From Eledone cirrhosa (lineage: Eukaryota), in the NCBI GenBank assembly GCA_964016885.1, contig OZ024752.1:37014001-37078000 (forward strand): a stretch of 64,000 bases of DNA, read 5' to 3'. Under the pieces are notes generated by a model. The model had not been told where the DNA came from. It worked only from the letters and a program-made list of their open reading frames with translations, and made no database searches. This document shows positions 1 through 64,000 of the stretch, piece by piece. Position 1 is the stretch's first letter, and each line of letters begins with the position of its first letter. The position numbers and the translations under genes were made by a program.

Positions 1-359
1 ACTTTCATCCCTCCTCAACACATGACCCAACCATCTTATTCCATTTCTTTTCATAACAATTATCACTGGCTCTATTCCCATTATCTGTTGCGATTCATTA
101 TTTTTCTCTAAAAAATATTTTTTTCTGATTCCGCTCTGCCCATCCCCTCAATCTTTGTAATTTGTCATTCCTTTTTACCTTTTATGATAAGTTCTTGTTT
201 TTTGGATATGTCAATATTTATAAAACAACTTTTGTATTTCATTTGATGAGAACGTACCAAAATTTTGGTACCCTTGAAATATATATAATAAAATAAATAT
301 GGTTTTATAAAGTATAGTTTCCATTTATTAATATCATTGATATATATATATATATATAT

Positions 360-1039
360 CATCATTTCATCATCATTTCATTTTACGTCTGCTTTTTCCC
401 TGCTTGCAAGGGTGGGACGGCAACTGATTTTGGCTTGATTTCTACAGCTGGATGTCCTTCCTAACACCAACCTCATTTACAGTGAGTGCTGGGTGCTTTT
501 TTGCCGTGGCACCTACACGTCCACTTTACAGTGGAATGATATATATATAAAGGATGGTGTGATCAAATGCAGAAATGCTATAAAGATAGCTTATAAAATA
601 AGATGAAGACCCTTTAAAAGAGTAGAAAAAGAAGTTCAGTGGCCAAGAACAACTTTTCTGTCTTTTAAGGGGCTTCACTATCTTTATAAAATTACTGTTT
701 TTAAGCACACCAACCTTTATACTTATGTATATATATATATAAGTACAAGCTGAAGCATATAGACAATATGCCCCCACACCCCCCACTGCAAGGTGGTCGT
801 GGAGGTGCCAGAGCAAAAAAGCACCCAGCCCACACTGTAAAGTGGACGTGTAGGCGCCACGAAAAAGCACCCAGCACTCACTGTAAATGAGGTTGGTGTT
901 AGGAAGGGCATCCAGCTGTAGAAATCAAGCCAAATCAGTTCCTGTATGAGCAAGGCATGGTCAGCCGACCAGACACTGCCCACAACAGGACAACCCGTCT
1001 AACCCATGCTAGCGTGGAAGAAGGGACGTAAAACGGTGG

Positions 1040-1070
<31 letters not shown>
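360..1070. mobile_element. Two SINE/RTE-tail fragments in inverted orientation (~360-535 minus, ~780-1070 plus)
   Basis: ctacagctggatg(t/c)ccttcctaacaccaacc motif and its reverse complement; (GAT)n tails. Confidence 0.8.
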
Positions 1071-1100
1071 ATATATATAATATTTATTATTTACTTTTAG

Positions 1101-1182
1101 GGTGTAGAAGGATGTTACATTTTACCAAAGCCACTTACTGATAAATATGGCAGCAAAGAATTTAGTGTTGATGGTAGCCTTG
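1101..1182 (+). CDS. TUBGCP2: TUBGCP2 exon a ([27 protein letters not shown])
   Basis: ttttag acceptor, GTAAGT donor; phase 0 to 1; resembles GCP2 GVDGRY...FLVDPNL. Confidence 0.9.
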
Positions 1183-4100
1183 GTAAGTTGAAGATCTTTC
1201 TAGACCTTTCCATTTAGTTTAAGTAAGAGATGATTAAAGGCTCTCTCTAATGATTATGTTTCTGAAAATACATATATTCTTAAAGGAAATATGTGCTGTT
1301 ATTGAACTTAGTTGTTCATATTCTCTCAATATTTAGGCTCTTACTATTAAATGTACTGTATATACTCAAATATAAGCTGACCCCACTATTTTATGTCTGA
1401 AAAATGGGAAAAAAAAAATGGGCAAAAATTGTTTTTGATAATTTTATCAAAAAGTATTGTGTTTGATAATTTTATTTAAAAGTATTGTTTACCCTGTTAT
1501 ATTTCTAGATCCTTCTTTATCTGAACTTGCACAACGAATTCTTCCTCTCTGTTCCTACTATTCTACAGTTGTTCGGTTTATTGAAGGTAAGGAACTGGTT
1601 TGTTTTGTTTTCAATTAAGAACATCACCATCATCATCATATAACATCTATTTCCCATGCTTGCATGGGTTAGACAGGTCAGGTGACATGTCTTGTTCATA
1701 CAGAACTGTTTCTGGTTTGGTTTCTATGGCTGGATGTCCTTCTTAATGACAGCCACATTACAGCATGGACTGGGTGCTTTTTATCATGGTACCAAAACTA
1801 TCATCTGACAACTTGGACTAGGTGCTTTTTTATATTGGTACCAGCATGACCATCTACAGGGTAGATTGGCTGCTTTTTCTTGTGTCACCAGCGCAACTAC
1901 CTCACAAGGTGTATTGGGTGCTTTTCCTTGTGTCACCAGCAATAACCATTTTACAAGATGGATTGGGTGCTTTTTGTTGTGTCATTATCATCATTTTATG
2001 TCTGCATTCTGTGCTTGCATGTTTTAGATGGACTGTCAGGGTTTCAGACAGCAGGGGCAAGAGAATCTTATCTTCTATGTTGCTTTTCAACATCATTTCT
2101 ATGGTTAGATGCCCTTCCTAATGCCACCCACTTTACAGAATGTACTGGGTGCATTTTATCAAGGTACCAGCGCAACCACTTTACAGAGCGTACTGGATGC
2201 ATTTTTTATCATGGCACCATAGTTTTAAAATCAATTGATTTCATAGATTGTTATTAAAATTTCTTTACTTTTAAACAAGCAAATTATAAACGTAAATATG
2301 TAAGTATGCTTTTGAAACGGTGCGCGAGTTTGAAATTATAAATTATAAATTATAAGCTTTCACCGTATTTTAGACTAAAGAAATTTCTAGCCTGATAGTG
2401 GGGTTTATAACCCTCGGAGAAATGGAAAAAGATGGAAAAAGATAAACCCCACTATCAGGCTAGAAATTTCTTTAGTCTAAAATACGGTGAAAGCTTATAA
2501 TTTCTAATTTCTAATTTCTTTACTTTTATTTTTTTAAGAGAAATCAGCTTATGAATATGGTTTGGTGAACCATGCCCTGGCTGCTGCTATGCAATCATTA
2601 ATAAAAGTAAGTATGAACTAATTAGCCATATCTTCATTAGTAGCATCAGGTATCTTCAACTTGTAGGTCACGTCATGTGAGACAACAACCCTACTACAAA
2701 ACTTTTACAATAGGAGCCCACTAATGTGAAAAGCAAACGTGGAAAAGACCTCTCAAGGCATTAAAGAGGGTCATTGCGGAAGATACAGAATTATCTGGTC
2801 AAGAACTGAGTGTGTTAATGTTGAATCGTGTGAGATAGAAAGGTTTTATCATGTCACCAGAAGTGGACGAATTTAGTAGTTGTAGTAGTAGTAATTAGTA
2901 CTAGTATTAATTTCTACTACTACTAAATTCATCCACTTTACAGAGTGTACTAGGTGCGATTTATCCTGTCACTAACCCTACAGTGGTTATCATATCTATA
3001 TATACATTTGATTTTATTCAGCTGTCCTATATGATTTTAGTTCAATATGTAATATTGATACTAAACTGTCTTTTATTGATCGTTATTTCAGGATTATAAT
3101 CTCCTTGTGGCACAGTTGGAAAATGAACACCATCAGGTTTGTATACCATAAACCTATTAGTAGTTTATTTCCTATTTCAACATAATTATTGTTTTCATTC
3201 AGTAAAATTTGTTGTGGTTGTTTTATAACATTCTCAAAAAGTGTTTTATAAATATGTATTTTGGTACTAATGAGTTTAGTATTGCCTTAGTTAATTAAGT
3301 GCTTTACAACAGGTGTTTGTTTGAAATTTAAATTATAAATTACTTTGGTGGTGAATTGGCAGAGTTGTTAGAATGATAGAGTGAAAGCTTTGTGGTATTT
3401 GTTCCTGCTCTCTGAGTTCAAATTCCACCTTGCCTTTCATCCATTTGAGTTCGATAAAAAAAGTACCAGTCTAATGCTGGGGTCGATTCTTCCTCTGTAT
3501 CTCTTTCTCACTTCCTTTCTCTCACTCTCTCTCTATCCTTCTTTGGAAGAAATCTGCTGTATTCAGACTTGGAGAGGGTGGGCCCCACCAGGTTTTAAAA
3601 ATGCTCTAGAAACACCATATGTCAATATGGCACCTCTACGACTCTTTCAGGAGTTATGGGTTCATACCATACCATATTACTATGGTATAATATTAGTTGA
3701 TATTAAAGAAGTTTGTTTCACTTACAACTGCCAATCTATATAGTTGTTGTTGTTGTCACTGCCATCGTTGGTTGGAATAGTGAACTAGTCATTTATTTGA
3801 ATGTTTATTGTCTTGTAGGGTCGATTAGCTCTGCAGAAGTTGTGGTTTTATGTACAGCCAACGATAAAGACCTTTGAGATCCTGGCTTCAATTGCAAACT
3901 CAATTAACAAGGTAAGTTTTACTCTATTTCTAAGACAGTAGGGTGTGGTTTGAGGGTGAATTGGTTGCTATTACTAGCAGGTTGTGTCACCACATAGAGG
4001 CTCTTTTTAGGGGAATCTTGAAGAATTATATTCACTCTCCTCCAATCCAATCCTCTTATAGATTAGACATTTCTATCAGTTGTTTATATCATTGGAAATA

Positions 4101-5544
4101 TTCCTCATTAGTTTAAGGCTGAGGTTAGCTTTGTCTTTCATCTTTGCAGGGGTTGATAAAATAAATTAAATTTCCAGTAAATGCACTGGGAGTAGATTTA
4201 ATCGACCCCCCCCCCCCCAAATTGTTGTCCTTATGCCTAAATCAGAAACCATTATTTTGTTGGATTGGCAGTATCGGTAGAGGGTCGGACGCCATGCTTT
4301 GCAGCAAAGAGTTACGGCCCTTTATGGTTTGAGTTCAAATCCCGCCGAGGTTAACTTTGCCTTTCATCCTTACGGGGTCGATAAAATAAAGTACCAGTAA
4401 TACACTGGGATAATTGCTGGCCTTGTGCCAAAAGTAGAAACAATTATTTTTACACTGTACCTCAATGAAGATGTTAGATTGGCATTAATTGGTAGAGGGT
4501 TGGACAACATGCTTTGCAGCATAGAGTTACATCCCTTTACGTTCTGAGTTTAAATCACATTGAAGTTAGCTTTGCTTTTCACCCTTACAGCTGTTGATAA
4601 AATAAAGTACCGGTAACACAGTGGGGTTGATTTAATCGACTTTCCCCTCTTACCAAAATTATTGGCCTTGGTGCCTAAACCAGAAGCCATTAAGTTTACT
4701 TCCTTCCTCATTAGTTTAAGGCTGAAGTTAGCTTTGCCTTTCATCCTCACGGGGGTTGATAAAATAAAGTACCAGTAATGTATTGGGCTCAATTTAACCC
4801 CCCTCCCCCTCCCATCTTCATCTAAAAAAAATTATTGGCCTTCTGACTAAATCAGAAATCATTATTGTTTTCTTCCCTTCAAGGTTAACTTTGCCTTTCA
4901 TCCTTACGGGGTCGATAAAATAAAGTACCAGTAATGTACTGGGTAATTGCTGGCCTTGTGCCAAAAGTAGAAACAATTATTGTTTTCTTCCTTTTATATT
5001 GAAATACTGAGATGGTTCAGTTTCTCTCTACTATTATTACAGGGGAGATGTATCGGAGATTCTGTGTTAACACTTTTACATGAAATGACATCAGGTTTTG
5101 CTGGGTAGGTCTATGTATTTTTTTACTACATAAATAAACATTTGGAATATTCATTTATCCTCTACTTTATAAAATATTTTTATTGCTACAATCTTTCCTC
5201 TATAAGACCTCCAAAAATAAGCCCTAGCATGAGTTTTAAGACCTACCTCGAAAATAAGCCCTAGCGCATTTTTGTGAGAAAAATTAATATAAAAAATAAA
5301 TTAAAATGTAGATTTCCAGAGTCTTGGTGATTACTAATATAATAGATTCTGTCAATGATATTGTTTTTAACTGTATGATATATATTCTTTATTTTTAACA
5401 TCAGTATAATGATATTTTTATCAAAATTCTTGTGCTGTTATTTTTTGTGTAAAAATATAAGTCTTATCCCGAAAATAAACCCTAGTGTCTTTTTTTTTCA
5501 AGGGAAAAATAATGTAAGATTTGTCTTACAAAAGGGGAAACACA

Positions 5545-5595
<51 letters not shown>

Positions 5596-5902
5596 TCTGT
5601 TTTCTCTACAATCAATCTTAGTGAGACTATTATGTAACTTAAAAAGATTCTGAGTGTTTGGACAAAAATAGTGTTGTATTTTGTCTGTCCCTGTATGCTC
5701 TAGTTACCTCCCTTTATGCCAATGTTGATCTTTTTTTTCTATTTTCCAAGTCTCTAATGTACCAGACAAAGTACTGGGGTTAATATAATCAACTACAATC
5801 CATCAAGTATGATGATTGCTGACGAATGAAACAGTTCTAGTCCTGTAGAATTCGTTTTTATAATAAAATAAAGATGCCTATACTCTACTAACATATTTAG
5901 TA

Positions 5903-5966
<64 letters not shown>

Positions 5967-8900
5967 CGTAAAATAAGAAAATTATAAAATTAACTTACTT
6001 ACTAAAATTTCACTCCCAACTAATTAGTTTCTGAAATGGAATAAATATACTTTCCGAAGAAAATATAGAGAATCATTTCGTCGTCAGGGAAGTCTATTCT
6101 CAGCTAAGTATCCAGGCAAAGCGTGGACTCTATATATATATATATATGTCCCAAAGAAATGTATACACATATACGTCAATGAGATGTTTTATATATCAGA
6201 TTTTTCAAGATTCTCATTCACCTTTTTAAATGAAATTTTGTTTTATTTCTTTATTTCTTGTAGAGATACCAAAAGTCAACAACTTTGTCTTTTTTTAACC
6301 CAAGCAGTAAGTTATTATTATTATTTTTATTTTTATTATTATTAGCAGTATCGGTAGTGCGTCAGCCACCATGCTTTGCAGCATTGAGTTATGGCCCTTT
6401 ATGGTCTGAGTTAAAATCCCGCCAAGGTTAACTTTGCTTTTCATCCTTACGGGGTCGATAAAATAAAGTACCAGTCACGCACTGGGGTCGATTTAATCGA
6501 CTTTCCCCTCCCCCCCAAAATTGCTGGCCTTGTGCCTATATAAGAAACCATTATTATTATTATTATAGGGCGTTGGATTGGCAGTATCGGTAGGGCGTCG
6601 GACGCCATGCTTTGCAGCAAAGAGTTATGGCCCTTTATGGTCTGAGTTCAAATCCCGCCGAGGTTAACTTTGCCTTTCATCCTTACAGGGTTGATAAAAT
6701 AAAGTACCAGTAATACACCGGGATAATTGCTGGCTTTGTGCCAAAACTAGAAACAATTATTATAAGGCGGTGGATTGGCAGTCTTGGTAGAGGGTCGGAC
6801 GCCACGCTTTGCAGCATAGAGTTACGCCCCTTTATGGTCTGAGTTCAAATCCCACCAAGGTTAACTTTGCCTTTCATCCTTATGGGGTCGATTTAATTGA
6901 CTTTCCCGTCTCCCAAAATTGATGGCCTTGGCCTTGTGCCTAAATCAGAAACCAGTGGGAAGGGTTAAAAGATGGACATGAGATGGCTAGGATTAAGGTA
7001 TTTGGTGATTCACATTCTGAGAGATGGTAAACAAAGTCTTCTTTGCCCACTTATTCCTGAGAGGGTCGTGGGGGCAGAGCCCTCAAACACTCCTTCCAGT
7101 GGGTCCTGTCAGAAGCAACCATCTCCAACTGATGCGGTTGGATCCCCAGGCATGACCAGACAAGCTCATGGATGTTATTCAACCATCTTGCTCGAGGTCT
7201 ACCCCTGGTCTCCCACCAGTTGATTTTGCCCGTAAAATCTGTCCAGCGATTCTTTCCTGAGACAAATTTCCCTGCTAAACTCTATTAATAATTGGTTTGT
7301 ACATTGTTGTATTGTTAAATGATTCGAAGATATAATTTCTCTTTTATTTAAAATTATTTTTCTGTATCTTTTATCAGGCATGTGCTCCATATTTTGAAAT
7401 TTTGGAGATGTGGATCTACAAGGGGATTATCAATGATCCCTATGAAGAGGTATGTCAGTTTATTATTGTTTCTTTCTTGAAGCTGATTATTCAGAGATTG
7501 CTCACTGTGTAACACATCCAGTACATGCTGTAAAGTTGGTGATAGAAACGGCATCCAACCATAGAAAGCTTGCCAAACAAAGGGTTGGAAGGACCCTTCA
7601 GTCATGGCAAAGAAATGGCAGCCTCTCTAGAGCTGGTGATCTACACAATAACCACACCCAGCACATGCTGTAAAGTGGTTGGTGTTAGGAAGGGCATCCA
7701 ACTGTAGAAAGCTTGCCAAACAAAGGGTTGGAAGGACCCTTCAGTCATGGCAAAGAAATGGCAGCCTCTCTAGAGCTGGTGATCTACACAATAACCACAC
7801 CCAGTACATGCTGTAAAGTGGTTGGTGTTAGGAAGGGCATCCAACTGTAGAAAGCTTGCCAAACAAAGGGTTGGAAGGACCCTTCAGTCATGGCAAAGAA
7901 ATGGCAGCCTCTCTAGAGCTGGTGATCTACACAATAACCACACCCAGTACATGCTGTAAAGTGGTTGGAGATAGGAAGGACATCCAACTGTAGAAAGCCT
8001 GCCTAACAAGCGGTTGAAGGACCCTTCAGTCATGGCAAAGAAATGGCAGCCTCTCTAGAGCTGGTTATCTACACAATAACCACACCCAGTACATGCTGTA
8101 AAGTGGTTGGAGATAGGAAGGACATCCAACTGTAGAAAGCTTGCCAAACAAACGGTTGAAGGACCCTTCAGTCATGGCAAAGAAATGGCAGCCTCTCTAG
8201 AGCTGGTTATCTACACAATAACCACACCCAGTACATGCTGTAAAGTGGTTGGAGATAGGAAGGACATCCAACTGTAGAAAGCTTGCCAAACAAAGGGTTG
8301 GAAGGACCCTTCAGTCATGGCAAAGAAATGGCAGCCTCTCTAGAGCTGGTTATCTACACAATAACCACACCCAGTACATGCTGTAAAGTGGTTGGTGTTA
8401 GGGAGGGCATCCAACCATAGAAAGCCTGCCTAACAAAGGGTCAGTTTTATTTGTCATCTGCTACCCTTTATATATTTCTACCACAATGTACCGGCTTATT
8501 GAAACTCATCAGTCATTTATTACATATCTCACTATACTTCATATTAACTATAACTACTTTAACCATCATATAATTTTAAATGATTAGCCCTTTAGCATTT
8601 ACATTACTCTATATTTACTATTGTATTTTTGTGATAAAGGCATTATCTTAGATAATTATCTCACATAATATCAAATCTATGACATTTTGATATTATTTAT
8701 TTTGAGAACAATAAATTAACATCAGTATGAGTGGCCGGTTACAGCTGGGTTTAACAGAAAAGGTGAGAGAATTCTGGCTGGATATGGCTGGTTTAAATGC
8801 TAATGAGTTAATGTAAACAGGAAAATACTGTTTATTGTAAATCTATCATTATTTTACCATTAACTGTTGTTTATCACAGTCTAATTTTTCTTTCCAGTTT

Positions 8901-11900
8901 TTTGTTGCTGAGAATGAAGAAATCAACAAGGAGAAGTCATACAATGAATATCCTTTTACTTTACTACAGTACAGTGTTGTATATTCTCAACAGCATTAGT
9001 GAAAGTATGGACTAGGTGCTTCTTCTTGTGTCACCAACACGACCACCTTACAGAGTGGACTGGTTGCTTATTGTTGTGTCACCAACACGACCACCTTACA
9101 GAGTGGACTGGTTGCTTATTGTTGTGTCACCAACACGACCACCTTACAGAGTGGACTGGTTGCTTATTGTTGTGTCACCAACACGACCACCTTACAGAGT
9201 GGACTGGTTGCTTATTGTTGTGTCACCAACACGACCACTTTACAGAGTGGACTGGTGCTTATTGTTGTGTCACCAACACGACCACTTTACAGAGTGGACT
9301 GGTGCTTATTGTTGTGTCACCAACACGACCACCTTACAGAGTGGACTGGTTGCTTATTGTTGTGTCACCAACACGACCACCTTACAGAGTGGACTGGTTG
9401 CTTATTGTTGTGTCACCAACACGACCACCTTACAGAGTGGACTGGTTGCTTATTGTTGTGTCACCAACACAACCACTTTACAGAGTGGACTGGCTGCTTT
9501 TTATCATGTCACCAGCACAACCTCATTACAGGGTGAACTAGGTGCTTTTTGTCGTATCACTGACACAACCACTCTACAGGGTTAATCACCACTCAATTTT
9601 TATATTCAAGATGCTTACATCATTATTTTATGCCTGGTTTTCCATGTTTTCATGAGTTGAATGTATCTTTTCCAGCCCAGCATCCTTCCCCTCATTGTGT
9701 TACTTCATCATCACTCACATAAGCTTCAGTGATTTGAGATCATCTCTCACTGTATCATCTATGTCTTAAGTCTATCTTGAGCCTGAAGACTCATCAGGCC
9801 GGTGTTTATCCTTGGTTTCTGTGGCATGAAGTGATTGACAGTACATGACTCTTCCCTGGGCAGGATGCCAGTTCATCACAGTTAAACCCCCAACTATTTC
9901 TAGTGCTTATTTTCAGCTGAGTATACTGGAGCAATGTGAAATGAAGTGATTGGCTCAAGAACACAACACATAACCTAGTATAGCAATCGAACCCATGACA
10001 TTATGATCGTAAGCTCAACACCCTTACCACTAGGCCACATGCCTTCATGTAATATCTTCACGTAATGTTTATCCTGGAATATATTTACCATAGAAAGGAC
10101 AATAGCCTCTCTGTCCATTAATGGCTTTAGGAAGTTACTTTTGTCCCATTAGGTGATAAGAAGGACATCCAGCTGTAGAAAGCTTGCCAAATGAAGAGTT
10201 GGAAGGACCCTTCAGTTGTGTCAAAGACATGACAATCTCTCCCGTGCACTTGGTAAAATGTGGGACCTTACGTAAAATAACATATGTAAATATAAGACAC
10301 TCTATAAACAAAGCTAACAATAAATAAATTACTCAGGGGACAAGACCATTGAATGCCAAACTTGCAACTAATACACTCATTTAATAAAGCCACTTCCAAA
10401 CTAAATGTCTATACTAGAACCAAGACATTATCCATAATTCATGTTATTTCCACCAGATTAATTAAGTCTTTTATTGTCCCTTGTTCAATTTCCTTTTTCT
10501 TTACAATCCAGAAAAAAAATCAGAAAGTTCATCATCATCATCATCACAATCAACACCACCACCATCATCACCACCATAACTACCACCACCACCATCATCA
10601 TTACCACCACCACCACCATAACTACCACCACCACCACCACCACCACCATAACTACCACCACCATCATTATCACCACTACCACCATCATCACCACCATAAC
10701 TACCACCACCACCACCATCATCACCACTACCACCACCACCACCATCATAACTACCACCACCACCACAACTACCACCACCACCACCACCATCATCATCACC
10801 ACTACCACCACCACCACCATCATAACTACCACCACCACCACAACTACCACCACCACCATAACTACCACCACCATCATTATCACCACTACTACCACCACCA
10901 TCATAACTACCACCACCACTGTTAATGTCTGGAAAAATGGATGTTAAATGATGATGATGATGATGGTGATGATGGTGACCATTGCCAGTTTGTTCTGGAT
11001 ATCTGGAATTCGAATTTAATCTTATTTCCTTGACTCTGTTTATGTATTGGGAGCAGAACTACGTTGTTAGAAAAGACAGAACTCCAATCTTCTTGGCACT
11101 GGTTGTCCAAGAGGTTTTAAATACTGGGAAGTATTTAAATGTTGTACGACAATGTGGTAAGGGGTCCTTTTTTTTATATACATTGTAAGATAATGTGATA
11201 AGGGGTCTTTTTTTATATACATTGTAAGACAATGTGATAAAGGATCCTTTTTTTATATACATTGTAAGACAATGTGATAAGGGATCTTTATTTTATATAC
11301 ATTGTAAGACAATGTGATAAGGGGTCCTTTTTTATATACATTGTAAGACAATGTGGTAATGGGTCCTTTTTTATATACATTGTAAGACAATGTGGTAATG
11401 GGTCCTTTTTTATATACATTGTAAGACAATGTGATAAGGGGTCCTTTTTTTATATACATTGTAAGACAATGTGATAAAGGATCCTTTTTTTATATACATT
11501 GTAAGACAATGTGATAAGGGATCTTTATTTTATATACATTGTAAGACAATGTGATAAGGGGTCCTTTTTTATATACATTGTAAGACAATGTGGTAATGGG
11601 TCCTTTTTTATATACATTGTAAGACAATGTGGTAAGGGGTCTTTTTTTTATATACATTGTAAGACAATGTGGTAAGGGGTCCTTTTTTTATATACATTGT
11701 AAGACAATGTGGTAATGGGTCCTTTTTTATATACATTGTAAGACAATGTGGTAAGGGGTTCTTTTTTTATATACATTGTAAGACAATGTGGTAAGAGGCC
11801 CAGGTGTAGAGGATTGGTGGAATTGTTAAAGAAGAGGATGGGATACCTTATGTTATCCACTCAGGTTCCTTGAGTAGATTTGACAAGTTCCATTGCACTC

Positions 11901-14782
11901 GGTAAGCAAACAAGGTCTGGAACCTTGTTGATTGATTTGATAGATCAATCAATCTTTCTTTGTCTCTCAGCTGCCATTCTTATATTTCAGGGAGAGACGT
12001 CAAATGTCCTTATGCTGAAGAAATGATTTATACATTGAATGAAAAAGGATATTTTGACCAAATAGAAAAGGCTTATAATTATGCTTCCAAAGTCTTACTA
12101 AATCTATTGATGGAAGAGCAAGAATTGATGGCTCGACTCAGGTATGTACTTTGTAATGTCTGTCTGTTACCTAGGTAAGCTGATTTTGATAACAGTAAAA
12201 CACAAGACAAAACAATAGGTTTTGAATATTTTATAATAATCTCTTAAAATATTTTCCTTCCATATCTTCCGTATGAGCGAGACACAGTCTCCCAACCATT
12301 CCTGCATTAAATGGAACAAAACCGTCTAACCCATGCTAGCGTTGAAGATGGACGTTAAATGATGATGATGATCTATATATAAATTTGAGCGACTTCCGTC
12401 TGTCCGTCACACTGATTGTGTGTTTTATGTGAAAATGTATGTTTATGTAAAAGGAAGGCAGGGGATGGTGAAAAAAACTATAGCAAAACAGCGATTGGTG
12501 TTCCATTTGTTATGCTGTGTGAGTATGTATATGTTTGTGTAAATGTATGTGTGTGTTTGTGTAAATGTGTTTGCACATTTATATTATCTATAAATCTATG
12601 CATATGCATATACAAGAACGGACGTAAAACGGTGATGATGATGATGATGATGACATGCGCATTAGCGTGTTGAAAAAAATACTAGATTTTAAAATTTCTA
12701 TTTTGCTTATTTATACAGAACCACAGAACCTTCTAGCTGCTTTACAGCTTCCCTTGCTTCCCATTTTTTTCATTATCTTTTTTTTAATGCTTATTTTTGC
12801 TTCTCGTTGGCCTTCCCTGTTCATATTTCTAGTCTGACATGGCTTACTAGCGTTTAAATTGATTAAATTAATAAATTAACTATACACTAAATCCCTATAG
12901 TATTTTTGATTGTTTTCAAAATGATTTCATAAATTATAGGTACTGCCTTCTATTAGAACTATGGTAAGGAAAGGGTTAACAAACGGATCAAGAAATAGAT
13001 TAGAAGATTTTGAGATGTGATGATATATAAAAGTTTGTTAAGAATAGCAATAGCTGAACACAAAGATAAATGAAAAAGTTCTAAAAATTGGTAAAAAACG
13101 AAGAAGATTTCATTAGAGACCATCAAGAGAGAAAACTAAACTATTTCGGACATTTAATTACAAGGAAATGGCTTTACAGAAACTATTAATAGAAGGCAAA
13201 ATGAATTGGAAGAGAACTAAAAGGAGAACTCATAATGAAATAAAGAATTGGATAGACTTAAAATATAGTGAATGTAGTGGCCTAGTGGTAAAGGTGTTGA
13301 ACTTAACATCATAATGTCATGAGTTCAATTCCTGGACTGGGTTGTGTGTTGAGTTCTTGAGACTAGACAATATCAAGGCTCTCAGTTTCAATAATCAACG
13401 GAGCATCCAACTCAACATGTTAGCAGGCCTCGATGAATCTTTAAGTAAAATAAACATATGTTTAGGGTATCAAGGTGAAGGTGTGTGGCCTAGTGGTAAA
13501 GGTGTTGGACTTATGATTATAATGTGGGCTCAATTCCTGGACTTAGTTAATGTGTTGTGTTCTTGAGCAAAACACTTAATTTCAGTATACTCAGTTGAAA
13601 ACGAGTACCAGCTGCAATAACTGGGGGTTTAACCCTGTGAAGGACTGGTGCCCTGTCCAGGGGGAAGTCTTGTACTCTCAGTCACTTCATGCCATGGAAA
13701 CCAGGATAAGCCGGCCTGATGAGCCTCAAGGCATGAGACAGACTTTAGACTAGAGTTAGAAGTATCCAATGCTCAAGAGAAAGACAAGGGTTCTGTTAGG
13801 GCTGACTTGGGGCCAAATGACAGCAACAAGAGAAATTGCCATCTATTGGCTGATTGAACTATTGATCTTAATGATTGGAGTATTGATTTTAATGATTGAA
13901 CTATTGATCTTAATGATGGAAGTATTGATTTTAATGATTGAACTATTGATCTTAATGATGGAAGTATTGATTTTATTGATTGAAGTATTGATCTTAATGA
14001 TTGAAGTATTGATTTTAATGATTGAAGTATTGATTTTAATGATTGAAGTATTGATTTTAATGATTGGAGTATTGATTTTGATTTTGAGTGAACTATTGAT
14101 TTTAATGATTGAAGTATTAATTTTCAGTGAACTATTGATTTTAATGATTGATCTTAATCTGTTGTAGTAAATATATTTCAGCTCCATGTTAATATTGACC
14201 ACAACCTGCTGTATGTTCTGATTTCTGTCTGTTTTAGGTCAATAAAACATTATTTCCTGCTGGACAAAGGAGATTTTATTGTCCAGTTTATGGACATGAC
14301 AGAGGAAGAAATGAAACAACCATATAAAAGTATCCTTTCTCAGAATTAAATATTTGATAGAAGATGTTTTGTAGTATATCTTCTGTCTTTCTCCCTCTCT
14401 CTCTTCCTTTCTCCCTCTCTTTCCTCCTTTCTCTCTCCCTCTCTCTCTTCCTTTCTCCCTCCCTCTCTCTCCTCCTTTCTCCCTCTCTCTCCTCCTTTCT
14501 CTCTCTCTCTCCTCCTTTCTCTCCCTCTCTCTCCTCCTTTCTCTCTCTCTCTCTCCTCCTTTCTCTCTCGCTCTCCTCCTTTCTCTCTCTCTCTCCTCCT
14601 TTCTCTCTCTCCTCCTTTCTCTCTCTCTCCTCCTTTCTCTCTCTCCTCCTTTCTCTCTCTCCTTTCTTTCTCTCTCCTCCTTTCTCTCTCTCCTTTCTTT
14701 CTCTCTCCTCCTTTCTCCCTCTCTCTCTCCTTTCTCCTCCCTCCCCCTCCTCCTCCTCTCCTTTCACTTATTCATAGGAGGA

Positions 14783-14815
<33 letters not shown>

Positions 14816-17800
14816 GGGGGGAGCAGACTCCTCAAACACTCCTTCCATCGGGTTCTGTCAGAAGCAACTGTCTCCAATTGATCTGGCTGGACCCCCAAAT
14901 GAGACCAGCTGAGCATCATGGATGTTATCCAACCATCTTGCTCGGGGTCTCCTTCCGGTTGGTTTTTTCCCTGTAAAATCTGTCCAGTGATTCTTTCCTG
15001 AGACATTACTTTAACATGTGAAGTAGACATTTTTTGTCCTTTCCTTAACTCCATTGCAGACATAAGTCGAAGGAGGATGGAAACTCTGCTAGAACTTGCT
15101 TTACGCACCAGCACTGCAAATGTCGACCCTTTCAAAGATGATTTAAGGTATTTATGTTTAACTTATTCTGTTATTTCTAAGAAATTGTCTTTTATATTGG
15201 TGGGTTAACTCTTTCGTTACCATATTTCTTTTAATTAATGAAGAGTTTGGATGGTTTTACTAAAATATTAATTCATCATCATCATCATCGTCATCGTTTT
15301 TACATCTGTTGTTTCATGTTTTCATGGGTTGGACGGGTTCTTCTCAGCACAGCATCTCTCCACTCTCCACTCGTCGCGTTTCTCTGTCATCTCTCTGAGT
15401 TTCAGTGATTTGAAATCACTTCTCACCACCTCTGCCCAGGTCTTCCTTGGTTTACCTGTTTCCATCCACTGGGATTTCCTGGCACTTTTTCACCCAGCGA
15501 TCATCATCCATGCACATCACATGTCCTGGAGAAGAGATGGGTTCTGCCAGGTTTATAAGTGTCCAAGAAATTCTGTATATCAATACGGTGCCCCTATGAC
15601 ACACTCAGGAGTTACGGGACCCTGTTTGCATGCACCAGGAAACTACACCCTCTCCCCAAATTGTTGGCCTTGTGCCTAAATCCTCAACATTTATTATTAA
15701 AACATTAATAAATAATTATTCCAATGTTATTTTAGGATTCAATTCCAAGAGACCGACCTTATATCTCAGTTGTATGATATCCTCAAAGGTAAATTAGAAT
15801 TTCTCTTACATTTTTTTAACCCTTTAGCATTTAAACCAGTCATAGCTGGCCAGAATTCTCTCACCCGTTTCTGTTCAAACTGGCCATAACCGGCCACACA
15901 TAGTGATGTTAAGGTATTGTTCTGAAAATAAATAGTGTCAAAATCTCATAGATTCGATATTATGTAAGATAATTATGTGAGGTAAAGCCTTTACCTTGAA
16001 AATATAATAGTATATATAGAGTAATGTAAATGCTAAAGGGTTTATGTATTTCTTTAACTCTTTTGATACCTACCCACCCTAAACTTGTCTTGTGATACAT
16101 GTTACTGTGAAAGGTAGGTTGTAATGTTAATGGAGGATACATGTGACTGTGAAAGGTAGGTTGTAATGTTAATGGAGGATACATGTGACTGTGAAAGGTA
16201 GGTTGTAATGTTAATGGAGGATACATGTGACTGTGAAAGGTAGGTTGTAATGTTAATGGAGGATACATGTGACTGTGAAAGGTAGGTTGTAATGTTAATG
16301 GAGGATACATGTGACTGTGAAAGGCAGTTTGTAATGTTAATGGAGGATACATGTGACTGTGAAAGGTAGGTTGTAATGTTAATGGAGGATACATGCGACT
16401 GTGAAAGGTAGGTTGTAATGTTAATGGAGGATACATGTGACTGAAAGGTAGGTTGTAATGTTAATGGAGGATACATGTGACTGAAAGGTAGGTTGTAATG
16501 TTTATGGAGTCTACATGTGACTGTGAAAGGTAGGTTGTAATGTTAATGGAGGATACATGTGACTGTGAAAGGTAGGTTGTAATGTTAATGGAGGATACAT
16601 GTGACTGAAAAGCAGTTTGTAATGTTAATGGAGGATACATGTGACTGAAAGGTAGGTTGTAATGTTTATGAAGGATACATGTTACTGTGAAAGGTAGGTT
16701 GTAATGTTAATGGAGGATACATGTTACTGTGAAAGGTAGGTTGTAATGTTTATGGAGGATACATGTTACTGTGAAAGGCAGTTTGTAATGTTAATGGAGG
16801 ATACATGTGACTGTGAAAGGTAGGTTGTAATGTTAATGGAGGATACATGTTACTGTGAAAGGTAGGTTGTAATGTTAATGGAGGATACATGTGACTGTGA
16901 AAGGTAGGTTGTAATGTTAATGGAGGATACATGTTAGTGTGAAAGGTAGGTTGTAATGTTAATGGAGTCTACATGTGACTGTGAAAGGTAGGTTGTAATG
17001 TTAATGGAGGATACATGTTAGTGTGAAAGGCAGTTTGTAATGTTAATGGAGGATACATGTTACTGTGAAAGGCAGTTTGTAATGTTAATGGAGGATACAT
17101 GTGACTGAAAGGTAGGTTGTAATGTTAATGGAGGATACATGTGACTGTGAAAGGTAGGTTGTAATGTTAATGGAGGATACATGTTAGTGTGAAAGGCAGT
17201 TTGTAATGTTAATGGAGGATACATGTTACTGTGAAAGGCAGTTTGTAATGTTAATGGAGGATACATGTGACTGAAAGGTAGGTTGTAATGTTAATGGAGG
17301 ATACATGTGACTGAAAGGTAGGTTGTAATGTTAATGGAGTCTACATGTGACTGTGAAAGGTAGGTTGTAATGTTAATGGAGGATACATGTTAGTGTGAAA
17401 GGCAGTTTGTAATGTTAATGGAGGATACATGTTACTGTGAAAGGCAGTTTGTAATGTTAATGGAGGATACATGTGACTGTGAAAGGTAGGTTGTAATGTT
17501 AATGGAGGATACATGTTAGTGTGAAAGGTAGGTTGTAATGTTTATGGAGGATACATGTTACTGTGAAAGGTAGGTTGTAATGTTTATGGAGGATACATGT
17601 GACTGTGAAAGGTAGGTTGTAATGTTTATGGAGGATACATGTTACTGTGAAAGGTAGGTTGTAATGTTAATGGAGGATACATGTGACTGTGAAAGGTAGG
17701 TTGTAATGTTAATGGAGGATACATGTTACTGTGAAAGGTAGGTTGTAATGTTTATGGAGGATACATGTGACTGTGAAAGGTAGGTTGTAATGTTAATGGA

Positions 17801-20800
17801 GGATACATGTGACTGTGAAAGGTAGGTTGTAATGTTAATGGAGGATACATGTGACTGTGAAAGGTAGGTTGTAATGTTAATGGAGGATACATGTGACTGT
17901 GAAAGGTAGGTTGTAATGTTAATGGAGGATACATGTAACTGTGAAAGGTAGGTTGTAATGTTAATGGAGGATACATGTGACTGTGAAAGGTAGGTTGTAA
18001 TGTTAATGGAGGATACATGTGACTGAAAGGTAGGTTGTAATGTTAATGGAGGATACATGTGACTGAAAGGTAGGTTGTAATGTTAATGGAGGATACATGT
18101 AACTGTGAAAGGTAGGTTGTAATGTTAATGGAGGATACATGTGACTGTGAAAGGTAGGTTGTAATGTTAATGGAGGATACATGTTAGTGTGAAAGGTAGG
18201 TTGTAATGTTAATGGAGGATACATGTGACTGTGAAAGGTAGGTTGTAATGTTAATGGAGGATACATGTGACTGTGAAAGGTAGGTTGTAATGTTAATGGA
18301 GGATACATGTGACTGTGAAAGGTAGGTTGTAATGTTAATGGAGGATACATGTAACTGTGAAAGGTAGGTTGTAATGTTAATGGAGGATACATGTGACTGT
18401 GAAAGGTAGGTTGTAATGTTAATGGAGGATACATGTGACTGAAAGGTAGGTTGTAATGTTAATGGAGGATACATGTAACTGTGAAAGGTAGGTTGTAATG
18501 TTAATGGAGGATACATGTGACTGTGAAAGGTAGGTTGTAATGTTAATGGAGGATACATGTTAGTGTGAAAGGTAGGTTGTAATGTTAATGGAGGATACAT
18601 GTGACTGTGAAAGGTAGGTTGTAATGTTAATGGAGGATACATGTGACTGTGAAAGGTAGGTTGTAATGTTAATGGAGGATACATGTGACTGTGAAAGGTA
18701 GGTTGTAATGTTAATGGAGGATACATGTAACTGTGAAAGGTAGGTTGTAATGTTAATGGAGGATACATGTGACTGTGAAAGGTAGGTTGTAATGTTAATG
18801 GAGGATACATGTGACTGAAAGGTAGGTTGTAATGTTAATGGAGGATACATGTAACTGTGAAAGGTAGGTTGTAATGTTAATGGAGGATACATGTGACTGT
18901 GAAAGGTAGGTTGTAATGTTAATGGAGGATACATGTTAGTGTGAAAGGTAGGTTGTAATGTTAATGGAGGATACATGTGACTGTGAAAGGTAGGTTGTAA
19001 TGTTAATGGAGGATACATGTGACTGTGAAAGGTAGGTTGTAATGTTAATGGAGGATACATGTGACTGTGAAAGGTAGGTTGTAATGTTAATGGAGGATAC
19101 ATGTAACTGTGAAAGGTAGGTTGTAATGTTAATGGAGGATACATGTGACTGTGAAAGGTAGGTTGTAATGTTAATGGAGGATACATGTGACTGAAAGGTA
19201 GGTTGTAATGTTAATGGAGGATACATGTGACTGAAAGGTAGGTTGTAATGTTAATGGAGGATACATGTAACTGTGAAAGGTAGGTTGTAATGTTAATGGA
19301 GGATACATGTGACTGTGAAAGGTAGGTTGTAATGTTAATGGAGGATACATGTTAGTGTGAAAGGTAGGTTGTAATGTTAATGGAGGATACATGTGACTGT
19401 GAAAGGTAGGTTGTAATGTTAATGGAGGATACATGTAACTGTGAAAGGTAGGTTGTAATGTTAATGGAGGATACATGTGACTGTGAAAGGTAGGTTGTAA
19501 TGTTAATGGAGGATACATGTTAGTGTGAAAGGTAGGTTGTAATGTTTATGGAGGATACATGTGACTGTGAAAGGTAGGTTGTAATGTTTATGGAGGATAC
19601 ATGTGACTGTGAAAGGTAGGTTGTAATGTTTATGGAGGATACATGTGACTGTGAAAGGTAGGTTGTAATGTTAATGGAGGATACATGTGACTGTGAAAGG
19701 TAGGTTGTAATGTTAATGGAGGATACATGTTACTGTGAAAGGTAGGTTGTAATGTTTATGGAGGATACATGTTACTGTGAAAGGTAGGTTGTAATGTTTA
19801 TGGAGGATACATGTGACTGTGAAAGGTAGGTTGTAATGTTAATGGAGGATACATGTTAGTGTGAAAGGTAGGTTGTAATGTTAATGGAGGATACATGTGA
19901 CTGTGAAAGGTAGGTTGTAATGTTAATGGAGGATACATGTAACTGTGAAAGGTAGGTTGTAATGTTAATGGAGGATACATGTGACTGTGAAAGGTAGGTT
20001 GTAATGTTAATGGAGGATACATGTTAGTGTGAAAGGTAGGTTGTAATGTTAATGGAGGATACATGTGACTGAAAGGTAGGTTGTAATGTTAATGGAGGAT
20101 ACATGTAACTGTGAAAGGTAGGTTGTAATGTTAATGGAGGATACATGTGACTGTGAAAGGTAGGTTGTAATGTTAATGGAGGATACATGTTAGTGTGAAA
20201 GGTAGGTTGTAATGTTTATGGAGGATACATGTGACTGTGAAAGGTAGGTTGTAATGTTTATGGAGGATACATGTGACTGTGAAAGGTAGGTTGTAATGTT
20301 TATGGAGGATACATGTGACTGTGAAAGGTAGGTTGTAATGTTAATGGAGGATACATGTTACTGTGAAAGGTAGGTTGTAATGTTAATGGAGGATACATGT
20401 GACTGTGAAAGGTAGGTTGTAATGTTAATGGAGGATACATGTTACTGTGAAAGGTAGGTTGTAATGTTAATGGAGGATACATGTGACTGTGAAAGGTAGG
20501 TTGTAATGTTAATGGAGGATACATGTTAGTGTGAAAGGTAGGTTGTAATGTTAATGGAGTCTACATGTGACTGTGAAAGGTAGGTTGTAATGTTAATGGA
20601 GGATACATGTTAGTGTGAAAGGCAGTTTGTAATGTTAATGGAGGATACATGTTACTGTGAAAGGCAGTTTGTAATGTTAATGGAGGATACATGTGACTGA
20701 AAGGTAGGTTGTAATGTTAATGGAGGATACATGTGACTGTGAAAGGTAGGTTGTAATGTTAATGGAGGATACATGTTAGTGTGAAAGGCAGTTTGTAATG

Positions 20801-23800
20801 TTAATGGAGGATACATGTTACTGTGAAAGGCAGTTTGTAATGTTAATGGAGGATACATGTGACTGAAAGGTAGGTTGTAATGTTAATGGAGGATACATGT
20901 GACTGAAAGGTAGGTTGTAATGTTAATGGAGTCTACATGTGACTGTGAAAGGTAGGTTGTAATGTTAATGGAGGATACATGTTAGTGTGAAAGGCAGTTT
21001 GTAATGTTAATGGAGGATACATGTTACTGTGAAAGGCAGTTTGTAATGTTAATGGAGGATACATGTGACTGAAAGGTAGGTTGTAATGTTAATGGAGGAT
21101 ACATGTGACTGAAAGGTAGGTTGTAATGTTAATGGAGGATACATGTGACTGTGAAAGGTAGGTTGTAATGTTAATGGAGGATACATGTTAGTGTGAAAGG
21201 TAGGTTGTAATGTTTATGGAGGATACATGTTACTGTGAAAGGTAGGTTGTAATGTTAATGGAGGATACATGTGACTGTGAAAGGTAGGTTGTAATGTTAA
21301 TGGAGGATACATGTTACTGTGAAAGGTAGGTTGTAATGTTTATGGAGGATACATGTGACTGTGAAAGGTAGGTTGTAATGTTAATGGAGGATACATGTGA
21401 CTGTGAAAGGTAGGTTGTAATGTTAATGGAGGATACATGTTACTGTGAAAGGTAGGTTGTAATGTTTATGGAGGATACATGTTACTGTGAAAGGTAGGTT
21501 GTAATGTTTATGGAGGATACATGTGACTGTGAAAGGTAGGTTGTAATGTTAATGGAGGATACATGTGACTGTGAAAGGTAGGTTGTAATGTTAATGGAGG
21601 ATACATGTGACTGTGAAAGGTAGGTTGTAATGTTAATGGAGGATACATGTAACTGTGAAAGGTAGGTTGTAATGTTAATGGAGGATACATGTGACTGTGA
21701 AAGGTAGGTTGTAATGTTAATGGAGGATACATGTTAGTGTGAAAGGTAGGTTGTAATGTTTATGGAGGATACATGTGACTGTGAAAGGTAGGTTGTAATG
21801 TTTATGGAGGATACATGTGACTGTGAAAGGTAGGTTGTAATGTTAATGGAGGATACATGTGACTGTGAAAGGTAGGTTGTAATGTTAATGGAGGATACAT
21901 GTTAGTGTGAAAGGTAGGTTGTAATGTTAATGGAGGATACATGTGACTGTGAAAGGTAGGTTGTAATGTTAATGGAGGATACATGTAACTGTGAAAGGTA
22001 GGTTGTAATGTTAATGGAGGATACATGTGACTGTGAAAGGTAGGTTGTAATGTTAATGGAGGATACATGTTAGTGTGAAAGGTAGGTTGTAATGTTAATG
22101 GAGGATACATGTGACTGAAAGGTAGGTTGTAATGTTAATGGAGGATACATGTAACTGTGAAAGGTAGGTTGTAATGTTAATGGAGGATACATGTGACTGT
22201 GAAAGGTAGGTTGTAATGTTAATGGAGGATACATGTTAGTGTGAAAGGTAGGTTGTAATGTTTATGGAGGATACATGTGACTGTGAAAGGTAGGTTGTAA
22301 TGTTTATGGAGGATACATGTGACTGTGAAAGGTAGGTTGTAATGTTTATGGAGGATACATGTGACTGTGAAAGGTAGGTTGTAATGTTAATGGAGGATAC
22401 ATGTTACTGTGAAAGGTAGGTTGTAATGTTAATGGAGGATACATGTGACTGTGAAAGGTAGGTTGTAATGTTAATGGAGGATACATGTTACTGTGAAAGG
22501 TAGGTTGTAATGTTAATGGAGGATACATGTGACTGTGAAAGGTAGGTTGTAATGTTAATGGAGGATACATGTTAGTGTGAAAGGTAGGTTGTAATGTTAA
22601 TGGAGTCTACATGTGACTGTGAAAGGTAGGTTGTAATGTTAATGGAGGATACATGTTAGTGTGAAAGGCAGTTTGTAATGTTAATGGAGGATACATGTTA
22701 CTGTGAAAGGCAGTTTGTAATGTTAATGGAGGATACATGTGACTGAAAGGTAGGTTGTAATGTTAATGGAGGATACATGTGACTGTGAAAGGTAGGTTGT
22801 AATGTTAATGGAGGATACATGTTAGTGTGAAAGGCAGTTTGTAATGTTAATGGAGGATACATGTTACTGTGAAAGGCAGTTTGTAATGTTAATGGAGGAT
22901 ACATGTGACTGAAAGGTAGGTTGTAATGTTAATGGAGGATACATGTGACTGAAAGGTAGGTTGTAATGTTAATGGAGTCTACATGTGACTGTGAAAGGTA
23001 GGTTGTAATGTTAATGGAGGATACATGTTAGTGTGAAAGGCAGTTTGTAATGTTAATGGAGGATACATGTTACTGTGAAAGGCAGTTTGTAATGTTAATG
23101 GAGGATACATGTGACTGAAAGGTAGGTTGTAATGTTAATGGAGGATACATGTGACTGAAAGGTAGGTTGTAATGTTAATGGAGGATACATGTGACTGTGA
23201 AAGGTAGGTTGTAATGTTAATGGAGGATACATGTTAGTGTGAAAGGTAGGTTGTAATGTTTATGGAGGATACATGTTACTGTGAAAGGTAGGTTGTAATG
23301 TTTATGGAGGATACATGTGACTGTGAAAGGTAGGTTGTAATGTTTATGGAGGATACATGTTACTGTGAAAGGTAGGTTGTAATGTTAATGGAGGATACAT
23401 GTGACTGTGAAAGGTAGGTTGTAATGTTAATGGAGGATACATGTTACTGTGAAAGGTAGGTTGTAATGTTTATGGAGGATACATGTGACTGTGAAAGGTA
23501 GGTTGTAATGTTAATGGAGGATACATGTGACTGTGAAAGGTAGGTTGTAATGTTAATGGAGGATACATGTTAGTGTGAAAGGTAGGTTGTAATGTTTATG
23601 GAGGATACATGTGACTGTGAAAGGTAGGTTGTAATGTTTATGGAGGATACATGTGACTGTGAAAGGTAGGTTGTAATGTTAATGGAGGATACATGTGACT
23701 GTGAAAGGTAGGTTGTAATGTTAATGGAGGATACATGTTAGTGTGAAAGGTAGGTTGTAATGTTAATGGAGGATACATGTGACTGTGAAAGGTAGGTTGT

Positions 23801-26800
23801 AATGTTAATGGAGGATACATGTAACTGTGAAAGGTAGGTTGTAATGTTAATGGAGGATACATGTGACTGTGAAAGGTAGGTTGTAATGTTAATGGAGGAT
23901 ACATGTTAGTGTGAAAGGTAGGTTGTAATGTTTATGGAGGATACATGTGACTGTGAAAGGTAGGTTGTAATGTTTATGGAGGATACATGTGACTGTGAAA
24001 GGTAGGTTGTAATGTTTATGGAGGATACATGTGACTGTGAAAGGTAGGTTGTAATGTTAATGGAGGATACATGTTACTGTGAAAGGTAGGTTGTAATGTT
24101 AATGGAGGATACATGTGACTGTGAAAGGTAGGTTGTAATGTTAATGGAGGATACATGTGACTGTGAAAGGTAGGTTGTAATGTTAATGGAGGATACATGT
24201 GACTGTGAAAGGTAGGTTGTAATGTTAATGGAGGATACATGTAACTGAAAGGTAGGTTGTAATGTTAATGGAGGATACATGTGACTGTGAAAGGTAGGTT
24301 GTAATGTTTATGGAGGATACATGTGACTGTGAAAGGTAGGTTGTAATGTTAATGGAGGATACATGTGACTGTGAAAGGTAGGTTGTAATGTTAATGGAGG
24401 ATACATGTGACTGTGAAAGGTAGGTTGTAATGTTAATGGAGGATACATGTAACTGTGAAAGGTAGGTTGTAATGTTAATGGAGGATACATGTGACTGTGA
24501 AAGGTAGGTTGTAATGTTTATGGAGGATACATGTGACTGTGAAAGGTAGGTTGTAATGTTAATGGAGGATACATGTGACTGTGAAAGGTAGGTTGTAATG
24601 TTAATGGAGGATACATGTAACTGTGAAAGGTAGGTTGTAATGTTAATGGAGGATACATGTGACTGTGAAAGGTAGGTTGTAATGTTAATGGAGGATACAT
24701 GTTAGTGTGAAAGGTAGGTTGTAATGTTTATGGAGGATACATGTGACTGTGAAAGGTAGGTTGTAATGTTTATGGAGGATACATGTGACTGTGAAAGGTA
24801 GGTTGTAATGTTTATGGAGGATACATGTGACTGTGAAAGGTAGGTTGTAATGTTAATGGAGGATACATGTTACTGTGAAAGGTAGGTTGTAATGTTAATG
24901 GAGGATACATGTGACTGAAAGGTAGGTTGTAATGTTAATGGAGGATACATGTTAGTGTGAAAGGTAGGTTGTAATGTTAATGGAGGATACATGTAACTGT
25001 GAAAGGTAGGTTGTAATGTTTATGGAGGATACATGTGACTGTGAAAGGTAGGTTGTAATGTTTATGGAGGATACATGTGACTGTGAAAGGTAGGTTGTAA
25101 TGTTTATGAAGGATACATGTTACTGTGAAAGGTAGGTTGTAATGTTAATGGAGGATACATGTGACTGAAAGGTAGGTTGTAATGTTAATGGAGGATACAT
25201 GTGACTGTGAAAGGCAGTTTGTAATGTTAATGGAGGATACATGTGACTGTGAAAGGTAGGTTGTAATGTTTATGAAGGATACATGTTACTGTGAAAGGCA
25301 GTTTGTAATGTTAATGGAGGATACATGTTACTGTGAAAGGCAGTTTGTAATGTTTATGGAGGATACATGTGACTGAAAGGTAGGTTGTAATGTTAATGGA
25401 GGATACATGTGACTGAAAGGTAGGTTGTAATGTTAATGGAGGATACATGGGACTGTGAAAGGTAGGTTGTAATGTTAATGGAGGATACATGTTAGTGTGA
25501 AAGGCAGTTTGTAATGTTAATGGAGGATACATGTTAGTGTGAAAGGTAGGTTGTAATGTTTATGGAGGATACATGTGACTGTGAAAGGTAGGTTGTAATG
25601 TTTATGGAGGATACATGTGACTGTGAAAGGTAGGTTGTAATGTTTATGGAGGATACATGTGACTGAAAGGTAGGTTGTAATGTTAATGGAGGATACATGG
25701 GACTGTGAAAGGTAGGTTGTAATGTTAATGGAGGATACATGTTAGTGTGAAAGGCAGTTTGTAATGTTAATGGAGGATACATGTTACTGTGAAAGGCAGT
25801 TTGTAATGTTAATGGAGGATACATGTGACTGAAAGGTAGGTTGTAATGTTAATGGAGGATACATGTGACTGAAAGGTAGGTTGTAATGTTAATGGAGGAT
25901 ACATGGGACTGTGAAAGGTAGGTAGTAATGTTAATGGAGGATACATGTGACTGTGAAAGGTAGGTTGTAATGTTAATGGAGGATACATGTTAGTGTGAAA
26001 GGTAGGTTGTAATGTTTATGGAGGATACATGTGACTGTGAAAGGTAGGTTGTAATGTTTATGGAGGATACATGTGACTGTGAAAGGTAGGTTGTAATGTT
26101 TATGGAGGATACATGTGACTGAAAGGTAGGTTGTAATGTTAATGGAGGATACATGGGACTGTGAAAGGTAGGTTGTAATGTTAATGGAGGATACATGTTA
26201 GTGTGAAAGGCAGTTTGTAATGTTAATGGAGGATACATGTTACTGTGAAAGGCAGTTTGTAATGTTAATGGAGGATACATGTGACTGAAAGGTAGGTTGT
26301 AATGTTAATGGAGGATACATGTGACTGAAAGGTAGGTTGTAATGTTAATGGAGGATACATGGGACTGTGAAAGGTAGGTAGTAATGTTAATGGAGGATAC
26401 ATGTGACTGTGAAAGGTAGGTTGTAATGTTAATGGAGGATACATGTTAGTGTGAAAGGTAGGTTGTAATGTTTATGGAGGATACATGTGACTGTGAAAGG
26501 TAGGTTGTAATGTTTATGGAGGATACATGTGACTGTGAAAGGTAGGTTGTAATGTTTATGGAGGATACATGTGACTGTGAAAGGTAGGTTGTAATGTTAA
26601 TGGAGGATACATGTTACTGTGAAAGGCAGTTTGTAATGTTAATGGAGGATACATGTGACTGTGAAAGGTAGGTTGTAATGTTAATGGAGGATACATGTGA
26701 CTGAAAGGTAGGTTGTAATGTTAATGGAGGATACATGTTAGTGTGAAAGGCAGTTTGTAATGTTAATGGAGGATACATGTGACTGAAAGGTAGGTTGTAA

Positions 26801-29800
26801 TGTTTATGGAGGATACATGTGACTGTGAAAGGTAGGTTGTAATGTTTATGGAGGATACATGTGACTGTGAAAGGTAGGTTGTAATGTTTATGAAGGATAC
26901 ATGTTACTGTGAAAGGTAGGTTGTAATGTTAATGGAGGATACATGTTACTGTGAAAGGCAGTTTGTAATGTTTATGGAGGATACATGTGACTGAAAGGTA
27001 GGTTGTAATGTTAATGGAGGATACATGTTAGTGTGAAAGGCAGTTTGTAATGTTAATGGAGGATACATGTGACTGAAAGGTAGGTTGTAATGTTAATGGA
27101 GGATACATGTGACTGAAAGGTAGGTTGTAATGTTAATGGAGGATACATGGGACTGTGAAAGGTAGGTTGTAATGTTAATGGAGGATACATGTGACTGTGA
27201 AAGGTAGGTTGTAATGTTAATGGAGGATACATGTTAGTGTGAAAGGTAGGTTGTAATGTTAATGGAGGATACATGTGACTGTGAAAGGTAGGTTGTAATG
27301 TTTATGGAGGATACATGTGACTGAAAGGTAGGTTGTAATGTTTATGGAGGATACATGTTAGTGTGAAAGGTAGGTTGTAATGTTAATGGAGGATACATGT
27401 TACTGTGAAAGGCAGTTTGTAATGTTAATGGAGGATACATGTGACTGTGAAAGGTAGGTTGTAATGTTTATGGAGGATACATGTTACTGTGAAAGGTAGG
27501 TTGTAATGTTAATGGAGGATACATGTTACTGTGAAAGGTAGGTTGTAATGTTAATGGAGGATACATGTTACTGTGAAAGGTAGGTTGTAATGTTTATGGA
27601 GGATACATGTGACTGTGAAAGGTAGGTTGTAATGTTTATGGAGGATACATGTGACTGTGAAAGGTAGTTTGTAATGTTAATGGAGGATACATGTGACTGT
27701 GAAAGGTAGGTTGTAATGTTAATGGAGGATACATGTGACTGTGAAAGGTAGGTTGTAATGTTTATGAAGGATACATGTTACTGTGAAAGGTAGGTTGTAA
27801 TGTTAATGGAGGATACATGTGACTGTGAAAGGCAGTTTGTAATGTTAATGGAGGATACATGTTACTGTGAAAGGTAGGTTGTAATGTTAATGGAGGATAC
27901 ATGTTACTGTGAAAGGTAGGTTGTAATGTTTATGGAGGATACATGTTACTGTGAAAGGTAGTTTGTAATGTTAATGGAGGATACATGTTACTGTGAAAGG
28001 TAGGTTGTAATGTTAATGGAGGATACATGTTACTGTGAAAGGTAGTTTGTAATGTTAATGGAGGATACATGTGACTGTGAAAGGTAGGTTGTAATGTTTA
28101 TGGAGGATACATGTGACTGAAAGGTAGGTTGTAATGTTTATGAAGGATACATGTTACTGTGAAAGGCAGTTTGTAATGTTAATGGAGGATACATGTGACT
28201 GTGAAAGGTAGGTTGTAATGTTTATGGAGGATACATGTTACTGTGAAAGGTAGGTTGTAATGTTTATGGAGGATACATGTGACTGTGAAAGGTAGGTTGT
28301 AATGTTTATGGAGGATACATGTGACTGTGAAAGGTAGTTTGTAATGTTAATGGAGGATACATGTGACTGTGAAAGGTAGGTTGTAATGTTAATGGAGGAT
28401 ACATGTGACTGTGAAAGGTAGGTTGTAATGTTTATGAAGGATACATGTTACTGTGAAAGGTAGGTTGTAATGTTAATGGAGGATACATGTGACTGTGAAA
28501 GGCAGTTTGTAATGTTAATGGAGGATACATGTTACTGTGAAAGGTAGGTTGTAATGTTAATGGAGGATACATGTTACTGTGAAAGGTAGGTTGTAATGTT
28601 TATGGAGGATACATGTTACTGTGAAAGGTAGTTTGTAATGTTAATGGAGGATACATGTTACTGTGAAAGGTAGGTTGTAATGTTAATGGAGGATACATGT
28701 TACTGTGAAAGGTAGTTTGTAATGTTAATGGAGGATACATGTGACTGTGAAAGGTAGGTTGTAATGTTTATGGAGGATACATGTTACTGTGAAAGGTAGG
28801 TTGTAATGTTAATGGAGGATACATGTTACTGTGAAAGGTAGTTTGTAATGTTAATGGAGGATACATGTGACTGTGAAAGGTAGGTTGTAATGTTTATGGA
28901 GGATACATGTTACTGTGAAAGGTAGGTTGTAATGTTAATGGAGGATACATGTTACTGTGAAAGGTAGTTTGTAATGTTAATGGAGGATACATGTGACTGT
29001 GAAAGGTAGGTTGTAATGTTTATGGAGGATACATGTTACTGTGAAAGGTAGGTTGTAATGTTAATGGAGGATACATGTTACTGTGAAAGGTAGGTTGTAA
29101 TGTTAATGGAGGATACATGTTACTGTGAAAGGTAGGTTGTAATGTTAATGGAGGATACATGTTACTGTGAAAGGTAGTTTGTAATGTTAATGGAGGATAC
29201 ATGTGACTGTGAAAGGCAGTTTGTAATGTTAATGGAGGATACATGTTACTGTGAAAGGTAGGTTGTAATGTTAATGGAGGATACATGTTACTGTGAAAGG
29301 TAGGTTGTAATGTTTATGGAGGATACATGTTACTGTGAAAGGTAGTTTGTAATGTTAATGGAGGATACATGTTACTGTGAAAGGTAGGTTGTAATGTTAA
29401 TGGAGGATACATGTTACTGTGAAAGGTAGTTTGTAATGTTAATGGAGGATACATGTGACTGTGAAAGGTAGGTTGTAATGTTTATGGAGGATACATGTTA
29501 CTGTGAAAGGTAGGTTGTAATGTTAATGGAGGATACATGTTACTGTGAAAGGTAGTTTGTAATGTTAATGGAGGATACATGTGACTGTGAAAGGTAGGTT
29601 GTAATGTTTATGAAGGATACATGTTACTGTGAAAGGTAGGTTGTAATGTTAATGGAGGATACATGTGACTGTGAAAGGCAGTTTGTAATGTTAATGGAGG
29701 ATACATGTGACTGTGAAAGCTAGGTTGTAATGTTTATGGAGGATACATGTGACTGTGAAAGGTAGGTTGTAATGTTTATGAAGGATACATGTTACTGTGA

Positions 29801-32800
29801 AAGGTAGGTTGTAATGTTAATGGAGGATACATGTGACTGTGAAAGGTAGGTTGTAATGTTAATGGAGGATACATGTTAGTGTGAAAGCTAGGTTGTAATG
29901 TTTATGGAGGATACATGTGACTGTGAAAGGTAGGTAGTAATGTTAATGGAGGATACATGTGACTGTGAAAGGTAGGTTGTAATGTTTATGGAGGATACAT
30001 GTGACTGTGAAAGGTAGGTTGTAATGTTAATGGAGGATACATGTTAGTGTGAAAGGTAGGTTGTAATGTTAATGGAGGATACATGTGACTGTGAAAGGTA
30101 GGTTGTAATGTTTATGGAGGATACATGTGACTGTGAAAGGTAGGTTGTAATGTTAATGGAGGATACATGTTACTGTGAAAGGCAGTTTGTAATGTTAATG
30201 GAGGATACATGTGACTGTGAAAGGTAGGTTGTAATGTTTATGGAGGATACATGTGACTGTGAAAGGCAGTTTGTAATGTTAATGGAGGATACATGTTACT
30301 GTGAAAGGCAGTTTGTAATGTTAATGGAGGATACATGTGACTGTGAAAGGTAGGTTGTAATGTTTATGAAGGATACATGTTACTGTGAAAGGTAGGTTGT
30401 AATGTTAATGGAGGATACATGTGACTGTGAAAGGTAGGTTGTAATGTTAATGGAGGATACATGTTAGTGTGAAAGGTAGGTTGTAATGTTAATGGAGGAT
30501 ACATGTGACTGTAAAAGGTAGGTTGTAATGTTAATGGAGGATACATGTTAGTGTGAAAGGTAGGTTGTAATGTTAATGGAGGATACATGTGACTGTGAAA
30601 GGTAGGTTGTAATGTTAATGGAGGATACATGTTAGTGTGAAAGGTAGGTTGTAATGTTAATGGAGGATACATGTGACTGTGAAAGCTAGGTTGTAATGTT
30701 TATGGAGGATACATGTGACTGTGAAAGGTAGGTTGTAATGTTTATGGAGGATACATGTGACTGTGAAAGGTAGGTTGTAATGTTAATGGAGGATACATGT
30801 TACTGTGAAAGGCAGTTTGTAATGTTAATGGAGGATACATGTGACTGTGAAAGGTAGGTTGTAATGTTAATGGAGGATACATGTGACTGAAAGGTAGGTT
30901 GTAATGTTAATGGAGGATACATGTGACTGAAAGGTAGGTTGTAATGTTAATGGAGGATACATGTTACTGTGAAAGGCAGTTTGTAATGTTAATGGAGGAT
31001 ACATGTTAGTGTGAAAGGCAGTTTGTAATGTTAATGGAGGATACATGTTAGTGTGAAAGGCAGTTTGTAATGTTAATGGAGGATACATGTGACTGTGAAA
31101 GGTAGGTTGTAATGTTAATGGAGGATACATGTTAGTGTGAAAGGCAGTTTGTAATGTTAATGGAGGATACATGTTAGTGTGAAAGGTAGGTTGTAATGTT
31201 TATGGAGGATACATGTTACTGTGAAAGGCAGTTTGTAATGTTAATGGAGGATACATGTGACTGTGAAAGGTAGGTTGTAATGTTTATGGAGGATACATGT
31301 TACTGTGAAAGGCAGTTTGTAATGTTAATGGAGGATACATGTGACTGTGAAAGGTAGGTTGTAATGTTAATGGAGGATACATGTTAGTGTGAAAGGCAGT
31401 TTGTAATGTTAATGGAGGATACATGTTACTGTGAAAGGCAGTTTGTAATGTTAATGGAGGATACATGTGACTGAAAGGTAGGTTGTAATGTTTATGGAGG
31501 ATACATGTTACTGTGAAAGGCAGTTTGTAATGTTAATGGAGGATACATGTGACTGTGAAAGGCAGTTTGTAATGTTAATGGAGGATACATGTGACTGAAA
31601 GGTAGGTTGTAATGTTAATGGAGGATACATGTGACTGAAAGGTAGGTTGTAATGTTAATGGAGGATACATGTGACTGAAAGGTAGGTTGTAATGTTAATG
31701 GAGGATACATGTGACTGAAAGGTAGGTTGTAATGTTAATGGAGGATACATGTGACTGAAAGGTAGGTTGTAATGTTAATGGAGGATACATGTGACTGAAA
31801 GGTAGGTTGTAATGTTAATGGAGGATACATGTGACTGAAAGGTAGGTTGTAATGTTTATGAAGGATACATGTTACTGTGAAAGGTAGGTTGTAATGTTAA
31901 TGGAGGATACATGTTACTGTGAAAGGCAGTTTGTAATGTTAATGGAGGATACATGTGACTGAAAGGTAGGTTGTAATGTTTATGAAGGATACATGTTACT
32001 GTGAAAGGTAGGTTGTAATGTTAATGGAGGATACATGTTACTGTGAAAGGCAGTTTGTAATGTTAATGGAGGATACATGTGACTGAAAGGTAGGTTGTAA
32101 TGTTTATGAAGGATACATGTTACTGTGAAAGGTAGGTTGTAATGTTAATGGAGGATACATGTTACTGTGAAAGGCAGTTTGTAATGTTAATGGAGGATAC
32201 ATGTGACTGTGAAAGGTAGGTTGTAATGTTAATGGAGGATACATGGGACTGTGAAAGGTAGGTTGTAATGTTAATGGAGGATACATGTGACTGTGAAAGG
32301 CAGTTTGTAATGTTAATGGAGGATACATGTGACTGTGAAAGGTAGGTTGTAATGTTAATGGAGGATACATGTGACTGTGAAAGGTAGGTTGTAATGTTAA
32401 TGGAGGATACATGTTAGTGTGAAAGGCAGTTTGTAATGTTAATGGAGGATACATGTTACTGTGAAAGGCAGTTTGTAATGTTAATGGAGGATACATGTGA
32501 CTGAAAGGTAGGTTGTAATGTTAATGGAGGATACATGTGACTGAAAGGTAGGTTGTAATGTTAATGGAGGATACATGTGACTGTGAAAGGTAGGTTGTAA
32601 TGTTAATGGAGGATACATGTTAGTGTGAAAGGTAGGTTGTAATGTTAATGGAGGATACATGTGACTGTGAAAGGTAGGTTGTAATGTTTATGGAGGATAC
32701 ATGTGACTGTGAAAGGCAGTTTGTAATGTTTATGGAGGATACATGTGACTGTGAAAGGCAGTTTGTAATGTTTATGGAGGATACATGTGACTGTGAAAGG

Positions 32801-34630
32801 CAGTTTGTAATGTTTATGGAGGATACATGTGACTGTGAAAGGTAGGTTGTAATGTTAATGGAGGATACATGTGACTGAAAAGCAGTTTGTAATGTTAATG
32901 GAGGATACATGTGACTGAAAGGTAGGTTGTAATGTTAATGGAGGATACATGTGACTGTGAAAGGCAGTTTGTAATGTTAATGGAGGATACATGTGACTGA
33001 AAGGTAGGTTGTAATGTTAATGGAGGATACATGTGACTGTGAAAGGTAGGTTGTAATGTTAATGGAGGATACATGTGACTGTGAAAGGCAGTTTGTAATG
33101 TTAATGGAGGATACATGTGACTGTGAAAGGTAGGTTGTAATGTTTATGGAGTCTACATGTTAGTATGAGAGGTAGTTTGTAATGTTAGTCTACATGTGAG
33201 TGGTGAAAATACTGAGAGTTGGTTGAGATAAGATATCCATTTAAAACATTTTTTTATTTGTTTCCTGTCTGTTGATCTTTTCTAGCAATGCGTAGCAGCC
33301 CTGTTGAAAGTAACCTGTCTGTTGATCTTTTCTAGCAATGCGTAGCAGCTCTGTTGAAAGTAACCTGTCTGTTGATCTTTTCTAGCAATGCGTAGCAGCC
33401 CTGTTGAAAGTAACCTGTCTGTTGATCTTTTCTAGCAATGCGTAGCAGCTCTGTTGAAAGTAACCTGTCTGTTGATCTTTTCTAGCAATGCGTAGCAGCC
33501 CTGTTGAAAGTAACCTGTCTGTTGATCTTTTCTAGCAATGCGTAGCAGCCCTGTTGAAAGTAACCTGTCTGGACTGGAATCTTTCTCCTTCAATTACAAT
33601 GTCAAATGGCCTTTAACTCTTGTTTTAAATAGAAAGGTTAGTTTTGGTTTCTACTTTAAAAAAAAAGTACTTTTCATTATGGATCGGCAGTATTGGTAGA
33701 GCGTCAGATACCGTGATTTGTAGCATAGAGTTATGGCCCTTTACGTTCTGAGTTCAAATCCCGGCGAGGTTAAACTTTGCATGTCATCCTTACGGGGGTC
33801 GATAAAATAAAGCCCCAGTGTAATTGCTGGTCTTGTGCCAGAAGTAGAAACAATTATTACTAGAGCGGTGGATTGGCAGTATCGGTAGAGCGTCAGACAG
33901 CATGCTTTGCAGCATAGAGTTATGGCCCTTTGCGTTCTGAGTTCAAATCCCGGCGAGGTTGAACTTTGCCTTTCATCCTTACGGGGTCGATAAAATAAAG
34001 TACCAGTAATACACTGGGGTGATTGTTGGCTTTGCTGGCTTTGTGCCAAAAGTAGAAACAATTGTTCTTAATATAACACTGATGGATTGGCAGTATAGGT
34101 AGAGGGTCGTACAACAGGTTTTGTGACATATAGTTACGTCCCTTTACATTCTGAGTTCAAATCCTGCTGAGGATAGCTTTGCCTTTCATCCTTATGGAGA
34201 CCGATAAAATAAAGTACCAGTAATCCACTGGGGTTGATTTTAATTGACTTTCGCTTCTCCAAAAATTGTTAGCCTTATGTCTAAATCAGAAGCCTTTTTT
34301 ATTCTTATTCTTAGTACCCTCAATAAACCTCATAAAGGAGTGTGGCCCCTGTCATTAATAACTCCCAAAAAGCTCCCTATGTGATGCTGGCAAAAACCCA
34401 TGGTGTGGAAATTAGTTTGAAATATTAAAGTTATAAAAACCACCAACTATGTTGTGTCATAAAACATTATTGGTTAGGTAGGACTCCCTAAATCTTTAGA
34501 CTTTACCTACCTATTGTCGGTGCTTATTTGTTTTAGCTATGAGAAGTTTATTGGAATTCTACCATTCTGTTTTTGTTTTAATCTTCAGTATCTCCATTGT
34601 TTATATTGAAAGAGAGTGAAACAACATATT

Positions 34631-34661
<31 letters not shown>

Positions 34662-37600
34662 AATTATTGTGTAAAGTGCTCAGGTGCACTACAACTCGTC
34701 AATATAGTACATAGACTAATACACAAATGTCAGGGAAGTACATGTGTGTATGTGTTAGCTGTTCTGTTGGCGGATCTCGGGAAGCATGGAGGCCTTAAAG
34801 GATGCAGTGTCTCGACAGCTAACAACTGACGCAGGCAGTTTGTTCCATGAGTGTCTTAAAGGATGCAGTGTCTCGACAGCTAACAACTGATGCAGGTAGT
34901 TTGTTCCATGCTTCAGCAACTCTGAGCGTGAAAAAATGTTTCCGAAAGTCATGGGAGCTGTGGTGTTTTCTTACTTTGTGGGCATGTCCACGTGTGTTAG
35001 ACACATGGAGATCGAAAAGGTACTCAGGGTTGTTGAAATTTCTAGTTAAGCTAGATGCTCTGAAATAATACTTTCCCTTGGCCTTACTCTTCTATATTAT
35101 TTCATTCTTAGGCTCTTATGCTCTACCAATTGTTGTTTCGGCAGCTGTTCTACTGTAAACATGTGGAACGACAATTATGCAAGTAAGTTTGAGCATAATC
35201 TTTACTGTACTTCACATAACATAAGCTTTGCTGTACTTCACATAATGTAATCTTCATTGTACTTCACATAACATAACATAATCTTTACTGTACTTCACAT
35301 AACATAAGCTTTGTTATACTTCACATAACATAAGCTTTGCTATACTTCACATAATGTAATCTTCACTGTACTTCACATAACATAACATAATCTTTACTGT
35401 ACTTCACATAACATAAGCTTTGCTGTACTTCACATAACATAAGCTTTGCTATACTTCACATAATGTAATCTTCACTGTACTTCACATAACATAACATAAT
35501 CTTTACTGTACTTCACATAACATAAGCTTTGCTGTACTTCACATAACATAAGCTTTGCTATACTTCACATAATGTAATCTTCACTGTACTTCACATAACA
35601 TAACATAATCTTTACTGTACTTCACATAACATAAGCTTTGCTATACTTCACATAACATAATCTTTACTGTACTTCACATAACATAAGCTTTGCTATACTT
35701 CACATAACATAATCTTTACTGTACTTCACATAACATAAGCTTTGCTATACTTCACATAACATAATCTTTACTGTACTTCACATAACATAATCTTTACTAT
35801 ACTTCACATAACATAATCTTTACTGTACTTCACATAACATAAGCTTTGCTATACTTCACATAACATAATCTTTACTGTACTTCACATAACATAAGCTTTG
35901 CTATTCTTCACATAACATAATATTTACTGTACTTCACATAACATAAGCTTTACTATACTTCACATAACATAATCTTTACTGTACTTCACATAACATAAGC
36001 TTTGCTATACTTCACATAACATAATCTTTACTGTACTTCACATAACATAAGCTTTGCTATTCTTCACATAACATAATATTTACTGTACTTCACATAACAT
36101 AATCTTTACTGTACTTCACATAACATAAGCTTTACTATACTTCACATAACATAATCTTTACTGTACTTCACATAACATAAGCTTTGCTATACTTCACATA
36201 ACATAAGCTTTACTGTACTTCACATAACATAAGCTTTACTATACTTCACATAACATAATCTTTACTGTACTTCACATAACATAAGCTTTGCTATACTTCA
36301 CATAACATAATCTTCACTGTACTTCACATAACATAAGCTTTACTATACTTCACATAACATAATCTTTACTGTACTTCACATAACATAAGCTTTGCTATAC
36401 TTCACATAACATAAGCTTTACTGTACTTCACATAACATAATCTTTACTATACTTCACATAACGTAATCTTTACTGTACTTCACATAACATAATCTTTACT
36501 ATACTTCACACAACATAAAATTTACTATACTTCACATAACATAAGCTTTGCTAAACTTCACATAACATAAGCTTTACTATACTTCACATAACATACCATA
36601 ATCTTTACTGTAATTCACATAACATAAGCTTTGCTAAACTTCACTATAATTCACACAACATAAACTTTACTATACTTATTAGCAGAGAAAGCAGACATTA
36701 AATGATGATAGTGATGATGATGATGATGACGTTGAATCACATGAAGAAAGTTAAAAAGTTAAAATTTAAATGGTATATCTTTTGTTTCAGTTTATGGTTA
36801 CAAAATAAATGTGTAAAACTTCTCCCTGCCAAAGGTTATACTGCTGCATTTGCATTGAGACAACGTATGTTGAACTTCATCCAAAATCTAGAATATTATT
36901 TAATGGTTGAAGTTATTGAACCAAACTGGCATATCTTTCTCAACAAAATGGAAACGGTAAATACTTTACCTGCTTGTCTTTATTTGCTCCTTCACCCTTT
37001 AGCATTTACATTACTCTATATTTACTATTGTATTTTTATGGTAAAGGCCTTACCTCACATAATATCTCACATAATATTGTATCTATGAGATTTTGATATT
37101 ATTTATTTTGAGAACAATACCTTAACATCAGTATGAGTGGCCAGTTTGAACAGAAAGAGGTGAGAGAATTCTGGCTGGATATGGCCAGTTTAAATGCTAA
37201 AGGGTTAATTGTTTCTTATTTTTCTTCTGAAGTTCTATTCTATTATATTATATGTATTGTAAATCTCAAGGTCAACTTTGCCTTTCATTTATTTGAGGCC
37301 GATAGAAAAAAGAACCAGTCAAGTACTGGGTTGATTTTTCCCTCACTTCCATTCTATCACTCTCTTTCCTTCTCTGGAAGAAATCTGTATTTAGACCTGG
37401 AGAGGGATGGGTGCTGCCAGATTTAAAAAATGCCATGGAAATGCTGTATGTTAATGTGGCGCCCTATGACTCTATCAGGGGTTACGGGACCATAAGCTAT
37501 TTTATAGCATCTCTCTTCATGAGCCCATCATTCTTTATATTAACTTTATCTTCTCAGCACTTTGTAAAAGTTTCGAGATATCGGTTATGTATCCATGATA

Positions 37601-40600
37601 TTTGTTGACATCTGAAAGCTGCAATTCAGCTATCTTATTTAAGATAGTAAGGGTTATCAAGGTCCCTTCACTTAATAGTCTAAAGTGCCCTTTAGCCAGT
37701 ATCTGAGAGATATGGGGTTCAATTCCTCATAACAGCCAATGGCAACTTCTTTTTCCATGTTTAAAGGGTCTTCACTCTATTTTATAAGCTATTTTATAGC
37801 ATCTCTGTGCATAAGCACACCATTCCTTGTATCAACTTTATTACCTCAGCACTTCGTAAAAGTCTGATAGATCAGCTATGTATACACAATATTATTGGAT
37901 TGGCAGTATTGGGAGAGGGTCGGACGCCATGCTTTGACGTATAGAGTTACGGCCCTTGCCATTCTGAGTTCAAATCCCGCCGAGGTTAACTTTGCCTTTC
38001 ATCCTTACGGGGTCGATAAAATAAAGTACCAGTAATGCACTGGGTAATTGCTGGCCTTGTGCCTAACGTAGAAACAATTATTAATTTTTGGCAGTGGATT
38101 GGCAGTATCTGTAGAGGGTCGGACGCCATGCTTTGCAGCATAGTTACGTCCCTTTACGATCTGTGTTCAAATCCCGCCGAGGTTGACTTTGCCTTTCATC
38201 CTTACGGGGTCGATAAAATAAAGTACCAGTAATGCACTGGGATAATTGCTGGCCTTGTGCCTAAAGTAGTAACAATTATTAATTTTTGGCAGTATCGGTA
38301 GAGGGTTGGACGCCATGCTTTGCAGCAAAGAGTTACGGCCCTTTATTGTCTGAGTTCAAATCCCGCCGAGGTTAGCTTTGCCTTTCATCCTTACGGGGGG
38401 TCGATAAAATAAAGTACCAGTAATACACTGGGATAATTGATGGCCTTGTGCCAAAAAGTATACACAATATTATTAATTTGTTTCTTTTTTTTACCTTCCA
38501 GGTGTCAAATATTGATGACGTTCTTTTGCACCATGGCGACTTTTTACATAATTGTTTAAAAGAAGGAATGATGACAAATGTTGATCTGCTGCGTATAATC
38601 CACAAGTTAATGGTAGTTTGTATCACGTTCTGTAATCGTATCCGAGTAAGTAAACCAGTTCTTACCAGTTCTTGTTTCATTTTATTGATATTGTAAAATT
38701 GTTTCTACTTTTAGGCACAAGGCCAGCAATTAACCCAGTGTATTACTGGTAGTTTATTTTATCGACCCCGTAAGGATGAAAGGCAAAGTTAACGATGGCG
38801 GGATTTGAATATAGAATGTAAAGGGCCATAACTCTATGCTGCAATGCATGGTGTCTGACGCCCTACCGATGCTGCCAATCCACCATATAATAATTGTTTC
38901 TACTTTTGGCACAAGGCCAGCAATTAACCCAGTGTATTACTGGTACTTTATTTTATCGACCCCGTAAGGATGAAAGGCAAAGTTGACCTCGGTGGGATAT
39001 GAATATAGAATGTAAAGGGCCATAACTCTATGCTGCAATGCATGGTGTCTGACGCTCTACCGATACTGCCAATCCACCATATAATAATTGTTTCTACTTT
39101 TGGCACAAGGCCAGCAATTACTCCAGTACATTACTGGTACTTTATTTTATCGACCCCGTAAGGATGAAAGGCAAAGTTAACGATGGCGGGATTTGAATAT
39201 AGAATGTAAAGGGCCATAACTCTATGCTGCAATGCATGGTGTCTGACGCTCTACCGATACTGCCAATCCACCATATAATAATTGTTTCTACTTTTGGCAC
39301 AAGGCCAGCAATTACTCCAGTACATTACTGGTACTTTATTTTATCGACCCCGTAAGGATGAAAGGCAAAGTTAACCATGGCGAGATTTGAATATAGAATG
39401 TAAAGGGCCATAACTCTATGCTGCAATACATGGTGTCTGACGCTCTACCGATACTGCCAATCCACCATATAATAATTGTTTCTACTTTTGGCACACGGCC
39501 AGCAATTACTCCAGTACATTACTGGTACTTTATTTTATCGACCCCGTAAGGATGAAAGGCAAAGTTAACGATGGCGGGATTTGAATATAGAATGTAAAGG
39601 GCCATAACTCTATGCTGCAATGCATGGTGTCTGACGCTCTACCGATACTGCCAATCCACCATATAATAATTGTTTCTACTTTTGGCACACGGCCAGCAAT
39701 TACTCCAGTACATTACTGGTACTTTATTTTATCGACCCCCGTAAGGATGAAAGGCAAAGTTGAACTCAGAATGGAAAGGGCCGTAATTCTATGCGTCAAA
39801 GCATAACGTCCGACCCTCTACCGATACTGCCAATCCACCTGTAGTATAGGCATAAGGCCAGTAATTTGGGGGGGAGGGGAAAGTAGATTAAATCGACCCC
39901 AGTACGTTACTGGTGCTTTATTTTATCGACCCCAACTGCCAATCCACCACCCCTTGATATTGTATAATGGCAGATCAACAGAACTGTTATGAGCTTCTAA
40001 AAATACGTCTTGCAACATTTAGTTATGTTCTTGTTCTGTGCTGAGATCAAATACTAAGAATCTCTATATGTAATGTAATTTTCAAAGTTCTTTTTATTAG
40101 ACTGTTCATTTTCCTGACATTTGTACATTATTCTATGTACTATACATGCACCTTTAATGAGTTGTAGTGCACCTGAGCACTGTACACAATCATTTCATTA
40201 TTATTATTATTTAGACAAAAAAAATTGTCTAGAATTACAATTTGAATTTAACCCTTTAGTATTTTGATTACTCTACATTTACTATTATATTTTCATGGTA
40301 AAGGCTTTACCTCACATAATTATTTCACATAATATCGAATCCATGAGATTTTGATATTATTTATTTTGAGAACAATACCTTAACATCAGTATGAGCAGCC
40401 GGTTACAGCCGGTTTGAACAAAAAGAGGTGAGAGAATTCTGGCCGGATACGACTGGTTTAAATGCTAAAGTGTTCAACTCTCTATAAACTCTTTGGTCTG
40501 TCTCTCCCCCAAAAGTTACCAACCCCTTGATCAATATAATTCAAACTAAATCAATAAATGTTTAATATCAATAGAGACAAATCTTTTAATATTTTTTCCT

Positions 40601-43600
40601 AGTAAATTATTGATATTTACATTTTGTGTTGATATTCTTAGCAATGCAAATAACATCTTGAATTTTTATTTTATAACTTTAAAGAGGTTTAATGAATCTC
40701 TAGAAGGACTGCCTGAAAAAAGTTGGTTGACTCTGACAAATTCCCTGCAAGCTACCAACCCTGAGGATCCGAAAAAAAATAAAATTTCTAGAAAGGTATT
40801 TATCTTTTTTCCTTTTTCAATTATGCTACTTACTTACTCTTGGCAAAAAGCCGAGAATAAGTAAGTAACATAGTCACTACTTTAAAATTCACAGCGAATG
40901 GACTTCAAAATGTTTTTAATAAAACATACAGTATATTATCAAATATACTATACATACATTCATATATATATTGATGACTGAGATCTTTGTCGCTCCGCAG
41001 TAATACAGAAGACCCGCCTTGCCTAAGTACAAAGCGAAACCTACAGTCAGTAGGCACCTCTTAATCAAATATACACCCCCATCCCACTACCCCAACTCCC
41101 CCACCCCCCATCAACACCACCCCTTTCTCTGTAAAGTTATGTTGGTACCACAGCATCCAGTCCTAAATAAATGAGGTCGTGTAGGTGTCACGACAAAAAA
41201 AAAGACACACAGTCCACACGCTGTAATGTGGCCGTGTAGGTAACACGGTAAAAACCTCCCAGACCCACACTGTAAATGTGGTTGGTGTTAGGAAGGGCAT
41301 CCAGCCGTAGAAAACCCGCCAGTCAGTCCTATGCGAGCAATGACAACCACTCTTGCCTCAAGTGGGACAATTCCTGTCTAAACCCATGCTAGCGTGGAAG
41401 ATAGACGTTAAATGATGATGATGATGATGATTTCAGAGCACCAATACTAATCATCATCATCATCATCAACGTTTAACGTTCGTGTTCCACCACGCTTGCA
41501 TGGGTTTGGACGGGGGTTTTCCCACTTGAGGCAAGAGTGGTTGTCTTGCTCGCATAGGACTGTCTGGCGGGTTTTCTACAGTTGGATGCCCTTCCTAACA
41601 CCAACCACATTTACAGTGTGGGGCTGGGAGGTTTTTACCGTGTTGCCTACACGGCCACATTACAGCGTGGACTGTGTGTTTTTTGTCGTGACACCTACAT
41701 GATCTCATTTGTTTCGGCCTGGATGGTGTGGCACCAACATAACTTTACATAGAAGGGGGCAGTGTGGATGGGGTGGAGGTGGTGGGACGGGGGGTGTATT
41801 TTGTTAGAGATGCCTACTGACTGTAGTAGGTTTTACTTTGTATTTAGGTAAGGCGGGTCTTCTCTATTACTGAGTACCGCCAAAGGTCTCGGTCCAGTGA
41901 CATTTTCTTGGTGAGGTGTAAGTGTGTGAGGTCGGAGTTTATCAGCTCGTCCCAGGTTTTTCTGGGTCTGCCTACTCCGTGGCTACCGTCTATCTTTATT
42001 GCCCTGCACTTTGTTATACAGCTATCGTCCTTCATGCGCATCACGTGACCATACCAACGTAGCCTTCTCTCTAGTAAACAACATCTGATCCCTCTTATTT
42101 CTAATTTTTTCCTTAGTTCGTTTATGCTTAGCCGTTCACGTATATTACTATTACACATCCAGCGGAGCATGCAAGCTTCGTTTCTCTCTAGTCTGCGTAT
42201 ATCCTCTGCACACAATGCCCAGGTCTCACTGCCATGCAACATTGCTGTTCGTATGCAGGCATCGTACAGCCTGCCTTTCATTTTTAGGGAGAACCCTTTA
42301 GCGGCTAATAGTGGTATAAGCTCTCTGAACTTTTTCCACCCAGTTCTGACTCTAGCTACTGTACTTTCAGAGCACCCTCCCCCACTGCTGATTTTGTCAC
42401 CCAGGTAACGGAAGCTGTCCACTATTTCTATAGAACCCTCTGCGCAGTTACTAATATATATATATATATATATATATATTCATCCATTAGGTTGTTGCTG
42501 AAGCGATGAATAATGAATCAACAGAACATCTTGGTGCTGTGATATCCATGTTTGAATGTAACTTCAACAAATTACTCATGGAATTATTAGAGAAAATGGT
42601 TTATATGATTCATGGTAATGGTGAACAAGCACTTCTTTGCAGGTATGTATTATCTTCTCTCTCTGTTCTTTTTCTTCTTCTTCGCCCAGTTATTCCTGGG
42701 AGGGTCGTGGGGGACAGTGCCCTCAAACAATCCTTCTAGTAGGTCATGTCAGTAGCAATCATCTCCAACTGATCCAGCTGGATCCCTAAGCAAGATCAGC
42801 CAAGCTCATGGATGCTATCCAAACCTCTTAGTCGGGAGTCTATCCTTGAGTGTCCTGCTGGTTAGTTTTGCTCATAAAATCTGTCCAGTGATTTCTTCCT
42901 GAGACATTCTAACCACTAACCACATGCCATTAATATCAGAGCTGTTTCCTATTCAGTTCTTTTGTTGCGATATTTCTAATAAGACACTGCCTATGATTTT
43001 CAAATGATTAAAGAATTTGGAAGAATTTATCAATATAACTAACTTCTTTGTTATTAAACTGGTGTTTGGAACATAACTTAACAAAGGTTCTGACATGTAA
43101 GCATAATGGAAGGTTTTTAGATAAATATACCACTTTAACCCTTTTGTTAATATATTTCTAATCAGAAACACTGTCCCCTATGGTCTTCAAATGATCAAGA
43201 ATTTGGAAGGATTTAGTAATATAACTAACTTTCTGGTGTCATGGCTAATTCTACCTATTAAGGGCACATGTGTCTGTCACAGTATCATGGCTAATTCTAC
43301 CTATTAAGGGCACATGTGTCTGTCACAGTATCATGGCTAATTCTACCTATTAAGGGTACATATGTCTGTCACAGTATCATGGCTAATTCTACCTATTAAG
43401 GGTACATGTGTCTGTCACAGTATCATGGCTAATTCTACCTATTAAGGGTACATGTGTCTGTCACAGTATCATGGCTAATTCTACCTATTAAGGGTACATG
43501 TGTATGTCACAGTATCATGGCTAATTCTACCTATTAAGGGTACATGTGTCTCTCACAGTATCATGGCTAATTCTACCTATTAAGGGTACATGTGTCTGTC

Positions 43601-45311
43601 ACAGTATCATGGCTTATTCTCCCTATTAAGGGTACATATGTCTCTCACAGTATCATGGCTAATTCTACCTATTAAGGGTACATGTGTCTCTCACAGTATC
43701 ATGGCTAATTCTACCTATTAAGGGTACATGTGTCTGTCGCAGTATCATGGCTAATTCTACCTATTAAGGGTACATGTGTCTCTCACAGTATCATGGCTAA
43801 TTCTACCTATTAAGGGTACATGTGTCTCTCACAGTATCATGGCTAATTCTACCTATTAAGGGTACATGTGTCTGTCACAGTATCATGGCTAATTCTACCT
43901 ATTAAGGGTACATGTGTCTGTCACAGTATCATGGCTAATTCTACCTATTAAGGGTACATGTGTCTGTCACAGTATCATGGCTAATTCTACCTATTAAGGG
44001 TACATGTGTCTGTCACAGTATCATGGCTAATTCTACCTATTAAGGGTACATGTGTCTGTCACAGTATCGTGGCTAATTCTACCTATTAAGGGTACATGTG
44101 TCTGTCACAGTATCATGGCTAATTCTACCTATTAAGGGTACATGTGTCTCACAGTATCATGGCTAATTCTACCTATTAAGGGTACATGTGTCTCACAGTA
44201 TGATGGCTAATTCTACCTATTAAGGGTACATGTGTCTCACAGTATCATGGCTAATTCTACCTATTAAGGGTACATGTGTCTCACAGTATCATGGCTAATT
44301 CTACCTATTAAGGGTACATGTGTCTGTCACAGTATCATGGCTAATTCTACCTATTAAGGGTACATGTGTCTGTCACAGTATCATGGCTAATTCTACCTAT
44401 TAAGGGTACATGTGTCTCTCACATTATCATGGCTAATTCTACCTATTAAGGGTACATGTGTCTGTCACAGTATCATGGCTAATTCTACCTATTAAGGGTA
44501 CATGTGTCTGTCACAGTATCATGGCTAATTCTACCTATTAAGGGTACATGTGTCTCTCACATTATCATGGCTAATTCTACCTATTAAGGGTACATGTGTC
44601 TGTCACAGTATCATGGCTAATTCTACCTATTAAGGGTACATGTGTCTGTCACAGTATCATGGCTAATTCTACCTATTAAGGGTACATGTGTCTGTCACAG
44701 TATCATAGCTAATTCTACCTATTAAGGGTACATGTGTCTGTCACAGTATCATGGCTAATTCTACCTATTAAGGGTACATGTGTCTGTCACAGTATCATAG
44801 CTAATTCTACCTATTAAGGGTACATGTGTCTCAGAGTTATGACACCATGTGTTTATTCTCTATTTCTAGGCTGGACTTCAATGGTTTTTATGCAAAAAAC
44901 TGTTCATCATTTGAAGGTGTGAAGTCCTCGTTAAGTGCAGGTAAGTAATATTCATGTCCGCATAGTCTTTTGTTGGTTTCAGTAATTTTATTTTGTACTT
45001 TTTGTTTTAAGTCTGCTACTTATCTTATCGATCTCTTGTTGTCCAACAGCTAAGTTATGGGACATAAACACTGACACAAATGATGTAAATACAGACCCCC
45101 CCCACACACACATACATACATATGCATGCACACACACACACACTCACACACATATATATATACATATGCATGCACAAACACAGACACATATATACATATG
45201 CATGCACACACATATATATATACATCTGCATGCACACATATATATATATACATCTGCATGCACACATACACATAAATACATATGCTTGCACTCACACACA
45301 GATACCAGTAT

Positions 45312-45346
<35 letters not shown>

Positions 45347-46929
45347 AACACATATCCATGCATTCACACATAGATACAGGCATACACACACACACACATA
45401 TACATATGCATGCACACACACATAAACATAAATACATATGCTTGCACTCAAACACAGATACCAGCACACACACACACACACACACACATTAGTATGCATG
45501 CACTCACACACAGATACTGGCATGCATGCACACACACACACAGATACATATGCATGCACTCACACAGAAAATATCTAAGAATGGGTTTGTTAATTCAAAC
45601 ATCTATAGTATCCTTTCTAGTGGAAAGATTGTTCATCATCATCATCACCGTTTTACGTCCGTTCTTCCACGCTAGCATGGGTTAGACGGGTTGTCCTGTT
45701 GTGGGCAGTGTCCAGTCGGCTGACTTTGTCTTGCTCATACGGGAACTGATTCTGGCTTGATTTCTACAGCTGGATGCCCTTCCTAACACCAACCTCATTT
45801 GCTGCGAGTGCTGGCTGCTTTTTTGCCGTGGCACCTCCACGACCACTTTGCAGTGGAATGATAGGGACCCCAGTCCTATCATCTCATTTCTACAGCTGAG
45901 TAAACTGGAGCAATGTGAAATAAAGTGTCTTGCTCAAGGAAACAACACATCACCCGGTCCGAGAATTGAACTCACAACCTTTCGATTGCAAGCCCAATGT
46001 TCTAACCACTAAGCCATGTGCCTTCATTTTTGTGAAAATATTTAGTAAACAAAATGCTTTAACTGTTCATGTGATGCAGTCATATTGTTTTTTATTTTAC
46101 AACAATATCTTACTAGTGTGCTTTCTTGTGGTACAGGATGTTAAGAATTTAAGTTTTATCAACTCTTAAGCCTTTCATAACTGCATTTCTAATGAAATAC
46201 ACTCTATTTTAATTAATTAATTAATGAAGAATTTTGAGGGATTTACTAACATTGGCGGTGGATTGGCAGTATCGGTAGGGGGTCGGACGCCATGCTTTGA
46301 AGCCTAGAGTTACCTCCCTTTATGATCTGAGTTCAAATCTCGCCGAGGTTAACTTTGCCTTTCATCCTCACGGGGTCGATAAAATAAAGTACCAGTAATA
46401 CACTGGGATAATTGCCAAAAGTAGAAACAATTATTAATTATTTCATTAATAGTAACTTTTATAAAATTATGTTGGAAGATTTTAATTTAAATTAGAAACC
46501 ATTAAAATGGGTGGTTTTATTTCATAGAACCAGACTTGGTTTTGGCCAGGTTGGTAACTAAAGGGTCAAATATGTTGTAATGATTTAGCAGAAAATATCT
46601 AAAAATGGGTTTGTTAATTCAAATGTTTATAGTACCTTTACTACTGGACAGATTGTTGTGAATATTCGTAGTAAACAAATTTGTAGTAAAGGCTTTAAAT
46701 TTTCATGTGATGTGGACATACTGTTTTGTCTTGCTAGTGCGGTTTCTTGTGGTACAGGATGTTAATTTTAAAAAAATACATTAAAAAAATACATTAAAAA
46801 AAATCAATATCATTTGTAATAATTTGATTTTCTTCTTTTATAGATGACACATTCCCACCGTCCCAAAGAAAGGGTAATTCCGACAGAAACAATTTCCCTG
46901 GTCTTTCTATTCCTAATTTGTCTTTATAA
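1101..46929 (+). CDS. TUBGCP2: Gamma-tubulin complex component 2 (GCP2), 5'-partial multi-exon gene; 22 coding exons in window (labelled a-v)
   Basis: Manually spliced exons join with consistent phases and give motifs matching GCP2 as recalled: [117 protein letters not shown]. Confidence 0.97.
1509..1586 (+). CDS. TUBGCP2: TUBGCP2 exon b ([26 protein letters not shown])
   Basis: ttctag / GTAAGG; phase 1 to 1. Confidence 0.93.
2274..2512. mobile_element. Insertion with 62-bp perfect inverted repeat and 16-bp flanking direct repeat; possibly Penelope-like remnant
   Basis: Arms 2347-2408 and 2442-2503; AATTTCTTTACTTTTA at 2258-2273 and 2513-2528. Confidence 0.6.
2539..2606 (+). CDS. TUBGCP2: TUBGCP2 exon c ([23 protein letters not shown])
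   Basis: tttaag / GTAAGT; phase 1 to 0. Confidence 0.95.
3092..3136 (+). CDS. TUBGCP2: TUBGCP2 exon d ([15 protein letters not shown])
   Basis: tttcag / GTTTGT; phase 0 to 0. Confidence 0.9.
3819..3911 (+). CDS. TUBGCP2: TUBGCP2 exon e ([31 protein letters not shown])
   Basis: ttgtag / GTAAGT; phase 0 to 0. Confidence 0.95.
4110..4980 (+). mobile_element. Cluster of tRNA-derived SINEs (family A)
   Basis: A-box-like TGGCAGTATCGG, B-box GAGTTCAAATCC, conserved core GCCTTTCATCCTTACGGGGTCGATAAAATAAAGTACCAG, several head-to-tail copies. Confidence 0.85.
5043..5104 (+). CDS. TUBGCP2: TUBGCP2 exon f ([21 protein letters not shown])
   Basis: ttacag / GTAGGT; phase 0 to 2. Confidence 0.92.
5185..5547. 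mobile_element. Non-autonomous Tc1/mariner-pogo-like DNA transposon remnant
   Basis: Repeated AAAATAAGCCCTAG subterminal motifs; right end GGGGAAACACAG-TA abutting (TA)n. Confidence 0.5.
6012..6093 (-). ncRNA. Minimal type I hammerhead ribozyme-like motif within a ~170-bp insertion (5961-6130) in (TA)n; probable Penelope-like LTR remnant
   Basis: Minus strand reads acuucc-CUGACGA-[stem II with cUUCGg cap]-GAAA-C-UAAUUA-G-UU-gggagu. Confidence 0.72.
6264..6306 (+). CDS. TUBGCP2: TUBGCP2 exon g ([14 protein letters not shown])
   Basis: ttgtag / GTAAGT; phase 2 to 0. Confidence 0.92.
6345..6955 (+). mobile_element. Three tandem family A SINEs
   Basis: Same head and core motifs as 4110-4980, separated by (ATT)n. 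Confidence 0.85.
7040..7265 (-). mobile_element. Short RTE-like LINE 3' fragment (other copies ~14770-15005 and ~42680-42905)
   Basis: Three similar copies; minus-strand peptide ...[13 protein letters not shown] resembles an RTE ORF C-terminus. Confidence 0.65.
7378..7449 (+). CDS. TUBGCP2: TUBGCP2 exon h ([24 protein letters not shown])
   Basis: tatcag / GTATGT; phase 0 to 0. Confidence 0.95.
7512..8440. repeat. ~143-bp tandem repeat, about 6.5 copies, containing the RTE/SINE tail motif
   Basis: gcctctctag recurs at 7621, 7764, 7907 and onward; unit includes ggtgttaggaagggcatcca. Confidence 0.92.
8588..8807. mobile_element. ~220-bp piggyBac-like MITE (copies at 15820-16040, 36995-37204, 40252-40472)
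   Basis: TIR CCCTTTAGCATTTA...TAAATGCTAAAGGG with TTAA-like flanks. Confidence 0.8.
8898..8947 (+). CDS. TUBGCP2: TUBGCP2 exon i ([16 protein letters not shown]), ends at a U12 donor
   Basis: ttccag acceptor; followed by ATATCCTTT, the U12 AT-type 5' splice site consensus; phase 0 to 2. Confidence 0.88.
9005..9585. repeat. 48-bp minisatellite, about 12 copies
   Basis: Unit cttattgttgtgtcaccaacacgaccaccttacagagtggactggttg; degenerate relatives at ~1750-2220. Confidence 0.93.
9765..10045 (-). mobile_element. tRNA-derived SINE family B (plus-strand copy at ~13480-13750)
   Basis: Head gtggcctagtggtaa...gttcgatt, CORE-like gtgttcttgagc, V-domain-like actggcatcctgcccaggg. Confidence 0.75.
10529..10920. 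repeat. (CAC/CAT/TAC)n trinucleotide-derived microsatellite
   Basis: Direct inspection. Confidence 0.95.
11044..11156 (+). CDS. TUBGCP2: TUBGCP2 exon j ([37 protein letters not shown]); start could alternatively be 11035
   Basis: Matches GCP2 YWDQRY...[12 protein letters not shown]; GTAAGG donor at 11157; phase 2 to 1. Confidence 0.9.
11142..11798. repeat. 39-40-bp minisatellite derived from the exon j / intron junction
   Basis: Unit ttgtaagacaatgtg(g/a)taaggggtccttttttatataca, about 17 copies. Confidence 0.93.
11991..12141 (+). CDS. TUBGCP2: TUBGCP2 exon k ([50 protein letters not shown])
   Basis: tttcag / GTATGT; phase 1 to 2. Confidence 0.96.
13850..14155. repeat. 21-bp minisatellite
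   Basis: Unit tattgattttaatgattgaag. Confidence 0.9.
14238..14329 (+). CDS. TUBGCP2: TUBGCP2 exon l ([30 protein letters not shown])
   Basis: ttttag acceptor; U12 donor GTATCCTTT at 14330; phase 2 to 1. Confidence 0.95.
14330..15059 (+). other. U12-type GT-AG intron
   Basis: GTATCCTTT donor; consensus branch site TTCCTTAAC at 15041-15049, about 10 nt before CAG acceptor. Confidence 0.93.
14383..14812. repeat. CT-rich polypyrimidine microsatellite followed by (GT)n
   Basis: Direct inspection. Confidence 0.93.
15060..15147 (+). CDS. TUBGCP2: TUBGCP2 exon m ([29 protein letters not shown])
   Basis: ttgcag / GTATTT; phase 1 to 2. Confidence 0.95.
15736..15788 (+). CDS. TUBGCP2: TUBGCP2 exon n ([17 protein letters not shown])
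   Basis: ttttag / GTAAAT; phase 2 to 1; resembles IDLMPHDLITQLLRVL. Confidence 0.88.
16093..33200. repeat. ~17.1-kb intronic satellite of a 42-bp unit (40-bp variants), roughly 400 copies
   Basis: Unit gatacatgtgactgtgaaaggtaggttgtaatgttaatggag with a small set of recurring variants. Confidence 0.98.
33264..33571. repeat. 50-bp tandem repeat, 6 copies, spanning the exon o acceptor
   Basis: cctgtct at 33264, 33314 and every 50 bp to 33564; TCTAG at 33281 and every 50 bp to 33531. Confidence 0.95.
33536..33636 (+). CDS. TUBGCP2: TUBGCP2 exon o ([34 protein letters not shown])
   Basis: Last of six tandem ttctag acceptors; GTTAGT donor; phase 1 to 0. Confidence 0.9.
33680..34295 (+). mobile_element. 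Three tandem family A SINEs
   Basis: Head and core motifs as above. Confidence 0.85.
34628..35045 (-). mobile_element. CR1/L2-clade LINE 3' end with internal ~64-bp duplication and (ATT)n tail
   Basis: Peptide TRGH...[17 protein letters not shown] is typical of CR1/L2 ORF2 C-termini; second tail fragment at ~40120-40212 on plus. Confidence 0.8.
35112..35182 (+). CDS. TUBGCP2: TUBGCP2 exon p ([23 protein letters not shown])
   Basis: tcttag / GTAAGT; phase 0 to 2. Confidence 0.96.
35193..36675. repeat. 26-bp minisatellite, ~1.5 kb
   Basis: Unit cataa(g/t)cttt(g/a)ct(a/g)tacttcacataa. Confidence 0.95.
36791..36956 (+). CDS. TUBGCP2: TUBGCP2 exon q ([55 protein letters not shown])
   Basis: tttcag / GTAAAT; phase 2 to 0. 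Confidence 0.96.
37896..38460 (+). mobile_element. Three tandem family A SINEs
   Basis: Head and core motifs. Confidence 0.85.
38502..38645 (+). CDS. TUBGCP2: TUBGCP2 exon r ([48 protein letters not shown])
   Basis: ttccag / GTAAGT; phase 0 to 0, 144 nt. Confidence 0.95.
38697..39945 (-). mobile_element. Tandem array of family A SINEs, 194-bp period
   Basis: aattgtttctac at about 38697, 38892, 39086, 39280, 39474, 39668; near-identical units. Confidence 0.9.
40685..40795 (+). CDS. TUBGCP2: TUBGCP2 exon s ([37 protein letters not shown])
   Basis: ttaaag / GTATTT; phase 0 to 0; poorly conserved region, placed by phase and position. Confidence 0.75.
40980..41430 (+). mobile_element. RTE LINE 3' end (ORF terminus, 3' UTR, (GAT)n tail)
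   Basis: Reverse-complement homologue of 41450-41890. Confidence 0.82.
41450..42450 (-). mobile_element. 5'-truncated RTE-clade LINE, ORF C-terminus 41844-42422
   Basis: FRYLG...WKKFREL...MLHGSETW...[12 protein letters not shown]...GRPRKTW motifs typical of RTE/BovB-like proteins. Confidence 0.92.
42491..42642 (+). CDS. TUBGCP2: TUBGCP2 exon t ([50 protein letters not shown])
   Basis: cattag / GTATGT; phase 0 to 2; resembles FEATINKFDKNFSAHLLDLL. Confidence 0.85.
43238..44835. repeat. 46-bp minisatellite, about 35 copies
   Basis: Unit gtatcatggctaattctacctattaagggtacatgtgtctgtcaca. Confidence 0.96.
44870..44940 (+). CDS. TUBGCP2: TUBGCP2 exon u ([24 protein letters not shown])
   Basis: ttctag / GTAAGT; hallmark GCP C-terminal RLDFNGFY motif; phase 2 to 1. 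Confidence 0.94.
45100..45567. repeat. Compound (CA)n/(TA)n microsatellite
   Basis: Direct inspection. Confidence 0.92.
45633..46023 (-). mobile_element. Full-length tRNA-head, CORE-like SINE with RTE-derived tail (family C; second copy ~52550-52893)
   Basis: Minus strand: ggcacatggcttagtggttaga...gagttcaattctc, ccttgagcaagacactt, then tail shared with RTE 3' UTR and (GAT)n. Confidence 0.82.
46844..46929 (+). CDS. TUBGCP2: Probable terminal coding exon v ([28 protein letters not shown])
   Basis: Strong pyrimidine tract and TAG acceptor, phase-compatible, TAA at 46927-46929; no homology support. Confidence 0.6.
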
Positions 46930-47112
46930 ATTGGTAAGCTGTATTTCTGCTGATTAAAATACAGTTATTTTCCTACCATTTTTCTCTTATCTTTTGGGAC
47001 AATGAAATTATTTCTAGAAGCAATTGCAGCTTGCTGTCTTAACTATTCACTTCCAGACTCCTAAATATTTCATCTTTTTCCTCCTTGGCACTCCATGTCA
47101 TAAGTTTTATAC

Positions 47113-47574
47113 ATATGAAGGTTGACTGAAAAATTCATATGAGGACTGACTGACCAAGATACTCTCATGGAATGACCAAATGAGGTTTATTTTTCAACAT
47201 AGTCCCCAGAAAAAAAAAACAATGAATTATTAATAACAAGAATTGAAATTAATGCATGCAAGATTTCACAGCTCTGGCATCTCTCCATCATAGCCAACCT
47301 AAGGACTTTTCAGCCGGCCCTTATATATATATGTGTATGTATATATATATATATACACACACATTATATACAAGTGTCAGCTGGAAAGTACATAGGCTGA
47401 CCAAGATACTCTCTTGGAACGACCAAATGAGGTTTATTTTTTCAACATAGTCCCTGGAAAGAAAAAACAATGCAGTTATTAATAGGAAGAGTTGGAATTA
47501 ATGCATGCAAGATTTCACAGCTCTAGCATCATTCCTTCATAGTCAGCCCAAGAATTTTTCAGCCGACCCTTGTA
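47113..47574. mobile_element. Two adjacent ~210-bp mariner-like MITE copies
   Basis: Shared gaccaagatactctc...caacatagtccc body; degenerate TIRs ending ttttcagccg(a/g)ccctt(g/a)ta. Confidence 0.6.
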
Positions 47575-47880
47575 TTCTTCCAGCTACCATCTGCAAACAT
47601 TTCTTTAAGACTGACAAATTAATATATGATTGATTTCATATTGCAAATATCTTATTGATTATATTTATTTTATTGCCAACCAGCACAGTTTTTTTTTAAA
47701 GGTTTTATTTTTTCTAAATCTTTTCACTTGTTTTTTTAACATTTTTTCTATGAATTAAAAAAAAAAAACATTAAAAAATATGTTTAATGATAAAAAAAAA
47801 ATGAAATTAAAAAACTAACTGTTTTGCCTTAATTCTTTTCTGATTAAAATGTAATCTTGTATTCTATCTGATCTGTATAA

Positions 47881-48975
47881 CCATCATCATGACTATCATC
47901 ACCATTACTTCTACACCATCACCATCACCATTGCTACTACACCATCACCATCATTGCTACTACACCACCACCATCACCATTATTACACCACCACCATCAC
48001 CACCACCACCATTGCTACTACACCACCACCATCACCATTATTACTACACCACCACCATCACCATTACTACTACACCACCACCATCACCATCACCACTACT
48101 ACACCACCACCATCACCACCATTACTACTACACCACCACCATCACCACCATTGCTACTACACCACCACCACCATTACTACTACACCATCACCACCACCAC
48201 CATTGCTACTACACTACCACCATCACCATTATTACTACACCACCACCATCACCATTACTACTACACCACCACCATCAACATCACCACTACTACACCACCA
48301 CCATCACCACCATTACTACTACACCACCACCATCACCACCATTACTACTACACCACCACCATCACCATTATTACTACACCACCACCATCACCATTACTAC
48401 TACACCACCACCATCACCATCACCACTACTACACCACCACCATCACCACCATTACTACTACACCACCACCATCACCACCATTACTACTACACCACCACCA
48501 TCACCATTACTACTACACCACCACCATCACCATTACACCACTATCATCATCACCATTACTACTACACCACCACCATCACCACCATTACTACTACACCATC
48601 ACCATCACCATTACTACTACACCACCACCATCATCACCATCACAACCATCATTACAACCACCACCATCAATACCATCATTACAACCACCACCACCACCAC
48701 CACCATCATCATCACGACCATCATTACAACCACCACCACCATCAATACCATCATTACAACCACCACCACCACCACCACCACTATCAATACCATCATTACA
48801 ACCACCACCACAACCACCACCACCACCATCATCACCACGACCACCATGACCACCACCACCACCACCACCACCACCATCATCACCACCATCATTACAACCA
48901 CCACCACCACCATCCATTATTATTACCATCATCATCATCATTAAGATTACCGCCATTATCATCACTATCACCATG
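47881..48975. repeat. (CAC/CAT/TAC)n-derived compound repeat
   Basis: Direct inspection. Confidence 0.95.
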
Positions 48976-49235
48976 AGCAAGGCATGGTCACCTGACCCAA
49001 CTTGCCTTTAATGGGACAACCCGTCTAACCCATGCTATTGAGTGAACTAGAGCAACATGTGATATATTCTGTTTTTGAGCAAGTATCAGAAACACAATAT
49101 GTCACCTGGCCTGGGAATTGAACCCATGACTTTATTGATTGTGAACCCAACACCCTAAACCCATGGCAACTTGTCTTTAGTATTTTAACCAATTCTGAGG
49201 GAGTGAAATACTATGGTTAATAGACAGTCAAACAA

Positions 49236-52200
49236 CTAGAGTGGCACCCCAATGACTGGCTGTACCAGTGGCACATCTAGAGTGGCACCCCAATGACTAG
49301 CTGTACCAGTGGCACATCTAGAGTGGAACCCCAATGACTAGCTGTACCAGTGGCACATCTAGAGTGGCACCCCAATAACTGGCTTACCAGGGGCACATCT
49401 AGAGTGGCACCCCAATGACTGGCTGTACCAGTGGCACATCTAGAGTGGCACCCCAATGACTAGCTGTACCAGTGGTACATCTAGAGTGGCACCCCAGTGA
49501 CTGGCTGTACCAGTGGCACATCTAGAGTGGCACCCCAATGACTGGCTGTACCAGTGGCACATCTAGAGTGGCACCCCAATGACTAGCTGTACCAGTGGCA
49601 CATCTAGAGTGGCACCCCAATGACTAGCTGTACCAGTGGCACATCTAGAGTGGAACCCCAATGACTAGCTGTACCAGTGGCACATCTAGAGTGGCACCCC
49701 AATGACTAGCTGTACCAGTGGCACATCTAGAGTGGCACCCCAATGACTGGCTGTACCAGTGGCACATCTAGAGTGGCACCCCAATGACTGGCTGTACCAG
49801 TGGCACATCTAGAGTGGAACCCCAATGACTAGCTGTACCAGTGGCACATCTAGAGTGGAACCCCAATGACTGGCTGTACCAGTGGCACATCTAGAGTGGC
49901 ACCCCAATAACTACTGGCTGTACCAGTGGCACATCTAGAGTGGAACCCCAATGACTGGCTGTACCAGTGGCACATCTAGAGTGGCACCCCAATAACTACT
50001 GGCTGTACCAGTGGCACATCTAGAGTGGAACCCCAATGACTGGCTGTACCAATGGCACATCTAGAGTGGCACCCCAATAACTACTGGCTGTACCAGTGGC
50101 ACATCTAGAGTGGCACCCCAATGACTGGCTGTACCAGTGGCACATCTAGAGTGGCACCCCAACAACTGGCTGTACCAGTGGCACATCTAGAGTGGCACCC
50201 CAATAACTACTGGCTGTACCAGTGGCACATCTAGAGTGGAACCCCAATGACTGGCTGTACCAGTGGTACATCTAGAGTGGCACCCCAACAACTGGCTGTA
50301 CCAGTGGCACATCTAGAGTGGTACGCCAACAACTGGCTGTACCAGTGGTACATCTAGAGTGGCACCCCAATAACTACTGGCTGTACCAGTGGTACATCTA
50401 GAGTGGCACCCCAATAACTACTGGCTGTACCAGTGGTACATCTAGAGTGGAACCCCAATAACTGGCTGTATCAGTGGCACCCCAATGACTGGCTGTACCA
50501 GTGGCACATCTAGAGTGGAACCCCAATGACTAGCTGTACCAGTGGCACATCTAGAGTGGCACCCCAATGACTAGCTGTACCAGTGGCACATCTAGAGTGG
50601 CACCCCAATGACTGGCTGTACCAGTGGCACATCTAGAGTGGCACCCCAATAACTGACTGTACCAGTGGCACATCTAGAGTGGAACCCCAATGACTGGCTG
50701 TACCAGTGGTACATCTAGAGTGGCACCCCAATGACTGGCTGTACCAGTGGCACATCTAGAGTGGCACCCCAATGACTAGCTGTACCAGTGGCACATCTAG
50801 AGTGGCACCCCAATGACTGGCTGTACCAGTGGCACATCTAGAGTGGCACCCCAATGACTGGCTGTACCAGTGGCACATCTAGAGTGGCACCCCAATAACT
50901 GACTGTACCAGTGGCACATCTAGAGTGGAACCCCAATGACTGGCTGTACCAGTGGTACATCTAGAGTGGCACCCCAATGACTGGCTGTACCAGTGGCACA
51001 TCTAGAGTGGCACCCCAATGACTGGCTGTACCAGTGGCACCCCAATGACTGGCTGTACCAGTGGCACATCTAGAGTGGAACCCCAATGACTAGCTGTACC
51101 AGTGGCACATCTAGAGTGGCACCCCAATGACTGGCTGTACCAGTGGCACATCTAGAGTGGCACCCCAATGACTAGCTGTACCAGTGGCACATCTAGAGTG
51201 GCACCCCAATGACTGGCTGTACCAGTGGCACATCTAGAGTGGCACCCCAATGACTAGCTGTACCAGTGGCACATCTAGAGTGGCACCCCAATGACTGGCT
51301 GTACCAGTGGCACATCTAGAGTGGCACCCCAATGACTGGCTGTACCAGTGGCACATCTAGAGTGGCACCCCAATGACTAGCTGTACCAGTGGCACATCTA
51401 GAGTGGCACCCCAATGACTGGCTGTACCAGTGGCACATCTAGAGTGGCACCCCAATGACTAGCTGTACCAGTGGCACATCTAGAGTGGCACCCCAATGAC
51501 TGGCTGTACCAGTGGCACATCTAGAGTGGCACCCCAATGACTGGCTGTACCAGTGGCACATCTAGAGTGGCACCCCAACGACTAGCTGTACCAGTGGCAC
51601 ATCTAGAGTGGAACCCCAATGACTAGCTGTACCAGTGGCACATCTAGAGTGGCACCCCAATGACTAGCTGTACCAGTGGCACATCTAGAGTGGCACCCCA
51701 ACGACTAGCTGTACCAGTGGTACATCTAGAGTGGCACCCCAATAACTACTAGCTGTGCCAGTGGCACATCTAGAGTGGCACCCCAATAACTACTGGCTGT
51801 ACCAGTGGCACATCTAGAGTGGAACCCCAATGACTGGCTGTACCAGTGGCACATCTAGAGTGGCACCCCAATAACTACTAGCTGTGCCAGTGGCACATCT
51901 AGAGTGGAACCCCAATGACTGGCTGTACCAGTGGCACATCTAGAGTGGCACCCCAATAACTACTAGCTGTGCCAGTGGCACATCTAGAGTGGAACCCCAA
52001 TGACTGGCTGTACCAGTGGCACATCTAGAGTGGCACCCCAATAACTACTAGCTGTGCCAGTGGCATATCTAGAGTGGAACCCCAATGACTGGCTGTACTA
52101 GTGGCACATCTAGAGTGGCACCCCTATGACTGGCTGTACCAGTGGGACCCCAATGACTGGCTGCACGAGTGACACCCCAATGATTGGCTGTACCAGTGGC

Positions 52201-52250
52201 ACCCCAATAACTACTGGCTGCACGAGTGACACCCCAATGATTGGCTGCAC
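49236..52250. repeat. 41-bp minisatellite, ~3 kb, about 70 copies
   Basis: Unit ctagagtggcaccccaatgactggctgtaccagtggcacat. Confidence 0.96.
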
Positions 52251-52293
52251 CGGTTGTGGAACTTGTGTAGTGTCATCATATTAGAAATCACTA

Positions 52294-53027
52294 TTAACTC
52301 TTAACATCCTGTAATAATCATCATCATCATCATCATCACCGTTTAGCATCCATTTTCCCCATTTTCGCATGGGTTAGACGGGTCATCCACACCAGGAGGC
52401 AAGTCTAGCTGGAGTTGGCGATGCTGTATCTTGCTCCGACTAGGACTAAATTTGGCTGCGTATTTTACAGCTGGATGCCCTTCCTAACACCAACCACATT
52501 TATAGCAGAAAATTACAAAAAATTGTTTGTTAATTCAAATGTTTATAGTATCATCATCATTTCATTTTTACGTCCGCTTTTTCCCTGCTTGCAAGGGTGA
52601 GACGGGAACTGATTCTGGCTTGATTTCTACAGCTGGATGCCCTTCCTAACACCAACCTCATTTACAGTGAGTGCTGGGTGCTTTTTTGCCGTGGCACTTC
52701 CACGACCACTTTGCAGTGGAATGATATGGACTCCAGTCCCTATCATCTCATTTCTACAGCTGAGTAAACTGTAGAAATGAGATGTGAAATAAAGTGTCTT
52801 GCTCAAGGAAACAACACATCACCCTGTCTGAGAATTGAACTCACAACTTTTCGATTGCAAGGCCAATGCTCTAACCACTAAGCCATGTGCCTCCAGTATA
52901 GTTGTGAAACATTGCAGTATTAGAGTAAATATTTCAATATTTAATGTGATGCAGTCATAAATCTGTTTTGTACTTACCAAGAATGTCTTAATGTAGTTTC
53001 ATGTGGCACCGTATGTTAAGAGTTAAA
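52294..53027. mobile_element. TTAA-flanked MITE interrupted by nested SINE insertions
   Basis: Ends ttaactcttaacat...atgttaagagttaa; related bodies at ~45570-46150 and ~46585-46765. Confidence 0.55.
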
Positions 53028-53094
53028 CTAAGAAATTATATTGTTGGCAGACAAGTGAAGTGATAAATTGTAGAGAGAGAGAGTATATGATAAT

Positions 53095-53897
53095 AATTGT
53101 TTCTACTTTTGGCACAAGGCCGGCAATTACGCCAGTGTATTACTGGTATTTTATTTTATCGACCCCCCCGTAAGGAAAGGCAAAGTTAACCTCGGCAGGA
53201 TTTGAACTCTGAATGTAAAGGACCATAACTTTATGCTGTAAAGCCTCATGTCTGACGCTCTACCGATACTGCCAATCCACCATATAATAGTTGTTTCTAC
53301 TTCTGGCACAAGGCCAGCAATTACCCCATTGCATAACTGGTACTTTATTTTATCGACCCCATAAGGATGAAAGGCAAAGCTAAGTTCGGCGGGATTTGAA
53401 CTCAGAACGCAAAGGGGCATAACTCTATGCTGCAAAACATGGTGTCTGACGTTCTACTGATACTGGCAACCCCCCCCCCCATAATAATTGTTTCTACTTT
53501 TGGCACAAGGCCAGCAATTAACCAGTGTATTACTGGTACTTTATTTTATTGACCCTCGTCAGGATGAAAGGCAAAGTTAACCTTGGTGGGATTTGAACTC
53601 AGATCATAAAGGGAGGTAACTCTATGCTTCAAAGCATGGCGTCCGACCCTCTACCGATACTGCCAATCCACCCGTCCATATAATAATGGCTTCTTATATA
53701 GGCACAAGGCCAGCAATTTTGGGGGAAGGGGGTAAGTTGATGAAATCGCCCCCAGTGCATGACTGGTACTTTATTTTATCAATCCCCGTAAGGATGAAAG
53801 GCAAAAGTAACCTCGGCGGGATTTGAACTCAGAACGTAAAGGGTCATAACTCTGTGCTGCAAAGCATGTTGTCTGACGCTCTACCGATTACTGCCAA
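53095..53897 (-). mobile_element. Four tandem family A SINEs
   Basis: Reverse complement of family A motifs. Confidence 0.85.
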
Positions 53898-54016
53898 TGA
53901 AGCTTAGACTAGACAGCAGCAACAGCAACAACAATCTCTCCACCTGTACCACTGTCAACTGAGAGATAAGCAAAAGAATATTTTCTCTGAGGTCAATTAT
54001 GGCAACCATAAAGTTT

Positions 54017-57000
54017 TGACTGTGTGACTGTATATATATATATGACTGTGTGACTGTGTCTGAGCCTGTATATGTGACTGTATATATATATATATATGTG
54101 ACTGTGACTGAGCCTGTATATGTGACTGTCTGTATATATATATGACTGTGTGACTGTGTCTGAGCCTGTATATGTGACTGTATATATATATATATGACTC
54201 TGTGACTGACCCTGTATATGTGACTGTGTGTATATATATATGACTGTGTGACTGTGACTGTGACTGACCCTGTATATGTGACTGTGTGTATATATATATG
54301 ACTGTGTGACTGTGACTGTGACTGACCCTGTATATGTGACTGTGTGTATATATATATGACTGACTGAGCCTGTATATGTGACTGTGTGTATATATATATG
54401 ACTGTGTGACTGTGACTGTGTCTGAGCTTGTATATGTGACTGTGTATATATATATATGACTGTGTGACTGTGACTGTGACTGAGCCTGTATATGTGACTG
54501 TGTGTATATATATATGACTGTGTGACTGTGTCTGAACCTGTATATATGACTGTATGTATATATATATGACTGTCTGACTGTGTCTGAGCCTGTATATGTG
54601 ACTGTGTGTATATATATATGACTGTGTGACTGTGACTGAGCCTGTACATGTGACTGTGTGTATATATATATGACTGTGTGACTGTGACTGAGCCTGTATA
54701 TGTGACTGTGTATATATATATGACTGTGTGACTGTGACTGAGCCTGTATATGTGTCTGTGTGTATATATATATATGACTGTGACTGTGTCTGAGCCTGTA
54801 TATGTGACTGTATATATGTGTGACTGTATATGTGACTGTATATATATGTGACTGTGCCTGTGTGTATACATATATGACTGTGTGACTGTGCCTGTATATG
54901 TGACTGTGTATATATATATATGTGACTGTGACTGAGCCTGTATATGTGACTGTGTATATATATATGACTGTGTGACTGTGTCTGAGCCTGTATATGTGAC
55001 TGTGTGTATATATATATATGACTGTGTGACTGTGACTGTGTCTGAGCCTGTATATGTGACTGTGTGTATATATATATGACTGTGTGACTGTGACTGTGTC
55101 TGTATATGTGACAGTGTGTATATATATATGACTGTGTGACTGTGACTGTGACCGAGCCTGTATATGTGACTGTGTATATATATATGACTGTGTCTGAGCC
55201 TGTATATGTGACTGTGTGTATATATATATATGACTGTGTGACTGTGACTGTGACTGTGTCTGAGCCTGTATATGTGACTGTGTGTATATATATATGACTG
55301 TGTGACTGTGTCTGAGCCTGTATATGTGACTGTGTGTATATATATATATGACTGTGTGACTGAGCCTGTATATGTGACTGTGTGTATATATATATGACTG
55401 TATGACTGTGACTGACCCTGTATATGTGACTGTGTGTATATATATATATATGACTGTGTGACTGTGACTGTGTCTGAGCCTGTATATGTGACTGTGTGTA
55501 TATATATATGACTGTGTGACTGTGACTGTGACCGAGCCTGTATATGTGACTGTGTATATATATATGACTGTGTCTGAGCCTGCATATGTGACTGTGTGTA
55601 TATATATATATGACTGTGTGACTGTGTCTGAGCCTGTATATGTGACTGTGTGTATATATATATGACTGTGTGACTGTGTCTGTGTCTGAGCCTGTATATG
55701 TGACTGTGTGTATATATATATGACTGTGTGACTATGTGACTGAGCCTGTATATGTGACTGTGTGTATATATATATGACTGTGTGACTGTGACTGTGTCTG
55801 AGCCTGTATATGTGACTGTGTGTATATATATATGACTGTGTGACTGTGACTGTGACTGAGCCTGTATATGTGACTGTGTGTATATATATATGACTGTGTT
55901 ACTGTGACTGTGACTGAGCCTGTATATGTGACTGTGTGTATATATATATGACTGTGTGACTGTGACTGTGTCTGAGCCTGTATATGTGACTGTGTGTATA
56001 TATATATATGACTGTGTGACTGTGACTGAGCCTGTATATGTGACTGTGTGTATATATATATGACTGTGTGACTGTGACTGAGCCTGTATATGTGACTGTG
56101 TGTATATATATATGACTGTGTGACTGTGACTGAGCCTGTATATGTGACTGTGTGTATATATATATGACTGTGTGACTGTGTCTGAGCCTGTATATATGAC
56201 TGTGTGTATATATATATGACTGTGTGACTGTGACTGAGCCTGTATATGTGACTGTCTGTATATATATATGACTGTGTGACTGTGACTGACCCTGTATATG
56301 TGACTGTCTGTATATATATATGACTGTGTGACTGTGACTGTGACTGAGCCTGTATATGTGTCTGTGTGTATATATATATATGACTGTGTGACTGTGACTG
56401 AGCCTGTATATGTGACTGTCTGTATATATATATGACTGTGTGACTGTGACTGAGCCTGTATATGCGACTGTGTATATATATATGACTGTTTCTGAGCCTG
56501 TGTATGTGACTGTCATATATATATACACACAGTCACATATACAGGCTCAGACACAGTCACAGTCACACAGTCATATATATATACACACAGTCACATATAC
56601 AAGCTCAGTCATATATATATATACACACAGTCACATAGTCACATAGTCACACAGTCATATATATATACATATATACACACAGTCACAGTCATATATATAT
56701 ACATACATACACACAGTCACATAGTCATATATATACACACAGTCACACAGTCATATATATATACACACACAGGCACATAGTCACATAGTCACACAGTCAT
56801 ATATATTTACATATATACACACAGTCACAGTAATATATATATACATACATACACACAGTCACATAGTCATATATATACACACAGGCACAAAGTCACATAT
56901 ACAGGCACATAGTCACATATATATGCATACACACAGTCACATATACAGACACAGACACATAGTCACATACATATACACACATACACACATACACACAGTC

Positions 57001-60000
57001 ACATATACAGACACAGACACATAGTCACATACATATATACATATACACACATACACACATACACACAGTCACAGAGACATAGTCACATACATATATACAT
57101 ATACACACATACACACAGTCACAGACACATAGTCACATGCATATATACATATACACACATACACACAGTCACAGACACATAGTCACATACATATATACAT
57201 ATACACACATACACACAGTCACAGACACATAGTCACATGCATATATACACATACACACATACACACATACACACAGTCACAGACACATAGTCACATACAT
57301 ATATACATATACACACATACACACAGTCACAGACACATAGTCACATGCATATATACATATACACACATACACACAGTCACAGACACATAGTCACATACAT
57401 ATATACATATACACACATACACACAGTCACATATATATACATACAGACACAGAGTCACACAGACATACATATATACACATACACACAGACATACATACAC
57501 ACAGTCACAGACACATAGTCACATGCATATATACACATACACACATACACACATACACACAGTCACAGACACATAGTCACATGCATATATACATATACAC
57601 ACATACACACAGTCAGAGACACATAGTCACAACCATATATACATATACACACATACACACAGTCACATATATATACATACAGACACAGAGTCACACAGAC
57701 ATACATATATACACATACACACAGACATACATATACACACAGTCATATATACATGTACAGATACACAGTCACATATATATATATATACACACACACACAC
57801 AAACACATATATATACAGACACACAGACATATATATATACAGACACATATACATGCACACACACAGACATATATATATACAGACACATATACATGCACAG
57901 ACACAGTCACATATATATATATATACACACACAGACAGACATATATATATACATACATACAGACACTTATGCATATATACACATACACACAGACATATAC
58001 ATACAGACACATATACATATATACACACACACATATATACATACAGACACATATATATACATACATACATACACATATACATATACACATACACACAGAC
58101 ACATATACATATCTACACAGACATATATACATATAGGCACATATACACAGACACACACACATATATACACACACACAGACACATATACATACATACACAT
58201 ACATATATACAGACACATATACATATATACACACAGACATATATACATATACACAGACACACACATATACACACACACAGACACATATACATATATACAC
58301 ACAGTCACATATACACACATACATACAGATACACATACACAGTCACATACACACACACAGACATATGCACTCACACATACACACAGTCACATATTCACAC
58401 ACACACACAGGCACATATACACAGACACACACACATACATACATGACAAATACAGAAACTCGTAGAAGTAGCAGCACACAGATACACACACACGCATATA
58501 TGCAGCCCCCCCTCACATACACATACACACACGTATATACAGACCAGTAACACACACACACACACACGTATGTACAGATCAGAAACACACACACACACAC
58601 CACACGTACACATACACACACGTATACACAGACTAGAAACACACACACATACACCATACCACACGTACACATACACACACGTATATACAGACCAGAAACA
58701 CACACATATACACCACACGTACACATACACACACGTATATACAGACCAGAAACACACACACACACACCACACGTACACATACACACACGTATACACAGAC
58801 TAGAAACACACACACATACACCATACCACACGTACACATACACACACGTATACACAGACCTGAAACACACACACACACACCACACGTACAGCTATACACA
58901 CACATACACCACACGTACACATACACACACGTATGCACAGACCAGAAACACACACACACACACCACACGTACACATATACACACGTATACACAGACTAGA
59001 AACACACACACATACACCACACGTACACATACACACACGTATATACAGACCAGAAACACACACACAAACACACACCACACGTACAGATACACACACACCA
59101 CACGTACAGATACACACACACCACACGTACACATACACACACACCACACGTACACATACATACACGTATACACAGACCAGAAACACACACACATACACCA
59201 CACGTACACATACACACACGTATACACAGACCAGAAACACACACACATACACCACACGTACAGCTATACACACACATACACCACACGTACACATACACAC
59301 ACACACCACACGTACAGATACACACACACCACACGTACACATACACACACACCACACGTACACATACACACACGTATACACGGACTAGAAACACACACAC
59401 ACCATACCACACGTACACATACACACACGTATATACAGACCAGAAACACACACACACCACACGTACACATACACACACGTATATACAGACCAGAAACACA
59501 CACACACACACACCACACGTACACATACGTATATACAGACCAGAAACACACACACACACACACACCACACGTACACATACACACACGTATACACGGACTA
59601 GAAACACACACACATACACCATACCACACGTACACATACACACACACCACACGTACACATACACACACGTATACACGGACTAGAAACACACACACATACA
59701 CCATACCACACGTACACATACACACACGTATATACAGACCAGAAACACACACATACCACACGTACACATACACACACGTATATACAGACCAGAAACACAC
59801 ACACACACACACCACACGTACACATACGTATATACAGACCAGAAACACACACACACACCACACGTACACATACACACACGTATACACAGACCAGAAACAC
59901 ACACACATACACCATACCACACGTACATACAGACGTATATACACACACACATACACCACACGTACAGCTATACACACACACACACACACACACATACACA

Positions 60001-60247
60001 CACGTATACACAGACCAGAAACACACACACATACACCATACCACACGTACATACAGACGTATATATACACACACACATACACCACACGTACAGCTATACA
60101 CACATACATACAGACCAGAAACACACACACATACACCATACCACACGTACACATACACACACGTATATACAGACCAGAAACACACACCACACGTACAGCT
60201 ATACACACACCACACGTACAGCTATATACACACACACACACACACAT
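54017..60247. repeat. ~6.2-kb compound microsatellite field (TGACTG/TA/TG, switching to CAGTCA/CA at ~56513)
   Basis: Direct inspection. Confidence 0.93.
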
Positions 60248-60524
60248 GTTCGACCATGTTTATTTGGTGTCTCTGTTGGTGACTACGACAACCAACCAGC
60301 AGCAATGAGATATATGTAAGTTCAGCAGTTCAGCGACACAAGTTATACAGTTCTATATAGCATCATCTGCAACATCTACGTCAGCCTTTCCTTTCCGCGG
60401 TTTGATGGAGGAAGTGTGTGTAGGGGGGTCTTTTTTCTATATACAGCATCTCGCCAACTGTTGCGTTTCACAACATCTCGCTCGCCAATTGTTGCATCTC
60501 ACCAATTGCTGCTCATTTTTTTTT

Positions 60525-63500
60525 TTATTTGACATCAGCCTCTGTTGTATAGTGTCTTACCAATTGCTGTGATGCTAGTGTCTTACCAATTGTTGTGGTG
60601 CTTTGTTATGTTCTTAGTGGCACCACCAATTATTGAGGTCCTATATCATTTATATTTATTGACATCAGCCTCTGTTGTCCAGTGTCTTACCAATTGTTGT
60701 GCTGCTTTGTTATGTTCTTAGTGGCACCACCAATTATTGAGGTCCTATATCATTTATTTTATTGACATCAGCCTCTGCTGTACAGTGTCTTACCAATTGT
60801 TGTGGTACTTTGTTATGTTCTTAGTGGCACCACCAATTATTGAGGTCCTATATCATTTATTTTTATTGACATCAGCCTCTGCTGTACAGTGTCTTACCAA
60901 TTGTTGTGGTGCTTTGTTATGTTCTTAGTGGCACCACCAATTATTGAGGTCCTATATCATTTATTTTTATTGACATCAGCCTCTGTTGTACAGTGTCTGA
61001 CCAATTGTTGTGGTGCTTTGTTATGGTCTTAGTGGCACCACCAATTATTGAGGTCCTATATCATTTATTTTTATTGACATCAGCCTCTGTTGTACAGTGT
61101 CTTACCAATTGTTGTGGTACTTTGTTATGTTCTTAGTGGCACCACCAATTATTGAGGTCCTATATCATTTATTTTTATTGACATCAGCCTCTGTTGTACA
61201 GTGTCTGACCAATTGTTGTGGTGCTTTGTTATGGTCTTAGTGGCACCACCAATTATTGAGGTCCTATATCATTTATTTTTATTGACATCAGCCTCTGTTG
61301 TACAGTGTCTTACCAATTGTTGTGGTGCTTTGTTATGTTCTTAGTGGCACCACCAATTATTGAGGTCCTATATCATTTATTTTTATTGACATCAGCATCT
61401 GTTGTACAGTGTCTTACCAATTGTTGTGGTGCTTTATGTTCTTAGCGGCACCACCAATTATTGAGGTCCTATATCATTTATTTTTATTGACATCAGCATC
61501 TGTTGTACAGTGTCTTACCAATTGTTGTGGTACTTTGTTATGTTCTTAGTGGCACCACCAATTATTGAGGTCCTATATCATTTATTTTTATTGACATCAG
61601 GATCTGTTGTACAGTGTCTTACCAATTGTTGTGGTGCTTTATGTTCTTAGCGGCACCACCAATTATTGAGGTCCTATATCATTTATTTTTATTGACATCA
61701 GCATCTGTTGTACAGTGTCTTACCAATTGTTGTGGTACTTTGTTATGTTCTTAGTGGCACCACCAATTATTGAGGTCCTATATCATTTATTTCTATTGAC
61801 ATCAGCATCTGCTGTACAGTGTCTTACCAATTGTTGTGGTGCTTTGTTATGTTCTTAGTGGCACCACCAATTATTGAGGTCCTATATCATTTATTTTTAT
61901 TGACATCAGCCTCTGTTGTACAGTGTCTTACCAATTGTTGTGGTGCTTTGTTATGTTCTTAGTGGCACCACCAATTATTGAGGTCCTATATCATTTATTT
62001 TTATTGACATCAGCCTCTGTTGTACAGTGTCTTACCAATTGTTGTGGTGCTTTGTTATGTTCTTAGTGGCACCACCAATTATTGAGGTCCTATATCATTT
62101 ATTTTTATTGACATCAGCCTCTGTTGTACAGTGTCTTACCAATTGTTGTGGTGCTTTGTTATTTTCTTAGTGGTACCACCAATTATTGAGGTCCTATATC
62201 ATTTATTTTTATTGACATCAGCAGCTTCTGTACAGTGTCTTACCAATTGTTGTGGTGCTTTGTTATGTTCTTAGTGGCACCACCAATTATTGAAGTCCTA
62301 TATCATTTATTTTTATTGACATCAGCCTCTGTTGTACAGTGTCTTACCAATTCTTGGGGTACTTTGTTATGTTCTTAGTGGCACCACCAATTATTGAGGT
62401 CCTATATCATTTATTTTATTGACATCAGCATCTGTTGTACAGTGTCTTACCAATTGTTGTGGTGCTTTGTTATGTTCTTAGTGGTACCAACAATTATTGA
62501 GGTCCTATATCATTTATTTTTATTGACATCAGCCTCTGTTGTACAGTGTTTTACCAATTGTTGTGGTGCTTTATGTTCTTAGTGGCACCACCAATTATTG
62601 AGGTCCTATATCATTTATTTTTATTGACATCAGCCTCTGTTGTACAGTGTTTTACCAATTGTTGTGGTGCTTTATGTTCTTAGTGGCACCACCAATTATT
62701 GAGGTCCTATATCATTTATTTTTATTGACATCAGCATCTGCTGTACAGTGTCTTACCAATTGTTGTGGTGCTTTGTTATTTTCTTAGTGGCACCACCAAT
62801 TATTGAGGTCCTATATCATTTATTTTTATTGACATCAGCCTCTGTTGTACAGTGTCTTACCAATTGTTGTGGTGCTTTGTTATGTTCTTAGTGGCACCAC
62901 CAATTATTGAGGTCCTACATCATTTATTTTTATTGACATCAGCCTCTGTTGTACAGTGTCTTACCAATTGTTGTGGTGCTTTATGTTCTTAGTGGTACCA
63001 CCCATTATTGAGGTCCTATATCATTTATTTTTATTGACATCAGCATCTACTGTACAGTGTCTTACCAATTGTTGTGGTGCTTTATGTTCTTAGTGGCACC
63101 ACCAATTATTGAGGTCCTATATCATTTATTTTTATTGACATCAGCATCTGCTGTACAGTGTCTTACCAATTGTTGTGGTGCTTTGTTATTTTCTTAGTGG
63201 CACCACCAATTATTGAGGTCCTATATCATTTATTTTTATTGACATCAGCCTCTGTTGTACAGTGTCTTACCAATTGTTGTGGTGCTTTGTTATGTTCTTA
63301 GTGGCACCACCAATTATTGAGGTCCTATATCATTTATTTTTATTGACATCAGCATCTGCTGTACAGTGTCTTACCAATTGTTGTGGTGCTTTGTTATGTT
63401 CTTAGTGGTACCACCAATTATTGAGGTCCTATATCATTTATTTTTATTGACATCAGCATCTGCTGTACAGTGTCTTACCAATTGTTGTGGTGCTTTGTTA

Positions 63501-63990
63501 TGTTCTTAGTGGCACCACCAATTATTGAGGTCCTATATCATTTATTTTTATTGACATCAGCATCTACTGTACAGTGTCTTACCAATTGTTGTGGTGCTTT
63601 ATGTTCTTAGTGGTACCACCAATTATTGAGGTCCTATATCATTTATTTTTATTGACATCAGCCTCTGTTGTACAGTGTCTTACCAATTGTTGTGGTGCTT
63701 TGTTATGTTCTTAGTGGCACCACCAATTATTGAGGTCCTATATCATTTATTTTTATTGACATCAGCATCTGCTGTACAGTGTCTTACCAATTGTTGTGGT
63801 GCTTTATGTTCTTAGTGGTACCACCAATTAGTGCGGTCCTATATCATTTATTTCTATTGACACCAGCCTCTGCTGTACAGTGTCTTACCAATTGTTGTGG
63901 TACTTTGTCATATTCTTCTTGACCCCGCCAAATGTTGCGGTACTATATCATTTATTTTTATTTATTTCAGCCACTTCAGCACAGCGTCTC
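60525..63990. repeat. ~104-bp tandem repeat, about 33 copies, degenerating at the window end
   Basis: gacatcagc recurs at 60661, 60764, 60868 and onward. Confidence 0.96.
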
Positions 63991-64000
63991 ATCAATAGTT

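What the first reader, a model, noticed from the sequence alone, without database searches (positions are those of the whole stretch)
33264..33571. Six tandem splice acceptors: only the last is directly productive, or a new intron is being born
Seen: a 50-bp unit covering the acceptor and the first exon bases is repeated six times, bounded by CCTGTCTG microhomology present in both intron and exon. Using any of acceptors 1-5 and reading on hits the next unit's TAG in frame (...GTT GAT CTT TTC TAG). Acceptor 1 (33285) has the original long pyrimidine tract. Each unit also contains GAAA/GTAACC, a possible donor. Splicing acceptor 1 to a 24-nt micro-exon (33286-33309) and then removing 33310-33535 keeps the frame and adds 8 residues ([21 protein letters not shown]). 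Inference: either distal acceptor choice with poison alternatives, or intron gain by tandem duplication of an AG/GT-containing segment, a proposed but seldom observed mechanism.
Basis: partly seen in the sequence, partly recalled or inferred. Interest (0 to 1): 0.75.

Follow-up and report, generated by a model that had tools for sequence, protein, structure and literature searches.

The report
Splice-site "mirage" repeat in octopus TUBGCP2
A 50-base piece spanning an intron end and the start of the next exon in an octopus cell-division gene is repeated six times, but a likely messenger-RNA contig joins only at the last copy, so this is most likely a harmless repeat of a type already described in lancelets, not a new intron.

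Summary
Six 50-bp units (33264-33563, plus 8 bp) repeat the 3' splice site and first 28 bases of coding exon 23 of an intact octopod TUBGCP2 gene. Reading on from acceptors 1-5 hits a TAG. DNA contigs span the unit junction, so the duplication is real. The intron-birth reading is not supported. A 3,074-nt contig, inferred to be mRNA, matches 33534-33637 without a difference, and its ends fit direct splicing to acceptor 6, not the 24-nt micro-exon. The proposed donor scores below all 27 real U2 donors of the gene. All 19 cephalopod GCP2 proteins spanning the junction lack the insertion. The same gene has a mirror array over a donor (11142-11795), and 2 of its 58 splice sites lie in arrays against 1.2 expected by chance. 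Best reading: a near-neutral minisatellite born at an 8-bp microhomology and tolerated because exon definition picks the acceptor nearest the exon's donor. This is an amphioxus-type "mirage" (PMC3087553); the intron-gain route is also published (PMC4974935). The scan noted three similar arrays elsewhere in this genome (unchecked). Caveat: the RNA sample may lack the array.

The parts
33264..33571 (+). Tandem array, 6 x 50 bp plus 8 bp; each unit is 22 nt of intron end plus 28 nt of exon start
   Evidence: junction-spanning 80-nt contigs in X2-X4
33264..33271 (+). Left microhomology arm (8 bp, intronic in origin)
33564..33571 (+). Right microhomology arm (8 bp, inside the exon)
33284..33285 (+). 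Acceptor 1, with the ancestral long pyrimidine tract and a branch-point-like motif at -30; use would give a 351-nt exon with a premature TAG
33334..33485 (+). Acceptors 2-5 (AG ending 33335, 33385, 33435, 33485); each is followed by an in-frame TAG 101-251 nt before the exon end
33310..33315 (+). Proposed cryptic donor GTAACC (one per unit); weaker than all 27 real U2 donors of the gene
33510..33514 (+). Exon-derived GTAAC that the duplication places at -23 of acceptor 6; candidate replacement branch point (inferred, untested)
33534..33535 (+). Acceptor 6, the one used in the likely mRNA contig
33536..33636 (+). TUBGCP2 coding exon 23 (101 nt), PF04130 GCP C-terminal domain
15736..15788 (+). 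TUBGCP2 coding exon 22 (53 nt), upstream splicing partner
16094..33187 (+). 17-kb 42-bp satellite filling the same intron (15789-33535); it ends 77 bp before the array
35112..35182 (+). TUBGCP2 coding exon 24, downstream partner
11142..11795 (+). Mirror case in the same gene: 40-bp array, 17 donor-like positions, first unit spans the end of exon 18 and its GT donor (11156/11157); 8 of the 16 extra copies have lost GT

Best explanation
The array is a real minisatellite of six splice acceptors in the TUBGCP2 gene, likely born by duplication between two 8-bp microhomologies and likely near-neutral because the spliceosome likely picks the last acceptor, the one nearest the exon's donor. Shown: the array, the microhomology, the stop codons behind acceptors 1-5, the intact reading frame from acceptor 6, and a contig whose ends fit exon 22 to acceptor 6 to exon 24. 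Inferred: (1) first duplication by slippage or microhomology-mediated repair, then a C>T change and a 100-bp re-duplication that gave the C,T,C,T pattern; (2) both flanking introns are long (17.7 kb and 1.5 kb), so the exon is defined across itself and the closest acceptor-donor pair (101 nt) wins over acceptor 1's better pyrimidine tract; (3) the exon-derived GTAAC at -23 may serve as branch point for acceptor 6; (4) any leak to acceptors 1-5 would carry a stop 101-301 nt before the next junction and would be a nonsense-mediated-decay target.
For:: X1 record of 3,074 nt covers exactly 33534-33637, 0 other letters, 0 gaps. The two extra letters upstream and the one downstream are those that exon 22's end and exon 24's start would give. 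Its length fits the whole coding sequence plus about 177 nt and 250 nt of UTR. Only one locus in the assembly matches the exon, so a retrocopy is unlikely; the cryptic donor is weaker than 27 of 27 real U2 donors; acceptor 6's pyrimidine share (0.63) and AG-free zone (25 nt) fall inside the range of the gene's other 26 U2 acceptors (0.53-0.82; 18-97 nt); 19 of 19 cephalopod GCP2 proteins spanning the junction (27 examined, 8 do not span it) have the direct-splice spacing; 2 of 58 splice sites lie in arrays, 1.17 expected under uniform placement. The donor array in the same gene is also compatible with an open frame only at the exon-proximal copy as mapped. Literature: cross-exon proximity rule (PMC9225289, passages); mirages do not disturb splicing in amphioxus (PMC3087553, passages; PMC3902484, passage); microhomology-mediated tandem duplication (PMC13167724, abstract and opening).
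Against: X1 is not on record as RNA and comes from another sample (S1) than the runs holding the array (S2), so that animal may carry a single-copy allele and the contig would then say nothing about acceptor choice. The junction to exon 22 is read from a two-letter extension, not seen directly. Contigs drop rare variants, so minor isoforms are invisible. Acceptor 1 has the stronger pyrimidine tract, and the acceptor's 22-nt core scores at the bottom of the gene's acceptors (3.9, range 3.9-14.5), so leak is plausible. The proximity rule comes from human data. The splice-site matrix rests on 27 sites of one gene. Proteins of relatives do not show whether those species carry the array. In an unselected sample, 0 of 60 kinesin and chaperonin loci had such an array at the matched exon, so these arrays are not frequent and mild purifying selection is not excluded.
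Confidence: 0.8

Rival explanations
1. Incipient intron gain of the potato RdRp type: an upstream acceptor plus the in-unit GTAACC donor defines a 24-nt micro-exon, and the rest of the array becomes a new intron, adding 8 residues, at least as a minor isoform.
For: The frame is kept, and introns of 226, 176, 126 or 76 nt are long enough from acceptors 1-4. The insertion falls in a linker that is 21 residues in 19 cephalopod proteins but 28-29 in 99 other GCP2 proteins (same gap against solved GCP2 chains), so 8 more residues would restore the usual length and might be tolerated. Precedent: PMC4974935 and the model in PMC3087553 Fig. 7.
Against: The likely mRNA contig has AG, not AA, before the exon. 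The donor scores -0.6; 37% of all GT positions in the gene score as well; it lacks both -1G and +5G, unlike 27 of 27 real donors. The potato donor was a consensus GTAAG. The gene's shortest internal exon is 43 nt.
Confidence: 0.06
2. Leaky or regulated unproductive splicing: acceptors 1-5 are used at a real rate, the products are removed by nonsense-mediated decay, and copy number tunes GCP2 dose.
For: All five upstream acceptors are intact; acceptor 1 has the better tract. Each places a stop more than 55 nt before the next junction.
Against: No sign of selection or regulation: the array frequency fits chance. In the F7 VNTR the extra sites are functional but silent (PMC1557585, abstract and discussion). 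No direct evidence for use exists.
Confidence: 0.08
3. The array is a mildly harmful allele of one individual or population, and the normal mRNA comes from a single-copy allele or animal.
For: S1 and S2 are different samples. Copy number across animals is untested.
Against: Six copies with an internal variant and a 100-bp higher-order pattern imply several generations of turnover. The gene is single-copy and intact in the assembly.
Confidence: 0.04
4. Assembly artefact.
For: The array lies 77 bp from a 17-kb satellite. The exact copy number is not confirmed by reads.
Against: Three runs hold an 80-nt contig across the unit junction, a sequence that exists only if the duplication is real; they are one sample and may be the source of the assembly. 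The units differ at one site in a regular pattern.
Confidence: 0.02

Closest known systems
Amphioxus 'mirage' minisatellites: globin BflGb6 and BflGb9, Adh3, troponin C, PGBD5 (PMC3087553 passages; PMC3902484 passage; the original Adh3 paper not seen)
   Same: BflGb6 repeats the 3' end of an intron plus the 5' part of the next exon, 6 and 3 units on two haplotypes, with splice signals kept and normal mRNA. The authors propose the same intron-gain model.
   Different: Mollusc instead of cephalochordate; 50-bp unit against 150-160 bp in BflGb6 (Adh3: 10-72 bp); 98% unit identity; copy-number variation not tested here.
Potato RdRp intron gain by tandem duplication (PMC4974935, parts 1-3 of 5 read)
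   Same: Duplication crosses an acceptor and exon start; a cryptic donor in the formerly exonic part could make a new intron.
   Different: There the donor is GTAAG and 106 RNA-seq reads support the new junction. Here the donor is far from consensus and the contig seen shows the old junction.
Human F7 intron 7 37-bp VNTR (PMC1557585, abstract and discussion)
   Same: Identical tandem splice sites of which only the exon-proximal one is used; direct analogue of the donor array at 11142-11795.
   Different: F7 repeats a donor; the finding repeats an acceptor.
Rogers model of precise intron gain by duplication of an AGGT-containing exon segment (PMC3443670 passages)
   Same: A tandem duplication supplies AG and GT.
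   Different: The unit has no AGGT, is partly intronic, and would change the protein.
Microhomology-mediated tandem duplication (PMC13167724, abstract and opening)
   Same: Unit bounded by an exact 8-bp microhomology, later expansion.
   Different: No difference seen; the mechanism is inferred from the sequence signature.

Membership tests
Mirage minisatellite | Tandem repeat whose unit spans an exon-intron boundary of the host gene | tested here: met
Mirage minisatellite | Copies keep splice signals that could act as cryptic sites | tested here: met
   6 of 6 units keep the AG and 20-nt tract
Mirage minisatellite | Host mRNA is spliced normally | tested here: inconclusive
   Direct-splice contig in X1, but RNA status is inferred and the sample may lack the array
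Mirage minisatellite | Length instability between haplotypes or in soma | not tested
Intron gain by tandem duplication (potato type) | Duplication crossing an acceptor and exon start | tested here: met
Intron gain by tandem duplication (potato type) | Usable donor in the duplicated exon part | tested here: not met
   Score -0.6 against 0.9-13.3; lacks -1G and +5G, as 0 of 27 real donors do
Intron gain by tandem duplication (potato type) | New junction present in mature mRNA | tested here: not met
   The one transcript-like contig fits the old junction; minor isoforms cannot be seen in contigs
Intron gain by tandem duplication (potato type) | Phylogeny showing absence in relatives' genomes | not testable with these tools
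   No relative genomes held; relatives' proteins lack the insertion
Rogers AGGT model | AGGT proto-splice site in a wholly exonic duplicated segment | tested here: not met
   The unit has AGT and 22 intronic bases
Recursive splice (ratchet) site | Acceptor AG directly followed by GT | tested here: not met
   Each AG is followed by CA
TUBGCP2 / GCP2 | PF04130 domain and orthology to named GCP2 proteins | tested here: met
   PF04130 in 4 of 4 exons scanned, 3 over the cut-off; 791 of 884 residues identical to O. bimaculoides GCP2

The most novel reading that the evidence does not exclude
The array is an intron birth caught mid-way: in carriers a minor share of transcripts includes the 24-nt micro-exon, which restores the GCP2 linker to the length that non-cephalopods have (21 to 29 residues), so one better donor base could fix a new intron; array copy number would also tune GCP2 dose through decay of stop-containing products.
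Probability: 0.07. Interest if true: 0.55.

Novelty: new member of a known kind. Interest (0 to 1): 0.2.

Why it matters
As it stands it is a small, tidy example of a known oddity. Its modest value is as a natural test of splice-site choice. One gene carries both an acceptor array and a donor array, and in the acceptor case the copy with the weaker pyrimidine tract appears to win by position, as cross-exon proximity predicts. My two literature searches listed no cephalopod case, so the taxon may be new for mirages, but the scan already noted larger ones in this genome. If the micro-exon were used, it would be a rare snapshot of intron gain in an essential animal gene.

Tried and rejected
No RNA holder was listed by the run search; X1 is treated as RNA only by inference from its exon-bounded contig. 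X1 had no cover over units 1-5 and X2-X4 had none over the flanks or the exon body; a hole proves nothing and is not used. Depth of the 80-nt contigs (23-42) is no copy number, and no single-copy depth was available. The junction to exon 22 was not viewed from the exon 22 side, so it stays inferred. RNA folding of 33240-33660 gave less structure than shuffles (z = +2.2; 100 of 100 shuffles fold at least as well), so hairpin masking of acceptors 1-5 was rejected. A 6-nt micro-exon from the unit's first GT also keeps the frame but scores -8.2. No protein of this species was recognised among the hits of the two homologue searches. Sampling other genes: 0 of 60 loci (30 best of 107 kinesin matches, 30 best of 47 chaperonin matches; 6 of the 60 are long, probably intronless) had an array over the matched exon; the two TRF rows that touched a match were one poly-A tract. 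So the idea that such arrays cover several percent of splice sites genome-wide is not supported. A word search of earlier findings gave nothing. No structure prediction or complex job was run. No supplements were read; the globin paper's additional file 4 holds the mirage alignment and was not opened.

Full report
Observation. The array is as described: six 50-bp units from 33264 to 33563 plus 8 bp, 98% matches. The units differ at one site in the order C,T,C,T,C,C. Each unit is 22 nt of intron end and 28 nt of exon start. The 8-bp microhomology at the ends is exact, and only 50 of 8,850 unique positions in the window have an 8-mer repeat 20-100 nt downstream. Runs X2-X4 (one sample) each hold an 80-nt contig across the unit junction with no difference. 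Eighty is one unit plus 30, the length I expect of a collapsed repeat cycle if the assembly word is 31 (inference). The duplication is therefore real; the copy number is unconfirmed.

Host gene. The exons match PF04130. The closest proteins are GCP2 of Argonauta and Octopus species. Mapping against O. bimaculoides GCP2 gives 30 coding exons (8 upstream of the window in L006), about 880 residues, no internal stop, and 791 of 884 identical. I moved the donor of exon 29 by hand by 6 nt to 44940 before scoring. The array sits at the acceptor of exon 23 (33536-33636), at the end of a 17.7-kb intron that is mostly a 42-bp satellite. The genome search found this exon at one place only.

Which acceptor is used. 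Reading on from acceptors 1-5 meets a TAG 101-301 nt before the exon end; only acceptor 6 is open. A 3,074-nt contig of run X1 covers exactly 33534-33637 with no difference. The two letters before the exon are those at the end of exon 22 and not those at the end of the proposed micro-exon; the one letter after it is the first of exon 24. Use of an upstream acceptor would have extended the match by 50 nt or more. The contig's length fits the coding sequence plus short UTRs. I infer it is the mRNA. Limits: the run is not on record as RNA, it is a different sample from the one that shows the array, exon 22 itself was not in the stretch laid, and contigs drop rare forms.

The intron-gain branch. 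A matrix from the gene's 27 U2 donors scores the in-unit GTAACC site at -0.6; real donors score 0.9-13.3 when left out one at a time; 37% of 2,383 GT positions in the gene score as well. None of the 27 lacks both -1G and +5G. The unit has no AGGT. All 19 cephalopod proteins that span the junction have the direct spacing (27 examined). One point favours tolerance: the linker is 21 residues in cephalopods but 28-29 in the 99 other GCP2 proteins that matched my pattern, of 179 stored, so 8 more residues would probably fit. That keeps the idea open as a minor isoform only.

How it likely works. A first duplication between the two microhomology arms, then expansion, matches the published route for tandem-repeat birth (PMC13167724, abstract and opening). 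With long introns on both sides the exon should be defined across itself, and in human data the closest acceptor-donor pair across the exon is preferred (PMC9225289, passages). That favours acceptor 6 although acceptor 1 keeps the better tract. Acceptor 6 is still within the gene's normal range for pyrimidine share and AG-free zone, and the duplication puts an exon-derived GTAAC at -23, a possible branch point (the motif and the usual distance are recalled knowledge). RNA structure does not explain the choice. Decay of leak products rests on the recalled 50-55 nt rule and is untested.

Is it more than chance? The gene has 13 minisatellites of period 15-150 with 2.5 or more copies. Uniform placement would put 1.17 of them over one of 58 splice sites; 2 are observed, one of them the selected finding. 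The second is a 40-bp array over the donor of exon 18, where 8 of 16 extra copies have lost GT, including the four nearest the real donor; a 237-bp higher-order repeat means these losses are not independent. In 60 unselected kinesin and chaperonin loci none had such an array (both TUBGCP2 exons were detected as positive controls). So these arrays recur but are uncommon.

Comparison. Tandem repeats spanning exon-intron boundaries are called mirages in amphioxus. BflGb6 has the same anatomy, 6 and 3 units, normal mRNA, and the same intron-gain proposal (PMC3087553, passages; PMC3902484, passage). The completed intron gain is documented in potato (PMC4974935, parts 1-3 of 5). The donor analogue is the F7 VNTR (PMC1557585, abstract and discussion). 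The globin paper appeared in my own search listing, but the name and its relevance came to me from earlier scan notes, which list three larger arrays of this type elsewhere in this genome; I checked the papers, not those loci. Searches for 'mirage, minisatellite, splice' (3 papers) and 'octopus, minisatellite, intron, splice site, tandem repeats' (77 papers with 4 of 5 terms, 12 listed) listed no cephalopod case. The library lacks most subscription papers.

Verdict. Real feature, new member of a known kind, most likely silent. Interest 0.2.

Noticed in passing
window 11142-11795: Second mirage in the same gene: 40-bp array over the donor of exon 18, 17 donor-like positions, 8 with GT changed to AT, including the four next to the real donor.
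   Followed up: partly
window 8948-11043: Intron with minor-spliceosome (U12) signals and non-canonical AT...AT ends: donor ATATCCTT, branch-like TTCCTTGAC before the acceptor; the join restores the homologous protein. Some O. vulgaris and O. bimaculoides database models are split into 421-aa and 468-aa pieces, the first ending at this intron, which suggests an annotation failure here. U12 motifs recalled.
   Followed up: partly
window 14330-15059: Second U12-type intron, GT-AG ends, donor GTATCCTT and branch-like TTCCTTAAC.
   Followed up: partly
window 15736-33636 (protein linker of exons 22-23): Cephalopod GCP2 has a linker 7-8 residues shorter (21) than other animals (28-29) at this exon junction.
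   Followed up: partly
window 16094-33187: 17-kb 42-bp satellite (about 410 copies, strong GC skew near 0.74) fills one intron of an essential gene.
   Followed up: no
window 37896-38479, 38697-39761, 53090-53718: Tandem multimers (about 195-bp period) of an abundant short interspersed repeat; the same repeat follows exon 23 and draws very high depth.
   Followed up: no
L028:1525 and L028:2379: A 19-nt stretch at the edge of a kinesin exon match recurs 854 bp away; possibly a partial exon duplication.
   Followed up: no
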